Origin: Coleofasciculus chthonoplastes F2-STO-03
Lineage (GTDB): Bacteria > Cyanobacteriota > Cyanobacteriia > Cyanobacteriales > Coleofasciculaceae
Assembly: GCA_040222015.1 (NCBI GenBank)
Contig: JAVJWO010000108.1
Span: forward strand, 1 to 64,000
Length of the DNA stretch: 64,000 bases
Direction of reading: 5' to 3'
The notes under the pieces are model-generated. The model worked only from the letters and a program-made list of their open reading frames with translations, was not told the origin of the DNA and did no database searches. The position numbers and the translations under genes were made by a program. The first letter of the stretch is position 1; each line of letters starts with the position of its first letter. Shown piece after piece: positions 1 to 64,000 of the stretch.

Positions 1-80
1 AAGAGAATTAATATTAGCTTACAACAAGCAAGTTGTCAATAATAAACTGGCGATTCATCAGAAAATTTAAATGGATTTTT

Positions 81-94
81 GTAACTTTTAATAC
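81..94 (+). promoter_or_regulatory. Putative NtcA binding site (GTA-N8-TAC)
   Basis: GTAACTTTTAATAC matches the NtcA consensus and lies upstream of a nitrogen-assimilation operon. Confidence 0.65.
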
Positions 95-143
95 ATTTTC
101 ATCCAATCAAATAATAGTAATTATAAATAAAGCGAAATAGAAT

Positions 144-281
144 TAGCTTCTAGGGTTCCGATTTCAGATTCAACCGCTGAAATGACTGGTCCGAGAGAAG
201 CAGGTTACCCCAAAAAGATTTTCATCCATCCTCATGGAGCATAAAATCGGTAGCCCCACGGCGGGAGAAAAGCCCGGGAGA
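144..281 (+). ncRNA. Guanidine-I (ykkC-yxkD) riboswitch aptamer
   Basis: Conserved motifs CTAGGGTTCCG, TGGTCCGAGAG and CACGGCGGGAGAAAAGCCCGGGAG, upstream of guanidine hydrolase. Confidence 0.93.
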
Positions 282-330
282 TGTTGGCGAAGGTAAAAGT
301 CGTCAGTCTCCTGGGTATTTTTTCTGTTTT
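273..330 (+). terminator. Riboswitch expression-platform terminator
   Basis: CCCGGGAGATGTTGGCGA...TCGTCAGTCTCCTGGG stem overlaps the aptamer 3' end and is followed by a T-rich tract. Confidence 0.75.
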
Positions 331-356
331 TTGGTGACATTAATCTGGAGAAATTT

Positions 357-1550
357 ATGAGTGAGTCATTTCCATTTCAACGCCCGAATCACAACCCCGA
401 TGGATACCCCAGCGAAGCTCAACGTGCTTTAGAACGAGAACAACAACTACCCTTAACCGGCTGGCAACAAGAAGTCAAGCAAGGGTTAGACTACGGTTTA
501 GAAGCCGCTGAAAGTATCCGCGATCGCACGATTCCTACGTTTTCGCGAGGTGAATTGCCCCACTATGCTGGGATTAATACTTTTATGAAAGCGCCCTATT
601 TAGAAGACGTGCGTCAAGTTGGCAATTATGACGTAGCGATTATCGGGGTTCCCCATGATTCCGGTACAACCTATCGCCCGGGTACGCGGTTTGGTCCCCA
701 AGGGATTCGTCGGATTAGCGCCTTATATACGCCTTATAATTTTGAATTAGGCGTGGATTTACGCGAACAAATTACCCTCTGTGATGTGGGCGATATTTTT
801 ACGATTCCGGCGAATAATGAAAAGTCCTTTGATCAAATCTCCAAGGGAATTGCTCACGTTTTTAGTTCCGGTGCATTCCCGATTATTTTAGGTGGCGATC
901 ATTCCATTGGATTTGCCACGGTGCGGGGAATTTGTCGGCATCTGGGGGATAAAAAAGTGGGCATTATTCACTTTGATCGCCATGTCGATACCCAAGAAAC
1001 CGATCTCGATGAACGGATGCATACCTGTCCCTGGTTTCACGCCACTAATATTAAAAATGCTCCGGCTAAAAACCTAGTCCAACTGGGAATTGGTGGCTGG
1101 CAAGTCCCGCGTCAAGGGGTTAAAGTTTGTCGAGAACGAGCTACGAATATTCTCACTGTTACCGATATTACAGAAATGGGATTAGATGCGGCAGCAGATT
1201 TTGCGATAAAACGCGCTACTGATGGGACAGATTGTGTCTGGATTAGTTTTGATATTGATTGTATTGATGCTGGATTTGTTCCCGGAACCGGGTGGCCCGA
1301 ACCTGGTGGGTTACTGCCCCGTGAAGCCCTCTATCTGCTTAAGAAAATTGTCCAAAATGTTCCCGTTTGTGGCTTAGAAGTGGTCGAAGTTTCACCGCCC
1401 TATGATATTAGTGATATGACCTCTCTCATGGCAACCCGGGTAATTTGTGACACGATGGGTCATTTAGTGGTATCGGGTCAGCTTCCTCGCCAGGAAAAGC
1501 CTGATTACATTCAAATGAATTATCAAGCTGAAATGGTGGAATGGGTTTAA
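357..1550 (+). CDS. gdmH: Ni-dependent guanidine hydrolase (arginase/agmatinase family)
   Basis: GGDHS, DRHVD and SFDIDCIDAG ureohydrolase motifs; HTCPW; riboswitch upstream and HypA/HypB homologues downstream. Confidence 0.9.
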   Translation: MSESFPFQRPNHNPDGYPSEAQRALEREQQLPLTGWQQEVKQGLDYGLEAAESIRDRTIPTFSRGELPHYAGINTFMKAPYLEDVRQVGNYDVAIIGVPHDSGTTYRPGTRFGPQGIRRISALYTPYNFELGVDLREQITLCDVGDIFTIPANNEKSFDQISKGIAHVFSSGAFPIILGGDHSIGFATVRGICRHLGDKKVGIIHFDRHVDTQETDLDERMHTCPWFHATNIKNAPAKNLVQLGIGGWQVPRQGVKVCRERATNILTVTDITEMGLDAAADFAIKRATDGTDCVWISFDIDCIDAGFVPGTGWPEPGGLLPREALYLLKKIVQNVPVCGLEVVEVSPPYDISDMTSLMATRVICDTMGHLVVSGQLPRQEKPDYIQMNYQAEMVEWV

Positions 1551-1602
1551 TTACTTTGAGTAGGAAATGGCAGAAATTGAGAAAATTGGGGAGGGATAAA
1601 GC

Positions 1603-1968
1603 GTGCATGAAACCGATATGACTAAAGCATTAATTTTGACAGTCCGCCAATGGTGGGAGGAACAACCCTCTCGTCCGCAAATTGATACCATTCACCTCAC
1701 CGTAGGGCAATTCACTTGTGTAGAACCTGCTAGTTTGCAATTTGCGTTTGCGGCACAGACTCAAACGGGTTTTTTAGAGGGGGTAAAGTTAGCTATTCAC
1801 GAAACGTCTTTGGTCGCCTTCTGTCACGCCTGTCAAGAGGAATACAAACCCGAAATCGGATTGCACTATTCTTGTCCCAGTTGTCAATCTCCGATGGAGG
1901 ATATTCGTTCGGGACGAGAACTGAAAATCGATCGCATTGAATATGCTCAATCTTGTGTTGAAATGTAA
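1603..1968 (+). CDS. ghaA: HypA-like nickel chaperone
   Basis: MHE N-terminus, two CxxC motifs, GRELKI. Confidence 0.88.
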   Translation: MHETDMTKALILTVRQWWEEQPSRPQIDTIHLTVGQFTCVEPASLQFAFAAQTQTGFLEGVKLAIHETSLVAFCHACQEEYKPEIGLHYSCPSCQSPMEDIRSGRELKIDRIEYAQSCVEM

Positions 1969-2064
1969 GGAGGTGAGTAAACTTAAAGTTGACGGCAGAG
2001 ATGTCATTTGTCATTCGTCATTTGTCATTTGTCATTTGTTATTACTTATTCAGCCTAATTAACA

Positions 2065-2733
2065 ATGCACCAAACCGTTGAAGCTGCTTTAGAAATTAAC
2101 TTACTCCACGCTAACCAAGCAGGAGCCAATCACAATCGCGCCCATTTTGATCAGTGGGGAATTACCTGTCTGAATATCATGAGTAGCCCCGGTGCGGGGA
2201 AAACAGTGCTGTTAGAGCGTACCCTAGCCGCCCTGAATCATGACTTAAAAATGGCAGTCATTGAAGGGGATATGACAACTGAATTAGACGCCGAACGGCT
2301 GCGTCAATACGGCGTTCCTGTGATTGCGATTAATACCGGACGTTCCTGTCATCTTGACTCAAAGATGGTATCAGGAGGACTTCACACGTTAGCAGCGGAA
2401 TACAATCCAGCAGAATTGGATCTGGTTTTTGTCGAGAATGTCGGTAATCTGGTTTGTCCGGCTGAATTTGAAGTGGGAGAACATGGCAAGGTTGCACTGA
2501 TAAGTGTCACCGAGGGAGAGGATAAACCCTTAAAATATCCAATCATGTTTCAAGAAGCAGACTGCTTATTAATTAGCAAAATCGACTTAGCCCCTTACCT
2601 GGACATTGATCTCAACCGTCTGGAATCTAACGTGCGTCAAATCAATCCCCAGGTTACGATTATTCGGCTCTCGGCGAAAACAGGTGCAGGATTAGAAACC
2701 TGGTTGACTTGGTTGAAAAATCAGGTCAAATAA
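2065..2733 (+). CDS. ghaB: HypB-like nickel-delivery GTPase
   Basis: [12 protein letters not shown] and [12 protein letters not shown] motifs. Confidence 0.9.
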
Positions 2734-2819
2734 TCAAAATCTCTATCTAATGGATGAATCCTGAACCGCGTTGAATGGGTTATCATCCTAGAGTTCAAGT
2801 TCTAAATTCTCAATTAAGT

Positions 2820-3251
2820 ATGTTCAGGATAATCAATAAAGTTTCGGATAATTTTCAACGATACCGGGCGAAAAAGATACTGTCAGTTCTTTTGTCAATG
2901 GCGTTAGTGGCATTGACTTGGACAGGCACATTATTTAATGCCATGCCTACAGCCCAGGCTTTAAACGTGAAAACGACACCATTTATCGTTGCTGATAGTA
3001 ACCCCGTTGACGAAGTATTCGGTTCGGGAACCAGCGACCAAATTCAAGGGAAAGCCAAAGAAGATATTGGCACGATGGAACGAAATATGGGCAAAGCCAA
3101 GGAAGATATTAAAGGTGCAGCTAAGCAAGCCCAAGGGCGGGCGGAGCAAGATACAGGTCGGGTTAAAAATCGCGCTGAAGATGCAGGGTCGGATATGGAA
3201 AAGGCGTCTGACAATTTAGGCGATGCGATTAAGAGTTTGTTTGGGGAATAG
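2820..3251 (+). CDS. CsbD/LEA-like secreted stress protein (start uncertain)
   Basis: Signal-like N-terminus; DQIQGKAKE..G.....G CsbD-like segment. Confidence 0.65.
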   Translation: MFRIINKVSDNFQRYRAKKILSVLLSMALVALTWTGTLFNAMPTAQALNVKTTPFIVADSNPVDEVFGSGTSDQIQGKAKEDIGTMERNMGKAKEDIKGAAKQAQGRAEQDTGRVKNRAEDAGSDMEKASDNLGDAIKSLFGE

Positions 3252-3386
3252 TAACCTAGCCAACCTAAACGGATTGGCGAAAAACTCCTGAATAAATGGT
3301 AAAATCGGCTAGTCAAGAACCGCTTTGCTGACTTCAGTAGAAATGTCCTCAGGGGCGTTTCTGCTGAATACGTTTATTTTTGCCTT

Positions 3387-4046
3387 ATGACGGCTCTTTC
3401 CCCTATTGTTAAACCGATTAGCCAGATGAAGCTAGCACCCGGCAGTGCTGTGACAATTCCTAATGTCAACTGGCAGGAATTTGAGTCCATTTTGTCAGAG
3501 TTAGGAGAAAAACGTGCCGCCAGACTTGCTTACAGCCAGGGAACGTTAGAAATTATGGTTCCTTTACCTGAGCATGAAAAACCAAAGGATATTATTTCAG
3601 ATATCGTCAAGCTATTGCTTAAGGCGACAAGTAGGCGATATGAACCCTTTGGTTCAACGACGTTTAAAAAAGAAGGTGTCGCAGGGGTTGAACCAGATGC
3701 CTGTTTCTATATCCAAAATTATCAACAAATGATTGGTCGTCGCCGACTTGAACCCGATGATCCACCGCCGGATTTGGCAATTGAGTCAGATGTTACCTCG
3801 AAAACAACATTGGATGCTTATCAAGCGATTGGCGTTCCCGAAGTCTGGGTTTATGATAGTGGCAAGTTAATAATTTATATTTTAATTGAAGGAGACTATA
3901 GACAATCTGATAGTAGTCCGACGTTTCCAGACATTTCGATCACCCAGGTTATCCCGGCTACCATAAAACGGTCATGGCAAGTGGGACATGTTCAGGCGTT
4001 AGAGGAATTTGAAAGCGCGATCGCAAGATGGACGTTGGAGAAGTAG
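3387..4046 (+). CDS. Uma2 family endonuclease-like protein
   Basis: EPDACFY, PPDLAIE and GVPEVW motifs. Confidence 0.88.
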   Translation: MTALSPIVKPISQMKLAPGSAVTIPNVNWQEFESILSELGEKRAARLAYSQGTLEIMVPLPEHEKPKDIISDIVKLLLKATSRRYEPFGSTTFKKEGVAGVEPDACFYIQNYQQMIGRRRLEPDDPPPDLAIESDVTSKTTLDAYQAIGVPEVWVYDSGKLIIYILIEGDYRQSDSSPTFPDISITQVIPATIKRSWQVGHVQALEEFESAIARWTLEK

Positions 4047-4288
4047 GGCGGTTCAAACCGCAGCTACACAAACTAAACCCGCCTGCGCGGGTTTCACAAA
4101 TTCCATTCGCCAGGGTTTGTTTGAGGTTCTTAATGAGTGTACTAAGCTGTTATGCTGCTGAGTATGGGAATTATTATCTGGTTTCAGACGCGATCGCATT
4201 CCCGGCGCTAATTTTAATCCCTCATAGGAATTCACGGAAATTCCAACATTTCAATAAAATAATTGTAGGGGCACGGCATTGCCGTGCC

Positions 4289-5178
4289 CTTTCAATTCCT
4301 GATAGGGATTCAGGGGAATTTAGACTTGCGATCGCGACGCCCGATCGCGCCATACCTGCTTGTTTCAATCCCTGATAGGGATTCAGGGGAATTTAGACTT
4401 CAAGGCTGAGTCACAGCGCCGGAAGAAGGAAGTTTCAATCCCTGATAGGGATTCAGGGGAATTTAGACATCCGAATCAGGCAACGATCCAAAAAGAGATC
4501 AAGGTTTCAATCCCTGATAGGGATTCAGGGGAATTTAGACAATTCTTGTTTCTCGGCAGGTGTGAGACTGTCTGTTTCAATCCCTGATAGGGATTCAGGG
4601 GAATTTAGACCTTAGTGATATCAGCGATCGCACCTTTAGGCTAGTTTCAATCCCTGATAGGGATTCAGGGGAATTTAGACCTAAATCAAAAACTATTTGC
4701 TATGTAGCCATGATGTTTCAATCCCTGATAGGGATTCAGGGGAATTTAGACCACACGAGATCATAAGGACAAAGCCTATAAAAGTGTTTCAATCCCTGAT
4801 AGGGATTCAGGGGAATTTAGACAATATCTAACAGAGATCTTATATCTTTCTCCATCCGTTTCAATCCCTGATAGGGATTCAGGGGAATTTAGACCTCAAC
4901 GACAATCTTTTAAGTACAGCTCAATTAGTTTCAATCCCTGATAGGGATTCAGGGGAATTTAGACTGTTCTTTAAGCCATTCAGAAAATTTTATTCCAAGT
5001 TTCAATCCCTGATAGGGATTCAGGGGAATTTAGACCTATTTATTATTAACGGAAGATGCTTAAATGTTGTTTCAATCCCTGATAGGGATTCAGGGGAATT
5101 TAGACCAAATTGGGAGGAACACGGCAAACGCCAAAATCATCGTTTCAATCCCTGATAGGGATTCAGGGGAATTTAGAC
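4289..5178 (-). CRISPR. CRISPR array: 13 repeats of 37 bp (GTCTAAATTCCCCTGAATCCCTATCAGGGATTGAAAC), 12 spacers of 33-36 bp; I-D-like repeat; no adjacent cas genes
   Basis: Identical repeats with unique spacers; degenerate trailer repeat at 4289; the ATTGAAAC 3' end gives minus orientation; subtype inferred from repeat style. Confidence 0.97.
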
Positions 5179-5460
5179 TGCCGACCTCTGAAACGCTTAC
5201 TGTATTTAGTTTTCAAGGTACAAATCCGAGAACCTCCACTTAATATATCATTTCCAGCTTCAGCCGACAAGAGGTATCCAAAAACCAACCCATTCAAACC
5301 CAGTCCCAGTAATGCTTTCAGCGTTTCCGAGAACCTCACGCTGAGGCGGATTCCCTCAAACCCAGATGAGACAAGAAATACAGCCCAAAACTCAGACTCG
5401 CGAAAAAAAACACCTACCCCCTCTCGGATTTCATCGAAAATTGGGGTTGGTAAGGGGGCG
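5179..5460 (-). promoter_or_regulatory. Probable CRISPR leader
   Basis: Non-coding region next to the conserved end of the array; boundaries approximate. Confidence 0.6.
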
Positions 5461-5556
5461 AATGGAAACCCCTGTCATTTATGTATGGGGCGGGTTTAGT
5501 CACATCTAGGTGCAACCGAAAAGATAGTTGTAAAACCCGCCCCTACACAATCTCCC

Positions 5557-5588
5557 TTGACTCTCCCTTCGACTGGAGACTTTATCCT
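5557..5588 (+). promoter_or_regulatory. MerR-family-type promoter/operator of the Cu-ATPase
   Basis: TTGACT-20 bp-TATCCT with dyad TCTCC-N8-GGAGA in the over-long spacer. Confidence 0.7.
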
Positions 5589-5736
5589 ATAAATATACAC
5601 CATTCAGACGTGCCATTGCTCCCCTGTATCCACTTCAGCCACAACCCTCACCCATCCTAGTTTTCAGCTATGAGAACCCAGAGCCCCAGACGCCCCATGG
5701 CGCGTCTCTACAAACTGCTACTACCAGGAGTCAACC

Positions 5737-8115
5737 ATGGAAACCAGCCATCTACGACTACAAGGAATGAGTTGCGCCTCTTGCGCCGCCACCATTGAAC
5801 AAGCCATACAAGGTGTTTCTGGCGTTGTTGACTGTAATGTTAACTTTGCCATGGAACAAGGTTCTGTAACCTATAATCCCAAAGCGACAAATTTAGACAG
5901 CATCCAAAAAGCCGTCGCCGATGCTGGATATGGGGCGCACCCCTTAGATACCACCCGAATGGGTGAAGACACCGACGCCGAAAAATCCGCACGAGAAGCC
6001 CATCAACGGGATCTCAAACGTAAAGTTATTGTCAGCGGCGTTATCAGTCTCCTCCTCGTCGTTGGTTCACTTCCGGCGATGACAGGATTACACATTCCCT
6101 ATTTTCCCTCCTGGCTGCATAATGCTTGGGTGCAACTGGTTTTAAGTACACCTGTACTCTTTTGGTGCGGTCAATCCTTCTTTGTCGGCGCGTGGAAAGC
6201 CTTTAAACGCCATGGCGCGGATATGAATACACTGGTAGCGCTGGGGACAGGTTCCGCTTATTTCTATTCTCTATTTGTTACATTTTTCCCTGGCTTTTTA
6301 ATCGCCCAAGGGCTGTCACCGGATGTCTACTACGAACCCGCCGCCGTGATTATTACCCTCATTTTATTAGGGCGACTGTTGGAAAATAGGGCAAAAGGTC
6401 AAACCTCAGAAGCGATTCGTAAGTTAATGGGATTACAGGCAAAAAACGCGCGAGTCATTCGGAAAGGAGAAGAGGTTGATATTCCCATTGAACAGGTAAT
6501 CGTCGATGATATTATTGTTGTGCGCCCTGGGGAAAAGATTCCTGTGGATGGAGAAGTGGTTGATGGTGCATCCACGATTGATGAATCCATGGTTACGGGT
6601 GAACCTATCCCGGTGAAAAAACAAGCCGGGGATGAAGTGATTGGCGCTACGATTAATAAAACCGGTAGTTTTAAATTACGCGCCTCACGAGTGGGAAAAG
6701 ATACCGTATTGGCGCAAATAGTCCAATTAGTCCAAGAGGCGCAAGGGTCAAAAGCCCCGATTCAGAAACTCGCGGATCAAGTGACAGGCTGGTTTGTACC
6801 GGTTGTGATTGCGGTTGCGATCGCGACCTTTTTGATCTGGTTTAATGTGATGGGTAATATTACCCTTGCCACGATTACCACGGTTGGCGTTTTAATTATT
6901 GCTTGTCCCTGTGCCTTAGGATTAGCTACTCCGACATCGATTATGGTTGGCACGGGTTTAGGCGCAGAAAATGGCATTTTAATTAAAGGGGGAGACAGTT
7001 TAGAAATTGCCCATAAACTCCAGGCAATTGTCCTGGATAAAACGGGTACGATTACCGAAGGAAAACCCAGTGTAACTGACTATGTAACCGTCAAAGGAAC
7101 CGCAGATAGTTATGAAATTAAACTCCTGCGATTAGCCGCCGCTGTGGAACGGCTTTCAGAACATCCCTTAGCCGAAGCCATTGTTAACTATGCCAAATCT
7201 CAAGGCGTAGAATTCCCCTTACCCGACGTACAAAACTTTGAAGCCGTAGCCGGAATGGGCGTACAAGGTGAAGTGGAGAATCACCGGATTCAAATTGGCA
7301 CTCAACGCTGGATGGATGCATTAGAAATTGATACCCAATCCCTACAATCCCAGAAACAAACCTGGGAAGCGGCGACAAAAACAACGGCTTGGATTGCTGT
7401 GGATGGTAAGATGGAGGGATTAGTCGGTATTGCTGACGCCTTAAAACCCTCCTCCGTCGAGGCGGTAAAGAAACTGCAACGCCTGGGGTTGCAAGTAGTG
7501 ATGTTAACAGGGGATAATCAACAAACAGCAGACGCGATCGCACGAGAAATTGGTATCCAGCACGTCTTTGCCGAAGTGCGCCCCGATCAGAAATCGGATG
7601 TCATCCGTTCCCTACAAAGTCAAGCGATTAAGAAGACTCCACAATCAACAAATAGCCAGGGCGGGTTTAGTAAAATTAGTGGTTTTTTCCTAAACCTTAT
7701 CGGTAAAACCCGCCCCTACACTATCAACAATCAACATTCAAATCGTATTGTTGCCATGGTAGGCGATGGCATTAATGACGCCCCAGCCTTAGCCCAAGCG
7801 GATGTGGGAATAGCTATTGGTACGGGTACGGATGTGGCTATGGCAGCCAGTGATATTACCCTAATTTCCGGGGATTTAAACGGGGTGGTTACGGCAATTC
7901 AACTCAGCCAAGCCACGATGCAAAATATTCGCCAAAATCTGTTTTTTGCCTTTATTTATAACACCGCAGGAATTCCGATTGCGGCGGGAATTCTTTATCC
8001 GTTTTTTGGTGTATTGTTGAATCCAATTATCGCCGGGGGAGCCATGGCACTGAGTTCAATCTCTGTGGTCACAAATGCATTACGATTACGGAATTTTAAG
8101 CCCAAAATTCTGTAG
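5737..8115 (+). CDS. pacS: Copper-translocating P1B-type ATPase (PacS/CopA-like)
   Basis: GMSCASC HMA domain, [23 protein letters not shown] and MALSS motifs. Confidence 0.92.
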
Positions 8116-8202
8116 GGGCGACCCGCTGAAATCAATGAACAACTCAAATCTATTCAATTTTATCGGGTCGCCCTTTACTACCCTTGAGGAGGAATCAAAC
8201 CA

Positions 8203-8436
8203 ATGGTAACTATACCTAAAATCTTAGCCTATCTGATTAGTTTAGGACTTATATTCGGAGTTGCTGTTAATCCGGCTACGGCTAAACTATCAGAACATCC
8301 GTCCCAGAAAACGAGTCAATTTAGCAAAATTGAGCAACCGTTACTCCTGAAAGTGAGTGTTACTTTAGGGGGAGTTGTATTAATTGGTGCAGAACTTTGG
8401 TGGTTTTTATTGAGCAAACATCAATCCAATATGTAG
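8203..8436 (+). CDS. Small membrane protein resembling the N-terminal part of cupredoxin-domain proteins that follow pacS; possibly truncated
   Basis: LGGVVLIGAELWWFLLSK motif; ORF ends in a palindromic repeat (stop supplied by GTAGAGACG). Confidence 0.5.
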   Translation: MVTIPKILAYLISLGLIFGVAVNPATAKLSEHPSQKTSQFSKIEQPLLLKVSVTLGGVVLIGAELWWFLLSKHQSNM

Positions 8437-8461
8437 AGACGCGCCATGGCGCGTCTCTACA
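8432..8461. repeat. GTAGAGACGCGCCATGGCGCGTCTCTAC REP-like palindrome family (representative copy)
   Basis: Further copies or variants near 5690, 16360, 25335, 27380, 38957 and 51355. Confidence 0.85.
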
Positions 8462-8468
8462 ATGGTGA

Positions 8469-8642
8469 CTAAATGGATACAAAAGCGTCTTCAGTCAGCG
8501 TTGACGTATTAATTCCACTCAACATGGCTAAGGTTTGACCGTTGTAACGAATCTCGTTCCCTTGGAAGAACAAATCGTTAAAGGTGACACCGTTGGTTAA
8601 ACCCAGTTTGTCTCCTTGACCTAAACTAAAGTCAGTGATCCA
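8469..8642 (-). pseudogene. C-terminal fragment of an RTX/Ca-binding secreted protein
   Basis: Manual translation WITDFSLGQGDKLGLTNGVTFNDL...QTLAMLSGINTSTLTEDAFVSI*; preceded by an in-frame stop, no start codon. Confidence 0.65.
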
Positions 8643-8923
8643 TTACGGGCAAATAATAAATGGCAACTTAATTAACGGTCAACTGATGAAATATTATGTC
8701 TTGACAAGATGACACAAGTATGGATTTAATGAAATTTGCTTGAGTTTTTATGGAAGTTCGCTTTTGTTCTCCTTTTTATTGGCTTAAGGCTGGTGGGTTT
8801 CGACTTCGCTCAACCCACCCTACGATATATCAAGGGTTTTGATGCTCCCCAAATGCTTAAGTGGGAAAAGTGCGTTACGCTACGCTAACACACCCTACAC
8901 ATAGGGGCTTTGTGTAAGTCCTA

Positions 8924-9163
8924 TATCAGCTAGGCAAGCTAACTCTGCCGCAGTCCCCCGAAATCTATTTACCACAACAGCGGGTTCGCCATCAAATTGC
9001 TAGCCTTAGTCTCGATGAGGATAGTGTTGCTCAACTTATCAAGCTGCCTTTATTACACCGTGATCCCTTTGATAGAATGCTTATCTGTCAGGCTTTGCAC
9101 CATCGCTTAACCATTGCCACCGTCGATCAAAATATTCGTGCCTACTCAATCAGTGTTATTTAA
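8924..9163 (+). pseudogene. C-terminal fragment of a VapC/PIN toxin
   Basis: Manual translation YQLGKLTLP...LPLLHRDPFDRMLICQA...TVDQNIRAY; 5' part replaced by repeat elements. Confidence 0.75.
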
Positions 9164-9340
9164 CTAGGTTAGTGGAAATAAACTCAACTAAATTAAGTTT
9201 GGTAAACCCGCCTTAAATCCTTACAAATGACAAATGACGTAGCTTGCTTCTCGCTTGCGCGAGTATGACGAATGACAAATGATGATCCCTACCGTTAACT
9301 TTAATGAAAGTCCAACTACTTAGCTAGGTGACGAATCTTT

Positions 9341-11338
9341 ATGGCAGCATCAACTCCCCGTTTCCCCGATATCCAAAACCACTGGGCGCGTTCATTTATT
9401 GAAGGGTTAGCCCAGGCGGGTATGATTAGTGGCTTTCCCGATGGGCGTTTTCGTCCGAATGATCCCATGAGTCGGGCGCAGTTTGCGGCGTTGTTGCAAA
9501 ATGCTTTCTCTAAACCGAGTAAACGCCCGAATGTTCCGTTTGTGGATGTTCCTGTCAAACATTGGGCAACTGGGGCGATTGCTAAGGCGTATCAAACCGG
9601 GTTTATGTCAGGGTATCCGGGAAATCGGTTTCGCCCAGAGGCGAGTATTGCCAGAGTGGAAGTGTTGGTGTCTCTGATAACGGGATTGGAGATAACTACT
9701 GCTGGATTAACGGAGGTGAAAGCCGCCCTACCGGAACTCTATCAAGATTTTGGCGACATTCCCAGCTATGCTATTGATCGGATTGCGATCGCAACCAATA
9801 CCGGAATGGTGGTGAATTACCCAGAGGTTAAACGCTTCAATCCCCTCAAAGCCGCCACTCGTGCGGATGTTGCGGCGTTTATTTACCAGGCATTAGTCTA
9901 TACGGGTGAACTTGACGCCATTGGTTCAGATTATCTTATTCTGCGCCAGAAAACCTTGAAACTGAGCCATCAACGGGAGTTTCGCGGGGTGTGGGTGGCG
10001 ACAGTTTGGAACATCGATTGGCCCCCCCAACGAGGCTTATCGGTTGCCCAACAGCAACGGGAATTGTTACAAATTATTGACCGCATGGCGGAACTTCAGT
10101 TAAATGCGTTAATCTTACAAATTCGACCGACTGGCGATGCCTTTTATGCCTCTGAGTTAGAACCCTGGAGTGAATGGTTAACTGGCATACAAGGTCAAGC
10201 TCCCGATCCTTATTATGACCCCTTAGAGTTTGCGATCGCGGCTTGTCATCAGCGCAATATTGAACTCCACGCCTGGTTTAACCCCTATCGCGCCAAAACC
10301 TCTTCCCAAAGTTCCGCCAGTGTCGCCCCTCACATTACCGTCACTCATCCGGAATACGTGTATAAATATGGCAATCAGCAGTGGATGGACCCTGGGGTGA
10401 AAGTGGTTCAAGATTTAACCTATAACGTAATCATGGATGTGGTGCGGCGCTACGACGTTGATGGCATTCATCTGGATGATTATTTTTATCCCTATCCCAT
10501 CGCGGGTGAAGAGTTCCCCGATGAAAAAACATATAACGCTTATCAAACCGCAGGCGGCACTCTTAGCCGAGGCGATTGGCGGCGGGAAAATGTGAATCAA
10601 ATGGTGCAGCGCCTTTATAAAGGGATACAGGCGACAAAGAAACAGGTTAAATTTGGCATTAGTCCCTTTGGCATTTATCGTCCCGGACAACCGCCTCAAA
10701 TTAAAGGATTAGATCAATATGAATCCTTGTATGCTGACCCGAAAAAATGGTTAGAAGCAGGATGGATTGATTATATCGCCCCGCAATTATACTGGCGTAT
10801 TGACCCCCCAGAACAAAGTTACCCCGTTCTCCTGCAATGGTGGACTGAAAATAATCCAAAACAGCGACATATTTATCCCGGCAATCGGTTAAGTATGTTG
10901 GATGCTCAAGACTGGTCATTTTTGGAATATGAACGGCAGGTTGATATTACCCGCAACCTGGCTCCCCAACTCTCCCTAGGCAATATCTTTTATAACATGA
11001 AAGTCTTTAATGAAAATCGTTTGGGACTCGTTGAAAAGTTCCAATCCTCTGTTTATAATCAACCCGCCTTATCTCCAACCATGTCGTGGCTGAGTGATAC
11101 ATCACCAGCGATTCCCGTTCGGGTGAGAGTGATTGGAAATAAGCTGATTTGGAATGCTGCCGTTAATGCCAAGATTCGCTCCTGGACAGTGTATCAGCAA
11201 CAAGGCGAGAACTGGACACTGCACAAAATTTTGCCCCAAGAGACAACCGAGGCAGAATTAGCACCGGGAACCTATGCGGTGTGTGCTGTAGACAGACTGG
11301 CGAATGAAAGTTTAGGCGTTGTAGCGTCTATTCAATAA
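9341..11338 (+). CDS. S-layer homology (3xSLH) plus glycoside hydrolase-like family 10 (YddW/DUF187) protein
   Basis: SLH repeats (GFPDGRFRP, GYPGNRFRP); REFRGVWVATVWNIDWP and GIHLDDYFYPY. Confidence 0.88.
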   Translation: MAASTPRFPDIQNHWARSFIEGLAQAGMISGFPDGRFRPNDPMSRAQFAALLQNAFSKPSKRPNVPFVDVPVKHWATGAIAKAYQTGFMSGYPGNRFRPEASIARVEVLVSLITGLEITTAGLTEVKAALPELYQDFGDIPSYAIDRIAIATNTGMVVNYPEVKRFNPLKAATRADVAAFIYQALVYTGELDAIGSDYLILRQKTLKLSHQREFRGVWVATVWNIDWPPQRGLSVAQQQRELLQIIDRMAELQLNALILQIRPTGDAFYASELEPWSEWLTGIQGQAPDPYYDPLEFAIAACHQRNIELHAWFNPYRAKTSSQSSASVAPHITVTHPEYVYKYGNQQWMDPGVKVVQDLTYNVIMDVVRRYDVDGIHLDDYFYPYPIAGEEFPDEKTYNAYQTAGGTLSRGDWRRENVNQMVQRLYKGIQATKKQVKFGISPFGIYRPGQPPQIKGLDQYESLYADPKKWLEAGWIDYIAPQLYWRIDPPEQSYPVLLQWWTENNPKQRHIYPGNRLSMLDAQDWSFLEYERQVDITRNLAPQLSLGNIFYNMKVFNENRLGLVEKFQSSVYNQPALSPTMSWLSDTSPAIPVRVRVIGNKLIWNAAVNAKIRSWTVYQQQGENWTLHKILPQETTEAELAPGTYAVCAVDRLANESLGVVASIQ

Positions 11339-11705
11339 TGCCTTTTAGATGTGGAAATCATGGGTGTAGACAAAGGGAACAGGGAACAGGGAAAGGAAAC
11401 AGAGAATACCCAATTTAAATGCACATTAGTTTATTCTTGATATACCGTAGGGTGGGCACTGCCCACCAAAATACGAGGAGCGTGCCGACTTACAGCAGTT
11501 TGCTCTGCTATGCGGTACATTGTCGATCCCCCTAAATCCCCCTTAAAAAGGGGGACTTTTATCTACTGTACTTTATTACAGAATTAAGCGCTGTAAGCGT
11601 TATGCCAGGAATTAGAATCCCTGACGGGAAGAAAGCCGAAACTGCTATAACCTTGTATAAATTTCCTAGCTGCTATTACTAGACTAATCATCTTGGGCAA
11701 AGATA

Positions 11706-12278
11706 ATGAACACTGTAACCTTAAATTTAGATACAATTCTTTTAACCGACGAACAGTTTTATCAATTATGTCAAAATAACCGCGAGTTTAACTTTGAAAC
11801 GACGGCGAATGGAGAATTAATTATTATGCCACCCGTTGGCGGAGAAAGTGGGAATCGAGAATCTGAACTGATTGCCGATTTGGTCATCTGGAATCGGCAA
11901 TCTGCCCTAGGTTATACCTTCAGTTCCTCCACAATATTTAAGTTACCCAATGGCGCGAAACGTTCCCCAGATGCGGCTTGGATTCGCCGAGAACGCTGGG
12001 AAGCGCTCCCCCCTGAACAACGGCGCAAATTTCCCCCGATTGCACCCGATTTTGTCATCGAATTAAGGTCAGCCACCGACGATTTGCAACCGTTGCGTGA
12101 CAAAATGCAAGAATACATGGATGCTGGGATGCAATTGGCATGGTTAATTAACCCCCAACAGCAGCAAGTGGAAATTTATCGCTGGGGACAGCCAGTAGAA
12201 ATACGAAATCTGCCGACAGAATTATCGGGTGAAACCCTATTGCCGGGATTTAGCTTAACTTTATCTGCCTATTTGTAG
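11706..12278 (+). CDS. Uma2 family protein (copy 1)
   Basis: RSPDAAW, PDFVIELRS. Confidence 0.9.
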   Translation: MNTVTLNLDTILLTDEQFYQLCQNNREFNFETTANGELIIMPPVGGESGNRESELIADLVIWNRQSALGYTFSSSTIFKLPNGAKRSPDAAWIRRERWEALPPEQRRKFPPIAPDFVIELRSATDDLQPLRDKMQEYMDAGMQLAWLINPQQQQVEIYRWGQPVEIRNLPTELSGETLLPGFSLTLSAYL

Positions 12279-12326
12279 ATTCAATGATAGGGAAGTTTAA
12301 ATTTACTTTAAGCGAGTGCAAAGACC

Positions 12327-12899
12327 ATGAATACTGTAACCTTAAATTTAGATACAATTCTTTTAACCGACGAACAGTTTTATCAATTATGTCAAAATAA
12401 CCGCGAGTTTAACTTTGAAACGACGGCGAATGGAGAATTAATTATTATGCCACCCGTTGGCGGAGAGAGTGGAAATCGAGAAGCTGAATTAATTGTCGAT
12501 TTGGGACTCTGGAACCGGCAATCTGCCCTAGGTTATACCTTCAGTTCCTCCACAATATTTAAGTTAGCCAATGGCGCGAAACGTTCCCCAGATGCGGCTT
12601 GGATTCGCCGAGAACGCTGGGAAGCGCTAACGCCTGAACAACGGCGTAAATTTCCCCCGATTACAGCCGATTTTGTTATCGAATTAAGGTCAGCTACAGA
12701 TGATTTGCAACGGCTACGTGACAAAATGCAAGAGTACATGGATGCTGGGGTGCAATTGGCATGGTTAATTAACCCCCAACAGCAGCAAGTGGAAATTTAT
12801 CGCTGGGGACAGCCAGTAGAAATACGAAATCTGCCGACAGAATTATCGGGAGAAACCCTATTACCAGGATTTAGCTTAACTTTATCTGCCTATTTATAA
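12327..12899 (+). CDS. Uma2 family protein (copy 2, near-identical tandem duplicate)
   Basis: Same length as copy 1 with few substitutions. Confidence 0.9.
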   Translation: MNTVTLNLDTILLTDEQFYQLCQNNREFNFETTANGELIIMPPVGGESGNREAELIVDLGLWNRQSALGYTFSSSTIFKLANGAKRSPDAAWIRRERWEALTPEQRRKFPPITADFVIELRSATDDLQRLRDKMQEYMDAGVQLAWLINPQQQQVEIYRWGQPVEIRNLPTELSGETLLPGFSLTLSAYL

Positions 12900-12940
12900 A
12901 GATATGGAATTTGAAATATGATTTAAGTTTGGGCATAGCT

Positions 12941-13003
12941 ATGAACACTGTAACCTTAAATTTAGACACCATTCCCTTAACTGACGAACAGTTCTATCAA
13001 TAG
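12941..13003 (+). pseudogene. Third, truncated Uma2 copy
   Basis: MNTVTLNLDTIPLTDEQFYQ* matches the N-terminus of copies 1 and 2. Confidence 0.8.
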
Positions 13004-13188
13004 CCATCAATGCTTTGAGCCGTAGAGAAAGTTGTTCATCTTCAAGGAAATGTGAGACTATCTATAACAACTATGGCGATAGAATCACCGAAAATGTACC
13101 ATTGCTCCCCCAGCTAAGAGACGTAGCATGCTACGTCTCTACATTGCTTCAAGAGCTCCCCCTCACCACAACACTTATTCAGCAAACC

Positions 13189-14361
13189 TTATTCGGTTTT
13201 GTCCTCTGGCTTCTGCTCCTTGGCTTTTACTCTCTTCCTAACTTTACTTGGCTTCGGCTTTTTGGCTTCTGGATTCTGCTCCTCTGTAGTAGGTTCCTGT
13301 TCTTGGGCTTCTGGGTTCTGTTCTGCTGTACTAGGCTGTTGCTCTTTCGTTTCTACCTTCGGCTCTTGGGCTTCTGGGTTCTGCTCCTCTGTACTAAGCG
13401 GTTGCTCTTTCGTTTCTACCTTCGGCTTTTTGACGTCTGGCTTCTGCCGTTTTATACTCGGCTTCTGCTCTTTGCCTTCTGACTGCTGTTCTTTACCTTC
13501 TGGCTTCTGCCTTACCGGACTCGGCTTCTGCAGTGACTTATTCTGCCGTTTCTCCTGCTGTACGGCTGTCTTGTCCGCTTTCGACGCCTTCAAAAACTTA
13601 GGTGCTTTATCCAAGGGTGGTGCTAACAGAGCATCAAACTCAAAAAGATTCCGAGTGGGCAAAAACTTAGCCTTGACTTGAATAAATACCGGATGTCCTT
13701 GCTCCTCTTTGGGGGTTTTGGGATTGAATCGGAATGGCTTAACCGGAGAATCTTTCCACATCAACGGGAGGTGAGACGCCTTCATAAACCTCACCTTTTG
13801 CGCGGGTTCGGCTTGCTTGATATAATCTAAGCGATCGCGATTGAAATTACGGAAAATAGAGACAACCGGTCCTCGACAAACAGGAATAAATTGCCACAAG
13901 CCACGAATCTGAAACTCAAAATCGTCCAATTGTGCCGCAACACCATCGGGTTCTCCTTTCGAGAATCCTACCAACTGAAAGGAAATCTGATGCGACTTAG
14001 TGCGTTGAGGAAAGTGGATTACTCTGGGGTAAACGATTAATCGTTGAGTCGCTTCGCCAGTGTTTTTGATTTCCAGTTTCAGAGCGTTGAAAGCCTTGCG
14101 TAATCGAGATGTATAAAACAATGGATAGTCTCGACCCGCCATAGTAAGCATAGCCCGCCCCTCGTCTGACCAGCTAACGTCACCGACGACGATTCCAATC
14201 GCTTGGAAGATAATTCCCTCATTTTCTGATTCCTTGGTTTCCTCCTCAGGAGTGTCAGATGTTTCAGGTGTTTCAGGTGTTTCAGGTGTTTCAGGCTGTT
14301 TAGGTTTTTCAGGTGTTTCAGGTGTTGCTGTCGTCTGTTCGAGTTCTGGCTCTGTCATCAT
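13189..14361 (-). CDS. Hypothetical protein with low-complexity TPE and EQ/KP repeat termini
   Basis: 390-aa ORF with a globular core (RGLWQFIPVC) flanked by coding tandem repeats. Confidence 0.75.
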   Translation of the reverse strand: MMTEPELEQTTATPETPEKPKQPETPETPETPETSDTPEEETKESENEGIIFQAIGIVVGDVSWSDEGRAMLTMAGRDYPLFYTSRLRKAFNALKLEIKNTGEATQRLIVYPRVIHFPQRTKSHQISFQLVGFSKGEPDGVAAQLDDFEFQIRGLWQFIPVCRGPVVSIFRNFNRDRLDYIKQAEPAQKVRFMKASHLPLMWKDSPVKPFRFNPKTPKEEQGHPVFIQVKAKFLPTRNLFEFDALLAPPLDKAPKFLKASKADKTAVQQEKRQNKSLQKPSPVRQKPEGKEQQSEGKEQKPSIKRQKPDVKKPKVETKEQPLSTEEQNPEAQEPKVETKEQQPSTAEQNPEAQEQEPTTEEQNPEAKKPKPSKVRKRVKAKEQKPEDKTE

Positions 14362-14555
14362 GGCTGCTGCTGACTTTTTCGTTCAGGGTAGCATTAGAAG
14401 CTATATTCCGTCGCCAATTGCGGTCAGTTGGTTCAATTACAACCGACTGAAATTCCTATCCCGTCGTGTCTAGACGCCTGTAAGCGGTTTGCTGGAGGCG
14501 TTGAATCTCTGGAGAATTATAGCAATTAGTGCGGCTGCGGTTTGCAGAATGCGAT

Positions 14556-16169
14556 TTATGTTTGATTGACCCATTGTACAATGGCTTGGGTTAACCCTTC
14601 TAAGGTATAGTGTTGAGCCTCTAAATCCACTCGCCCCAAGAGTTGTTGACAGGTTTTAGAGGTTTGTGGACCAATGGAGGCAATACAGACATTTTCCAAA
14701 AGCGAGAGTGGATGGTTACTGTTTTTTTCCAAAAGCTTCCTAAAATTTTTGACGGTTTTAGAACTGGCAAAGGTAATAATATTGACGGTATGATTTTGCA
14801 ACGCTGCCGAAGCTAGGGGTGCTATTTCCCCTGGACAGGTTGACTGATAGGCTGCCACTTCCACAATAGTAGCACCTTGGGCAGTTAAGTCTTTGACTAA
14901 AACCTCTCGTCCCCCAGTTTCTACACGGGGGAAGAGGAGAGTTTGTTCCGCCAGAGGTTCAGGAAAATGTTCAACTAGAGAATCGGCGATAAAATCTGGG
15001 GGAATAAAATCTGGATGTAATCCCCGTTCCTTTAAACTAGCCGCCGTTTTCTTGCCCACAACCGCAATTTTGACTCCGGATAAGGCACGGCTATCTTTTC
15101 CTAGTGTCAGCAATCGTTCAAAAAAGTACTTGACGCCGTTACTTGAGGTGAGAATTAACCAATCAAAATCGGATAAATTAGTAATGGCTTGATCTAAGGC
15201 GTCCCAACTCGACGGCGGTGTAATCACCAAGGCGGGCATTTCAATCACCGTTGCGCCTTCCTGTTCTAACAAGTCTCGAAATGTACTCGACTGTTGAGCC
15301 GAACGAGTGACTAAGATTGTTTGACCCTGAAGCATCTGCGGGAAACTACGTTTATTGATGTCATAGCCTATTGTCTCTTGTTTTGGGGTAAACTCGACAG
15401 GGATTTGGGATTGCGATCGCAGATAATCTCGTAATCCTACCACTTCTCCCACGACAATCACCACCGGAGACAGGGAGACACCCGCTGTTTGCTTAACAAT
15501 ACTAGATAATGTTCCCACCCAAACCTGTTGTTGAGTCTGTCCACAAGCCCGAATCACCGCCACAGGGGTTTGATAGGATTTGCCATAACGCTGTAGCTGC
15601 TGAACGATTGTGGCTAAATGACGCCCACCCATTAAAATAGCCAGAGTATCGATTCGCGCCAATGCTTCCCAGTCTAAGGCTTCGGGTTGATGCGCTGTCA
15701 GGACAGTAAAACAGCGACTCAAAACCGCATCAGTCAGGGGAATATTTGCCAGTAACGGTGCAGCTAGGGCAGAGGAAATCCCCGGTACGACTTCAAAGGT
15801 ACAATCGGCATCGGTTAACGCTTGAATTTCAGATGTAGCCCGACCAAAGATAAAGGGATCACCACTTTTTAAACGGACGACTTGCTTTCCTTGTTGGCAT
15901 TGTTCAACCAATAATTGATTAATCTTTGCTTGCGGAGTTGAGGGGCGCCCCCCCCGCTTTCCCACATCAAACTGACGGCAATTTGCGGGGACTAATTGTA
16001 AAAGTTGGGCGTCTACTAAAGCGTCATAGACTAATACCTCCGCTTGACGAAGAAGTTGTTGCCCGCGTAGGGTGAGGTATGACATACTTCCGGGTCCAGC
16101 ACCGACGAGATAAACTTTACCCAAAGGGCGTCGAGAACGCAGATTTTTAGCAGGATTGGGGTCAACCAT
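14556..16169 (-). CDS. cobA/hemD: Uroporphyrinogen-III C-methyltransferase / uroporphyrinogen-III synthase fusion
   Basis: LVGAGPG and RLKSGDPFIFGR; HemD motifs LTSSNGV, FASSKTV, SIGPQT. Confidence 0.92.
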   Translation of the reverse strand: MVDPNPAKNLRSRRPLGKVYLVGAGPGSMSYLTLRGQQLLRQAEVLVYDALVDAQLLQLVPANCRQFDVGKRGGRPSTPQAKINQLLVEQCQQGKQVVRLKSGDPFIFGRATSEIQALTDADCTFEVVPGISSALAAPLLANIPLTDAVLSRCFTVLTAHQPEALDWEALARIDTLAILMGGRHLATIVQQLQRYGKSYQTPVAVIRACGQTQQQVWVGTLSSIVKQTAGVSLSPVVIVVGEVVGLRDYLRSQSQIPVEFTPKQETIGYDINKRSFPQMLQGQTILVTRSAQQSSTFRDLLEQEGATVIEMPALVITPPSSWDALDQAITNLSDFDWLILTSSNGVKYFFERLLTLGKDSRALSGVKIAVVGKKTAASLKERGLHPDFIPPDFIADSLVEHFPEPLAEQTLLFPRVETGGREVLVKDLTAQGATIVEVAAYQSTCPGEIAPLASAALQNHTVNIITFASSKTVKNFRKLLEKNSNHPLSLLENVCIASIGPQTSKTCQQLLGRVDLEAQHYTLEGLTQAIVQWVNQT

Positions 16170-16564
16170 TCTCCAATTTTAAACCGTTTTGGTGAATACA
16201 TCCCTCTTAAGCCAACAGCAAGAGACAGCAAGAGGAGGCGATTGAAATCGCTGCTACACAAACAAAGTCCGCCTGCGCGGACTTTTTTATAACGGGGGTA
16301 GCTAACCCGGATTTGCATTTATAGCAATAGACACATCGATTGGGACGTTCGGCACCATTGTAGAGACGCGCCATGGCGCGTCTGGAACATAAATGATGTG
16401 TCCTAACAGCCATGGCGGTTGCTATAAATTGGGAATGGGTAGCGAGGAGGAATGGGAAACAGAAAACGTTTACAGATGATCAGGAATAGCTTATATATAT
16501 GAGCGCACATTTTTCCACTATAAAATAATAGTATCAAAAACTAATTGAATTGTCTAGATTTTTT

Positions 16565-17635
16565 TCAAAAATGCTGAAATCCTCGACTTAGGGTTAATAA
16601 TTCATCTCTATACTTTCCCGTACTATCCCGGAGACAAACCGACCTACCGGATGTAATGGAACCAATAATGGCTGATCCGGCTGCCAATTTTTCGACAAAT
16701 ACCTGAGCCAATGGTTCAGATAAACATAACACCAGTTCAAAGTCTTCACCCCCATACAAAACCCAATCCAAAACTTGTTCTGGGGACGTCAGCCGAGGCA
16801 ATACCGAGGGGATAGGAATCGCATCCCATTCCACCACAGCCCCCACCCCACTCGCTCGACAGATTTGAGCGATCGCATCCGCTAGTCCATCGCTGCTATC
16901 CATTGCTGTTAGCGGGATTGGGGAAGTATTGAGTGTTGAGCCAACCCTAGGCAGATCAGAAACCGGGTTTTGATCGGGGATGGGGAATTGGGAGGCGAGA
17001 ATGTCCCAGAGTTGAGGTAAAATATCCAGTCTTGGCTGAGGGCGTTGGTGGGATTGAATCAGACGCGATCGCTCTTTTTCACTCAAGTCTTTGCCGAATT
17101 CCGGATTCAGCAATAATTCCAACCCAACTCGTGATCCACCATGGACTCCAGTCACCACGATCGCATCGCCAACCTTAGCATTAGAACGACGCATGACGCG
17201 CTCTTGTAAGACTTGACCAAATGCAGTAATCGATACCGTAATCACCGGGGATTGACAAACATCACCCCCGACGATGGGCGTATGATACGGTTGTAAACAC
17301 TCAGACATACCTTGATAGAGTCGTTCAACCCAACTCACCGCCACATCACCCGGAAGACTCAAACCAACCGTAATCCCTAGAGGCGATGAACCCATTGCGG
17401 CTAAATCCGATAAATTTGCCGCCACAGCACGCCAACCCACATCTTCAGCCGACGTCGTGCGATCGCTAAAATGAATTCCATCTACTAAAACATCGGTTGT
17501 CACCACTAATAATTGCCCCGGTTCTAGATTTGGCATAATCGCCGCATCATCACCCACAATATCTGAGGGACAAAAGCGCTGTAATCGTTTTAAAACACCC
17601 TGTTCTCCAATATCTCTAATTACATCATTGCTCAT
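16565..17635 (-). CDS. thiL: Thiamine-monophosphate kinase
   Basis: GDDAA, NLSDLAAMG, DSSDGL, GGEDFEL. Confidence 0.93.
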   Translation of the reverse strand: MSNDVIRDIGEQGVLKRLQRFCPSDIVGDDAAIMPNLEPGQLLVVTTDVLVDGIHFSDRTTSAEDVGWRAVAANLSDLAAMGSSPLGITVGLSLPGDVAVSWVERLYQGMSECLQPYHTPIVGGDVCQSPVITVSITAFGQVLQERVMRRSNAKVGDAIVVTGVHGGSRVGLELLLNPEFGKDLSEKERSRLIQSHQRPQPRLDILPQLWDILASQFPIPDQNPVSDLPRVGSTLNTSPIPLTAMDSSDGLADAIAQICRASGVGAVVEWDAIPIPSVLPRLTSPEQVLDWVLYGGEDFELVLCLSEPLAQVFVEKLAAGSAIIGSITSGRSVCLRDSTGKYRDELLTLSRGFQHF

Positions 17636-17655
17636 TTGTCAATTTATGGGTTTCA

Positions 17656-17949
17656 TTATTCGTTACGCCGATGCAGTTTCGGAAAGCGATAGTAGGTATC
17701 TCCATCCGCATCAACTTCTGGGATAGCATTAAACACCTGAACTTGGTGTTCCAAATACTGCTGTGCGATTTCAGGTTCAACCCTAGCGGATGCAGCTAAC
17801 TGAATCAGAGAAATACAGCTATTTTCCGTTTCTAATAACTGATAAAACGTTTCCTCTAACTGCTTTTGTTGACTTCGGGTGGCTTTTTGCAAGAACAAGA
17901 TGCCTAAAACACCTAAAGTGATGACCAATAGCAAGTCAATAATTTGCAT
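17656..17949 (-). CDS. Small hypothetical membrane protein
   Basis: N-terminal TM segment; co-oriented with thiL. Confidence 0.65.
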   Translation of the reverse strand: MQIIDLLLVITLGVLGILFLQKATRSQQKQLEETFYQLLETENSCISLIQLAASARVEPEIAQQYLEHQVQVFNAIPEVDADGDTYYRFPKLHRRNE

Positions 17950-18115
17950 ATTCAGGGAACAGGGAATAGGGAACAGGAAACAAACCGATGATCCTTACCT
18001 TAACCTGAATGGCACGCTCAGATGAGGCTGGTGGGTTTCGACTTCGCTCAACCCACCCTACGGTATATCAATGATTTTGGCGATGACAAACTGCTTATTG
18101 AGCGTGCCATTGTTA

Positions 18116-19270
18116 TTAAGCAGCCACGTCGGGTTCAACCAAATTCTCAGCGCCCTGAACAACTGTAGCTGACTCAATGATATCGCCGAGTTCTAGCTTA
18201 TCCAATACGTCTTTCCCCTCAACAACATAACCAAAGACAGCATAACGCCCATCCATAAGATTAAAACCAGGAGGGGTTAACTCACTATCAAACTTGAAGA
18301 AAAAGAACTGAGACGAACCCCCATTGGGATCATCTGCGGGACGCGCCATGGCGAGAGTACCGTAAGCGGAGAAAGGAAGCATGGGTTCATCTAAGTAAAT
18401 CCCCGCCTGTTCTAAGGTCATACCATAGATGGGTTCCTCATCTCCCCTGACTAACACTTCAAAGGGAATAGCCCGATATTCACCTGTTTTGGGATCGATA
18501 AATCCTTCCTCCGGTCCAGGTGGATCACCGGTTTGCACGTAGAAGTCTTCAGTACGGGTAATTGCCAGATCATCATAAAAACCCCGTTGCACCAAATCAA
18601 CAAAGTTACCCGCCGTAACCGGGGCGCTATAGCCATCGACAACTAGGGTCATATCCCCTTTATTCGTAGCTATCTCTATCGTGGCGCGACCTTTGAGTTG
18701 AGGTAAGTTACTATACTCTGAGGGGACTTCAAAAGGAACTCCCTTGACCATCATTTGTTCCAGTTCGCCCACTTTGTCAAGGATTTTGCCTCGCTCAATC
18801 CAGACGGCTTCTTTATCCTTGGCTTCAACTGCTTCTCGGAGTGAAACGATATCATCTCTCATGCTGGTAATGATCGCTTCAGCTTGCGGTTTTTGCTCCT
18901 CTGGGATGTCAGCCAGAACTTTTTCCGGGCGATTGCTCAAAATTACATCCGCTTTGGTGATATCCCGGTTAATCGGACTCCAGCGCTTTCCCCGTAACTG
19001 AGTGGCAATATCTTCAAGACTTGCTTGCACATTCCGCACCGCTTGGTTCTCAATAGGCAGAGCATACCGCAGTAGGGCTTTGCCATCAGTAATCGCATTC
19101 CCTTGCGCCAAGCGACTTTCTCGGGCAGGTTGTTGTTGATCATTACCAAAATTCCACCAGGCACCGCTTAAACTTACGGAGAGTGTCACCAGTAGCAGCG
19201 CCACAAAACTGGTTTTGAGCAGACGTTGGCACCAATCGAGCTTGAGAATTTTTAAAGGTCGCATAAACAT
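18116..19270 (-). CDS. Cyclophilin-type peptidyl-prolyl isomerase (CYP38/TLP40-like)
   Basis: LLRYALPI, APVTAGNF, QTGDP, GSSQFFF, DGRYAVFGYV. Confidence 0.9.
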   Translation of the reverse strand: MFMRPLKILKLDWCQRLLKTSFVALLLVTLSVSLSGAWWNFGNDQQQPARESRLAQGNAITDGKALLRYALPIENQAVRNVQASLEDIATQLRGKRWSPINRDITKADVILSNRPEKVLADIPEEQKPQAEAIITSMRDDIVSLREAVEAKDKEAVWIERGKILDKVGELEQMMVKGVPFEVPSEYSNLPQLKGRATIEIATNKGDMTLVVDGYSAPVTAGNFVDLVQRGFYDDLAITRTEDFYVQTGDPPGPEEGFIDPKTGEYRAIPFEVLVRGDEEPIYGMTLEQAGIYLDEPMLPFSAYGTLAMARPADDPNGGSSQFFFFKFDSELTPPGFNLMDGRYAVFGYVVEGKDVLDKLELGDIIESATVVQGAENLVEPDVAA

Positions 19271-19373
19271 ATCGCCTAAGGCTGAATATCTGACTATATT
19301 CTTATTGAAACTTTACAATACCATTAGGTTGAGGCTAACTTACAGCATTGAAACAGATATTCTTCATATTGCC

Positions 19374-19454
19374 AAGTCTGATGTGGGCGTTACGTTTAAT
19401 GCTGACCTCAATGCCAGCTACAATATCTTGCGTACACTATTCCCCAACCCTTGA
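19374..19454 (+). pseudogene. TnpB (IS200/IS605) C-terminal remnant
   Basis: [26 protein letters not shown] matches the NAD.NA..NI RuvC-III motif. Confidence 0.55.
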
Positions 19455-19467
19455 GGAACAAGGACTA

Positions 19468-20025
19468 ATGATTTCAAGTAACGACTTTCGCACGGGTGTC
19501 ACGATTGAATTAGAAGGATCGGTGTGGCGGGTGGTGGAGTTTCTCCACGTCAAGCCTGGAAAAGGTTCGGCATTTGTCCGCACCAAGCTGAAAAATGTTC
19601 AGACGGGGAATGTCATGGACAAAACCTTTCGGGCTGGGGAAACAGTACCCCAAGCCATCCTAGAAAAACGCACCATGCAACATACCTATAAAGAGGCTGA
19701 CCAATTTGTCTTCATGGATATGGAAACCTTTGAGGAAAGTCGTCTCAATCAAGAGCAAATTGGCGATCGCGTCAAGTATATCTCTGAAGGGATGGAAGTC
19801 AATGTGGTGACGTGGAATGACCAAGTCCTGGAAGTGGAGTTACCCAACTCCGTGGTGCTGGAAATTGTGGAGACTGATCCGGGTGTCAAAGGTGATACCG
19901 CCACAGGTGGCACTAAACCCGCTACGGTGTCTACGGGAGCGCAAGTGATGGTACCACTGTTTATTTCCGTCGGCGAGCGGATTAAAATCGATACTCGTAA
20001 CGATTCCTATCTGGGTCGTGAGTAA
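19468..20025 (+). CDS. efp: Elongation factor P
   Basis: [27 protein letters not shown]; start set to the ATG after GAGGA. Confidence 0.97.
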
Positions 20026-20172
20026 ATGGATCTGAACCAATCAATCAACAGCTAAGGTCAATATCCAAACACCGCTTTTGCCCAGCTCAAATCGTGATCA
20101 ATCCTACCTGAGGTATCATGTAGAACTCGCTCCCTTGAATTTTTCCGGAATTCCTATCTCTCTAATTTAGTT

Positions 20173-20715
20173 GTGCCACTAGACTTCAACCAAATCCGTG
20201 AACTGCTAACCGCGATCGCTCAAACTGATATTGCGGAAGTGATATTGAAAAGTGATGACTTTGAACTGACGGTACGTAAAGGATTATCCGCCAGTCCTCC
20301 TATCGACTCGACAGTGAGTCGAACAGATACCGCTGTGGCGTCCAGCTTGGGAACAGCGGTGGCTGGAATGGCTCCCCCGCCGCCTCCCACTTCCACACCC
20401 ACACCTGAACCAGCACCATCGGCTCAAACGGGAACAGCTTCAGCTACACCGTCTCCAGGAGTGGAGTCAAAATGGGAAGAGGTGAAATCGCCGATGGTCG
20501 GTACATTTTATCGGGCACCATCGCCAGATGACGCCCCTTATGTGGAAGTTGGCGATCAGATTCGCGTCGGTCAAACTATCTGTATCATTGAAGCGATGAA
20601 GTTGATGAATGAACTAGAAGCCGAAATATCGGGACAAGTGATGGAAGTTTTGGTTGAAAATGGCGAACCGATTGAATATGGTCAACCGTTGATGCGGATC
20701 AATCCAGGTAAATAA
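20173..20715 (+). CDS. accB: Acetyl-CoA carboxylase biotin carboxyl carrier protein
   Basis: SPMVGTFY and EAMKLMN; efp-accB synteny. Confidence 0.96.
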   Translation: MPLDFNQIRELLTAIAQTDIAEVILKSDDFELTVRKGLSASPPIDSTVSRTDTAVASSLGTAVAGMAPPPPPTSTPTPEPAPSAQTGTASATPSPGVESKWEEVKSPMVGTFYRAPSPDDAPYVEVGDQIRVGQTICIIEAMKLMNELEAEISGQVMEVLVENGEPIEYGQPLMRINPGK

Positions 20716-20808
20716 GCGGTGTAAAGGATTGATGATTATTACTCTATTGTTATCAATTGACCAAAAATAGGCTAAAATCTGATGATCACCTAATTTCGGG
20801 TTAGACCG

Positions 20809-21162
20809 ATGCCAAGACTAAAAACTGTCCCCCAAGAGGTCGTCCAACAAGTTTCTGAGTATTTTAGTATCTTAAGCGAACCCATGCGCCTACGCCTGCT
20901 CAATTTACTCCGTGAAGGTGAAAAATGTGTCCAAGAATTGGTAGAAGCCACAGAAACAAGTCAGGCAAATGTCTCTAAGCACCTGAAAGTGATGTTACAG
21001 GCGGGAATACTCAGCCGCCGCACTGAAGGCACATCTGCCTACTATAAGGTAGAAGATGAGCTGATTTTTGACCTATGTAATTTAGTGTGCGATCGCCTAG
21101 CTACCCGCATCGAACAACAAGCCCGCCATTTTCGGAACTTTACTTTGACGAACAAAGGATAG
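20809..21162 (+). CDS. ArsR/SmtB family transcriptional regulator
   Basis: LSEPMRLRLL...SQANVSKHLKV winged HTH. Confidence 0.88.
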   Translation: MPRLKTVPQEVVQQVSEYFSILSEPMRLRLLNLLREGEKCVQELVEATETSQANVSKHLKVMLQAGILSRRTEGTSAYYKVEDELIFDLCNLVCDRLATRIEQQARHFRNFTLTNKG

Positions 21163-21335
21163 AAGGGGAATTTTTTTGTCCAAAAACTGAACCGAACAGG
21201 CGATCTAAGTACCTGGACATAAATTCTGTTCACTGTACTCAGAACTATTAACAAGCGTCAAAACCTTACTGTTCCCCGTTCCCCGTTCCCTGTTTCCTTG
21301 TCCTCATGCTCAACTTTAATCATGGTTGTTTGACC

Positions 21336-21944
21336 TTAAAGTTGAAAGTTTGTTTCAAAGTTTTGGCGAGTCATCGGTTGATCGACGATCAACCCTTCAC
21401 CTCCTAAGACTTCGAGGGGTTTTCCTTCCACATCAATCCAGACTTGAGCATCCGGATCTAAGCTGGTGGCTGTATAGATAATTTGTCCGAGGCGGCTTTG
21501 CATCGAAGTACTGCCACCCCCTGTGGTAAAGTCTTCAGATAGATCCAGATGCACTCCGTCAGATTTGATAGAAAGATTCTGTAACTCAGTTCCTTCGGGA
21601 ATTGCCGATGCTACCGCTTGCTGTTCAGGTCCAGACAATAATTGCTGGAATGCCATCTCTAAAACTTCAGAGGGATTATCAGCATTTTCGACGGGAATGG
21701 AACTGGCAACCAGTTCCATTTGATTATTGACAGCATCAACCCAATATACTTGAACCTCTTGTTCAGTCGCTGGCGGCGTGTCTTGGGGCGATTGGGAGAG
21801 GGTCGGAACTTCGGATTGGGGAGGTGAGGCGGTCATCGTATTCCACGCCCACCAAGCGCCTCCAGCAGCGGCGGCTAACATGGCGACGGAAACACCAGCG
21901 ATAAAACTTGTGGGAATGCGACGTGTGTTTTGTGGATTTTGCAT
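21336..21944 (-). CDS. GerMN domain protein
   Basis: TM anchor; SAIPEGT, DLSEDF, GGGS and QIIYTAT. Confidence 0.85.
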   Translation of the reverse strand: MQNPQNTRRIPTSFIAGVSVAMLAAAAGGAWWAWNTMTASPPQSEVPTLSQSPQDTPPATEQEVQVYWVDAVNNQMELVASSIPVENADNPSEVLEMAFQQLLSGPEQQAVASAIPEGTELQNLSIKSDGVHLDLSEDFTTGGGSTSMQSRLGQIIYTATSLDPDAQVWIDVEGKPLEVLGGEGLIVDQPMTRQNFETNFQL

Positions 21945-22149
21945 AGTTATTACCTGTCCAATCGTTCAATGTTTTGTAGGATTAAGAAAAAATGTGATAT
22001 TGTTTCACTGACAATGTTCCCTCTGTTTCCTTAACAAGGGCGGGTTTAGTTCAGTTAGGGCTTATCTCCAAAACGTTAGCGGTAAAACCCGCCCCTACAG
22101 AACGTATAAACTACCCAGACCTTAGGTGGGAAACGTATGAGGTGCAGGT

Positions 22150-22938
22150 TTAGTCCGCTTGCGGTACATCAGCTCGAACAAATGCGGCTACCTGTAGATC
22201 CTGATTATCTATCTCTAATTGTAAGAGTCTGACCGTAATCCCAGCATCTTCCAAGCTACGGAGATTGGCGCGATCGCTTAATCCCCTAGCTAAGCCTTCA
22301 ACCAAGGGAGACGGTAACGTTTGACCATCAACGGTTACTTTTGGTTCAATCAGTTGCAAGCGATGTCCGGCTTCAATCCCCAATCCAGATTCCACAACGA
22401 TGGCTAAGGATTGACGATTCCCTTCCACTGCATCCACTTGGAAACGCAGGCGATTATTTCCCAGTAACTCTAATCGAGGATTGAGAAACTGGTAACGCTG
22501 TGCGGTATCTCTGGAGAGACGACTACCGAGTTGTTGTAATTTGGCGGCAACTCTAGGAGACTGAAGCATCTGGTTGAGATCCGATTCGGTTAAAACCAGA
22601 CGCACCCCTGCTTGTAACGGTTGACGTAACGAGGCTAAGGGCGACGTTTGACCCTCCTGTCTCAGACGTTTGATATCCAGATTAATCGGATCAGTTTCGA
22701 CTTCTAGAACCTCAATCCGAATGTCTGGCGTCAACCATACCCCTCGACCGGCGATGCGGACTTGTTCGAGTTTTCCTTGCAAAGCTCGGTAGTTCGGCGT
22801 ATTGTCAATCCGCACATCAAGCTGTTCAACTCTCTCCAATTGAGAACTTAGGATATTTTCCACCACGCGATCGATGATTAAGCCCGGAGGGGAAACCAGG
22901 GTGAGTAACGCCGATAGGAGGATGCTCAAAATTTCCAT
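22150..22938 (-). CDS. DUF2993/LmeA-like protein
   Basis: Signal/TM N-terminus; LQGKLEQVRIAGRG, LTESDLN. Confidence 0.75.
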   Translation of the reverse strand: MEILSILLSALLTLVSPPGLIIDRVVENILSSQLERVEQLDVRIDNTPNYRALQGKLEQVRIAGRGVWLTPDIRIEVLEVETDPINLDIKRLRQEGQTSPLASLRQPLQAGVRLVLTESDLNQMLQSPRVAAKLQQLGSRLSRDTAQRYQFLNPRLELLGNNRLRFQVDAVEGNRQSLAIVVESGLGIEAGHRLQLIEPKVTVDGQTLPSPLVEGLARGLSDRANLRSLEDAGITVRLLQLEIDNQDLQVAAFVRADVPQAD

Positions 22939-23092
22939 ATTTCGGTGGATTTGTTTACATTACTTAACATTTAATCCCTAAATCTTTAAACTTTATTGCA
23001 GTTTTATTACAGAGTGAGAGCCGATTGCCATAGGCATGATACCTTCAATGAGGTGTTGACGAAAAGCACAAGCCTAAGGAAAGGAGGACATT

Positions 23093-23293
23093 TTGGATTT
23101 GCGTTCTGCTCAAACCCCCAACGACTTTGTTCATGAAGATATTAGTGAGTACGTGGCTCAGCTCCAGCTACACATGGCGTTACAAGCCCGGAATTTAGTC
23201 CCGACTCTCACCAAGGCAGTAGATAGCCGAGAGCAGTTGTTACAGCAAACCCAAGCCACCTTGGAAAAGCTAGCGTCTCGACAGGCGGTTTAG
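23093..23293 (+). CDS. Small conserved-looking hypothetical protein
   Basis: Strong RBS (AAGGAGG) before TTG; plausible 66-aa ORF. Confidence 0.6.
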   Translation: MDLRSAQTPNDFVHEDISEYVAQLQLHMALQARNLVPTLTKAVDSREQLLQQTQATLEKLASRQAV

Positions 23294-23392
23294 TTGAGTG
23301 TTGAGTGTTGAGTGGTGAGTGTTGACCCTTCACTTCGCTCGGTTGTTTGACAAATGACCAATGACAAATGACAAATGACGAATGACCAATAA

Positions 23393-24394
23393 TTAACGAC
23401 TCGCCAAAACTAAAGCATCGGCATAGTTTAAAGCCTCTTGCCACACAGCATAGCCGCGTTTGGCGAGATGAATCCCATCAGTGGTTAACTCCCGTTGCAT
23501 TTGACCCTGATTATTCACAAACAAACGGTGCAGGTTAAGATAGCCTGCACCTTCTTGTTGTGCGATCGCGGCGATGTGTTGATTTAGGTTGCGGATGCGA
23601 TCGCTCTTAATCGCAGGCAACCGTGTGGGTAAAATAGACTGAACAATAATTTGGGCTTGTGGGTGGTTCTGGCGTAAGCGCTGGATGATTTGGCGGGTAT
23701 TATCGAGAATCACGCGATCGCGAACGCCCTGACGCAAGTCGTTGGTGCCAGCCATGACATAGATTGTATCGGGTCGGGTTTGGGAAAAAGCCGAGAGTCG
23801 CTCCAGAATTTGGCTAGAGTTTTCCCCAGAAATCCCCTGATTCAGCCAAAATTGACCGCTAGGTAGGTTGGCTGTAGGAAACCAAAGACTCAAGGAATCG
23901 CCCACTAATATAGACAGGCGATTATTCCCCTGTCCCCTCGCCATCGCTTTCGCTTCTTCTGCGAGTAGCTGTTTCCATTGAGTATGAGTGGGTTTAGCCA
24001 GTGTCGCTTTACTCCAAACCGACTGGAAACTATCAGCCGGGAGGCGGGTATAGGTTTGACCTCTATTTAATGCGGCTAATCGTTGGTAATAGAGTTGGGT
24101 TCCCGATTTAGGGGAAATGTTACTTTTAGAGTTTGTAGTCAGTGCTTGATTCGTGGTGGCACTAAAGTGCCCACTACTAACCGATGAACTAAACTCAACA
24201 CCAGGGGTTTCAATTCTAGGGATAATCGGTTGAGTGACGACGGAGTGCGATTGATCAGTTTTAGCAGAAGCCAACAAAGCCGACAAATTCTCGAACAGGT
24301 TGGGAACCAGTGGCGGTGGCGGGGGTGCAGATACGGGACCTACGGTAAGCAGACTGGCTGCTAGTAAATACGGATCGCTCATGGTACATTCCAT
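23393..24394 (-). CDS. SGNH/GDSL hydrolase
   Basis: GDSL, NQGISG, GTND and DGIH blocks. Confidence 0.9.
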   Translation of the reverse strand: MECTMSDPYLLAASLLTVGPVSAPPPPPLVPNLFENLSALLASAKTDQSHSVVTQPIIPRIETPGVEFSSSVSSGHFSATTNQALTTNSKSNISPKSGTQLYYQRLAALNRGQTYTRLPADSFQSVWSKATLAKPTHTQWKQLLAEEAKAMARGQGNNRLSILVGDSLSLWFPTANLPSGQFWLNQGISGENSSQILERLSAFSQTRPDTIYVMAGTNDLRQGVRDRVILDNTRQIIQRLRQNHPQAQIIVQSILPTRLPAIKSDRIRNLNQHIAAIAQQEGAGYLNLHRLFVNNQGQMQRELTTDGIHLAKRGYAVWQEALNYADALVLASR

Positions 24395-24482
24395 TACTCT
24401 CTCTTTTTCCTTTGACAGGAATTTGCCAGAGTATCAGGAATATATGGTAGAGGGCAGAAGGCAGGAGGGAAGGTGACTGATA

Positions 24483-24806
24483 TCACTTCTGCACATTTTG
24501 CTCCCGCAAAAAAGCAATAATGACGGCTTTTCTCAGGGTTGCCTCGATGGAATTGATAAAGCCTATCGCAACGAATAGATTATTCATTGACAATTTTATG
24601 GTTTGTAAAGCATTGTTGACTTCTATTTGATTGTCCTCGATCCATTTTTCTAGAAATTTATGCTCGGTTAACGCTTCGTCAATATCATTCTGAGGAAAAA
24701 TTTGCTGCAATTTGGATGATTTTCTCATAGAGTTAATTTTCTTGCCCAAACCCTCTCCAGATGAGTTCACTTGAGGACGGGTGAATAAGGCAGAAAGTCT
24801 TGGCAT
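24483..24806 (-). CDS. Hypothetical protein
   Basis: 107-aa ORF only; no recognised motif. Confidence 0.35.
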   Translation of the reverse strand: MPRLSALFTRPQVNSSGEGLGKKINSMRKSSKLQQIFPQNDIDEALTEHKFLEKWIEDNQIEVNNALQTIKLSMNNLFVAIGFINSIEATLRKAVIIAFLREQNVQK

Positions 24807-25096
24807 GATTGATGTTGGACGAACGGTTTCACTTAATATATTGACACAGTTGGAAGGTATTGTGTTTAAAAATACATACGAGAATAAGCGTAAAAAATAC
24901 TACGTCAATTATCGTAAATCTTGTCAAGTATTATTTTTTTCCAAAAGATATAAATTCCACAAAAAAAATGATATAAAAATAAATAAAATTTGTCCCCCTA
25001 AGCTTTTCGATAAATTCATACTTTAGAGTGAAAACCAAAAAGCAGCACTTCGCTATAATGATAGATTGAATAAAAACCTGGAGGGAAATCTACACG

Positions 25097-25294
25097 ATGG
25101 CAACGATGAAATTCAACGTTCCGAGTATTGCTTGTGATGCTTGCGCTAAAACCATTAGTGAAGGGATTCGTACCCACGAACCTGAAGCGAAAGTCGATGT
25201 TGATGTGGCAAATAAGATGGTTAGTGTGGAAACTGAGGCGTCTCAGGAGTCAATTAAACAAGTCATTACCTCTGTTGGGCATCAGGTGGAATAA
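25097..25294 (+). CDS. atx1: Heavy-metal-associated copper chaperone (Atx1/CopZ-like)
   Basis: IACDAC metal motif, C-terminal GH, RBS GGAGG. Confidence 0.85.
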   Translation: MATMKFNVPSIACDACAKTISEGIRTHEPEAKVDVDVANKMVSVETEASQESIKQVITSVGHQVE

Positions 25295-25382
25295 TACCGA
25301 TTCTGGCATTATAGAACTCTCTTTTTTATAAATTGTAGAGACGCGCCATGGCGCGTCTCTACAGGTTGGGAATCTAGTCGAA

Positions 25383-27329
25383 TTAGCCAGAGATTCCTGA
25401 TGCTGTTGGTATTTGGGAATCTGAACGGTTTGCTCCCAAGCGCGATCGCACTTCCAAATACACCAGTAAGGCGTTAATATCGGCTGGGTTAACCCCCCCA
25501 ATGCGAGACGCTTGTCCAATTGTCAGGGGTTTCACCTGAGATAATTTCTCGCGAGACTCCTTGGATAAGGTTTCAATGGCATCATAATCCAGATTCACAG
25601 GTAATCGTCGCTGGCTTTGACGAGATACTTGATCAATCTGATTTTGCTGGCGTTGCAGATATCCCGCATATTTAATATCAATTTCCGCGCCGTCTCGTTC
25701 AGCTTGGTTGAGACTGGCATTGTCTAATCCATAGTGATCCAGATTAACGTAGTGGAATTTGGGACGACGTAATAATTCAGCCAGCGTAATCGAACCCTTA
25801 ATCCGTTGCTGAGTATCCGACGCGATCGCAACACCTAATTCCTCATGTTCCTTAATCCGTACTGTCTGGAGTCGTTCCTTCTCCGCCGCAATATTCGCTT
25901 GTTTTTCAGTATACAGTTGCCAACGGCGGTTCTCAATTAAGCCAATCTCTCGCCCCAAGGGAGTCAGACGGCGATCAGCATTATCGGAACGCAGGAGTAA
26001 CCGATACTCGGAACGACTGGTTAGCATCCGGTAGGGTTCTCGCAAATCTTTCGTACATAAATCATCAATTAATGTACCGATATAGCTTTCCTCACGGGGA
26101 AACACCAACATCTCTTGATGTCGCACATAGCGTACCGCATTAATCCCCGCCACAATCCCCTGGGCGGCGGCTTCTTCATATCCCGTCGTCCCATTAATTT
26201 GTCCGGCGCAAAATAGCCCCTCTACTTTTTTCGTCATTAATGTGGGAAAACACTGAGTTGCGGGCAGATAATCATACTCCACCGCATAAGCTGGACGTAG
26301 CATGGAACAGTTTTCCAATCCAGGGAGCGATCGCAACATTTGCAACTGTAGCTTCTCTGGTAATCCTGTGGAGAATCCTTGGATATAGAGTTCGGGAATG
26401 TCTCGCCCTTCCGGTTCAATAAAGATCTGGTGGCTTGGCTTATCCGCAAACCGGACAATTTTATCTTCAATACTAGGACAGTAACGGGGTCCTTTTGCAT
26501 CCACCCAACCCCCATAAACCGGAGATAAATGCAGATTGTCCCGAATCAACTGATGCGTTTGTGCCGTGGTACGGGTAATATAACAATTCATCTGTTCCCG
26601 TTCCACCCACACCTCTGGATCAAAGCTGAACCAAGATACCGCTTCATCCCCAGGTTGAGGTTCCATCTTACTGTAATCCACCGATCGCTTATCCACCCGC
26701 GCTGGAGTTCCCGTCTTCAAGCGTCCCGTTTCAAACCCCAGTCGGTTCAGGGTTTCCGTCAATCCCACCGCTGCAAATTCCCCAGCGCGTCCAGCGGACA
26801 TTGACTTATTTCCCACCCAAATACATCCACCCAGGAACGTTCCCGTTGTTAATATAACCGCAGGGGCTTGGAATGCTACACCAAAATAAGTCTGAACACC
26901 GATAACCTGATCATTCGCACCCAGGACTAAATCCGTCACCATCCCTTCCCGGATAACCAAATTCTCCTGGTTCTCAACAATCCGTTTCATCACCGCCGCG
27001 TATTCCCGCTTATCGGTTTGCGCCCGTAACGCCCAAACTGCAGGTCCGCGCGACTGATTTAATACCCGCTTTTGGAGATAGGTTCGGTCTGCCATCTTAC
27101 CAATTTCTCCCCCCAAAGCGTCTACCTCGTGGGCGAGTTGGGATTTAGCTGGGGCACCCACAGCGGGGTTACAAGGTTGCCAAGCAATTTTATCCAGGTT
27201 CAGGGTAAGTAGCATAGTGCGACATCCCAGACGGGCGGCGGCGAGTGCGGCTTCGCAGCCCGAATGTCCGGCACCGACAACGATGACATCAAAAGCGTCT
27301 TGGAAATCTACGGCGGAATCTGTGGTCAT
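25383..27329 (-). CDS. mnmG: tRNA uridine-5-carboxymethylaminomethyl modification enzyme
   Basis: [39 protein letters not shown]. Confidence 0.97.
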
Positions 27330-27506
27330 GATTAGTGTTTGAGTGACAAGGACTCATGGTTCATTTTACCGAATTCCCTGGTAGAGATGTGCCATGGCGC
27401 ATCTCTACTGTTTTACCGTTATCGTCATGCAACGTAGGGGCACCATCCTTGCGCCCTTAACTTGATTCTGCGAGAAGTCTCCCGCCATAATCTACGATTT
27501 GTCATT

Positions 27507-27565
27507 TTGAGCTAATGCAAAGAGCTGGAATGTCTGCTGATGATTTCCCTGAGGACGTGGATTAA
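27507..27565 (+). pseudogene. 3' fragment of an XRE-HTH gene; direct repeat of 34241-34299
   Basis: 59-nt match with about 8 mismatches, encoding ELMQRAGMSADDFPEDVD*. Confidence 0.6.
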
Positions 27566-27718
27566 GGTGGGTTGAGCGAAGTCGAAACCCACCCTACGGT
27601 ATATGAAAGGTTTCGGCGATTTTTGATGCAAATTTTCAGTGCTATTCTGGTAATAAAAATCAGTAAAATTGTATTACAATAAATTCACTTAAATCAGGTC
27701 AAGGATGAGAATTGAGGA

Positions 27719-28741
27719 GTGACTAAAATGAGCGAATATGATTCGCCATGGAAGGAAAGCATTTCGCTATATTTTCGGGAGTTTTTGAGTTTTTTCTATC
27801 CACGCATAGAAGAGGACATTGATTGGGAACGAGGATTTGAATTTTTAGACACTGAGTTACAACAAATCAAGCGAGAGACAGAAACGGGTAGGAGAGATGC
27901 GGATAAGTTGGTGAAAGTTTGGCGTCGTAGCGGGGAGGAGGAATGGGTTCTTGTCCATGTAGAAGTGCAATCACAGCGTCAAAGCGAGTTTAGTGAGCGG
28001 ATGTACCTGTATCACAGCCGGATTTTCGATAGGTATCGTCGCAGTGTGGTGAGTTTGGGAATACTCGGCGATGAGCAACCGGGTTGGCGCCCCAGTCGGT
28101 ATGAGCGTGAATTGTGGGGGTGTCGGGCAATACTGGAATTTCCAGTGGTGAAACTGCTAGATTACAGTATGGATGAGCTTGCGAGTAGTCAAAACCCATT
28201 GGCGGCGATAGTACAGGCGCACCTTTCTGCTCAAGTTGCCGGGAAAGATGTTGGGGTTGGATATGAAAGCAAGCTGTCTCTGATTAAGAGTTTATATGAG
28301 CGTGGGTATGGGCGAGAGGATATCGTTCAATTATTTCGATTAATCGATTGGTTTATTGCCTTACCGAAGAGAGAAGAGGATCGATTGTGGCAAGAGATAC
28401 AAACGTTAGAAGAGGAGAGAAAAATGCCTTATATTACCAGTGTTGAACGAATCGGAATCAGGAAGGGCTTGGAGCAGGGATTGGAGAAAGGCTTACAACA
28501 AGGACGACAAGAAGATATTGTCCGTATTCTTGAACTTCGGTTTGAAGATATTCCGCAGAACTTGAGGGAATTAATTGGAAAAATAGAAGCTCTTGAGGTG
28601 CTAGGTACTCTTCTGGTTCAGGCGGTGACAACTCAATCCTTAAAGGCATTTGAATCTGTGGCGAATCAATTGATTACAGAGGCGGGATTGGAATTGGAGG
28701 ACACAGAATCGAGTGCGGGGGAAGAGGCGAATGAGACGTAA
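27719..28741 (+). CDS. Rpn/YhgA-like PD-(D/E)XK nuclease (putative transposase family)
   Basis: YDSPWKE, DKLVKV, HVEVQSQ, MPYITSVER and GLEQG repeats. Confidence 0.8.
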   Translation: MTKMSEYDSPWKESISLYFREFLSFFYPRIEEDIDWERGFEFLDTELQQIKRETETGRRDADKLVKVWRRSGEEEWVLVHVEVQSQRQSEFSERMYLYHSRIFDRYRRSVVSLGILGDEQPGWRPSRYERELWGCRAILEFPVVKLLDYSMDELASSQNPLAAIVQAHLSAQVAGKDVGVGYESKLSLIKSLYERGYGREDIVQLFRLIDWFIALPKREEDRLWQEIQTLEEERKMPYITSVERIGIRKGLEQGLEKGLQQGRQEDIVRILELRFEDIPQNLRELIGKIEALEVLGTLLVQAVTTQSLKAFESVANQLITEAGLELEDTESSAGEEANET

Positions 28742-28771
28742 ACAAAAAGTTAGGTTTTATTGAGCAAGAAT

Positions 28772-29167
28772 TTGTGCGATCGCTGGTATGGGCAAGAGGA
28801 TATAGTTCTATTATTTCGATTGCTCGATTTGTTTATTGCCCTACCTGAAAGTGAAAAATAACACTTGCATAAAGACATACAAACCTTAGAAAAGAAGAGG
28901 AAAATGCATTACATTAGTAGTGTTGAACGAATCGGAATCAGGAAGGGGTTACAACAAGGAAGACAAGGCTCTATTATTCGTACTCTTGAAGTTCGCTTTG
29001 AAGATATTCCGCAGAAATTGAGGAAATTAATTGGGAAAATAGAGGCTTTTGAGGTGCTAGAAACTATTCTGGTCCAGGCGGTGACGACTCAATCCTTAGA
29101 GGAATTTGAATCTGTGGTAAATCAATTTGTTACTGAGGAGGGGTTGGAATTGCAGAACACAGAGTAA
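28772..29167 (+). pseudogene. Diverged duplicate of the 3' third of the preceding Rpn-like gene
   Basis: Aligns to RGYGREDIV...; in-frame TAA at 28859; the downstream part is open from MHYISSVER. Confidence 0.7.
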
Positions 29168-29287
29168 TCCCGTTTTTGCCGAGGCGACTGGAAGTCACGG
29201 CTACACAAACAAAGTCCGCCTTCGCGGACTAGATAATATCAGTATTAACTCTTTGCTGGGGCATGGCGCTCAATTATCATAATCGCA

Positions 29288-32200
29288 TTAATTCAAATCA
29301 GCAACAACTTTTGCCACTGATTCTGCTTGTTCAGGATATAATCGCGCTATTAATCCGCACATTTGATAGGCAGTTTCAAGATTGTAAGCGCAGGGAACTA
29401 ATAAGCGTTTAAAGTTATTTTTGTCTTTGAGTTGGACAAGAATAACAGCAATGTGGCATAAGAGTTGATTGCGATTAATCAAAACTTTTTCGGCTGTGTT
29501 AAATGCTTGTTCAACTTGTCCTGCCATTACCTGTATCTGGGCAATCCTCCAAAGTGCTTTCAGTCGTTTCTGTTCATCTGTTATCTTTTCTTTAGCCTTG
29601 AAAACTGCGTTCAGCGTTCCTGAAAGCCCATCTTGAGCTCCTTGGTTCCATTGAAATGAAGCGATATCCGAGAGCGTTTTTGCTTGCGTCCATCCATCCT
29701 CGATCTTGTTTGTGTTTTCCCAAGCCAGAGTAATTTCTCCCACTTTTACCTGTGAACCCGCTACTGTTGATAGAAGCGAGTCTGGGTTTGTCTTAATTCT
29801 TTTAGCTTTTTCTTCTTCAATTATCTCACAAGCTTCAGCCCAAATATCTAATGCTGCTTGCCTTTCTCCTAGTTCCTGCCAAGCCACTGCTATCGAACTT
29901 AGCGTTGTGACTGCATGGTCAAATCCCCCATTCCAAGAACTGAGTGCATTCTCATGAATAGTAGTGAGGGCTGTTTTTAATCTTTCCCTCTGTTCTGCCT
30001 CTGGATGTACCTGTGCCAGCGTTTGTAGAACTAGGGCTTTATGACCAATCAGTTTAATCTTTTCTACCGTCTCTAAGGCAGCATCAAACTCTCCGGCTTT
30101 TGCCTGAGCTATGCCTATTGTTTTGAACAATTCAACAATATGCCAATCTGTATGATTTGGAGAATTTTGCTTTTCGATCTTCTGTACAATATCAATAGCT
30201 TCGGTGAAAATGCCTTTCACCTGGTTTCTTTTACCTAATTTAGCGTAAACTTCACCCAACCTGGCTAAGATGTTTACTTTTTGACTCAGCTTTTTAATGT
30301 TCTTAGCAATTTCATGGGCATCCTTAGCGTAAGCGAGTCCTTTTTCGTTCTGAGCAGATAGAAGCAACAACTCTGCCATATTGAGCAAAGTAGAAGCTGA
30401 TTGATATGAAACGTCATAATCCAAGGAATATTTAAGTCCCAGGGCAAAAGTATCTCGTGCTTCTTTGGCTAGACCAATTTGATACTGTATTGTAGCTATT
30501 GATTTGAGCAATTCAAGTTTTGTTAATGTATTGAACAATCCGTTAGCAATTTGGATAGCATGACTAAAGTTTTTGGCATGGGCGTATGCTGTAGCTATTT
30601 CTACCAGAGCATCTTTTTGCTTGATTTGGGATTGAATATGACGTTCAAGTGTAAAGGCATCGTCAAATTTTCCGGCTGTAACCTGTCCTTTAATAATTTC
30701 TATCAATGCTTCATCTTTATCAGTTTGATTATCTGGCATATCAATCATGTTAGCAGTTTCAATCGCTTGGTCAAACCATCTCAGCTTGGTTTGTCCTTTA
30801 ACTATTGTTAACAGAGATTCTGCTTTGCGGCGTTTATTCTTAATTTGCCGTGCTGTTGTTATAGCATCGGTAAAATATTCTTGCCGTCGCTGAGCTTTCT
30901 GTGCCTGTACTGCTACAATCTCCTGGAGAATCATATCTTTATAATAGTCAGGACTATTGTCATAAATTCTATTTGCGGTTTCCAGAACATAAATAAAAAT
31001 TATATCGTCACACTCTTTCTGGTTTGCTATCGACGACAAAAGTCTTTCTATAGATTTAGGGTTAAGATTTGCAAGTTCTTCAGTGGTCTTAAGGGCATCA
31101 GCTAATTCTCCAATCTCAGCTTGCTTTCTAGCTATTCGACCAAGAAAATAATAGGACTTGCCTTTGTCTTGAATGTTCTGGGCAAATTGTTTCGCTCGAC
31201 TAAATGAGATTCGGGCTTGCTCTCTATCCCCAATTTTTGCTTGCGCTTTGGCAAGCTCTATCCAGTAGTCTTCTAAGTCACCTTGAAACTCAATTCGTTG
31301 CAGAGTTTCGCGGACGTCAGAAAACAGTCCTGCATCTGCCTGGTAATTTGCTATGTCAATCAAAGTCCTCATTCGATGCTTTTGATTTTCAATCTTGTGT
31401 GTTGCTTCGAGAGCTTCGCTAAAGGTGGCTCTTGCATCCTCTCTCTGTCCCAGTTTAATTTGCGCTTTGGCTATATCACCCATCCCCCATACCCACCAAC
31501 AGTTTGGAAAGGTTTGTCTTGTAATTTCAAGGGCTTTGGCAAAGACAATTTGTGCTTCTTGACTATTACCTTTCTCTGCTTGTGCCTTTAGTATCTCTGG
31601 GAATGGAAATGGTTTCTTCAATTCCAAAATAATCCATTCTACAATTTTAAGAGCAGCTTGAACCTTACCAAGTTCGGTGAGAAATATACAAAGCAAACCC
31701 GGAGCAGAATATTCAAAAAGCCTTTGATGCAAAGTGAGACAGGTTTCCTCACTCACTTCAAAAATATGAGCGAGGAAATATGCAGCATACTTGTGTTGCC
31801 AATCAGTAGCCCCATTGATTGGAAAAAAGGGTAAATTCTTCTGCTGTAATCTTTTCAACGTATCCCGTGCGTCATCCAGCTTGCCCTCATCTTTCAATTC
31901 CCACGCCAGCAGCAAATACCAAAGAATACAGCGCTCAATCTCATACTGATCCGCCAGTACCCATGCCCTTTTGAGACTATCCGATCGCAACGCCTCCAGT
32001 GGTGACTCTTGAGCATTCGTCTGCCCCAGTCTGTGTGCGTGTATCAGCACAAACTCAGCCATTCTCTCTGCCTTGTCTTCCTCCACTGCACCGAGCAAGG
32101 CAGCCTGCACTGTCTTCAAAGGCAAATCAGGCTCATTGGGTAATTGTTCGCTTTGGGTAGCCGCAAAGTCTGGATTTCGTGCGATCGCATACAATTCTTC

Positions 32201-33883
32201 CCACCGTTTTTCCTCCCGTAAATGTTCTGGATAATACTGCAAGGCGTAATGACTTTGATGTTCTTGCCAATGGCTACAATAGTCAATCAAATTTTCTAAA
32301 GCATCTTCAGCATCTTCATCGTCATCTAACTTTGCAGCAAACGTTGTTGCCAGTAATGGGTGGGCAAAAGCATAAAGATTGTCTGCTGTAATTCTTATCC
32401 AGCGCGTTACCTGCCAACACAAATGCATCTGCCGTAATTGGCGATCGCGCATTTTTGTCACGGCTTTAATATCCTCTTTGGTTAGTGCGCCTTTCGCTAC
32501 TGCCAATAGTGCAAAAAACTGCCACCGTTCATCTGGTAAGTCGAGTTCGTCTAAGCGTTTTATCTGTTGCTGCACATACTCCTCAAAACTTTTAGGTGTC
32601 TGTGCCAACAATTCCTGAATATTCTGTATATGCTTTGGCGCATGATGACATAAGTCATCAATCAGACAGCTTAGGTAAAGTGGAAAGCCTTGAGTGATTT
32701 GATCGAGTTGGTTAACTAAGCTTGTATCGTCTGCAAATCCTGCCAATTCACCATTTCCCGCTTCTCGTAACCATTGCGCGATCGCACTCTTAGACAAACG
32801 CTCAAGATGTAACGGTTCACCCTTCTCTGTCCAGCCTTCCAAATATTTTTGTTCTTGTCCTTTTTCGGCTCTAGCTGAAGCAATTACAAATACATTTTCT
32901 GGCAAAGGATTGGGAAAAGGAGGAAGAAAAATTTCTCCGGCTTCATCTAAGCCATCGATCACAATAATCAAAGGCTTTTCTGTTTGTCTCCCTGATCTTA
33001 AGCCGTTATAGAGTATTGTACGTAAGTTATCTTTATTGTTAGATGATAGATCATAAGCAAACTCATTATCAGCATCAAGTTGTCGGATTAGATTCCGATA
33101 AGCAGTTTCGATAGAGCGAGTTCTCTCATTGAAAAAATGGTAAGCAATATCACAATCTTTGTTCTGCAATTCTTTGACCCAATTAGCCAGCAGTGCTGTT
33201 TTACCAAAACCTGCGGGAGCCGTTACGAGGAATAAACCGCTGGAGTTTTCCTGCAAAAATCTGGCTAATTTCTGGCGTTCCTCCTCGCGCCCTACAAATA
33301 ACTGGGTGTATTCGCTGATAGTTTGCTCAACCTTATCCACAACCTCCCATTCAGTCAGTCTTCTCTCTTCGCCAAAGTTTTCTTCTAAAATGGCTTCAAT
33401 TCGTCGAACTTGATTAACTTGGAGGTTAGCAACGGCTTTGAGGATATCCCGGTAATCCCAAATATCTTTATCTTTGTCAAAGGTAAACTTATTTTGAATG
33501 ATTTCATCATAGCCGCTGCCCGAATAAGACTGCTGCTTTTCGGTTAGTATATAGATAATTAGCCTGTCATACTTCTCATACAACTTGTACTCAACAAACT
33601 TCCGTAGGGTCTTTTTAATTTTCTCACTGTTGGATGTTGAGGTGATTTGAAACGCCACTCTTGCCCTCTCATCTCCCAAATCGATTCCTGGATAGTTACT
33701 TCCTTCTGTATCATTCATATTTTGGAGATCGGTATAACCGTATACTTCAGAGAAGAGAGGAATTAGTAACGTTTCCGCTACTTTATTTATATCGGTTCGT
33801 GTCATCGCTGTAGCACCCTTGACCTGAGTGACAAAGCTAGACATTAATGTATTGATTCGGTTTTGCGATCGCAACAGTTCCAT
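29288..33883 (-). CDS. SMEK-domain / STAND NTPase / TPR protein (Avs-like antiviral candidate)
   Basis: N-terminal SMEK-like NYPGIDLGD..VAFQITS; Walker A APAGFGKT; Walker B IIVIDGLDE; long helical-repeat C-terminus. Confidence 0.8.
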   Translation of the reverse strand: MELLRSQNRINTLMSSFVTQVKGATAMTRTDINKVAETLLIPLFSEVYGYTDLQNMNDTEGSNYPGIDLGDERARVAFQITSTSNSEKIKKTLRKFVEYKLYEKYDRLIIYILTEKQQSYSGSGYDEIIQNKFTFDKDKDIWDYRDILKAVANLQVNQVRRIEAILEENFGEERRLTEWEVVDKVEQTISEYTQLFVGREEERQKLARFLQENSSGLFLVTAPAGFGKTALLANWVKELQNKDCDIAYHFFNERTRSIETAYRNLIRQLDADNEFAYDLSSNNKDNLRTILYNGLRSGRQTEKPLIIVIDGLDEAGEIFLPPFPNPLPENVFVIASARAEKGQEQKYLEGWTEKGEPLHLERLSKSAIAQWLREAGNGELAGFADDTSLVNQLDQITQGFPLYLSCLIDDLCHHAPKHIQNIQELLAQTPKSFEEYVQQQIKRLDELDLPDERWQFFALLAVAKGALTKEDIKAVTKMRDRQLRQMHLCWQVTRWIRITADNLYAFAHPLLATTFAAKLDDDEDAEDALENLIDYCSHWQEHQSHYALQYYPEHLREEKRWEELYAIARNPDFAATQSEQLPNEPDLPLKTVQAALLGAVEEDKAERMAEFVLIHAHRLGQTNAQESPLEALRSDSLKRAWVLADQYEIERCILWYLLLAWELKDEGKLDDARDTLKRLQQKNLPFFPINGATDWQHKYAAYFLAHIFEVSEETCLTLHQRLFEYSAPGLLCIFLTELGKVQAALKIVEWIILELKKPFPFPEILKAQAEKGNSQEAQIVFAKALEITRQTFPNCWWVWGMGDIAKAQIKLGQREDARATFSEALEATHKIENQKHRMRTLIDIANYQADAGLFSDVRETLQRIEFQGDLEDYWIELAKAQAKIGDREQARISFSRAKQFAQNIQDKGKSYYFLGRIARKQAEIGELADALKTTEELANLNPKSIERLLSSIANQKECDDIIFIYVLETANRIYDNSPDYYKDMILQEIVAVQAQKAQRRQEYFTDAITTARQIKNKRRKAESLLTIVKGQTKLRWFDQAIETANMIDMPDNQTDKDEALIEIIKGQVTAGKFDDAFTLERHIQSQIKQKDALVEIATAYAHAKNFSHAIQIANGLFNTLTKLELLKSIATIQYQIGLAKEARDTFALGLKYSLDYDVSYQSASTLLNMAELLLLSAQNEKGLAYAKDAHEIAKNIKKLSQKVNILARLGEVYAKLGKRNQVKGIFTEAIDIVQKIEKQNSPNHTDWHIVELFKTIGIAQAKAGEFDAALETVEKIKLIGHKALVLQTLAQVHPEAEQRERLKTALTTIHENALSSWNGGFDHAVTTLSSIAVAWQELGERQAALDIWAEACEIIEEEKAKRIKTNPDSLLSTVAGSQVKVGEITLAWENTNKIEDGWTQAKTLSDIASFQWNQGAQDGLSGTLNAVFKAKEKITDEQKRLKALWRIAQIQVMAGQVEQAFNTAEKVLINRNQLLCHIAVILVQLKDKNNFKRLLVPCAYNLETAYQMCGLIARLYPEQAESVAKVVADLN

Positions 33884-34059
33884 GGACTCGATTTGGCAGG
33901 CGATATTCCTCTAGTTCTAACACATAGTCCACAGCCAATCTATGATAAAGGGCGGGTTGGGTTGATAAGTTATCGGTAGATACCAAAATTAAGCGGCTAA
34001 ACCCGCCCCGACAATTTATTTGGGTTCGCGAACTGGGATTACTAAGCTGATACCTTAAA

Positions 34060-34299
34060 ATGGCAAACGATAATTTAAATAGCAACCTTGAATGGGCAAC
34101 TCTCAAACTGTTACGCCAACATCTGAGTATGACTCAAGAAGAGTTAGCTCAGGAATTAGGAACAACCAGCAGAACAATCCGACGCCACGAGACGGGGAAA
34201 AGGCAAATTAGGTTTTCGCTTCCTCAAATCAAGCGACTGATTGAGCTAATGTAAAGAGCCGAAATGTCTGCTGATGATCTTCCTGATGACGTGAAGTGA
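34060..34299 (+). pseudogene. XRE-family HTH regulator with a probable premature stop at 34252
   Basis: LRQHLSMTQEELAQELGTTSRTIRRHETG; TAA where the paralogous fragment at 27518 has CAA; the frame continues RAEMSADDLPDDVK*. Confidence 0.65.
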
Positions 34300-34304
34300 A
34301 CTAT

Positions 34305-34403
34305 TCAGGTTTTTGAACTAGGAAACCATCGGTCAATTTCTACCAGTACCTTACCCTCTTTTTCGAGCTTGTACGATAGAAAATTGACAAACATTCCCCA
34401 ACC
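34305..34403 (-). mobile_element. tnpB: Internal TnpB (IS605 OrfB) fragment
   Basis: Manual translation GWGMFVNFLSYKLEKEGKVLVEIDRWFPSSKT*. Confidence 0.8.
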
Positions 34404-34409
34404 TATAAC

Positions 34410-34619
34410 GGAATCGGCAAAGCCCGAATCTTTCAGGATGCTAAAATTTCCCTCCTTGGACGGGAAGGTACGTTTGAATGTTTAGAACTTCCAGGTGGCA
34501 GAAATCCTTTACTCGGAGTTATCCCACTGGAAGCTTTAGGGATTGAATTAGATATAAAAAATCAACGCCTGAAGCTATTGCCTATCAGTCCAACTGAAAC
34601 CTATTTAACGATTCTTTAA
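34410..34619 (+). pseudogene. C-terminal fragment of a clan AA aspartyl protease-like gene
   Basis: Manual translation ...FECLELPGGRNPLLGVIPLEALGIELDIKNQRL...; no start codon and no DTG motif. Confidence 0.65.
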
Positions 34620-35270
34620 ATAAACAGTAAAAATCCACGACTATTATCGTCGTGGATTTTGCAACTGAGGCTCTCTTCTAGTCCTGCCGAAGCAAGGCTT
34701 TTAGTTATCCCAAATCCCAAGGGTTAGGAGGACTTAAAAAACGTTATTCGCTGGCGCTACCCGTAATAATTTTGGGATACAATTATCTTGGGTTAACGAC
34801 AGGTGGATGAGGCGTAAATTTTAGCTTACAGCTAGTGCTGTCAGAAGTAATACATTGACGAATAGAATAGCGCACGCCCCTTGAAAAGCATAGCGACGCT
34901 GTTGCTCACTATTGGGATATTCAGCATAATATACAGGGGTTTCGATCGCGTAGTTGTTCAGTTGTCCATCTTGGTTGATTGTGGTGTACATCTGAATCTT
35001 TCTCCTCTGTGTTTTTTCTCTCTGTTGTTTATAACTTTAACGAAGGTCTTTACAGAAAAGCAATAGATATGCTATCGGATCTTGTTCTGCTTTTTATAAG
35101 ATGAGCTTATCAAAAGTTACCCGGGTTATATGCCTAGGCAATAATACCGACTTAACTCCATCACAGACAGTTTTCCCCTAGAACTTCTCCATTGCCATTC
35201 ATCAAAAGACTGGACTTTGCGTCTGCTAAGATAGATCAGCCACAGTTAGATTCACCGTTCTACTGCAAAG

Positions 35271-36131
35271 ATGGACAACACACTGAACAGGCTTCGCCGC
35301 CTGAAACGAATTATGGGTTACCGTGTCGAGGATACAATCAGACACTTATCCAACAACGTGAGTCCGTCAGAAATAGTTAATCAAAAGGAAATTAGAGTAG
35401 TTGGCTTAAAACGGAGTGGAAATCATGCCATTATCAACTGGATCAGAAAACAACACCACGGTGAAGTATGGCATTTGAATAAGATTCCCGTAAAAAGAAA
35501 TCCATACCGTTTCTTGTATGAACATTATCCCAAAGAAAAATTAAAACAGGAAGCCAAAGGTAATTTCACCAAAAAAGACTGTTTAATCTATAGCTATGAA
35601 GATCATGCGCTTGAGCAAATCACTGACAATGAGTTTGAGAGAAAAAGTGAACTGTACTTGGGTGAAAGTGCAATCAAATACGACGTAATTATCTTAAGAG
35701 ATCCTTTCAATATGCTGGCAAGCCGATTTAAAAAGGGATATATGAAAGTAAAATGTCCTGATAGAACATTAGTTGAACTGTGGATATCATACGCTCAAGA
35801 ATTATTGGGAGAAACGCAGTTTTTGAAAAATCATAAAATTGTGGTTAATTATAATCAGTGGTTTATCGATGTGGACTATCGCCAGCAATTAGCCAAGCAA
35901 CTTAATATCAAGTTTTCTGATGCAGGTTTTAATGAGGTAAAAGGTCAAGGTGGTGGGAGTTCTTTCGACGGACTTATATTTCGGGGGAAAGCGGCTGAAA
36001 TGGATGTTCTTAATCGATGGAAAGTCTTTGCTGATCAGCCACAATATCAAAAACTCATTGATAATGCAGAACTTCGAGACTATTCAGAACGAATCTTTGG
36101 TCATATTCCAGGAACAGAGCGCTATTTTTGA
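35271..36131 (+). CDS. Sulfotransferase-like P-loop protein
   Basis: GLKRSGNH 5'-PSB-like loop and LRDPFNMLAS 3'-PB-like motif. Confidence 0.6.
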   Translation: MDNTLNRLRRLKRIMGYRVEDTIRHLSNNVSPSEIVNQKEIRVVGLKRSGNHAIINWIRKQHHGEVWHLNKIPVKRNPYRFLYEHYPKEKLKQEAKGNFTKKDCLIYSYEDHALEQITDNEFERKSELYLGESAIKYDVIILRDPFNMLASRFKKGYMKVKCPDRTLVELWISYAQELLGETQFLKNHKIVVNYNQWFIDVDYRQQLAKQLNIKFSDAGFNEVKGQGGGSSFDGLIFRGKAAEMDVLNRWKVFADQPQYQKLIDNAELRDYSERIFGHIPGTERYF

Positions 36132-36605
36132 GAGGTTTTGGCATCGGATTTTCTGACTGGACTGTTTTTGTAGAGTTACCTCCACTGAATATCTGGAAAC
36201 CATTATTCATCAAGGGTTAAAGCGGTTTTAACTTCAGTCATGGAGTCAAGATTAACTCAAATTTTACGAATACCTTCCCAAAGGTTAACCCTTTCACCCC
36301 GATAAAGGGAGTAAGATTGATGAAGATTTCTTCGGGGTGAATTATGAATAGATTTCCTTTCCTTGGGGCAACTCTCCAGTTAAAAAAGGTGCAAAATCTT
36401 ACTGTATAAGCTTTCTCCCCTCCTGCCTTCTTGCCTGGTTGGTGAGCCTGTCGAACCACTGCCTCCTGCCTTCTTGCACTAGATATCGATCAGGGCGGGT
36501 TTTGAATAAATTTTATCACCAATAGCTGGCACAAAATCCCCTAAACCCGCCCCTACAAACCCGGTTTCACTCTTCAGCGCGTTGGCTCAAAACATCTGTA
36601 ACTAT

Positions 36606-37090
36606 TCAACCCAATGTCTGGGTAATCCCCAAATATAGAGAAGAGTAATCTTCATCTGCTAACCCAGCATTTTGGGCATTTTCAACAACTTGGCGCACAC
36701 CTGCAAAACTACTTGCCTCTAACCCTTCTGCTTTGGCTTCACTAAGGAATAAATTAATATCTTTAAGTAAATGTTTTAGGGGAAAATTGGGATCAGCAAA
36801 ATTACTGTCTTGCATCCGATTTAACTTCTTATCAAATTTAATGCATCCTGGCAACTATCGGATAGTGCCACCTGTCGAATCGCATTCGCATCCGCCAACA
36901 TTAAAATAACGCAATCGGCAGCCGCGATCGCATCCGCCGCAGAATCAGTTGTTTCGGCACCTGCATTCCTGAGAGGTTCTAGCTTAGACGAGGTGCGATT
37001 GTACGCCACGACTGGTATTTCCCCATCCAGTAACCGTTGCGCCATGGGTTGTCCCATTAATCCTGTACCGAGAAATCCTACCTTAACCAT
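36606..37090 (-). pseudogene. NAD(P)-dependent beta-hydroxyacid dehydrogenase (3-hydroxyisobutyrate DH family) with an internal deletion
   Basis: N-terminal GFLGTGLMG..MA joined out of frame to the C-terminal FPLKHLLKD...EDYSS; the catalytic middle part is absent. Confidence 0.85.
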
Positions 37091-37216
37091 AGATTTGTCT
37101 TTAGGTTGACGACATCAAAACACTCCCTTGCAATCTTGCAGCCACTGCTTGACTATGACACCTATCTGTTGAGGGATTTCTTTATTTCTGAAGAAATGAC
37201 ATAAGACTAATGACAA

Positions 37217-38914
37217 TTACCCTTTCCACCAACGCTCCTCTTGCACGAGTGTATGCATTTGCCAATTCGGATCAGGTTGAGGATAATCTAAGCGGTAATG
37301 TCCGCCGCGACTTTCTGTCCGAAACAGGGCGCTTTTCAAAATTAAGTAAGCTATATCTAATAAGTTAGATGTTTCTCCCCAAGTTCGCACTAGGTAATCG
37401 GCATTCGGGACATCAAGTTGAACTGTCTTATGTGGCGTTAAATCCCGTAACTGTTGGCTTAAAGGCAATGTAGCAAATTCAGACTGCCAGACTTCCACCT
37501 GCGCGATCGCACGTTCTAGCTTTTGTGCAGATCGACAAATCCCAGCACTTTGCCAGACTAAACGTTTTAACTGATCTTGCATCACCAGCATTTTATCCGT
37601 TTTCGTGGCTTCATCAGATAAGGTTAATGGAGAAATAGAACCCAATTCCTGAGTCAATATCGATCGATCTGGTGTTAATTCCCTCAACTGAGCGCCAAAT
37701 ACAATACATTCCAATAGCGAATTACTGGCTAGACGATTCGCACCATGAACACCTGTATTTGCCGTTTCACCCACGGCATATAAATTAGGAATAGAGGTAC
37801 ATGTCATTAAATCCGTAGCAATTCCCCCCATCCAATAATGGGCGGCGGGGGCGACAGGAATCATATCCCGAAATACATCAACTCCCCATTGCTGGCAAAC
37901 TTGGATAATATTCGGAAATCGGTGGCGAATCCGATCATCGGGAATGGGTTGCAAATCTAAATAGACATGACTGGTGGCTGGATCAGGTTTAGTTTTCTGT
38001 AAATGACTAAAAATTGCCCGACTCACCACATCTCTGGGCGCGAGTTCGCCATCAGGATGATACTCAAAGGCAAAACGGTGTCCCTGATCATCCACCAGAT
38101 GCGCCCCTTCTCCCCGCACCGCTTCGCTGATCAGAAAATGAGGCGCTCCCGGTTTGGTTAACGCTGTGGGATGAAATTGGACAAATTCCAAGTCTTTGAG
38201 AATCGCACTCGCCCGCCACGCGATCGCAACTCCATCTCCGGTACTGACATCGGGATTCGTCGTCTGGGCAAAAACTTGACCGCCGCCTCCTGTAGCCAGG
38301 ACAACCGCCCCCGCCCGTATCCAACTGATGTGACCTTGATACATGAGTTGGACACCCTGACAATGACCTGTTTCAGGATTCAGCCAGACAGATAAAGCAA
38401 ACGCCTGCTGAAGCACCGTAATATTAGATTGGCGCAAGACTAAGGCAGTAAGCGTACTCACTACCGCCCGCCCTGTGGTATCTGCCGCATGGAGAACCCG
38501 GGGACGAGAATGAGCCGCTTCTAAGGTTAACGCTAACTGCTCCCCCCGTCGATCAAACGTCACCCCCATCTCCACTAACGAGCGAATGCGATCGGGCGCT
38601 TGTTGAGCCAGAAACGTCACAGCATCAGCATCACAAAGACCCGCCCCTGCCCGAAGTGTATCCTCAACATGCAACACTGGGGAATCTCCGGGGGCAATAG
38701 CCGCCGCAATACCGCCCTGCGCCCAGTCACTAGCACCGATGGATAGAGTATCTTTGGTTATCAGTGCAACATTTAAGCGATCGGGTAGACAGAGGGCGGC
38801 ATAAAGTCCAGCCGCGCCAGCACCTACAACGACGACATCAAACTGGGTTGGCTGATGGAGTGGCGATTGAGAATTGTCAGGAACAGAAATCATAGTTAGT
38901 CCAAATATAGTCAA
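37217..38914 (-). CDS. nadB: L-aspartate oxidase
   Basis: WAQGGIAA, EAAHS, QFHPT, HYWMGG, HGANRLASNSLLEC, ESRGGH. Confidence 0.95.
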   Translation of the reverse strand: MTIFGLTMISVPDNSQSPLHQPTQFDVVVVGAGAAGLYAALCLPDRLNVALITKDTLSIGASDWAQGGIAAAIAPGDSPVLHVEDTLRAGAGLCDADAVTFLAQQAPDRIRSLVEMGVTFDRRGEQLALTLEAAHSRPRVLHAADTTGRAVVSTLTALVLRQSNITVLQQAFALSVWLNPETGHCQGVQLMYQGHISWIRAGAVVLATGGGGQVFAQTTNPDVSTGDGVAIAWRASAILKDLEFVQFHPTALTKPGAPHFLISEAVRGEGAHLVDDQGHRFAFEYHPDGELAPRDVVSRAIFSHLQKTKPDPATSHVYLDLQPIPDDRIRHRFPNIIQVCQQWGVDVFRDMIPVAPAAHYWMGGIATDLMTCTSIPNLYAVGETANTGVHGANRLASNSLLECIVFGAQLRELTPDRSILTQELGSISPLTLSDEATKTDKMLVMQDQLKRLVWQSAGICRSAQKLERAIAQVEVWQSEFATLPLSQQLRDLTPHKTVQLDVPNADYLVRTWGETSNLLDIAYLILKSALFRTESRGGHYRLDYPQPDPNWQMHTLVQEERWWKG

Positions 38915-39099
38915 ATATTTGAGGAGACATGGGAATCTTCACCTCCCCAAGGGCAATGTAGAGACGCGCCATGGCGCGTCTCTACACCGGACAGGTTTTC
39001 ATCCCTCTACCCTCTGTCATCTGCCTTGATCCTTGTGTAAAAAATAACCCACCCCCAACAGGAGTGGGTTGAACTAGGAATTTCCTGGATTATCCGAGT

Positions 39100-39555
39100 T
39101 TAGTAGACGCCGGGATTGTAGCGGTCGTCACCTTCGTTGTAAACGTCCGCTGTATCGGTCACAGTGAATGCATCCAGATTGTCTTTTAGCACCTGCTTTT
39201 GCCGATCAGTCAATCCGGGAATCTCCAGCACTTCCTCTACATCGTCGTAGGGAGCATTCTGGATGATCAATGATGCTAATGTCGGGAACATCCCCCGATA
39301 CTTGCGAAACGCTCGGATATGAGTATTGTTCAAATCCAGCTTTTGACCATACTCTGTTTCCAGCTTGGCATCGGCTGGATTCCGTAGAGTCGTCTCAGCC
39401 AGTAACATCGGGGACCCATTCTGGATCGCGTTACTCAAAGACACGCCCGGAGTCCAGGACATTGGTGCTGCGATCGCGCTTTGGGAGAAACCCAACCATC
39501 CTAAGCAGCCCACTAACAGTCCCCATACCACTAACACACGAACCAATCGTTTCAT
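39100..39555 (-). CDS. psbU: Photosystem II 12 kDa extrinsic protein
   Basis: [29 protein letters not shown]. Confidence 0.95.
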
Positions 39556-39867
39556 TAACTCTCCTCCTTACTCAGACACATTGAAGACCAAGAGAGAACT
39601 GCCGTTCTACAACACTTGGACAAAGCTAGACAATATTGGATCTTCTTAGACATCATCCGGATTGCTTCCTGTTTCACTCTGGCGGTGTCGGCACTCAACC
39701 AGTCCACAGGCTTAACATCGGACGGAACTCGCCCTACTTAAAATCTGTATTTGTTTTCTATCCTCTCATGAAAAATGCTAAATAGTTCTAAAAGTCTACC
39801 GGAAAACCGGGGTTTTGTGGGAAGATTAAAAATTGTCTCTGTTGACGAAAGAATCAGGAAATTAGCT

Positions 39868-40506
39868 ATGGCTCTGCGATTAGGCGACACTGTTCCCAAC
39901 TTCACGCAATCCTCTAGTGAAGGCGAAATCAACTTCTATGACTGGGCAGGGGATAGCTGGGTCGTGTTATTCTCCCACCCAGCTGACTATACACCCGTTT
40001 GCACCACAGAGTTAGGCGAGGTTGCCAAGCTCAAACCCGAATTTGACAAGCGCAATGCTAAAGTCATCGCCTTGAGTGTTGACGATGCGGAGTCTCATCA
40101 GGGTTGGATTCAAGACATCAACGAAACCCAGAATACGACCGTCAACTACCCGGTTTTGGCAGATGCGGATAAAAAGGTGTCTGATCTGTACGACATGATT
40201 CATCCCAACGCCAATGCTAGTGTTACGGTACGCACCGTCTTTGTCATTGATCCCCAGAAAAAACTGCGCCTGACCATCACCTATCCTCCCAGCACCGGTC
40301 GCAACTTTGACGAAATCTTGCGGGTGATTGACTCCCTACAGCTTACGGATCATCATCAGGTTGCCACTCCCGTGAATTGGAAAGATGGGGATGAGTGCGT
40401 AATTGTCCCCTCTCTGAAAGACCCAGAGGTTTTAAAAGAAAAATTCCCCAAAGGTTACACCGAAGTCAAGCCTTACCTGCGGATGACCCCTCAACCCAAC
40501 AAGTAA
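39868..40506 (+). CDS. 1-Cys peroxiredoxin (Prx6)
   Basis: FSHPADYTPVCTTE and GRNFDEILR; start set to MALRLGD. Confidence 0.93.
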   Translation: MALRLGDTVPNFTQSSSEGEINFYDWAGDSWVVLFSHPADYTPVCTTELGEVAKLKPEFDKRNAKVIALSVDDAESHQGWIQDINETQNTTVNYPVLADADKKVSDLYDMIHPNANASVTVRTVFVIDPQKKLRLTITYPPSTGRNFDEILRVIDSLQLTDHHQVATPVNWKDGDECVIVPSLKDPEVLKEKFPKGYTEVKPYLRMTPQPNK

Positions 40507-40552
40507 GGGTTAAGGTAGTGGCGTGGCGCAGCCCTCACTCCATAGTTAAAAA

Positions 40553-40626
40553 GTAGGGGAAGCAGGGGGAGCTCTTGAAGCAGGGGGAGCAGGGGAAGTA
40601 GGGGAAGCAGGGGGAGCAGGGGAAGC
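40553..40626. repeat. Tandem 9-mer repeats (AGCAGGGGA/G-type)
   Basis: Directly visible tandem array. Confidence 0.8.
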
Positions 40627-40796
40627 GGTGTAGAGACGTAGCAGGCTACGTCTGGAAGCAGGGGGAGTTCCTCCTGTAGGGGCGGGTTTGACCGATAACA
40701 TTTTGGCACAAACTAATAACTTGACTAAACCCGCCCTTCTCTGGGAACAGGGGAGGTACAGAAAAAGGACAATAAAGCAGCAACCTTGTAAAGCAA

Positions 40797-41774
40797 ATGG
40801 ATATTAAAGACGGCTTTGTCGGCACAGTAGGGAATACCCCTCTAATTCGATTAAATAGCTTCAGCGCAGAAACAGGCTGTGAAATCCTGGGAAAAGCTGA
40901 GTTTCTTAATCCTGGCGGTTCTGTCAAAGACCGCGCCGCCCTCTATATTATTCAAGATGCTGAAGACAAAGGGTTACTCAAGCCTGGTGGTACAGTTGTT
41001 GAAGGAACGGCTGGTAATACGGGTATTGGTTTAGCGCATATTTGCAACGCGAAGGGATATAAGTGCCTAATTATCATTCCCGAAACTCAATCCCAAGAGA
41101 AAATGGATGCATTAAGGACGCTAGGTGCCGAAGTGCGTCCGGTTCCGGCTGTACCGTATAAAGACCCAAATAATTACGTTAAGCTATCGGGACGAACTGC
41201 CGAAGAGATGGAGAATGCAATTTGGGCAAATCAGTTTGATAATTTAGCCAATCGACAGGCACATTACGAAACCACGGGACCCGAAATTTGGGAACAAACC
41301 GATGGTAACGTTGATGCTTGGGTGGCGGCGACAGGGACAGGGGGAACATTCGCTGGGGTGTCTATGTTTCTGAAAGAAAAGAATCCCCAGATTAAATCGA
41401 TTGTGGCTGACCCGATGGGGAGTGGGTTGTACAGTTACGTGAAGACGGGCGAAATTAACACAGAAGGGAATTCTATTACTGAAGGGATTGGGAACAGCCG
41501 AATTACTGCCAATATGCAAGGCGTTCCCATTGATGATGCGATTCAAATTGATGACCAAGAAGCGGTGCGGGTGATTTACCAACTGCTGGAAAAAGATGGT
41601 TTATTCATGGGTGGTTCTGTGGGAATTAATGTCGGTGCAGCCGTAGCTTTAGCCAAAGAAATGGGACCCGGACATACAATTGTGACGGTGCTGTGTGATA
41701 GCGGTTCGCGTTATCAATCGCGGCTTTACAATCGGGAGTGGTTGGCGCAAAAGGGGCTGTTACCTGAATGTTAG
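40797..41774 (+). CDS. cysK: Cysteine synthase
   Basis: NPGGSVKDR, TAGNTG, GTGGT. Confidence 0.9.
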   Translation: MDIKDGFVGTVGNTPLIRLNSFSAETGCEILGKAEFLNPGGSVKDRAALYIIQDAEDKGLLKPGGTVVEGTAGNTGIGLAHICNAKGYKCLIIIPETQSQEKMDALRTLGAEVRPVPAVPYKDPNNYVKLSGRTAEEMENAIWANQFDNLANRQAHYETTGPEIWEQTDGNVDAWVAATGTGGTFAGVSMFLKEKNPQIKSIVADPMGSGLYSYVKTGEINTEGNSITEGIGNSRITANMQGVPIDDAIQIDDQEAVRVIYQLLEKDGLFMGGSVGINVGAAVALAKEMGPGHTIVTVLCDSGSRYQSRLYNREWLAQKGLLPEC

Positions 41775-42004
41775 CGGTACATCATCACATCTGTAGAGAC
41801 CAAACATGGACGGTCTCTACAATTGCTGGATTATTATTCATATTCTCGTTAATTTGTCAACCTCTAGGGGTTGGACTGATGTTCTAGAGTGAGTTGATCA
41901 GTAACAGGACTTACGCTGCTACACCATCTATAGCGGGAATGGTGCGTTACGCTGCGCTAACACACCCTACAGATAGAGACTGTGCGTAAGTCTTAAGTAA
42001 GCAA

Positions 42005-42322
42005 TCATTTTGTCCCTTGGGTGAAGCGTTGCACTGTCAATTGGATGGCTAAAGCCACCAAGCCAACAGCCACAAGACTAAAGACAGCCGTGGCGAGAGT
42101 ACTGATTCCCACAACTAAAGTACGAACCGCGATCGCAATATTAATCGCCGTCACATTCCCAGAGGGTAGAGGCTTATTCGCTAAGGATTGGGCAATAGCG
42201 GTTGTCAGCCAGTATCCCGCGATCGCCAGAGAACCGGATATCAAGGCTGAAATTAAGCAGCGCAAGGGAGTCGGCGGTGTTTGTTCGGTAGTTGTGGGTT
42301 GGTTATCGGGATTAGTGGTCAT
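42005..42322 (-). CDS. DUF3082-like membrane protein
   Basis: Two TM segments; NIAIAVRTLVVG. Confidence 0.7.
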   Translation of the reverse strand: MTTNPDNQPTTTEQTPPTPLRCLISALISGSLAIAGYWLTTAIAQSLANKPLPSGNVTAINIAIAVRTLVVGISTLATAVFSLVAVGLVALAIQLTVQRFTQGTK

Positions 42323-42404
42323 GAATCTGATATCTAGGGTTTCATCCTTTATTTATTATGAGTGATTTGCCGGACATCACATTACCCTGTAGAGACGTAG
42401 CATG

Positions 42405-42980
42405 CTACGTCTCTACTTTGTCATAAATATCTGCCAGGGTTATTTGGAATGAGAAAGAGTTGAGAGAAACGATTTCATCGGCATCATCATACTCATAAAA
42501 TATCCAGCGTTTTCGCTCAGTTTTTAAATAGTACTCAATGTGCATCGTGTATTGGTCAATTAAGAGATATTCCTGAAAGCTGGGAATCGTTCGATAGGCG
42601 GCAAATTTTGCATCTTTGTCATAGCTTCGGGTGGATTCTGACAACACTTCAGCAATAATCAAAGGATTAGTAATCGTGTCTCGCCGTCCTTCTTGAAATT
42701 GCAATTCACCCTGAACGACCATGATATCAGGATAGGTGTAGAGGCGTTTTCGAGGAATCCAGAGGCGTTGATCGGTGACAAATACTCGATAAGGTTGACG
42801 CTTGAGTGCAAAATTCAGTGCCGCGTAAAAGTTGCCAGCAATTTGATTATGATTAGGGGTTCCGCCAGTCATCAGGACAATTTCGCCATTAATGAATTCA
42901 TGTCGGTTTTCTGAGTTAACTTCAAACTCCAAGTAGTCTTCAAGAGTATAAATCTTTTTGTCTTCAGCTTGCATAATCAT
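42405..42980 (-). CDS. Uma2 family protein
   Basis: RHEFING, YPDIMV, AEVLSEST; start set to MIMQAE. Confidence 0.88.
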   Translation of the reverse strand: MIMQAEDKKIYTLEDYLEFEVNSENRHEFINGEIVLMTGGTPNHNQIAGNFYAALNFALKRQPYRVFVTDQRLWIPRKRLYTYPDIMVVQGELQFQEGRRDTITNPLIIAEVLSESTRSYDKDAKFAAYRTIPSFQEYLLIDQYTMHIEYYLKTERKRWIFYEYDDADEIVSLNSFSFQITLADIYDKVET

Positions 42981-43014
42981 TTTATTTAATCTCCCAAGTG
43001 TTTGACGTTTAATT

Positions 43015-43254
43015 ATGTCTACTTGCTTACATCGACGTTTTCTTAATCCTATCCCACAACAAAACCCATTTCGACAGACTATTCTGGAGATTCTGGCGAA
43101 CTGGCGTATCACTGTCAACGAAAGCGAAAATTTAAGTGAACTGGATCAGGAATTGTCGAGTGCGATCGCGCCGATGTTACAGTTACCTCCTCAAGAGTTA
43201 ACTTCCCTGCTGATTACCCTTTCTCGTGAGCAATTGTTAGAACGGTTGGGATAG
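43015..43254 (+). pseudogene. Fragment of a repeated cyanobacterial hypothetical protein
   Basis: C-terminal LQLPPQELTSLLITLSREQLLERL-type tail without an N-terminal domain. Confidence 0.4.
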
Positions 43255-43492
43255 TTGTTTAGAAGTCATAAGTTATCGAGCAAAAATTTTAGTATTCTGT
43301 GTTACATTGTTCAGGGAGTTTACCGTTGGATCGATTACTGAATTGGGTTTCTCGTGTTGCTGCGCTACGCTAATTAAAGTTATTTCGATTCCCCGGTTCT
43401 GATCAGCAGACGACAAGGTATCGATAATTGAGACCGATAGCCGATCGCTTTCCCATCGAGGACATCTCTCAAACGTCAGTAACGAGGTTACC

Positions 43493-44437
43493 GTGCAGCT
43501 AAAACAAGTGATTATCGCCCACAAAGCCAGAGACTCCCAAGGTCAAGCTTGGGCGGAAAAATGCGCTCGGCAATTGGAACAACGCGGTTGTCATGTCCTG
43601 ATTGGACCAAGTAGTGCCAAGGATAATCCCTATCCTGTGTTTTTGGCATCCGTGATGCACAATATTGATCTGGCGGTGGTGCTGGGAGGAGATGGCGCTG
43701 CCTTAGCCGCCGCACGACACCTTGCCCCCGCCGGTATCCCAATTTTGGCGATTAATATTGGTGGACATCTAGGATTTCTGACAGAACCCTTTGAAGCGTT
43801 CAAAGATACCGAACGGATATGGGATCGGATTAGCGAAGATCGCTATGCTGTGCAGCGACGCATGATGATCGAAGCCTATTTGTTTGAAGGGGATTCCCGC
43901 CAGGATAACTTGGCCACACGTACTAATCTCGAACCGATCAGCGATCGCTATTTGGCGCTGAATGAAATGTGCGTCAAACCCGCCTCAGCCGATCGCATGA
44001 TTACCTCGATTCTGGAAATGGAAATTGACGGAGAAGTCGTCGATCAGTATCAAGGGGATGGATTGATTGTCTCCACACCAACCGGTTCCACCTGCTACAC
44101 CTTATCCGCCAATGGTCCAATTCTCCATGATGGCATGGAAGCGATCGCGGTGACGCCGATTTGTCCTTTAAGTCTATCCAGTCGTCCCTTAGTCTTACCT
44201 GCGGGTTCCATCGTCAGCATTTGGCCCCTCGGCGATTATGAACTCAACACCAAGCTGTGGATGGATGGGGTAATGGCAACCCCGATTTGGCCCGGACAAC
44301 GGGTGGATGTGCGTAAGGCAGATTGCTATGCTAAGTTTATTGTTCTCCGCGAAAATAATTCCTACTATAAAACTTTACGGGAAAAACTCCAGTGGGCGGG
44401 GGCAAGATTTCATTACAGTAATAATCACCGACATTAA
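43493..44437 (+). CDS. nadK: NAD(+) kinase
   Basis: LGGDG, GHLGFL, NE, GDGLIVSTPTGST.Y.LSA.GP. Confidence 0.93.
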   Translation: MQLKQVIIAHKARDSQGQAWAEKCARQLEQRGCHVLIGPSSAKDNPYPVFLASVMHNIDLAVVLGGDGAALAAARHLAPAGIPILAINIGGHLGFLTEPFEAFKDTERIWDRISEDRYAVQRRMMIEAYLFEGDSRQDNLATRTNLEPISDRYLALNEMCVKPASADRMITSILEMEIDGEVVDQYQGDGLIVSTPTGSTCYTLSANGPILHDGMEAIAVTPICPLSLSSRPLVLPAGSIVSIWPLGDYELNTKLWMDGVMATPIWPGQRVDVRKADCYAKFIVLRENNSYYKTLREKLQWAGARFHYSNNHRH

Positions 44438-44602
44438 TTGATGTAGAGACTCCTCATGCTACGTCTGAATTTTGAATGTGTAGGGGCGGGTTTTACTACT
44501 ATCGTTTCTAACCTAACCCAGATGTAACTCGCGCCCGCCCCGATCTAATTTTGAGTCACTAACGTTTGGGCAAGAATGCGCGAGTTCCTACAGGTATGAG
44601 TA

Positions 44603-45946
44603 TTAAACCGCCAGACTAGAAATTCTGGAATAAATCGCATTAAATTTTCCATTGGGAACCAAACCTAGGGAATCCGTAGCAAAATCGCGTTTAAGTCGTT
44701 TAACCTGATACATATCAATTTCTCCTTTATTTTTAGCCGCAATTTTACCCCGATAGTCACACTCAAAAAAATCCTTAACCTGATCAAACGTCGCTTGGGA
44801 AATATTAATCGTTCCCGGAATCGCAGATGATTCCATCCGGGATGCTGTATTTACCGTATCCCCCCATACATCATAGGTAAATTTATTCCGCCCAATCACA
44901 CCCGCGAGTAAGGAGCCTGAGTGAATACCAATCCGAATCTGCCAATAGGGTTCATTTTTATGCCTCTTTTCAATTTGTCGCCAGTGAATAAAAGTTTGGA
45001 TTTGTAAAGCTGCCATAACCGTGTCAATCGCATGAGTTGATTTGGCGACGGGAATACCAGAGACTGCCATATAACTATCACCAATTGTTTTTATTTTTTC
45101 CAGATTATACACTTCACTGACTAAATCAAAAAACGAGAAACAATAATCTAATTCCTGAACTAGGGCTTCGGGTGAGAGTTGTTCAGCGATTTGAGTGAAG
45201 TCCTTAAAATCAGTAAATAAAACCGTGGCACAGTCATAATAAACCGGCTTTACTTTTCCCGTTTCCTTTAACTCATGGGCAATCGGTTCAGGGAGAATAT
45301 TTAACAAGAGTTGATCAGATTTACGTCGTTCTCTTTCCAGACTTGAGTAAAGGACGTTCATTTCTGCCAACAGCTTTTTCATTTCCTGAAAACATCTGGC
45401 ATTGCGAATCGCACTAGCTAATTGTACCGCCAGTAAATAGCCGATGCGTAAATCTTCTTGGGAATAGGCTGAGGGTTGGCTCGTGGCAAAATTTAGCGAA
45501 CCGATAACTTGATCATCTCTAGCTAGGGGCAGAATGATTTTAGAGGGATAGGCAGATAAAAATGTATCGCTGGAATCGGGAGGATTGAGTTGAGATTGTC
45601 CAGTTTTGAGAACAAAACTGATGGGTTTTTTTTCGCAAATGAGACAATCCTGACAGTCAATTTGAGAACCAAATAGAGTGATTAAGCGAAATGTACTATC
45701 GTCGTTTTTGAGACAGACACTGCAATGCTGAAAATCCAATAACCACTTCGCTTGTTTACTGAGAATTTGTAGTATTTCTTCTAGATTTAAGGAGCGGTTA
45801 ATGGAATTAGAAATTTCATTGACTGCGGCAATTCGGGATGAAAGCGCCTGGATTTGAGTCAGCAACTGTCGGGTAGTTTGCAGGAGTTGTTCCCGATCCT
45901 GATCTTCGATCTGATGATTACTGCTGGCAAATAAAGAAAAACTCAT
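44603..45946 (-). CDS. GAF-domain class III adenylate/guanylate cyclase
   Basis: LLLNILP, VLFTDF, EKIKTIGDSYM, YDVWGDTVNTASRMES. Confidence 0.9.
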   Translation of the reverse strand: MSFSLFASSNHQIEDQDREQLLQTTRQLLTQIQALSSRIAAVNEISNSINRSLNLEEILQILSKQAKWLLDFQHCSVCLKNDDSTFRLITLFGSQIDCQDCLICEKKPISFVLKTGQSQLNPPDSSDTFLSAYPSKIILPLARDDQVIGSLNFATSQPSAYSQEDLRIGYLLAVQLASAIRNARCFQEMKKLLAEMNVLYSSLERERRKSDQLLLNILPEPIAHELKETGKVKPVYYDCATVLFTDFKDFTQIAEQLSPEALVQELDYCFSFFDLVSEVYNLEKIKTIGDSYMAVSGIPVAKSTHAIDTVMAALQIQTFIHWRQIEKRHKNEPYWQIRIGIHSGSLLAGVIGRNKFTYDVWGDTVNTASRMESSAIPGTINISQATFDQVKDFFECDYRGKIAAKNKGEIDMYQVKRLKRDFATDSLGLVPNGKFNAIYSRISSLAV

Positions 45947-46026
45947 TCCTATCCCTCATCCCATCATAGGGTAAGCCACGGCGCGTCTACATATCTCACT
46001 TGTTTATTATTATTCATCCCCTATTG

Positions 46027-46569
46027 TTATAGGGTATCAACTTCTAGAGCGATCGCGTCGGTATATTGGTTGATAGCGGTAAATAGGTTAGCGGTGGTAA
46101 TGAGTTCAAAGATTTCTGATTGATCTAATCCCAACTCGTACAGGTGTTGATAGTCTGCATCACTGAGTTGATGGGGTTTCGTCGCCGCGAGCAAACCAAA
46201 GCGAATTACGGCTTTTTCGCGTTCGGGTAAAGGACAGTTGTCAAAGTCGCTGACAAGCATTTGTAATACTTGTTCGCTAATTCCCAGTGCGGATAAGCTA
46301 TGTAGGTGAACCTTCAGCGCATAATCACTACTATTTGCCTGGGAGATAGCCACACCAATCATTTCCTTAATCGTGCGGGGAATAGTGCCTTTTAAAATAG
46401 TGGATCGAAACTGTTTCCAGGTGGTGGATAAAAACTCGGGACGAATCGCCATGGATTTGAATAAATTGGGTATCATACCAAATCCCAATTCGGCGCTAAT
46501 TTCGGCGTAGGTATCTTGGACGAGGGGATGGGTGATCTGATGTGCGTCTTGCAGGGGAAATTGTGCCAT
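46027..46569 (-). CDS. AhpD/carboxymuconolactone decarboxylase-family protein lacking CxxC
   Basis: PNLFKSMA, KEMIGVAISQAN-SSDYA...H. Confidence 0.8.
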   Translation of the reverse strand: MAQFPLQDAHQITHPLVQDTYAEISAELGFGMIPNLFKSMAIRPEFLSTTWKQFRSTILKGTIPRTIKEMIGVAISQANSSDYALKVHLHSLSALGISEQVLQMLVSDFDNCPLPEREKAVIRFGLLAATKPHQLSDADYQHLYELGLDQSEIFELITTANLFTAINQYTDAIALEVDTL

Positions 46570-46878
46570 AATTACCTCAAAAATGGTTGCGTTTAGGTAA
46601 TACCATGTATTACGCTGGATTGAGTTATCTTTTCACCTGTTCTGGGTTGGCAAGAGAGGACGTACTCCTGGGTAAAAACCAAGTGACGGGGTTCATGGTA
46701 ATCACCAATCAACCCGGAACGATGAACGGTAAATTTCAGTAAATGCCCCTAAAACGCTCGTCAAATTCCTGCGGTTCTCTGGTGCATTGCCGGAATTGAC
46801 TAGAGTAAGGATAATAAAACTCTAACCATAAATATCAGTTCTGGGGTTAATTGTCTACCCAAAAGCTAGCGAAACATA

Positions 46879-48198
46879 ATGATGATTTCACAAACCGAGT
46901 ATCGCCAACGCCGCGAACAGTTGATGAGTCAGATTGGTCAGGGGACGGCTGTCTTCCGCAGCGCCCCGGTTGCGGTGATGCATAATGATGTGGAATATAA
47001 TTTTCGTCAGGATAGTGATTTCTTTTATCTGACGGGGTTTAATGAAGCTGAAGCCGTGGCGGTGTTAGCGCCGCACCATTCCGAACACCGCTTTGTGCTG
47101 TTTGTCCAACCTAAAGATCCGGAGAAGGAAGTTTGGACAGGGTATCGGACGGGGGTTGATGGGGCGAAAGAACGCTACGGTGCAGATGAGGCGTATCCGA
47201 TTACGGAACTGGATGAGAAGTTACCTCAGTATTTAGAGAAGGCAGATCGGATTTATTATCAGTTAGGGCGCGATCGCGAGTTTAATCAAACCGTTCTCAC
47301 CCATTGGCAAAGGTTGATGCGGACCTATCCTAAGCGGGGAACGGGTCCGATGGCGATTGAGTCCACGAATCCGCTGCTTCAGAAGATGCGCTTGGTGAAG
47401 AGTCCAACGGAATTGGAGATGATGCGCCAAGCCGTGGCGATTTCCGTAGATGCTCATAATCATGCCCGAAAATTTGCCCAAGCGGGATGTTATGAGTACC
47501 AAATTCAGGCGGAAATCGAATATATGTTTCGCCAACGGGGGGCGTTAGGTCCAGCCTATCCGTCGATTGTGGCGTCGGGGGTGAATAGTTGTATTCTGCA
47601 TTATGTGGAAAATACCCGCCAGATGGAAACTGGGGATTTGTTGTTGATTGATGCGGGCTGTGCTTATGAGTATTACAATGCCGATATTACCCGCACGTTT
47701 CCGATTGGGGGTAAATTTAGCGAAGATCAACGGATCATCTATGAGTTGGTGTTGAAAGCGCAGCAAGACGCGATCGCACAAGTGCAACCAGGAAAGCCCT
47801 ATAATCTATTTCACGATACCGCCGTGCGCGTATTGGTGGAAGGATTAATGGATTTGGGTTTACTGGCGGGAGATATTGAGGAAATTATTAAGGAGGAGAA
47901 ATATAAACCCTTCTATATGCATCGGACTGGACATTGGTTAGGATTAGATGTTCATGATTCTGGGGTATATAAGAATGGGGAAGAATCCTGGCAAACCTTT
48001 GAACCGGGTCAAGTGGTGACAGTGGAACCGGGATTATATATTGGCTTAGATATTAAATCGGTAGAAGGTCAACCTGAGATTCCTGAACGTTGGCGCGGGA
48101 TTGGTGTCAGGATTGAGGATGATGTTTTGGTTACCGAATCAGGGAATGAAGTGTTAACGGCTGGGGTGCCCAAGTTGGTAGATGAGATGGAAAGCTAG
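46879..48198 (+). CDS. pepP: Xaa-Pro aminopeptidase
   Basis: FRQDSDFFYLTG, DITRT, GHWLGLDVHD, EPGLY, GVRIEDD. Confidence 0.95.
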   Translation: MMISQTEYRQRREQLMSQIGQGTAVFRSAPVAVMHNDVEYNFRQDSDFFYLTGFNEAEAVAVLAPHHSEHRFVLFVQPKDPEKEVWTGYRTGVDGAKERYGADEAYPITELDEKLPQYLEKADRIYYQLGRDREFNQTVLTHWQRLMRTYPKRGTGPMAIESTNPLLQKMRLVKSPTELEMMRQAVAISVDAHNHARKFAQAGCYEYQIQAEIEYMFRQRGALGPAYPSIVASGVNSCILHYVENTRQMETGDLLLIDAGCAYEYYNADITRTFPIGGKFSEDQRIIYELVLKAQQDAIAQVQPGKPYNLFHDTAVRVLVEGLMDLGLLAGDIEEIIKEEKYKPFYMHRTGHWLGLDVHDSGVYKNGEESWQTFEPGQVVTVEPGLYIGLDIKSVEGQPEIPERWRGIGVRIEDDVLVTESGNEVLTAGVPKLVDEMES

Positions 48199-48228
48199 AA
48201 GGGTAATAATTTGACCAAAATCCGGGGT

Positions 48229-48292
48229 GTAGGGGCGGGTTTAGGGATTTTAATAGCGGTGTAACCAATAACGTTTGTAGCAAAACCCGCCC
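48229..48292. repeat. GTAGGGGCGGGTTT..AAACCCGCCC REP-like family (representative copy)
   Basis: Further copies near 5487, 7658, 22037, 33949, 36492, 40676, 44479, 52975 and 56154. Confidence 0.85.
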
Positions 48293-48311
48293 AGTAGTAT
48301 TATTTCCTATA

Positions 48312-48348
48312 GTTTCAGTCCCCTTGCGGGGATTTAGTTGGTGGAAAC
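48312..48348 (-). CRISPR. Solitary type III-like repeat GTTTCCACCAACTAAATCCCCGCAAGGGGACTGAAAC with a leader at about 48349-48640
   Basis: Shares the CCCC-GCAA-GGGG hairpin and ends with the 63947 repeat; the adjacent 50 nt resemble the 63890-63946 leader. Confidence 0.8.
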
Positions 48349-48643
48349 TCCACCATCTGAAACATCGGCTGCACGAGGATTTTAGCGAGGATTTTCGTAA
48401 GTCGAGGTTCTGCTGCTGATATTCAATCATACAGGAAACTTGCCCTTAAGCCAAACAATTTAGCTCCCTTGGCGGGATGCGGTTGTCGATGCGCTCCCCC
48501 TAGTGAGTGGGAAGACAGGCGTTCCGTCAGGTGATGAAGGGGTTTTAGTTGAGGATTTCGGGTAGCGCGATCGCATCTGGGTAATTTTCCAGGATTGACG
48601 GTGGAGCCGCGTTTAGGGTAGCTTGTCATAACTTATAATAAAA

Positions 48644-49264
48644 ATGTACTCTACTAGAGTAATTTCGATGTCTGGGGATATTGTTTTTAGCTTTAATGAC
48701 ATAAAAACCACTCAGGCGGCGGCTTTCCTGATCAAGCTTCATGGTCAGCCTTCGATGAGTTATTTGGGGCTGCTCAAAATGCTCTACATCAGTGATCGCC
48801 GATCTCTACAATATAGTGGCTATCCTATTACAGGTGATAGTTTTGTTTCGATGAAGTATGGACCCGTGTTGACCCGTATTTATGACTATGTGAAGCCAAA
48901 TGGCGGTTTTACCAGTTCTGAATATTGGTCAGAATACATCGCCACAGTTCCCGCCCCCCATGAGCCTAATAAAAAAGTATTTGTGACTTTAATTGCTGAC
49001 CCCGGTGATGATGAGCTTTCTCTGGCTGAAGAAGAAATTATGGAGGCAGTTTATCAAGAATTTGGTCATCTCAATGCTTTTGATGTGGCTGAGTGGACTC
49101 ACTCACTTCCAGAATGGATAAATCCACAGGAAAAAGGTCAAAAAGTTGTTGATATTAAAGTTGTGGATCTACTTCAGTATCTAAAAAAAACTGATGACGA
49201 AATTCAGCGTATAAAAGAAATTGCTGATCGAGAACGCTATTTAGATGGGGTTCTAAATGGCTGA
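48644..49264 (+). CDS. Panacea (PanA/SocA, DUF4065) domain antitoxin (alternative start 48668)
   Basis: LLKMLYISDR, PITGD, MKYGPV and WTHSLPEW motifs. Confidence 0.85.
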   Translation: MYSTRVISMSGDIVFSFNDIKTTQAAAFLIKLHGQPSMSYLGLLKMLYISDRRSLQYSGYPITGDSFVSMKYGPVLTRIYDYVKPNGGFTSSEYWSEYIATVPAPHEPNKKVFVTLIADPGDDELSLAEEEIMEAVYQEFGHLNAFDVAEWTHSLPEWINPQEKGQKVVDIKVVDLLQYLKKTDDEIQRIKEIADRERYLDGVLNG

Positions 49265-49658
49265 TTTATCAATTAATTTGGGTGATATTTTCCTTTTGGA
49301 CACGGGGGGTCAAAAAAATCATTGGTATATTGCGATCGCTCCCCTTTCTTCCGATGAATTTTTGTTTGTAAATATATCAACTTGGTATGAAGGCAGTAGT
49401 GATAATGATGGAACTTGTATCTTAAAACCAGCGGCAAGAATGCCTGGATTTATTAATCGAAAATCATTTCTTGCCTATAAATTTGCGAGGTCTTACACCG
49501 CCGAGCAACTGGAAAAACTCATCGTGCCAAATTCTGACCTTCCCTATGATACGCTTGAGCCTCAGATTTTAAGACGTGTTCAAAGAGAGAGTCTAAATGC
49601 TAGAAACTTAAAGAAAAAGTATCTTAATGCTCTAAGGGCTTATCTGGGAGTTTCTTAA
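49257..49658 (+). CDS. Putative toxin partner (possible PemK/MazF-like fold)
   Basis: Overlaps the antitoxin stop (ATGGCTGA); GDIFLL..H....FVNIST pattern. Confidence 0.55.
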   Translation: MADLSINLGDIFLLDTGGQKNHWYIAIAPLSSDEFLFVNISTWYEGSSDNDGTCILKPAARMPGFINRKSFLAYKFARSYTAEQLEKLIVPNSDLPYDTLEPQILRRVQRESLNARNLKKKYLNALRAYLGVS

Positions 49659-49843
49659 GTTACTTTACTTCACCGACGTGCGCCCAATTTCAACAGCAGG
49701 CGCCCATTTTAACAGTAAAATCTATTCCACAATTTTAGCTGTGTCAGTCCAGTAGGGTGGGTTAGGTAGATATTTCATGAGGAAAATCACCCTTTAATGT
49801 AATATTTCCGCCGTAACCCACCAACAATTAGACGGGTAGAACT

Positions 49844-49963
49844 GTAAGACGTCCCCTTGCGGGGAAGAGGTGAAAGACGACTCAACAGTTGAGTCAACTT
49901 CTAGAGGCGTGTTTCCATCCCCTTGCGGGGTAAGTTTATCAAGCGATTACCGCTTGCGGAAAC
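49844..49963 (-). ncRNA. Degenerate CRISPR mini-array (repeat-spacer-repeat) producing a crRNA-like RNA
   Basis: Two repeats that keep CCCCGCAAGGGG flank a 32-nt spacer (49879-49910); the upstream repeat ends in ATGGAAAC. Confidence 0.8.
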
Positions 49964-49984
49964 TTAACTCCTCTAGCCAAATCA

Positions 49985-50013
49985 AACATAACCGTACTGG
50001 GTCGAAAAGTCAA
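49985..50013 (-). promoter_or_regulatory. Sigma70-type promoter of the mini-array
   Basis: TTGACT-17 bp-TATGTT on the minus strand, about 20 nt upstream of the first repeat. Confidence 0.7.
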
Positions 50014-50046
50014 GTTGGTATCAACTCAAAACAGCAGTATGAATTC

Positions 50047-50079
50047 GGGGAGAGTGGTAGCATGTCAGCGACTCTCCCC
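50047..50079 (-). terminator. Hairpin downstream of ORF 50120-50521 (possible terminator or stabiliser)
   Basis: GGGGAGAGT-N15-ACTCTCCCC; no strong U-tract. Confidence 0.4.
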
Positions 50080-50119
50080 AGTGAGGTAGGATGCTTACCC
50101 TGATATCATCCAGATATGT

Positions 50120-50521
50120 CTAGTCGTTTTTATCAGACTCCGGCTTAACTTGCTCCACATCGAAATTGTTGACCAACAAGCCAAGGCGGTTACTCATATC
50201 CAAGTTCTGCCAAAGTTGGACACCGTTATTAGCGCCAACGATGAACGCTGAGACAATTGCCGCCAGTATCTGAAATTTCCGCAAATGCTTCCAAGAACAA
50301 AAGGATTTTTTAGGTTGGAAATTTGCGTGGTTTTGCGTCTGCTTCGAGTGTTTCAGGTTTTCTTGGAACTTATCCGTCAAACCCAGCGGGTGTAGATTAT
50401 TGTCCGGTACGTCATCTTGGAGCGTAAAGTCATGACCATCCGGTGATGGGTGTGCAGATAAATCTAATTCGGCTAAACCTGCTACAGGGTCAGCCACCAA
50501 TGACTTCGAGTCTTTTTGCAT
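50120..50521 (-). CDS. Orphan protein with an acidic disordered N-terminus and one predicted TM helix
   Basis: 133-aa ORF; AGGT RBS; hydrophobic FQILAAIVSAFIVGA preceded by basic residues. Confidence 0.6.
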   Translation of the reverse strand: MQKDSKSLVADPVAGLAELDLSAHPSPDGHDFTLQDDVPDNNLHPLGLTDKFQENLKHSKQTQNHANFQPKKSFCSWKHLRKFQILAAIVSAFIVGANNGVQLWQNLDMSNRLGLLVNNFDVEQVKPESDKND

Positions 50522-50708
50522 TGTTCGTTACCTATTGTTAAATACGCCAGCTAGAAGTTGCTTGCAACAGTTGAGTCGGTTTTGAGTGCTTATTCAGACA
50601 TCTTTCCTCCCGAATATGTATCAATTTTTACCACCTCATGGTTTTGACCATGAGCTTACCCTCTATCATAATCTCAGACCAATCTCAATGACCACCAACA
50701 AAGTTATT

Positions 50709-51326
50709 TCAACCAACGCATTTAACCTTTTTGAGACTTCCATCCTCCTTGAGAACCATAATCTCAACCTTAATCATTTGCCCTTCAGATAGCAATTTCG
50801 CCTTTTTTGGCTCTTTTTCGGTTAATTTAATCGTTTCCAGAATCGTATATGTTACCTTATTTCCCTTAACGCCTGTAACCGTGGCGTCCAATATTTGACC
50901 CACTTTAAAATCATGAGTGCTAACCACCTCAGCAATTTCAGCTTGACGCGCTGACTCGACAACAGGGGCGCTAATTTCGCCAACGGGTTCAGCGTTTTGG
51001 TAATAACGCATTAGCCGATAAGACCAGCCTAAAATATGTAGCATCACTGGGGGATTATCTTGATAGGCTTTTAGGTATTGATTACAAGCATTGTCAATAC
51101 TTTGGTAATAGTCAGACGTTCGCTTACTATGTCCAATTTGTCTGCCATTTCTGACCAAGGTTTTGAGATAATCAAACAACTTTTTTCCGTCTTGGTTGGC
51201 GTAATTGCGAAGATAGGCGATCGCTTTTCCTAGTTCATTGGCGTCTGTATCTGCTTTGACTAGAGTTTGTGCGATCGCGTGGGCAATTTTCCACTCATTT
51301 TCGGTTAATTCTTCTGTTATTACCAT
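50709..51326 (-). CDS. CRISPR III-D-associated protein: helical N-terminal domain plus S1/OB-like C-terminal domain
   Basis: Last gene of the cas operon; FKVGQILDATVTGVKG S1-like motif; start set to MVITEE. Confidence 0.65.
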   Translation of the reverse strand: MVITEELTENEWKIAHAIAQTLVKADTDANELGKAIAYLRNYANQDGKKLFDYLKTLVRNGRQIGHSKRTSDYYQSIDNACNQYLKAYQDNPPVMLHILGWSYRLMRYYQNAEPVGEISAPVVESARQAEIAEVVSTHDFKVGQILDATVTGVKGNKVTYTILETIKLTEKEPKKAKLLSEGQMIKVEIMVLKEDGSLKKVKCVG

Positions 51327-51390
51327 AGAGATTTTATCCTTGGTTCTTCCAGGTTGTAGAGACGTTGCATGCAACGTCTCTACAATTGTG

Positions 51391-52416
51391 CTAATACATT
51401 CCCTCCGGCGGTTCTCTCTCAGTAGGATATCCCAATACCTTGACTAATTCCTGCAATGGCTGGGATTGCACCAATTCTCGATGCGCCGCCTGAATCGCCT
51501 GTTGGATCAACTGTTGCAAGGGTTTTCCAGTAAGGGGTTGGGATTGAGTTTGATAGGATAAATAGCGATCGCGTAAATTATCGACAGGTTCTAAACTCCT
51601 TACCTCAACTGTCATTGTCCCCATCCCAATCGGTTTACCGCCACCCACTTTAAGTGCAATCGCATTCAGTTTATCTTGTCCGAGTACAATCAGTAGGGTT
51701 CCCAGTTCCCCTTTGGTTAAGTTTCGATAGGGTAATGATGTGGTAAATACAAAAGTTTTCGCCGCTTGTTGTACTGATATTCCCTGGTGTTGCCCTTTAT
51801 CTACAGCCCGAATTGTGTGATAATAAAACTTGCGCCCAGCGACCTTTCCCTGGTTAAAATAACCTGGGTATTCATCAGGACGAGGACGATAGAGAGATGG
51901 CATAAATCCGGGACGAAATTCAGTTGATTCACACTCAGCATCCCTAAACTGAATTAACCCTTGCCAATTCAGCGCCCCAAATACCCGACAAGCGGGACAA
52001 AGTTGGGTTTTATCACGACATTCCTGATAGCCTGGGGGGATTTGATTCGGTTTTGCTTTCGTTTTACACAAACAGCTACGGGTAATCGCTTCATAGGTGG
52101 AACGTACCACACCTTTAAGCGAACTACCGGGAATCATTAACTGTCCCTGGCTTCCCTGAATCATCGTTTTAATCAAGGGAATCGACTTTTGTCCCACATC
52201 CGTTCCCAGGGCGACAACTCCCGTAGAAACGTGTAATCCGGTTTGAACCGTTAATTTTAACTGTAACGTTCCATGGACGCAATCGCGATAATATTGATCG
52301 TGTCCTTTAGGATGTTGTAATTGCGGCTTTTCTTTCGGTAAAGGGATGAGATGATAGGGTTTTGGGGCAGTAATTTGGGATGGTTGAGGGCGGGGAAGGG
52401 GTTTATCATAACTCAT
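51391..52416 (-). CDS. Type III-D RAMP (Cas7 group, Csm5-like)
   Basis: IPGSSLKGVVRS, CPACRVFG, GRKFYYH, GGGKPIGMG. Confidence 0.88.
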   Translation of the reverse strand: MSYDKPLPRPQPSQITAPKPYHLIPLPKEKPQLQHPKGHDQYYRDCVHGTLQLKLTVQTGLHVSTGVVALGTDVGQKSIPLIKTMIQGSQGQLMIPGSSLKGVVRSTYEAITRSCLCKTKAKPNQIPPGYQECRDKTQLCPACRVFGALNWQGLIQFRDAECESTEFRPGFMPSLYRPRPDEYPGYFNQGKVAGRKFYYHTIRAVDKGQHQGISVQQAAKTFVFTTSLPYRNLTKGELGTLLIVLGQDKLNAIALKVGGGKPIGMGTMTVEVRSLEPVDNLRDRYLSYQTQSQPLTGKPLQQLIQQAIQAAHRELVQSQPLQELVKVLGYPTEREPPEGMY

Positions 52417-52922
52417 TTTGGCATATCCACAGTTAAGGCAACAAAATGCACCATTGCAGTAGGTTTAGCGATAAAATAACGCTGGGCTAGTTTCGGCTGA
52501 TTGGGGGAAGTATTTCTCACATCCAGACTTTGAGGATAAATTAGCGATCGCGGGAATCTGGTTTCATTGGTAAGATACCCATAAGCTGGGCGTTGTTCAG
52601 TTTTCCAATAGGATTTATTCTCAGATTTTCTGGGATATTCTGTATCATCAATAATCGATTTAAAGCCCAGAACCTCACCCGTATTCGATAACACAAGTAC
52701 GCTATAACCCTCATTTTGCCATTTCCAGCGCAATTCGCGATCGCAATTAAACATCTGTCCTTCAGGAGAGGGAAAATTATCCGGTAATTTGTCCACAATT
52801 CCACTCACTTGATGACTCCAACGCAGAAAATAATAACTCGGCGCTGTAGCTTGCTGTTGCACTAATTCTCTTAACTCTGTTTCAGTGAGTAACTCTTGAT
52901 AAACACCAACAAAAGGACTCAT
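52413..52922 (-). CDS. csx19: Csx19-like type III-D subunit
   Basis: Size and position between RAMP genes; EGQMFN..RELRW. Confidence 0.65.
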   Translation of the reverse strand: MSPFVGVYQELLTETELRELVQQQATAPSYYFLRWSHQVSGIVDKLPDNFPSPEGQMFNCDRELRWKWQNEGYSVLVLSNTGEVLGFKSIIDDTEYPRKSENKSYWKTEQRPAYGYLTNETRFPRSLIYPQSLDVRNTSPNQPKLAQRYFIAKPTAMVHFVALTVDMPK

Positions 52923-53044
52923 GCTGCACCTGCTTCTACTGTGACTTTTTCCCGGAAGTCTAAAAACCTGAATCGGGGCGGGTTTAATTCCTTATGGTTA
53001 ACCCAAAAGATAGTAGTGAAACCCGCCCCTACACAATCCTCACG

Positions 53045-54004
53045 TTACGCCACATACCCTGAAAAATCTGCTTCTACTCTCTGACGCCAAGCCCGAACCG
53101 CCCGCATCAATAAATCCTGAACTTGTTCCTTTCCTTGCCAATTTAACTGTACTCCAAACCCCAGCGCCATTGATTCCGCCCGCACAGGAGTATCTTGCAT
53201 ATCATTAGCTGGAAAACCATAGCGTTCTCGTTCCTCCGCCTCCAGAAACATACCAGCACCCAAAAGTTGATTAGCTTGCCATTCTCCCCCACCTCCTAAA
53301 CTACAAATCTGTTGATTTTCAATAACACAACCCGGATATTGGACAACCGCCTGGTTTAATTTTACGTCCACAATTCCCAAGCCGCGAGACTTCGCAAACC
53401 CCAAGCCAAACCATCCCTCATCCAAATCGCGCAACACTAAACCAATTAATCCCAATTGGGCTAACGAGAAGTTTTTAAGATGGAGTTTAGTACGAAACTC
53501 CCCAGCCGTACAAACTTGATAATTAAATGGTCCCACCGCCACCGAACCAAACACGCGGTCAATCGCCACACCATTCCGTTCTTCCAATTTCACAGGTTGA
53601 GATTCAACCGGATAAGCATCCTCAATTCTAATCCGACTAGCAATTGACTTATTGCCAAACATTTGATCAGTGAAGGAAGATAAACGGTAAATATCTGCTG
53701 AGTCATCTTTCAGATAGTCATAGTTATCAGTTAACGGATCATTTGCCCAAAGCACATCCGGATTATCAGAATTACGATTATCGCGTCCCACCGTTCTCAC
53801 AATTCGTTCAGCATGAGCGCGGATTGCCCCTTTTAAAGAACTTCCCGGTAAATAAACCGAACGCCCTCCCCCATGATACGTTTCCACAAATTCCATATCC
53901 GGCTTCGTCGGATCAGCGCCTTCTCGCCCTGACTTAATCAGAATCGGACCACAAGGAACTAAACTAAAATCAATCGTACATTGATTAACCAATCGTTTGT
54001 GCAT
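53045..54004 (-). CDS. Type III-D RAMP (Cas7/Csm3 group)
   Basis: YLPGSSLKGAIR, RNGVAIDR, GFAKSRGLG. Confidence 0.9.
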   Translation of the reverse strand: MHKRLVNQCTIDFSLVPCGPILIKSGREGADPTKPDMEFVETYHGGGRSVYLPGSSLKGAIRAHAERIVRTVGRDNRNSDNPDVLWANDPLTDNYDYLKDDSADIYRLSSFTDQMFGNKSIASRIRIEDAYPVESQPVKLEERNGVAIDRVFGSVAVGPFNYQVCTAGEFRTKLHLKNFSLAQLGLIGLVLRDLDEGWFGLGFAKSRGLGIVDVKLNQAVVQYPGCVIENQQICSLGGGGEWQANQLLGAGMFLEAEERERYGFPANDMQDTPVRAESMALGFGVQLNWQGKEQVQDLLMRAVRAWRQRVEADFSGYVA

Positions 54005-54034
54005 AATCTAAATTTGTCTGAGACTACCTGTCGT

Positions 54035-54655
54035 TTAAGCCGCAACTAAGGTATCTAGTTGGGCTTCACAATGTTGAAAAATCGAGTTAACAACTGCAAA
54101 GAGTTGATCAAGATTTTCAATAATGTATGGAGTCGTATGTTTGGTAAATACATTGCCTTCTAGTTTACCAAACTGCCAGACTTGCCCATTAGAAACAATT
54201 CCAAATACAGTAATCTGAGGATATTGATTCAGGCGTTGAGCCGCCACCATTTCGGCGGCACACTGACCCCACCCTTCCTTAAACTTATCTTGTTTTGCCT
54301 CAACCAGTAAGAAATAGGGTTGGTCAAAAACCACCTTTCCCAGGGGAGAGCGTTTCGCTAAAATATACTCTGGAAAACCCGAAAGGGTCTCATCGTAATT
54401 TAGGGATTCGTGACTCCATAAAATAAACTTGCTTGAATAACATTTCCAGACTTGTTTCAGTACCGGATAAATGAGATTCTCACAAATAGCAAACTCTGAA
54501 TTATTCACCACCCCTTCCCGCATCACCATCTGGAGATCTTCGCGGAAATAGTCCGGAATATCAAAGGGAGATTCAACAATAAAATTCCCTTCTGTATAAC
54601 TAATCTGAAACTCCTGGATAACATCCGCAATACTTGTGTACTTGCTAAATGACAT
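54035..54655 (-). CDS. Cyanobacterial PD-(D/E)XK-like hypothetical protein inserted in the cas operon
   Basis: LVEAK..GWGQCAAEMVAA and GIVSNGQVWQF; start set to MSFSKY. Confidence 0.7.
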   Translation of the reverse strand: MSFSKYTSIADVIQEFQISYTEGNFIVESPFDIPDYFREDLQMVMREGVVNNSEFAICENLIYPVLKQVWKCYSSKFILWSHESLNYDETLSGFPEYILAKRSPLGKVVFDQPYFLLVEAKQDKFKEGWGQCAAEMVAAQRLNQYPQITVFGIVSNGQVWQFGKLEGNVFTKHTTPYIIENLDQLFAVVNSIFQHCEAQLDTLVAA

Positions 54656-54720
54656 AATCACCTCACAACATTTCGTTCGTAGTTGCCCGTAGGGTGCGTT
54701 AGCGGAGCGTAACGCACCGT

Positions 54721-55154
54721 TGAACAAGGGCAGGTTTTGTTGTTCAATTATCGGTAACCCGCCAGATTGAATCTCTAAACCCACCCCTACGATAGGGTAT
54801 CGCATTTCCTGTGAATAAGGGCGGGTTTTGTTGTTCAATTATCGATAACCAGCCAAAATCAATCCCTAAACCCGCCCCTACGATAGGGTATCTGCTTTCC
54901 TGCGAATAAGGGCGGGTTTTGTTGCTCAGGTGTTGGTGAAAAGCGAGATTAAGTCCCTAAACCCGCCCCTACGATAGGGTATCTGCTTTCCTGTGAACAA
55001 GGGCGGGTTTTGTTGTTCATTTATCGGTAACCCGCCAGATTGAATCTCTAAACCCACCCCTACGATAGGGTATCGCATTTCCTGTGAACAAGGGCGGGTT
55101 TTGTTGTTCATTTATTGGTAACCCGCCAAGTTAAATCCCTAAACCCGCCCCTAC
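54721..55154. repeat. Five tandem REP-like palindromic units with a 91-bp period
   Basis: Units start at 54721, 54812, 54903, 54994 and 55085, each GGGCGGGTTT...AAACCCGCCCCTAC. Confidence 0.9.
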
Positions 55155-55171
55155 AATAAATTGATACATCA

Positions 55172-56047
55172 TCACCTCGTATTCACCTCAGCATTCTGAT
55201 TTTTCCGATTTTCCAGATAGCCAATCAAAGATTGTACCCACTGGTCTTTATACCCTTTACCATCCTCATAAGCTGAACCCTCATTATTAACCATTTTCTT
55301 AAGATAATTCAGCAACTTATCTGCATCAATATTATCCGGTTTATTTTTATCTCTGGCGTCAAACCAATCCATCCGCTCAACCTCCAATTTAACCACACCC
55401 AAACCCCGCGAACGCCCTCCCCCCAGTGGAATTTGTTCCGTCTCAAACTGATGTAACCCAATCATTAATAATCCCAACTCCCAATCCTCAGCATTTTCCA
55501 CCACCGCCTTAAACGCAAAAGGAGTTCCCGCTGGAACCACTTGGAAATCATACAATTTCCCATCAGCCGCCGTTTCCGTATCTCTATCAATCGCCACCCC
55601 ATCCCGTTCTTGATATTGACCAAACCAATACTCTGAGATAACCATCAAATCTCGAACTTGAAACTTACTCGCCAGCCAAGGTGAACCAAATAGATGAGAA
55701 ATTAAATCAGTCTGATTTAAAATAGCCTCAGTTAGCGCCGTATCCGTAGGATATCGCTCTTTCAATTGCTTCATTTCCTGAGCCGTAATCGCCCACTCCT
55801 CCTCTACCGCCGGATTAGCCACCAAAGTCCGCTCCCCGCCCAGGATACCACGGAGGAAGCTTTCTAAGCGCGATCGCAACGCCCCCTTAAAACTAGCGCC
55901 CGGTATCAACGGTTTACCCAACGCATCTTTAATCACCGGTAAATCCGAACCAATTGGTTCCGTGGAACGCCCTGCGCTAATTCTTAGTGCCGTTACCGTC
56001 ATCAACTTCCCGCTAATTTCCAAACGATTCTTAAAACAATCAAACAT
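55172..56047 (-). CDS. csx7: Type III-D RAMP (Cas7 group, Csx7/Csm3-like)
   Basis: IPGASFKGALRS, RDGVAIDRDT, GGGRSRGLG. Confidence 0.85.
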   Translation of the reverse strand: MFDCFKNRLEISGKLMTVTALRISAGRSTEPIGSDLPVIKDALGKPLIPGASFKGALRSRLESFLRGILGGERTLVANPAVEEEWAITAQEMKQLKERYPTDTALTEAILNQTDLISHLFGSPWLASKFQVRDLMVISEYWFGQYQERDGVAIDRDTETAADGKLYDFQVVPAGTPFAFKAVVENAEDWELGLLMIGLHQFETEQIPLGGGRSRGLGVVKLEVERMDWFDARDKNKPDNIDADKLLNYLKKMVNNEGSAYEDGKGYKDQWVQSLIGYLENRKNQNAEVNTR

Positions 56048-56253
56048 AAGATTATCTCCAAGTTCGTATTTACGCTGTCTTCGCCCTAAACCTTCGCCTC
56101 CCCACCACCAACCCTAACTTTAACTTTTCACAGGAAATCTAAAAACCTGCGTCGGGGCGGGTTTAGTCACATCCGGATGCAACCGAAAAGATAGTAGTGA
56201 AACCCGCCCCTACACAATCGTTGCGCCACATACCATAAAAACTAAAACCCTAA

Positions 56254-56823
56254 CTAACTCAGACTCAACCAACTAAACACATCTTGAACCGATAACCGCA
56301 ACTCTCCCAAAGAACTAAGCACAGACAAACTATCTTGATTTTGCTTAATTTCCGGCTGTTTTCCTGGTTTAAAAATAATTATTGAACGCTCCTGCGGATC
56401 AATAAACCAACCCAGTGCTGTGCCATGATTCAGACAAAACAGAATATTATCAATCACACGGGTTGAACTTTGTTCCGGTGACAAGATTTCAATCGTCCAG
56501 TCTGGGGCAATTTCAAAAGTATTCTCAATTTCCCCATTCCCATCAACTGGAATACGTTCCCAGGAAAAGACAGTTATATCTGGCACCAAAGAACGCCCAC
56601 CAAAGGTACAGCGCAACTCAGTAAACGCACGCGCTATTTTCTTAGGGATAGCGACTTGATTGATAGCCGGAGCTAAAAACGTTTGGATAGCGCTGTGTTT
56701 TCCTTTAGGCATTGGTTTTTGGTAGATTTGACCATCGATATATTCACTTGCGGGTTCTGTTTCTGGCAATTGCAGGAAATCAGCTAGAGAAATTTGGGTA
56801 GAAGACGGAAGCGGTATAATCAT
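56254..56823 (-). CDS. Uma2 family protein inserted in the cas operon
   Basis: PASEYIDG, VPDI, APDWTIEILSP. Confidence 0.88.
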   Translation of the reverse strand: MIIPLPSSTQISLADFLQLPETEPASEYIDGQIYQKPMPKGKHSAIQTFLAPAINQVAIPKKIARAFTELRCTFGGRSLVPDITVFSWERIPVDGNGEIENTFEIAPDWTIEILSPEQSSTRVIDNILFCLNHGTALGWFIDPQERSIIIFKPGKQPEIKQNQDSLSVLSSLGELRLSVQDVFSWLSLS

Positions 56824-56831
56824 AGTAAACT

Positions 56832-58019
56832 TTAATTTTTTATTTCTTTGCCTTCGACATACTTATGCGTTCCGTAATGTCTGAGTATTAACGTTCCGTT
56901 AGATGATTTACAGCTAACACGAAACTGTCTTCCTACATAAAAATGATCAACGCCCTCTTTGTCTTTTGTTCCTTTATAGGCATAATAACTCACTGGTTTA
57001 GCCAAGGCTCTCGTATCACCATTGGATTCTTCAAGTAAGAATGAAGCTTTAGCTATTGTTTCTTGTAGTTTAACTTTATCTTTTGGATTTTTAATTTTTT
57101 TATAGTCTTCCATAAATGAACCATCGTAATGAATTCTAAGAAAGCCATCTAGTAGCTTTTGTGACAATAAATTATCTTTGCACTGATTCCAAACAAGTTG
57201 TCCCCAGTTAGAAAGAGTCATCTTTCCATCAATCTCTGCTACCATCGCTTCTGGAACTTCTTTCGTTTCTGATGGAGACAAACCAGCTCCAGCGTCCAGC
57301 AATGCTAGAGTAACTACATGGTCTTCAAGTCGAGAATAATCTACAGTAATGGGCAAGCGAGGTATAGTAATTAAGTTTGAGTTTTCCCCTTCAAACACAT
57401 AAATGATTTTATCCGCATAAAACATACCGATTGTATTCATACAACCTTGTAAGGCTTTAAATCCACCGACTAAATTAAAATAGATGTCATAGTTTTGTTG
57501 TCGATAATTTTCCACCCGTCCTTCAAGCCATTCAATCAAATCGTCAATTCCTTGATTAAAATTATGGGTACTTTCTGTTGAAAGTTTGTCAGGTGTGTAT
57601 ACTTCAACAGAATTAACTTTGCCATGCAAGAAATCTTTAAGAATTTTTGCCGCCTCTTGCCCCTGCGCTGTATCTGTGGTTACTAAAATGTGAGCATCTA
57701 GCTTGCCCTTTTCTAATTGCTCATCATATAATCCATAAATACCATTCAGTTCAGCACTAGCTTCTCGAATTTCCAATGTATTACCAGTATCTAATTCCTG
57801 TTCAGCCCTATTTTTTAATTTCGCAATTTTATCTGCGAGTTTCGAGTCGGATTTATTAACCTGATCATATTGTTTAACCCGATCATGAGTTAGATTCGCA
57901 TACTTTTGCAATTCTTCCTTCCAGCCTGAGTCACATTCATCATCGATTTGATTGGTTAGCAAACTTGTTCCAACCGTTGAAATTACTAAACGAGGCATAG
58001 TTTTCATAGAGTCATTCAT
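56832..58019 (-). CDS. cami1: CARF (APE2256-type) plus RelE-like effector, Cami1-like
   Basis: ISTVGTSLL, SAELN, NLVGGFK and IYVFE CARF motifs; C-terminal RVSC...LRHYGTH RelE-like tail. Confidence 0.75.
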   Translation of the reverse strand: MNDSMKTMPRLVISTVGTSLLTNQIDDECDSGWKEELQKYANLTHDRVKQYDQVNKSDSKLADKIAKLKNRAEQELDTGNTLEIREASAELNGIYGLYDEQLEKGKLDAHILVTTDTAQGQEAAKILKDFLHGKVNSVEVYTPDKLSTESTHNFNQGIDDLIEWLEGRVENYRQQNYDIYFNLVGGFKALQGCMNTIGMFYADKIIYVFEGENSNLITIPRLPITVDYSRLEDHVVTLALLDAGAGLSPSETKEVPEAMVAEIDGKMTLSNWGQLVWNQCKDNLLSQKLLDGFLRIHYDGSFMEDYKKIKNPKDKVKLQETIAKASFLLEESNGDTRALAKPVSYYAYKGTKDKEGVDHFYVGRQFRVSCKSSNGTLILRHYGTHKYVEGKEIKN

Positions 58020-58030
58020 TGTTTTAGTCT

Positions 58031-58549
58031 TTAGTAGTTATTTTTACTAGCTTTACTCTCTCCTACCAGAGCTGTATGTTCTCTTGCCAAATATCCTAGA
58101 TACAGGCGAGTTAGTTTTAGATGAATATTTTTGATAAATTGGGCTTTATTTTTAGTATCCGTCAGATACTGTTCTAATGGATTTTCTTTGGGGATTGGTC
58201 GTCTCACTCTATCCAGTATTTCTTGTGCATCCTGCTTTAAACTGTCAATCTGTTCAACAACTTCAGTCGCAAAGAGCTTTTTATCTTTAGAGACTTTCCA
58301 AATTCGACTCGCTCCACTACGACCCACTTGATAACGAATATAGTTTTTTATAGCTTCTATTGAAGCATTAGCTTCAGTAGCAGCAGCAAGAACATTTTTG
58401 AAAGGAGATTTTGAATCTTCACTGGCAATTGAAAATTTTTTGGATATGGCTTTAACTTTGAGGATAACATCATCCATTTGTCTACTAATTTCCACCTCAG
58501 TTCTTAACGTCAGTTGTTCTTGGAGCAATGGATCAAGTAATTTCTCCAT
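58031..58549 (-). CDS. Type III small subunit (Cas11/Csm2-like)
   Basis: Helical protein after csx10; NYIRYQVGR and LYLGYLAR. Confidence 0.75.
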   Translation of the reverse strand: MEKLLDPLLQEQLTLRTEVEISRQMDDVILKVKAISKKFSIASEDSKSPFKNVLAAATEANASIEAIKNYIRYQVGRSGASRIWKVSKDKKLFATEVVEQIDSLKQDAQEILDRVRRPIPKENPLEQYLTDTKNKAQFIKNIHLKLTRLYLGYLAREHTALVGESKASKNNY

Positions 58550-58551
58550 GT

Positions 58552-59820
58552 CTAAACTGCCTCCTCACGCAAAACTAAATGAAATTCATTGCAAATTTGC
58601 ACTTGACCAAAGCCCTCGCAAGTGCGCTCGCCTACTCCCTTCACCTCCAAATAGTTTAACCTCTCCATCCAGAGATTGGGTTGAATCGTACTGAAAAGAT
58701 AAACAGCTCCCTTATTAGTAATCAACTCTACATCTTTCATCAATCCCCATGCAGAATTCCAACCAGATAGGTAGTCATAGCTGCTGTAGGCAGCGTGTAG
58801 TTGTAGGGATGAATCAGTAACACCTGTAAAATACTGTAGCATTTCTGGTGAAATTACCGTGGTACGTCGCCAGTTTTCATTCAGAATCGTATCTGACTGT
58901 AAATCAATAGTAAAATACGTGCGATTTTGCAGTAAATCTTGTTGTGGCTGACCAAAAATTTGCCAATCCTGCCAACGCTTATGTAGTTTGTCCTGAAACA
59001 TCTTGATTCGCTCCTCGACAGATGGCTTAACGGCTGTGGTATCTACAGGTGACTTAGCCGTGATTTTTACTTTTCCTAATCCCCGTGAAGTTGAACCACC
59101 CAAGCGGAAATCTTGCTGATAATTAGTGATAAAGCGTTGTAAAGATTCGGCTAGTTCATCGGCAACTAGGATCGCTCCTGTATAAATCACAGGCTTTTCT
59201 CTCTTACCTGCAATTTTAGACTCGTTTAAAACTTCAATACTATAGAGTACTCCTTCTTCTGTAGTGGCTCGGCGTCGATTGATGCCAGCTCGTGTTAGTA
59301 GGCGAGTATTGGCAGAATGGCTGTGGTACTTGTTACCAATTTTACTGTAAAATTCAGTAAAAGTATCCACTCTATCACCATCTTGAGGACAAGTCGGGTC
59401 ATATAAATGACCATAGCCATCAGCACAAAAGCGATCGATTAAGGTGTCAAAAACACCATTATGATCAGAATCGTTAGGTTTTGATTTAAAACCGGGCTGA
59501 GTTTTGGAACTTAGAGCCGTAGCAGGTACAACCCAAACATCTGACTGAACTCTAGTTTGTTTTTGTCCCTCAATGGTTGCTGGATACGCATTGTGGAAAA
59601 TTGCTGGATTGTCGCCTATAAATAAAGCTTGAAAGTCACCTCCATTGTCTGCCAAATTAGCTGACTGATGTCCTGACTGTCGTAGAATCTGAGCAGCCAT
59701 CGCCCCCCGAATTACTGAACCGGGAATATAGTCTCCGGCTTCACTCACTGAACCCCCTGGTTTTTTCCGCCCAATGGCTAAAGGAGATAACGCTTTAATT
59801 TCCAGTTGAATGCGCTTCAT
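58552..59820 (-). CDS. csx10: Type III-D RAMP Csx10 (Cas5 group)
   Basis: YIPGSVIRGA, GGSTSRGLG and GERTCEGFG (two G-loops). Confidence 0.88.
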   Translation of the reverse strand: MKRIQLEIKALSPLAIGRKKPGGSVSEAGDYIPGSVIRGAMAAQILRQSGHQSANLADNGGDFQALFIGDNPAIFHNAYPATIEGQKQTRVQSDVWVVPATALSSKTQPGFKSKPNDSDHNGVFDTLIDRFCADGYGHLYDPTCPQDGDRVDTFTEFYSKIGNKYHSHSANTRLLTRAGINRRRATTEEGVLYSIEVLNESKIAGKREKPVIYTGAILVADELAESLQRFITNYQQDFRLGGSTSRGLGKVKITAKSPVDTTAVKPSVEERIKMFQDKLHKRWQDWQIFGQPQQDLLQNRTYFTIDLQSDTILNENWRRTTVISPEMLQYFTGVTDSSLQLHAAYSSYDYLSGWNSAWGLMKDVELITNKGAVYLFSTIQPNLWMERLNYLEVKGVGERTCEGFGQVQICNEFHLVLREEAV

Positions 59821-60547
59821 TTGCTCCTCCTTTGGCTAAATAATTCCACACTGACTCATCCACCTGAATTGAGGGAAGTTCCCACTTCAACCATCCTAAT
59901 CCTACTGATTTAGAACCCCCCAAAGCATTAATATGGTGTAACCCAGCTAAAATTAAGGCTTTGGTAGAAGCCGGACAATTAGGCTGAAGGTGAATGTCGC
60001 CAGTAAACTTAAGCTGAATATTAGCGGGTGAAGTTTCTAGGAAATAGAGTTTTTTCTCTTCAGCCGTATGACGACGACGATTAATCGTCACACCTGGGCG
60101 GAGAACTTCTGAGGGAAGATTATCGGGTTCTTCTTGGCAAATTAAGTCATCAAAAATGACTCGTGACGGTAAGGCGGGATTGCCAAAAATCTGACAAATT
60201 AAACAATGATATCGGTTATCTCCTGCTACTCGATAATCCTCGTCTCGTTGAAAACGCCTCGCCTCATTGTCGGGAAAATCTGCACGCTGGGGACACATAG
60301 TTTGAGGATTAGGGGCTTGACAAATTGCCCACCCTAACCCCCGTGCTAATTTCTCACATTCATGACGCAAACGCCCTTTAAGTTGAGACGCTGGAATTAG
60401 GAGTTTGTTGTCCGCAGTACGCACAATTGGCTTATCGGCGAGAGAACCGGAAGAACCTCCTGCACCCACGCATAAAGCAGTATCAATAACAGCCGTTAGG
60501 GAGATTGTTTCGACTGGATTTGATAATAAGTCTTGCAGATAAATCAT
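59795..60547 (-). CDS. Type III-D RAMP (Cas7/Csm3 group)
   Basis: IPASQLKGRLRH, CLICQIFG, GGSKSVGLG. Confidence 0.9.
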   Translation of the reverse strand: MIYLQDLLSNPVETISLTAVIDTALCVGAGGSSGSLADKPIVRTADNKLLIPASQLKGRLRHECEKLARGLGWAICQAPNPQTMCPQRADFPDNEARRFQRDEDYRVAGDNRYHCLICQIFGNPALPSRVIFDDLICQEEPDNLPSEVLRPGVTINRRRHTAEEKKLYFLETSPANIQLKFTGDIHLQPNCPASTKALILAGLHHINALGGSKSVGLGWLKWELPSIQVDESVWNYLAKGGANEAHSTGN

Positions 60548-62907
60548 ATTAATCGCGCCCCTGTCTGGCTAGGTTGTTCAGTGGTTTCAATAATAAAAGG
60601 ATAAAGTTCGACTAATTCCCGCCAGATAGTTTCATAGGTAGTCGTACCATCCTTTTCCGGTAACGACATCCAGGGTGATAAGTTACCACTATTAGTCTTG
60701 GCATCACACCAGGCTTTTTCAAAATACTCCTCCAACAATTTTTGGTTTTCCAGTTCCAAGCGAACGCGGAAATAGCGATAATTGAGGATAGCGGTGTGTT
60801 TACCTTGTTCGAGTAAACTGCGGATTTGATAAAGTTGCGATCGCGGAAATTCTGACTGCTTTAATTTCTCCCCTGTTTCAATCAATCCGCCGAGTTCGTG
60901 TAAGGTGTAGGGTGCGCCATAAAGTTTCAACTTGGGTTTGCCTTTTTCCTGCTTAGTTAAAGCCTCTTGGCGAAAGGCTTCAATATTGGAGGAAATCATC
61001 GTTACCGACTTCAGCGTGAGAAAGTCAACAGTTCCGCCGTGATAGTCATAGTCTTTTTTTAACTGCTTTGCCTTCTTCTTGGCTGATTTAAGTAATTGAC
61101 TTGTTAGATTTTCGGCATAATAAATTGGTGTTTGATAAGCCGTAATTAGAACCCCCGTTGACATACTCAGTTTACATTGTGAAGGTTTGACAGATATCTG
61201 CCCTTGGTATCGGTGACAGTCTTGAGAACGTGAGATTATTTCTGGATCAGTAATTCGATAGTCTTCTTTCCCTTGTATCTTTTCGCCTTCCAGAAGAATT
61301 CGCTCAAACTCCTCGCCAATAGTTTGAGCAATTGCCAGGGCTTTATCGGCTGGTACAATTAACATGACATCATCCCCACCAATTGTGAGGATTTCAAAAG
61401 GATGAATAATCGATCCATTCCGATGTTGATTGTCTCCAGTTAAACCGTTTAATTGATGAGGGTTAAGATGTCGTCCGAGGGCGTGGTAAACCGATTCCTC
61501 TGTGGCTGTAAAGATATCTCGGCTAAATCGGCGACAATCTTGGGGGGTTTTGAGTTCTTTCTGAATATAACCTCCTATGTTATTGCCATCAGCATAAATA
61601 TAGCCAACAAAACCATTTCCAGCATTGCCAATTTCGGTGAGCGATCGCGCTTCGCCAATTTTCTGTTTTGAGATGTCTTGATAATAGCGATCTCGATAGT
61701 GACTTTTTTCGATAAAACGCCTAAATTTAACCACCCAGCTTTCCAGATACCCTGAATTCCATAATGTTTTAACTTGACCAAATTGCCATTTCCAATCCGA
61801 ATTTTTTGTCCACCATTTCTGACTGCGACTCCCTTCCCCTTTCGTTCGTTGCCCAACAATACGCTTACGGGCTAAAGCATCAGAAAACCAAGGTTCATCC
61901 GGAAGACGACTCCCAGGGGCAATAGCTAGGCGATGTTCGACGTCATCCCGCAATAAATAAGGATGGGTTTCAAACATAGGCGGATAGCGACGGCTGGGGC
62001 GTTGGCTATCGGGTAAGTTATTACCGTTGCGTCGCTGCTGAAATAAAGCCGCCAGTTTCCCCGTTATTTCGTTAAAATTCTTGCGATTTTCAAATAAGTA
62101 TTTCCAGGGTTGACCGTTTTTAAGTTGACCAAAGTAGGCGCTTGTAATCGGATTTGTTTGCCGTTTATTATCCTGTAAATACCAGTCTAACCATTTGCTT
62201 TGTTCAATCGGATTGTCAAGTAATCCAAATCGCAGTTCCAGCAATCTGAAACTTTCTCCTACAGCACAAGAATTAGCGGTCAAGGTTTCTTCTGTATAGC
62301 GTTTTTCAATTAAATTGACCAAATCCGGGACAAAGGCTGTCGGGCAAAAGGCTAAAATGTTAGCCCCGGTTGAGTAAATCACTAACTCAGGAATCAGTGC
62401 GTCCCATAACGGGTGTAGTGTTTTATCTTTGTGTTGTAAGTCTCGCCTAACCCTTTGGCAATATTGTCTGGCTCGGTAACATTCGGGAAAGTCCTCTGGC
62501 AATTCTTCACATTTGAAAAAGGCAGGTAAATCTATTAAATTAATTCGATCCAGTAATGCTGATGCGCCCCGAATTTCGGGAAGTTTGGCTGATTCAAATA
62601 CATAGCCTTTAATCTTTGTTGCACCGCCGTAGACTAAACCGATTCGGGTGGTTTGCTCCCACAAATTGGCATAGTTATCCTGAAGATCAGTAATTTTATC
62701 GGGAAAATAGTCTTGGGAAATCTCTTGTAGTTGCCGCACCGTTTGTAGTAAGCACTTTAGTGCTTCTGTATCCGGAACATCTTTCCCTTGACGCAGCGCC
62801 TCTCGCATTTGCTGCAAGATACTCAAATCAAACTGCGGTTCACGCCCCTCGCCCCAAGCGAGACACCAGGCGATTCCAATGGTTAGGAGGGGTAGAGAAT
62901 GGGTCAT
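60544..62907 (-). CDS. cas10: Cas10, no apparent HD domain, intact GGDD cyclase motif
   Basis: YADGNNIG and IGGDDVML Palm2 motifs; short N-terminus before Palm1. Confidence 0.93.
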   Translation of the reverse strand: MTHSLPLLTIGIAWCLAWGEGREPQFDLSILQQMREALRQGKDVPDTEALKCLLQTVRQLQEISQDYFPDKITDLQDNYANLWEQTTRIGLVYGGATKIKGYVFESAKLPEIRGASALLDRINLIDLPAFFKCEELPEDFPECYRARQYCQRVRRDLQHKDKTLHPLWDALIPELVIYSTGANILAFCPTAFVPDLVNLIEKRYTEETLTANSCAVGESFRLLELRFGLLDNPIEQSKWLDWYLQDNKRQTNPITSAYFGQLKNGQPWKYLFENRKNFNEITGKLAALFQQRRNGNNLPDSQRPSRRYPPMFETHPYLLRDDVEHRLAIAPGSRLPDEPWFSDALARKRIVGQRTKGEGSRSQKWWTKNSDWKWQFGQVKTLWNSGYLESWVVKFRRFIEKSHYRDRYYQDISKQKIGEARSLTEIGNAGNGFVGYIYADGNNIGGYIQKELKTPQDCRRFSRDIFTATEESVYHALGRHLNPHQLNGLTGDNQHRNGSIIHPFEILTIGGDDVMLIVPADKALAIAQTIGEEFERILLEGEKIQGKEDYRITDPEIISRSQDCHRYQGQISVKPSQCKLSMSTGVLITAYQTPIYYAENLTSQLLKSAKKKAKQLKKDYDYHGGTVDFLTLKSVTMISSNIEAFRQEALTKQEKGKPKLKLYGAPYTLHELGGLIETGEKLKQSEFPRSQLYQIRSLLEQGKHTAILNYRYFRVRLELENQKLLEEYFEKAWCDAKTNSGNLSPWMSLPEKDGTTTYETIWRELVELYPFIIETTEQPSQTGARLI

Positions 62908-63209
62908 AATTCAGCCTGCGTTTAAGAACTATAGCCCTGAACTAAAGTTCAGGCTCAAAGCTAAAACCCGTTAAAACGGGTTCAAAGCCTTGTATCTAGT
63001 AATCTTTAGTTTACTTGAGCTTAAAGATAAGAAATTGATGTCCTGGCGTCCAAATCAACAGCATTCCGCCTAAGCCCTAAGTCAGCAACATTCGGCTTAA
63101 GTCAGTGACATTCAGTTTGAAGTCTATTTTAATGGACAGCCAGTCCTTTGAACTTGGGGCGGATGTTTGAGCCTCAATACCGGATGATCTCCCTCGCTAG
63201 ATGGCTGGA

Positions 63210-63548
63210 TTACCGAGACAGTGCGGCGGGTAATTCCACGGGAAATACTTCACCCACGGAGACATCGTGAGTGTGAGTCGCGACGACGACAACGCCTAAA
63301 CGGGGGTCATAACATCCTACCCAAGCGGCGGGATGACATTCGTGAACCAGGTAACTGTACAGCCAAATCGGACCTTTTCCTTCGATGACGATACCTTGGT
63401 TGAAGGGTATTCCTTCTGGTAGTTTGATTCCTTTAATATCTGGGGGGGAAATAATACCGTCTTCTGTGGCAATCTGGAAATGCAGGTGTTGATAGGGTAA
63501 ACCGGTTTGGGTTTGATGGGGAAGCAGTTGAAGTTGAATCGCGTTCAT
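63210..63548 (-). CDS. csx3: Ring nuclease Crn3/Csx3
   Basis: GIVIEGKGPIWLY..LVHECH, YDPRLG.VVV..H. Confidence 0.9.
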   Translation of the reverse strand: MNAIQLQLLPHQTQTGLPYQHLHFQIATEDGIISPPDIKGIKLPEGIPFNQGIVIEGKGPIWLYSYLVHECHPAAWVGCYDPRLGVVVVATHTHDVSVGEVFPVELPAALSR

Positions 63549-63699
63549 GGTTTTTGCCGTTCTGTGAGTACGAGGCTAATGTAGCACCCCCTGGGAAAGA
63601 CCCTTTTCCAGCACAAGTAAGGGACTATAGAGACAAGGGGGTTGGCGTCGGGGAGAGTTGAGTTGGTGTCGGGATTCCCTTGGGCAAGTGAGTCAGATA

Positions 63700-63946
63700 T
63701 CTTGCTATGATTCAGAGCATCGGGTTATAGTATATAAGAGTTCATTTTTGACGGCTAAAAGCGGGGTCGATTTTCCGGGACTCCCGTCAAAAACTCCAGA
63801 ACCTTGACAATTAAATAGTTTCAGCGTTTGAGAATGTGCCGTAATTGCGAATTGGTTTCAATAAGCGGGGCTGAAATGAGGCTAAAAAAGAGTCCCGTCA
63901 AAATCCTCTGTAGAATCCTCTCTCTGTAAGCGTTTTAGATGGCGGG
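63700..63946 (+). promoter_or_regulatory. Leader of the type III CRISPR array
   Basis: Non-coding, divergent from csx3, abuts the first repeat; boundaries approximate. Confidence 0.65.
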
Positions 63947-64000
63947 GTTTCCGCTAACTTACTCCCCGCAAGGGGATTGAAACTCAACTTCTTCTAGTGT
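63947..64000 (+). CRISPR. First repeat (GTTTCCGCTAACTTACTCCCCGCAAGGGGATTGAAAC) and partial first spacer of the type III array, cut by the window edge
   Basis: 37-bp repeat with hairpin and ATTGAAAC end beside the cas operon; only one copy is visible. Confidence 0.85.

Follow-up and report, generated by a model that had tools for sequence, protein, structure and literature searches.

CRISPR-controlled toxins are known from CreTA, described for type I-B in Haloarcula and for type I-F in Acinetobacter and Pseudomonas (PMC8501985, PMC9458426, PMC10097628, PMC12737573, PMC8730458). As far as the accessible text of these papers goes, a degenerate two-repeat mini-array beside the cas genes provides a guide that is partly complementary to the control region of the adjacent toxin; type I Cascade acts on promoter DNA to block transcription of a small-RNA toxin, and the proposed logic is that the cell is made dependent on the effector. 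In CrePA, a protein toxin is restrained by a CreA-type guide, and its release upon effector inhibition is proposed as an anti-anti-CRISPR response (10.1101/2024.01.05.574328); the effectors described there are DNA-binding and act on transcription, and we found no type III case in the accessible CrePA literature. CreR and the crlRNAs (types I-B, I-E, I-F, and V-A) combine a degenerate mini-array with a conserved spacer and serve regulation, not defence, with guides that, in the accessible accounts, hit cas or other defence promoters on DNA. In the portions of this literature available to us, CRISPR-regulated toxins and cas-regulating guides so far employ DNA-binding effectors (types I and V, and type II relatives), and the terms 'type III' and 'III-' are absent from the text of the CreR/CreTA-type preprints examined. 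Repeat-like units flank type III cas operons in 10–14% of loci (Shmakov et al., 2023); according to the accessible part of that study, type III mini-arrays show no positional conservation, enriched Cas10 clade or targets, and were judged to be probably degraded or non-functional.

The stretch analysed here (hereafter the window) comprises 64,000 nt of a Coleofasciculus chthonoplastes F2-STO-03 contig, and includes a type III-D cas operon (50709..62907, minus strand) that encodes Cas10, Csx7-type RAMPs, Csx10, and a CARF protein, as well as an inserted Uma2 gene, a 267-aa gene, and a terminal 221-aa gene. The III-D assignment, first made in a sequence-only reading of the window, is borne out by the Csx10 match (TIGR02674, 9e-135) and by the operon content (Cas10, four Csx7-type RAMPs, the CARF protein, and Csx3). 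A PDB search showed kinship of the Cas7 paralogs to III-D, III-Dv, and Csm3 chains, and the Cas10 of the locus carries a GGDD motif. The 221-aa product of the last gene in the operon is of no known family; in relatives, this gene precedes the module described below. The main CRISPR array, with 12 identical 37-nt repeats (GTTTCCGCTAACTTACTCCCCGCAAGGGGATTGAAAC), begins at 63947..64000 (plus strand) and continues past the window end, beyond which cas6 is located (contig positions 65966-67075). The genome also contains another CRISPR array type.

A mini-array consisting of a repeat (R1), a single spacer, and a second repeat (R2) is placed 730 nt downstream of the final cas-operon gene. The elements listed for it in the sequence-only reading are all present: a predicted promoter, TTGACT-17-TATGTT (49985..50013, minus strand; consensus scan, 9/12 positions); the degenerate R1 (49911..49963, minus strand), in which an intact hairpin (CCCCGCAAGGGG) and 8-nt handle (ATGGAAAC) are retained; a 32-nt spacer, ACGCCTCTAGAAGTTGACTCAACTGTTGAGTC, hereafter the guide (49879..49910, minus strand; delimited from sequence and alignments); and the degenerate R2 (49844..49878, minus strand). 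R1 begins with GTTTCCGC, followed by an insertion of ~18 nt that disrupts its 5' half, and then AAACTTA-CCCCGCAAGGGG-ATGGAAAC. R2 (GTCTTTCACCTCTT-CCCCGCAAGGGG-ACGTCTTAC) keeps the hairpin and the 5' part, has a degenerate 3' handle, and is similar to complete repeats (CTTTCC..CTTCCCCGCAAGGGGATGGAAAC) in the ordinary arrays of relatives. The mini-array repeats have hairpin and handle in common with the main array; there are four copies of CCCCGCAAGGGG in the window (versus 0.2 expected), located in R1, R2, a solitary repeat (48320-48331), and the first repeat of the main array. Rfam CRISPR-DR matches of R1, R2, and the solitary repeat are all under gathering scores. The -35 box has identical placement in the 39 non-redundant relatives aligned, and the -10 box of same-genus relatives differs by one base (TATCTT). 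Within the genus (4 genomes), R1 varies in 1/64 columns, versus a background of 10-16%, the segment borders used for this count being displaced by 1 nt. The arrangement of one or two degenerate repeats and a spacer beside cas genes is that of CreTA; the two non-identical repeats, the single spacer, and the conservation of that spacer across 40 species genomes set the mini-array apart from an ordinary type III array. A leader–spacer stem (CUAGAGG:CCUCUAG) was considered as a conserved structure and set aside, as both arms are near-invariant and leave no covariation to test, and one same-genus genome (G005) breaks the pairing.

The guide is complementary to a site in the predicted 5' leader of the mRNA of the adjacent gene, ORF133 (50544..50577, minus strand), 621 nt from the guide. 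Alignment of the spacer to the plus strand of this site confirmed the match that had been noticed from the letters alone: blocks of 5+10+4+8 nt (27/32) with two 1-nt insertions in the target; in its crRNA sense, the guide is complementary to the minus-strand transcript over the stretch 23-56 nt before the ATG (at 50521). The match had also been described as bounded by the spacer borders, which is nearly so, although it extends one base (G) beyond the 3' border. The local alignment score of 42 was reached by none of 100-200 shuffled spacers, the maxima of which were 26-28 (z 9-10). In a search of the 7.7-Mb assembly, the target ties as the best non-self match (28.3 bits, E 0.14) with a 24-nt match in another contig (C17), where the opposite strand of the stretch concerned matches as well. 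The match in this single genome is borderline; it is the 621-nt proximity together with the comparative data that renders it significant, and a chance inverted repeat is ruled out by the comparative data despite the genome-wide E value. A mobile element with terminal inverted repeats around ORF133 was rejected, as the arms are unique in the genome and there is no transposase between them. The sole significant guide match is downstream of the cas operon and before the cargo gene, unlike the CreR arrangement, in which the guide is directed to the promoter of its own cas operon. Gap-free pairing in the window is continuous over spacer positions 20-33 only, with the remainder requiring bulges in the target; this bulged duplex counts against the explanation that we favour, in which the guide serves the III-D effector. 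The bulges can be placed at or adjacent to positions 6 and 18, which would be flipped in a type III effector duplex (see below).

The same mini-array is found 3' of the last gene of III-D operons in genomes of 40 named cyanobacterial species, including those of Coleofasciculus, Microcoleus, Nostoc, and Calothrix; the window spacer is homologous to a conserved 34-nt spacer (ACGCCTCTAGTATGGTGATTGAACAGTTGATTCA) in 40 other species genomes. We know of no ordinary spacers that are conserved to such a degree. The handle and spacer start occur as one copy per genome in 16/401 genomes of the order (12 genera), of which one match is an ordinary array and thus a false positive, and the reversed control pattern also yielded one match. 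The 221-aa gene is upstream of the mini-array in 40/42 loci, the remaining two being cut by contig ends. This gene is present in 66/401 genomes of the order, and all 15 module-bearing genomes fall within those 66 (15/66, versus 0 true cases in the other 335). The module is absent from 51/66 genomes that have the 221-aa gene, and from three same-genus genomes that keep Cas10; the III-D system is therefore independent of the module. An antisense site (called at z>=3 versus shuffled spacers) was identified in 31/42 loci, on the same strand as the mini-array and 396-1561 nt upstream of it, and three further loci (L051, L067, and L084) have weaker matches where a site would be expected; about half of the loci have two tandem target sites. 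In five whole genomes, all zero-mismatch copies of the site motif are within the module, and the one-mismatch matches elsewhere number four, equal to the four of the reversed control. No match to the mini-array was found in plasmids, phages, or viral contigs. A second mini-array in one locus (L044) was rejected as a separate family, as its spacer matched once, with three mismatches, among the 401 genomes, no more often than the reversed control (one match).

The recurrence of mini-array, site, and co-divergence (see below) across cyanobacteria means that this is not a chance similarity. The sequence-only reading had named lack of guide–target conservation in relatives as the result that would count against it, and such conservation was found in ~40 species; the relatives are not independent, so these counts overstate the support. 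It is highly improbable that the mini-array is a non-functional relic, such as the decaying end of an array or an old self-targeting spacer carried along by descent or transfer, as Shmakov et al. (2023) concluded, in the text accessible to us, for type III mini-arrays generally. The module has been lost in several lineages, and a few mini-arrays persist without a target, as might be expected of a relic. However, the mini-array is kept across several families despite diverged flanks, its spacer blocks, handle, and hairpin are invariant, guide and target show compensatory changes, and their variation is restricted to every sixth position; unlike the mini-arrays covered by the accessible part of that survey, the family described here has positional conservation, an enriched Cas10 clade, and targets.

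At least three lineages show co-divergence of guide and target. The window-type guide has a score of 42 on its own leader versus a mean of 19.5 on the leaders of other lineages (0/31 reach 42); the corresponding scores are 48 versus 21.1 for L063 (0/33 reach 48) and 30 versus 18.8 for L084 (0/33 reach 30). Within the genus of the window, the target varies in 1/34 columns, and a G-to-T change in the G005 target is matched in the G005 guide. Across 23 non-redundant pairs, the match fraction over spacer positions 10-35 is at least 0.70 except at positions 12 (0.09), 15 (0.17), 18 (0.17), 24 (0.09), and 30 (0.43). The mismatch summed at 12, 18, 24, and 30 is equalled by 3/14950 four-position sets, and the target entropy at these positions by 25/14950; where sites are in tandem, both show this mismatch pattern. 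The diverged L084 pair has mismatches at 12, 16, 18, 24, and 25 and a U:G wobble at 30, and in the window, where the spacer is shorter and the register is shifted by one base, a mismatch is again located at position 24. In the type III effector duplex, every five paired bases are followed by a flipped one, counting from the spacer base that adjoins the 8-nt tag (accessible part of PMC13294483). The weak pairing and high variability at 12, 18, 24, and 30 (plus 15) are those of such an effector-bound duplex, and, judging from the sequences, this six-base rhythm is the pattern that a Cas7 backbone would impose; the recurrent mismatch at position 15 is not accounted for by the model. Together with conservation and co-divergence, the rhythm supports the structural reading proposed at the outset, that of a self-promoted degenerate mini-array of a III-D locus with its guide aimed at the 5' leader of a neighbouring gene.

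The rhythm also bears on the idea that the mini-array transcript is a plain antisense RNA acting on the toxin leader independently of Cas proteins, like a type I antitoxin, with the repeat hairpins serving only for processing or stability. An antisense RNA encoded beside a gene and aimed at its 5' leader has the geometry of type I toxin–antitoxin systems, the window cargo is a small membrane protein with one helix, and the mini-array precursor folds well (-52 kcal/mol, z -3.7). A free duplex, however, gives no cause for mismatch or variation at every sixth position from the tag border, the guide lies between CRISPR repeats that carry a hairpin of the Cas6 type and a tag, and conservation within R1 is highest in the handle and the hairpin, which Cas6 and the effector require; as the module is in addition confined to genomes with the III-D-linked 221-aa gene, we regard Cas-independent action as quite unlikely. 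A DNA-level element is very unlikely, whether the arms serve as an operator for an HTH partner, as a recombinase site, or as DNA on which a type I effector reads the guide as in CreTA. The arms do flank the cargo as an inverted repeat, there is TGAA-N7-TTCA symmetry in the site, many mini-array promoters contain a palindrome (AGCTTGAC-N-GTCAAGCT) near the HTH gene, and the genome has an additional array type; but in the window lineage and two others (L063 and L079) the arms are retained and co-diverge although no HTH gene is present, a protein operator does not yield a 6-nt rhythm, pairing is absent precisely at the type I seed (positions 1-8), and one arm is exactly bordered by III-D-type repeats.

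In the 23 pairs, most of positions 1-9 beside the tag are left unpaired, and pairing is strongest at the tag-distal 3' end of the spacer, which is a further difference from CreTA. For the strict invariance of spacer positions 1-11 there is a partial explanation in the pairing of CTCTAG in the upstream site and in complementarity to the mini-array leader (CUAGAGG). Opposite the tag, the target flank can usually pair at positions -4 and -3 (0.87 and 0.78); in the window, positions -4 to -2 are complementary. Marraffini and Sontheimer are said to have shown in 2010 that tag–flank complementarity marks 'self' in III-A systems. Given the weak pairing beside the tag, the effector is expected to bind and probably to cleave the leader while Cas10 signalling stays off. 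Alternatively, the leader of the toxin operon could be a self RNA that the III-D system senses as a built-in trigger, such that derepression (through phage-induced stress or antitoxin decay) would allow the leader to bind the guide and initiate Cas10 signalling via the CARF effector, with Csx3 as off-switch, resulting in a spacer-independent alarm. This would rest on the same guide–target evidence, and the GGDD Cas10, the CARF protein, and the ring nuclease Csx3 encoded in the locus, the tandem duplicated sites in some leaders, and the match of guide positions 1-5 to the target in the window lineage are all in keeping with it. It is nonetheless unlikely, as the mostly unpaired region is that reported for III-A as the Cas10-activating region (+1 to +7) needed for cOA synthesis (PMC9704408, in its accessible part), and the complementarity of the tag flank points away from Cas10 activation.

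The target site is preceded by a predicted cargo promoter, TGGTCA-18-TATGAT (50665..50694, minus strand; consensus scan, 9/12), and by a conserved leader hairpin with the stem CTCATGG/CCATGAG (50635..50654, minus strand), identified by cross-genus alignment. In the leader alignment, the -10-like box is kept and the hairpin arms co-vary across genera (CTCACAG/CTGTGAG, CTGATAG/CTGTCAG). Cargo transcription is predicted to start near 50658, upstream of the target site, which lies downstream of the predicted -10 box and within the leader, in contrast to the promoter DNA and PAM of CreTA. The conserved leader stays while the cargo behind it is swapped: across 42 loci, the cargo is a Gp49 gene with an HTH gene in 26, ORF133 in four, a 93-aa ORF in two, a HEPN-like gene in two, and YoeB/YefM in two (plus one cut by a contig end).

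In the window, the cargo ORF133 (50120..50521, minus strand) encodes a protein whose N-terminal part is acidic and whose C-terminal part has a single predicted membrane helix, ILAAIVSAFIVGANNGVQL (Kyte-Doolittle 19-residue mean 1.66), and has no family in Pfam or NCBIfam. Its homologues form six clusters, and both clusters with a named organism are from Coleofasciculus. The description of this gene as an orphan membrane-protein gene holds as regards the predicted helix; but it is a cargo specific to the genus of the window, in the slot held in relatives by Gp49/HigB-like or YoeB toxins, the usual cargo being a Gp49/HigB-like toxin with an HTH partner, or YoeB/YefM. The toxins of relatives match Gp49 (PF05973, 8.7e-21) and YoeB (PF06769, 7.4e-32); unlike the small-RNA toxin of CreTA, the cargo is protein-coding, as is also the conserved 133-aa ORF of the window, and in relatives it is, by sequence, a protein toxin under a putative CreA-type guide, the arrangement known from CrePA. 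In relatives, YoeB_toxin is followed by PhdYeFM_antitox (6.9e-13) in the adjacent gene, as is typical of type II toxin–antitoxin systems; none of these genes is present in the window. The 101-aa gene after Gp49, the putative HTH partner, had no significant family match, and an 80-aa remnant of it had weak matches to HTH_37/HTH_3, below cutoff. In contrast to CrePA, many cargos bring a protein antitoxin of their own; in most relatives, one transcript encodes both a type II toxin and its putative antitoxin, which counts against the favoured explanation, as it is then hard to see how the loss of the guide alone would poison the cell. In L056, L073, and L085 the toxin gene is truncated or lost and the target is lost as well, with the mini-array retained in all three; no target was detected beside the mini-array in the two HEPN-like loci and one YoeB locus. 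Mini-arrays that survive without a target suggest decay or another role.

We infer, with a probability of roughly 60%, that the guide is CreA-like, with the III-D effector acting on the leader of a toxin mRNA while Cas10 activation is avoided. The mini-array would be a crRNA-like regulatory gene of the III-D system, CreA-like as in CreTA and CrePA and acting on RNA. Following transcription from its own promoter, Cas6 would cut after both CCCCGCAAGGGG hairpins, and the product, an 8-nt tag (AUGGAAAC) with a spacer of ~32-34 nt, would be loaded into the III-D effector. The guide would then base-pair to the 5' leader of the mRNA of the toxin gene beside it, at one site or at two (in the window, the mRNA is that of ORF133, a putative toxin by its position), strongly over the 3' two-thirds of the spacer, and with pairing absent or out of register beside the tag. 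The toxin would be kept low while effector and guide are present, and loss or inhibition of the III-D complex would release it, as an addiction mechanism or as an anti-anti-CRISPR abortive response.

For the III-D systems of filamentous cyanobacteria as a whole, we consider the odds about even that a hard-wired guide makes the effector a post-transcriptional governor of a swappable toxin cassette, with pairing tuned, by mismatches at the flipped positions and the lack of pairing beside the tag, to spare the Cas10 alarm, and with effector loss or inhibition unleashing the toxin; in a bolder variant, the leader RNA would be a self-made alarm that fires type III signalling upon derepression of the toxin operon. 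The module looks like the first example of a CRISPR-controlled toxin from type III, with control at the RNA level, and we found no published type III CreTA-like system in the literature searched, in which subscription journals are incompletely covered. If correct, it would be the first type III counterpart of CreTA and CrePA at the RNA level and a natural anti-anti-CRISPR device for type III, and gene regulation by CRISPR would then include RNA-targeting effectors. It would also provide a testable explanation of how type III loci protect themselves against loss or anti-CRISPRs, and a natural case in which mismatch placement separates RNA binding and cutting from Cas10 signalling, of use for type III diagnostics and knock-down tools. 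The many natural variants of guide, target, and cargo render the hypothesis testable by ordinary genetics in culturable cyanobacteria or by reconstitution in Escherichia coli.

Metatranscriptome contigs from four runs, derived from a strain of ~5% divergence, span 49852-50650 and beyond; their strand, ends, and level are not readable, and DNA contamination of the RNA libraries is possible. Among the differences listed for these contigs, none falls in R1, spacer, R2, or target, versus ~30 in ORF133, with 57 more differences not listed. Contig depth was unusable as an expression measure. Contig ends at 49852 in three of the four RNA runs were considered as a Cas6 cut and rejected, as two contigs carry 36 more letters and a neighbouring high-copy repeat breaks assemblies. 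The 36 extra letters may continue into sequence unlike that of the window, as in two other genomes (G004 and G005).

In the window, the type III-D operon was identified by profile matches from 62907 to 50709 on the minus strand, and comprises Cas10 (60544-62907), Csx10 (TIGR02674, 9e-135), four Csx7-type RAMP proteins, one CARF protein, two inserted genes (Uma2 and a 267-aa ORF) and, as its last gene, a 221-aa gene without known family. Beyond it are Csx3 (63210-63548), the main array (plus strand, from 63947; 12 identical repeats, GTTTCCGCTAACTTACTCCCCGCAAGGGGATTGAAAC), and, after the array, cas6 (contig position 65966-67075). Downstream of the operon, also on the minus strand, are a predicted cargo promoter (50694-50665), a leader hairpin (50654-50635), the target site (50577-50544) and the cargo gene, ORF133 (50521-50120), followed by the mini-array with its promoter TTGACT-17-TATGTT (50013-49985), degenerate repeat R1 (49963-49911), spacer or guide (49910-49879), and second degenerate repeat R2 (49878-49844). 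Every element that the sequence-only reading had described (promoter, R1, spacer, R2 and target) is present. Within the operon, a 91-nt unit rich in GGGCGGGTTT motifs is repeated 4.8 times in tandem (54721-55158), flanked by the 267-aa inserted gene and a Csx7 gene, and kindred motifs are dispersed over 40-56 kb. A second CRISPR array at 4362-5178 has an unrelated repeat of ~37 nt (GTTTCAATCCCTGATAGGGATTCAGGGGAATTTAGAC, TRF) and belongs to another system.

Alignment of the spacer with 50544-50577 reproduced the claimed 27/32 identities with two single-base insertions in the target, and within the local region no shuffled spacer scored as high (z 9-10). The duplex in the window requires bulges, a point against the functional reading proposed below. 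Genome-wide, the site is only the tied-best match of the spacer (E 0.14); taken by itself, the genome of the window makes a suggestive case and nothing stronger. The mini-array transcript opens with CUAGAGG (49968-49974, minus strand), which could pair with CCUCUAG at spacer positions 4-10 (49901-49907, minus strand), and the predicted fold of this transcript encloses R1 (-52 kcal/mol, z -3.7).

The relatives settle the guide-target relation. In a DNA search of 40 relatives, three genomes of the same genus had the whole module, and a mini-array carrying a related spacer turned up in three further genera. Of 401 genomes of the order, 16 (12 genera) contain a single copy of a 24-nt pattern that covers both the handle (the 8-nt 3' end of the repeat) and the spacer start; one of the 16 is an ordinary array, and the reversed control pattern had one match. 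Within the named collection, 40 species genomes contain an exact 22-nt pattern, their titles including Coleofasciculus, Coleofasciculaceae, Microcoleus, Microseira, Lyngbya PCC 8106, Phormidium, Nostoc, Calothrix, Rivularia, Dolichospermum, Trichormus, Cylindrospermum, Aulosira, Desmonostoc, Goleter, and Amazonocrinis; two matches fall in non-cyanobacterial bins. The family consensus reads, in order, TTGACT promoter, ACTAGAGRRTTTAAGT, a variable R1 5' half, CCCCGCAAGGGG-AT(G/T)GAAAC, spacer ACGCCTCTAGTATGGTGATTGAACAGTTGATTCA, and R2 GTTTTCACCACTTCCCCGCAAGGGGACTAAAAC.

Of 42 loci (40 species genomes, the window and the congeneric genome G005), 31 show an antisense site at z>=3, located on the same strand 396-1561 nt upstream and immediately before the first cargo gene, and weaker matches occupy the expected place in three more. 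The remaining eight loci comprise two on contigs cut short, three with the toxin truncated or deleted, two with HEPN-like cargo, and one with YoeB. In about half of the loci the site is doubled in tandem at a spacing of 33 nt, and in five whole genomes every perfect copy of the site motif falls within the module. As the sequence-only reading had proposed to look for, guide and target co-diverge while the mini-array is conserved: in three diverged lineages (the window genus, Microcoleus sp. F8-C3 and Calothrix sp. MO_192.B10) the guide fits only its own leader, the own-leader score being reached by 0 of 31-33 foreign leaders in each, and single-position guide/target co-changes occur at L053 (position 33), at L081 (position 31), and in G005. 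Against the functional reading, the mini-array persists after target loss in a few loci.

In four genomes of the genus, variable columns amount to 1/64 in R1 and 1/34 in the target, versus 10-16% elsewhere. Metatranscriptomic contigs from four runs, representing a strain ~5% different, cover 49852-50650 and beyond in one piece, which hints at transcription of the module region, although such contigs are silent on strand, ends, and level and may include DNA. Among the listed differences of this strain (57 more exist), none falls in R1, spacer, R2, or target vs ~30 in ORF133; there are fair grounds for purifying selection on these four elements.

The mismatches between guide and target are rhythmic. 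In 23 non-redundant pairs, anchored at the 3' end without gaps and numbered from the first base after the tag, at least 70% of the pairs match at each of positions 10-35 other than 12, 15, 18, 24, and 30 (9, 17, 17, 9, and 43%, respectively). All four bases are seen in the target at 12, 15, 18, and 24, with adjacent positions invariant; mismatch as high as at 12/18/24/30 occurs in only 3 of 14950 four-position sets, and the pattern is present in both tandem sites and in the diverged Calothrix pair. In the window, the pairing register is off by one because its spacer is one base shorter in the 5' part, such that its mismatch falls at consensus position 25 (matched in the consensus), which is position 24 in its own numbering. 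According to PMC13294483, type III Cas7 thumbs flip each sixth base of the guide-target duplex. We take the rhythm to be the trace of selection acting on a duplex that the III-D backbone holds; it argues against both a naked antisense RNA and a protein operator. The mismatch at position 15 is not accounted for by this reading.

Pairing beside the tag is sparse: in the common guide type (23 pairs) it is mostly absent from positions 1-9. Across the family, spacer positions 1-11 do not vary though they are seldom target-paired, which our reading accounts for only in part. In the window, positions 1-5 match the target at an offset of two bases from the 3' block (position 6 and the neighborhood of position 18 can accommodate the extra target bases), and the target flank is complementary to tag positions -4 to -2 (AAA). 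In staphylococcal III-A, a flank complementary to the tag in this way signals "self". In III-A, cOA synthesis is controlled by the Cas10-proximal region +1 to +7 (PMC9704408), and type III RNA cutting is independent of the anti-tag (PMC13294483). By these rules, taken from other subtypes, we infer a site built for binding or cutting, at which the III-D effector would engage the leader without triggering Cas10.

The cargo varies. A Gp49/HigB-like toxin (PF05973) with a 101-aa gene, taken as its HTH partner on weak HTH matches of an 80-aa remnant, occupies 26 of the 42 loci. Others have YoeB (PF06769) with Phd/YefM (PF02604) (two, plus one on a truncated contig), ORF133 (four Coleofasciculus genomes), a 93-aa ORF (two), a HEPN-like pair (two), or the HTH gene alone with the toxin fragmentary or absent (three); one (L063, Microcoleus sp. 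F8-C3) has no recognized cargo, and in one (L071) the cargo is cut off by the contig end. The leader, its sites, and a covarying 5' hairpin are homologous across these differing cargos; thus, toxins seem to have been exchanged downstream of a control region that stayed the same. That most cargos come with an antitoxin of their own counts against the functional reading. A single membrane helix is predicted in ORF133, and its homologs form only six clusters, of which the two with an organism name are Coleofasciculus. In G002, a congener without the module, all that remains downstream of the 221-aa gene is the promoter of the leader and the HTH gene as a 5' fragment, and therefore the window genus formerly had the common cargo form. 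In Microcoleus sp. F8-C3 (L063/L038), an apparent ORF133 relative between target and mini-array is split over two frames, with its membrane-helix part LQKLAAIVTIVAGITTAGSNSIELWQ out of frame with the start (frameshift or assembly error). In most relatives (e.g., L059, L062, L066) the mini-array -35 box lies inside a palindrome, AGCTTGAC-N10/11-GTCAAGCT, which follows the 101-aa HTH gene directly after its stop codon. This palindrome may be an operator coupling antitoxin to guide expression; the window lineage is without both palindrome and gene.

Guide and target together form a module of type III-D loci that is real and conserved. It is dispensable for III-D carriers, a further point against the functional reading: of the 66 genomes that carry the 221-aa gene, 51 are without it, and three congeners retain Cas10 yet are without it. 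The descriptions of CreTA, CreR, CrePA, and crlRNAs concern types I and V, and no type III counterpart was found in the literature searched, the coverage of which was incomplete. Shmakov et al. (2023) report type III mini-arrays in 10-14% of loci, with no positional conservation and no targets, and regard them as degraded. Most likely the module is a functional analog of CreTA/CrePA that operates at the level of RNA; since it does not share their defining features (DNA target, type I effector, RNA toxin), it is a variant apart from these families rather than a member, and is new relative to them as described.

Further repeats accompany some loci. L044 (= L054) has a second mini-array with a different spacer, ~700-780 nt upstream of the main one and after a HEPN-like gene; its best antisense match (20/24, ~2500 nt upstream) was reached by 0/300 shuffles, with mismatches at positions 18, 24, 26, and 30, the same 6-nt rhythm as in the main family. 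This spacer was not found elsewhere (one three-mismatch match in 401 genomes, equal to control). In G002 (contig C37; L005 1-870 and 1480-1850), where the Cas10 match is split into two pieces, an ordinary array abuts the 221-aa gene, and its repeat CTTTCCAAACACACTTCCCCGCAAGGGGATGGAAAC has a handle identical to that of R1. The window has a solitary near-complete repeat, GTTTCCACCAACTAAATCCCCGCAAGGGGACTGAAAC, at 48312-48348 on the minus strand, 1.5 kb past the mini-array, whereas G004 and G005 have two such repeats and one spacer ~130-240 nt after R2; in the window, a gene pair for a SocA/Panacea-domain protein (PF13274, 1.5e-23) and a 133-aa partner (48644-49658, plus strand) appears to have been inserted between. 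Adjoining R2, a short high-copy element (49680-49770; GCGCCC... motifs) recurs on many contigs of the window genome and relatives, has a word depth >19,000 in RNA-library contigs, and is where assemblies break.

Follow-up and report, generated by a model that had tools for sequence, protein, structure and literature searches.

The stretch of Coleofasciculus chthonoplastes F2-STO-03 DNA analysed here, hereafter called the window (64,000 nucleotides, GCA_040222015.1 JAVJWO010000108.1:1-64000), carries on its minus strand a mini-array of one spacer-like guide between two degenerate CRISPR repeats, located downstream of a type III-D operon and of a target that is complementary to the guide and lies just ahead of a cargo gene. 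In the reading preferred here, to which a probability of about two in three is assigned, the mini-array is a gene for one crRNA that would bring the III-D effector to the leader of the cargo transcript and lower cargo expression while Cas10 remains silent. Such an RNA would most likely be a regulatory crRNA resembling CreA and CreR, acting through a type III effector.

The mini-array and the type III-D operon

Two degenerate repeats of the local CRISPR family enclose a single spacer-like sequence, which is the arrangement that characterizes regulatory mini-arrays of the CreA/CreR/crlRNA class. The last III-D gene stops at 50709, and the mini-array starts approximately 760 nt downstream of this, at 49947 and on the same strand, i.e. 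adjacent to the cas locus. The features of this region and the other repeats of the family are the following.

49985..50013, minus strand: promoter-like site TTGACT-17-TATGTT upstream of the mini-array (consensus match only)
49911..49947, minus strand: upstream pseudo-repeat, with the 5' 17 nt decayed and the hairpin and tag retained
49930..49919, minus strand: hairpin CCCCGCAAGGGG of the upstream pseudo-repeat, retained
49918..49911, minus strand: 8-nt tag ATGGAAAC of the upstream pseudo-repeat, retained
49879..49910, minus strand: guide (pseudo-spacer) of the putative crRNA-like gene, 32 nt, ACGCCTCTAGAAGTTGACTCAACTGTTGAGTC
49845..49878, minus strand: downstream pseudo-repeat, with the 5' part GTCTTTCACCTCTT and the hairpin (49864..49853) retained and the tag position decayed (ACGTCTTA)
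48312..48348, minus strand: solitary repeat 1.5 kb downstream of the mini-array, well preserved and belonging to the same family
63947..64000, plus strand: start of the true III-D array of 12 repeats (GTTTCCGCTAACTTACTCCCCGCAAGGGGATTGAAAC), continuing beyond the end of the window

The hairpin of the mini-array is identical to that of the 12-repeat true array, and a cas6 gene (TIGR01877, E 2.8e-26) is found beyond this array, past the end of the window. Among 17 distinct copies of the upstream pseudo-repeat, conservation was 0.8-1.0 in the hairpin and tag and 0.4-0.9 in the 5' part, and among 17 distinct copies of the downstream pseudo-repeat the 5' part and the hairpin were retained, with the tag drifting (0.4-0.8). 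The upstream hairpin and tag and the downstream 5' part and hairpin, which are thus the conserved portions, are just the parts that one crRNA requires. The Rfam search gave CRISPR-DR matches at the repeats at sub-threshold level only, and the terminator scan returned no sites. Relatives have a two-repeat array where the window has the solitary repeat. An inverted repeat at 50079..50047, between the cargo open reading frame (ORF133, below) and the mini-array, was noted by reading the sequence only.

The operon upstream contains the following genes, in operon order, with a Uma2 gene inserted between the gene for the CARF protein and the second Csx7 gene.

63210-63548, minus strand: Csx3/Crn3
60544-62907, minus strand: Cas10 (TIGR02577, E 2.3e-42), GGDD at residue 510
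59795-60547, minus strand: Csx7
58552-59820, minus strand: Csx10 (TIGR02674, E 9e-135)
58031-58549, minus strand: protein of 172 aa
56832..58019, minus strand: CARF protein, 395 aa, with a predicted RelE-like C-terminal domain and Cami1-like fold
55172-56047, minus strand: Csx7
54035-54838, minus strand: protein of 267 aa
53045-54004, minus strand: Cas7/Csx7-like
52413-52922, minus strand: protein of 169 aa
51391-52416, minus strand: Cas7-like
50709..51374, minus strand: protein of 221 aa (p221), belonging to no family, the last conserved gene of the III-D operon

A Cas10 with a cyclase motif, a Csx10 (Cas5-like) and several Csx7/Cas7 proteins, including a Csx7 family match to TIGR02581 (E 4.6e-78), identify the operon as type III-D. 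The first-pass annotation of this DNA had supposed a Cami1-like effector, and this agrees with the fold predicted for the CARF protein. An AF2 model built on an alignment of 10 sequences (mean pLDDT 81.6) had the Cami1 structures 8phb and 8phj as its best Foldseek matches (E 1.7e-15, approximately 396 columns, full length), and its last 95 residues or so matched YafQ, RelE and YoeB (TM by target 0.66-0.76). The C-terminal 105 residues had no sequence match in PDB or Pfam and were resolved by the fold search alone. At the level of the modelled fold the protein is thus Cami1-like, with an N-terminal CARF domain and a C-terminal RelE fold. Since the operon encodes a Cas10 with GGDD, a Cami1-like CARF-RelE protein and Csx3, any self-target of the effector must stay silent.

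The target ahead of the cargo gene

The ungapped scan, which allowed up to 9 mismatches, found no target for the guide, and a gapped search was needed. The target obtained in this way and the features around it are listed below.

50665..50694, minus strand: promoter-like site TGGTCA-18-TATGAT (consensus match only)
50544..50577, minus strand: target; the minus-strand RNA is complementary to 27 of the 32 guide nt, with two 1-nt target bulges
50536..50543, minus strand: target 3' flank AUUUAACA, with a UUU able to pair, as a partial anti-tag, with tag positions -2 to -4
50120..50521, minus strand: ORF133, cargo ORF of 133 aa, a genus-restricted orphan with its ATG 22 nt past the target

The plus strand at 50544-50577 has the same sense as the guide, so a transcript of the minus strand is complementary to the guide. 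The target is located 630 nt upstream of the guide and ends 22 nt ahead of the ATG of ORF133, and if transcription began from the promoter-like site at 50694..50665 it would fall in a 5' leader. A 3-codon ORF is present behind GGGAGG at 50601..50590. The structure of the target region was nothing unusual when compared with expectation.

The best non-self local score of the guide on both strands of the 64-kb window was 40, as compared to a mean of 26.0 (sd 2.2, maximum 34) for 300 shuffled guides, none of which reached 40, and to scores of 26-34 for the 11 spacers of the true array against the same 64 kb. The match between guide and target exceeds chance, and the spacer is partly complementary to a nearby site at the start of a cargo gene.

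The only guide positions that the first-pass annotation had listed as unmatched were 6, 17-19 and 24, and the alignment upheld this list, with 19 as the one ambiguous position. Guide nucleotides 1-5, 7-16, 20-23 and 25-32 are matched; position 6 (T) stands opposite two target letters, positions 17-18 are mismatched and followed by one extra target letter, so that 19 is paired or not according to the placement of the gap, and 24 is mismatched. The pairing is possibly 1-4 nt longer, extending into the downstream pseudo-repeat. The pairing of the target flank with tag positions -2 to -4, which had also been claimed, was found as described: the flank ATTTAACA (50543..50536, containing AUUU) pairs with the tag ATGGAAAC at -2, -3 and -4 only.

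ORF133 had no match to a Pfam or NCBIfam family and no usable Atlas match, and its six relatives are all from the same genus. Its dN/dS was 0.5-2.0 across four genomes, roughly 1 overall, with no sign of purifying selection, which together with the lack of relatives outside the genus counts against the preferred reading in the window's own genus.

Conservation, co-variation and unpaired positions

When 52 genomes of the family were searched at the DNA level, the 921-nt region was found whole in three, all from the same genus (G019, G020 and G021), and in four other genera (G038, G032, G011 and G051) the mini-array was the only part of it that could be recognised; what matched besides was ordinary arrays sharing this hairpin. 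The end of the hairpin, the tag and the start of the guide, scanned for as an exact pattern in 185,579 species genomes, gave 27 loci, 23 of which are mini-arrays with hairpins on both sides and four of which are chance matches, as expected for so short a pattern. The mini-array loci carry the labels Microseira, Lyngbya, Caldora, Coleofasciculus, Coleofasciculaceae, Microcoleus and Phormidium. The mini-array locus L038 is labelled as an Actinomycetota MAG. The p221 gene is found just ahead of the target in 21 of the 23 loci, with more III-D genes upstream on the same strand, the contigs of the other two ending too early to show them. The 5' end of the guide, ACGCCTCTAG, is conserved among the relatives, and its first 10 nt are near-invariant between genera in which the cas proteins are only 55-75% identical. 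The scan of viral contigs gave one match, a chance one that has no hairpin. The metagenome scan gave 13 loci, nine of them mini-arrays of the same families and four ordinary arrays; only L066, L069 and L075 are new guide variants, and these are kept outside the statistics on pairs given below.

A sense-strand target was present 630-1600 nt upstream of the guide in 20 of the 22 assessable loci, namely the window plus 19 of the 23 (L047 and L049, with less than 500 nt of upstream DNA, are not assessable). The two loci without it (L039 and L060) have also lost the toxin gene, only an HTH gene being left. In nine loci the target is a tandem double, the distal copy of which does not pair with guide nt 1-5.

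The gene that follows the proximal target encodes a Gp49/HigB-like toxin in 14 loci, with an HTH antitoxin gene next to it; PF05973 was confirmed in eight of these (E 1e-19 to 1e-21) and the other six were assigned by the same N-terminus. At L040 the cargo is a YoeB toxin (PF06769, E 2.7e-31), followed by a Phd/YefM antitoxin, at L044 an orphan ORF, and in the window and three further loci of its genus ORF133. Protein toxins are thus the cargo in 15 loci, nine of them confirmed by Pfam (eight Gp49, one YoeB). The distance from the end of the target to the start codon of the cargo was 22-26 nt in 17 of 18 distinct pairs and remained constant over the four kinds of cargo (Gp49/HigB-like, YoeB, ORF133 and the L044 orphan); in the exception, L042, the target is 12 nt from the first ATG and 24 nt from the conserved toxin start. 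In the window's genus there is no antitoxin gene at the locus, and the toxin appears to have been replaced by the orphan ORF. The presence in the toxin operons of their own HTH antitoxin, the usual autoregulator of such operons, is a point against the preferred reading.

Since the cargo is swapped between lineages and is surrounded by imperfect inverted repeats, guide and target could be regarded as the ends of an invertible or mobile cassette. This is extremely improbable, as no recombinase gene lies inside, the orientation of the cargo is identical in all 20 target-bearing loci and one of the supposed repeats is placed exactly between two CRISPR repeat hairpins.

The 3' half of the guide reads as a palindrome, GACTCAAC-T-GTTGAGTC, centred on position 24, and the first-pass annotation had cautioned that the guide might for this reason fold on itself or be a protein operator. 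The core of this palindrome, GACTCAAC-N-GTTGAGTC, could be bound, for example by the HTH antitoxin, both at the cargo promoter and within the mini-array; the two arms of eight match perfectly in the window's guide, the target is frequently duplicated in tandem (nine loci), and toxin-antitoxin operons are, according to the accessible text of PMC12737573, usually autoregulated at palindromic operators. The palindrome is, however, perfect only in the window's genus, and there in the guide and not in the target, with 6/8 arm matches in other genera; the similarity between guide and target reaches far past it, to guide nt 1-16, and the antitoxin gene is absent from the locus in the window's genus. 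The hairpin of the guide (-6.2 kcal/mol) is no more stable than expected, 51 of 200 shuffles folding equally well. The caution thus carries little weight, and an operator is a very unlikely explanation.

The loci with a target gave 18 distinct guide/proximal-target pairs, and guide and target are not only conserved in these relatives but change together. The mean score of a guide with its own target was 39.2, as compared to 31.5 ± 1.4 when guides and targets were re-paired at random (0 of 10,000). The effect is driven by four diverged families (the window's type, L056, L044 and the L045 group), in which blocks of sequence have changed on both sides, including a 3-nt insertion; in both guide and target, whole blocks are replaced in L044, in the L045 group and in that of the window. 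In the commonest guide family the guide is nearly invariant and a target other than its own fits it best, which agrees with maintained mismatches and not with maximal pairing.

These observations bear on the possibility that the mini-array is debris, that is, a decayed ordinary array with an old self-targeting spacer which has gathered mismatches to escape autoimmunity and has no present function. Both repeats are degenerate, a solo repeat remains 1.5 kb away at a place where relatives have a two-repeat array, ORF133 is without purifying selection, and a survey of 2023 (Shmakov et al. 2023) took type III mini-arrays, in the part of it that is accessible, for degraded repeats, though 16% of 309 III-D loci have one. 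Decay of this kind would not leave the first 10 nt of the guide near-invariant across such diverged genera, and the decay of the repeats is patterned and non-random. With the co-variation of guide and target, the fixed position of the target relative to the start codon and the loss of the target along with the toxin gene also against it, debris is quite unlikely.

The unpaired positions of the 18 pairs are distributed unevenly along the guide. Position 18 was unpaired in 16 pairs, 24 in 13, 12 and 4 in 12 each, 5 in 11, and 15 in 11 (seven if G:U is counted as a pair), followed by 9 and 10 (five each), 30 (four) and 6 (three), with no other position above three. Position 6 was unpaired only in the window's own genus. 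The mean number of unpaired nucleotides per pair fell from 3.1 in nt 1-12 to 2.7 in nt 13-24 and 1.0 in nt 25-36, and every pair (18/18) had a mismatch or indel within guide nt 1-7. When the 122 unpaired cells were sorted by position modulo 6, with phase 0 first, the counts were 51, 7, 7, 19, 22 and 16, the sixth positions 6, 12, 18, 24, 30 and 36 thus holding 51 of 122. Counted as distinct unpaired states, 20 of 52 were on sixth positions (binomial 1.4e-4, the states not being fully independent); the pairs are related by descent, so both the cell counts and the binomial overstate independence. At positions 18 and 24 the target base differs between lineages without the pair being restored, and position 24 forms a pair in L075, which comes from a metagenome and is related to the window's type; both are as relaxed constraint predicts. 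Codon wobble was considered for the period-3 look of the profile and rejected; by hand, positions 12, 15, 18 and 24 are first codon positions in the sole open frame through the targets.

A UUU opposite tag positions -2 to -4 was paired in 18/18, position -5 in 10 of 18 (three Watson-Crick, seven G:U) and position -1 in one.

The first-pass annotation had placed the mismatches on every sixth position, at bases flipped out by the Cas7 backbone, and had named random mismatch positions in orthologous pairs as the outcome that would speak against it. The positions are not random, and the six-base rule holds for 12, 18 and 24; it fails for 4-5, 9-10 and 15, and for 6 it is confined to the window's genus. 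These exceptions count against the preferred reading, as do the bulges on the guide or target side in 17 of 18 pairs (all but L056). The structural premises of the annotation, flipping of each sixth base and suppression by pairing around -2 to -5, agree with the type III-D2 structure, where according to the accessible text bases are flipped out at positions 6, 12 and 18 and, by the Cas5 thumb, at -1, and U(-2)-C(-5) of a self target pairs with A(-2)-G(-5) of the tag (PMC13294483). RNA cleavage by that complex is reported there to be independent of the anti-tag, with a sole cut between positions 5 and 6. As far as the available portions of the sources go, the region of the crRNA that activates Cas10 in a III-A system is +1 to +7 (PMC9704408), and in SCOPE both the binding and the cleavage of a target require a 3' seed (PMC8376896).

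Guide and target might also pair without any Cas protein, either as a plain antisense sRNA acting on the leader or as a long-range stem in a read-through transcript (e.g. an RNase III site), the repeats being a historical accident. Both elements are on one strand and 0.6-1.6 kb apart, so that a single transcript could carry them, and an imperfect duplex of 27-30 bp would be stable as naked RNA. This explanation leaves the conserved tag and both hairpins, the six-base phase bias of the unpaired positions and the complementarity of the flank to the tag unaccounted for, and in the window a promoter-like site and an inverted repeat lie between ORF133 and the mini-array; it is considered unlikely.

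Proposed mechanism and relation to known systems

From the anatomy of the mini-array, its conservation, the co-variation, the position profile and the gene context, which are all observed, we infer processing, loading, repression and Cas10 silence as follows. The mini-array at 49947..49845 would encode one crRNA-like RNA, in which Cas6 would cut both pseudo-repeat hairpins to leave the 8-nt tag AUGGAAAC followed by the guide. The processed RNA would load into the type III-D effector encoded just upstream, and the loaded complex would bind the sense transcript of the cargo at 50577..50544, 22 nt ahead of the start codon. Expression of the cargo would be lowered either by occlusion of the ribosome-binding region or by cutting of the leader.

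The pairing appears built for binding without switching on Cas10. The well-paired 3' two-thirds of the guide would hold the complex firmly on the leader, and the Cas10-proximal segment, guide nt 1-7, is in every pair interrupted by a mismatch or indel, with the pairing of the flank to tag -2 to -4 acting like the anti-tag of a self transcript. Most of the remaining unpaired positions (12, 18 and 24) would be those at which the Cas7 backbone flips bases out, and the complex may also skip the first cut site. As the controlled gene in most relatives is a toxin of the RelE superfamily, its expression would be tied to a working III-D effector, and this tie may serve as addiction or as an alarm against anti-CRISPRs.

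In four metatranscriptome runs from four studies, assembled contigs of a relative with approximately 95% identity to the window span the target, ORF133 and the mini-array, and give weak support, being assemblies without strand, ends or small RNAs in which DNA carry-over is possible. These contigs have a common end near 49852 because of sequence divergence and a high-copy repeat in the relative, and the missing cover at 49300-49669 carries no evidential weight.

A joint reading of these elements is put forward tentatively, its chances falling a little short of even. Type III could have in this module its first counterpart to the CRISPR-repressed toxin modules: the guide would park the III-D effector on the mRNA leader of a RelE-superfamily toxin, beside the ribosome-binding site, with two locks on Cas10 (a disrupted activating segment and an anti-tag of 3-5 bp), and loss or inhibition of the effector would free the toxin. 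Positions 12, 18 and 24 would then be the footprint of the Cas7 backbone, and position 15 may point to an irregular III-D subunit. We know of no published structure of the multi-subunit III-D form.

Type III self/non-self discrimination through pairing of tag and anti-tag was reportedly described by Marraffini and Sontheimer in 2010. The proposed silencing resembles such discrimination as given in the accessible text of PMC13294483, where Cas10 stays off when the flank pairs with tag -2 to -5 and the RNA is still bound and cleaved. The known role of the anti-tag is to protect the array's antisense transcripts, whose anti-tag is full, whereas here only 3-5 bp are formed, on an unrelated mRNA and, also unlike the known role, next to a protospacer that would be deliberately imperfect.

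The accessible text of Shmakov et al. 2023 (bioRxiv 10.1101/2023.03.03.530964) describes regulatory mini-arrays in types I, II and V-A, which act on cas genes or on cargo, the latter often a toxin-antitoxin pair. For type III the same text gives mini-arrays in 16% of 309 III-D loci, finds no positional conservation and no targets, and considers them probably degraded repeats; III-D and the genus names had no match in two of its supplementary files. The locus of the window resembles the cargo mini-arrays of type I-D (and of I-B, I-E and I-F1) in that a repeat-like pair surrounds a spacer partly complementary to sequence upstream of the cargo, the cargo is enriched in toxin-antitoxin genes and swapped among relatives, and the mini-array occupies a conserved position (10.1101/2023.03.03.530964, as far as available). 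In the type I-D class, however, Cascade sits on promoter DNA, whereas a type III-D effector reads RNA and would meet the sense transcript 22-26 nt before the start codon. The rules of pairing also differ from what the available text reports for type I mini-arrays, with the 3' part paired, the tag-proximal part disrupted and the anti-tag kept.

As in CreTA/CreA of types I-B and I-F, a degenerate mini-CRISPR guide would here let the cell's own effector silence an adjacent toxin, and the same logic, by which loss of the effector frees the toxin, is proposed (PMC12737573 and 10.64898/2026.06.02.729485, accessible parts). CreT is in these texts a small RNA toxin repressed at its promoter, whereas the cargo here is a RelE-superfamily protein toxin or an orphan ORF and its control would be post-transcriptional. 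With a protein toxin or a 133-aa ORF as cargo, the locus falls outside the type VIII toxin-antitoxin definition of CreTA, which has a small-RNA toxin, and with a type III-D operon and complementarity to the sense RNA it differs from CreTA and CreR, which have a DNA-binding effector and double-stranded promoter DNA with a PAM. The likeness to CrePA is that a protein toxin would be held off by a crRNA-like guide and a Cas effector (10.1101/2024.01.05.574328; PMC12737573); CrePA acts with a DNA-binding effector at the level of transcription, unlike type III (10.1101/2024.01.05.574328), and the accessible portions of these two sources mention no type III case. CreR of types I and V-A is likewise a crRNA-like regulator, an RNA produced by a degenerate mini-array next to the cas operon, but its target is the cas promoter, whereas the target here lies after the last cas gene and before the cargo gene (PMC12737573, available text). 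The same review, of 2025, lists CreTA, CreR and CrePA for types I and V-A only in the text available. A full-text literature search, with most subscription journals outside its coverage, found no type III crRNA-like regulator.

The proposal contrasts with the view of type III mini-arrays as non-functional, targetless debris in the accessible part of the 2023 survey, and the sources available report crRNA-like regulatory guides so far for the DNA-binding effectors of types I, II and V-A. The comparison of the pairs would give a read-out of the guide positions that a III-D backbone leaves unchecked. If the preferred reading is true, a natural rule for binding RNA without Cas10 signalling would consist of 3' pairing, a broken segment at nt 1-7 and a short anti-tag, and such a rule would be of use in knock-down and diagnostic tools built on type III. 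Gene control would then be a further role of RNA-targeting type III complexes, and type III loci would be linked to toxin-based safeguarding.

Pairing at guide position 15

Guide position 15, which is not one of the sixth positions, is unpaired in 11 of the 18 distinct guide/target pairs, or in 7/18 when G:U is counted as paired. An irregular subunit in this III-D complex may be the cause.

Genes and repeats around the III-D operon

In the region 48312-49658, two overlapping genes are placed between the mini-array downstream of the operon and a solitary repeat (48348..48312):

48644-49264, strand opposite to the mini-array, SocA/Panacea antitoxin-like gene (PF13274, E 1.5e-23)
49257-49658, strand opposite to the mini-array, 133-aa ORF

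Since two genomes of the same genus (G020 and G021) have a small array of two repeats in place of these genes, the pair seems to have been inserted into what was once an array. Within the operon itself, a further gene, found in some relatives and missing from others, is placed with the CARF gene on one side and csx7 on the other:

56254-56823, minus strand, gene for a putative endonuclease of the Uma2 family (PF05685, E 6.4e-36)

Repeats of other kinds are also present in the window:

54718-55162, five tandem 91-bp units with GGGCGGGTT...AACCCGCCCC elements
4274-5178, second CRISPR array of 13 repeats, repeat GTTTCAATCCCTGATAGGGATTCAGGGGAATTTAGAC

The tandem units are located at the 5' end of the operon's 267-aa ORF and in the DNA preceding it, and elements related to theirs also occur at 33940, 5487, 52973 and 56154. 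A dispersed palindromic element, GTAGAGACGCGCCATGGCGCGTCTCTAC, is found with its variants in 10 copies in the 64 kb, including those at 8425, 16352, 25327, 38950 and 51348, and one of the 10 is situated shortly past the start of the 221-aa ORF. The repeat of the second array, read on the minus strand, terminates in ATTGAAAC. No cas genes adjoin this array within the window, its neighbours being hypA/hypB, an agmatinase-like gene and a copper ATPase.

Reading frames and toxin genes at the targets

In 10 of the 14 loci with a Gp49 toxin behind the target (L035, L036, L037, L038, L043, L045, L048, L053, L057 and L059), an upstream ATG (MYRLK... or similar) is present, the frame of which crosses the target sites and joins the toxin ORF in frame, corresponding to 159-170 aa compared with 119. 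In this candidate coding frame the target sites would be translated as TESTLQA or TESTFQA. The upstream frame is not in frame with the toxin ORF in the L046 group, and in L042 it is ended by a stop. The putative leader in the window has just a 3-codon ORF (ATG TCT GAA TAA; 50590-50601, minus strand), preceded by GGGAGG.

The contig of L038 is labelled as an Actinomycetota MAG and has this cyanobacterial-type III-D operon together with the target, the Gp49 toxin and the mini-array; the label is probably a binning error.

At four loci (L040, L065, L066 and L074) the target is followed by a YoeB toxin gene and then by its Phd/YefM antitoxin gene, the reverse of the usual gene order of this pair. 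The toxin-first order fits a rule under which a toxin gene is located directly behind the target.
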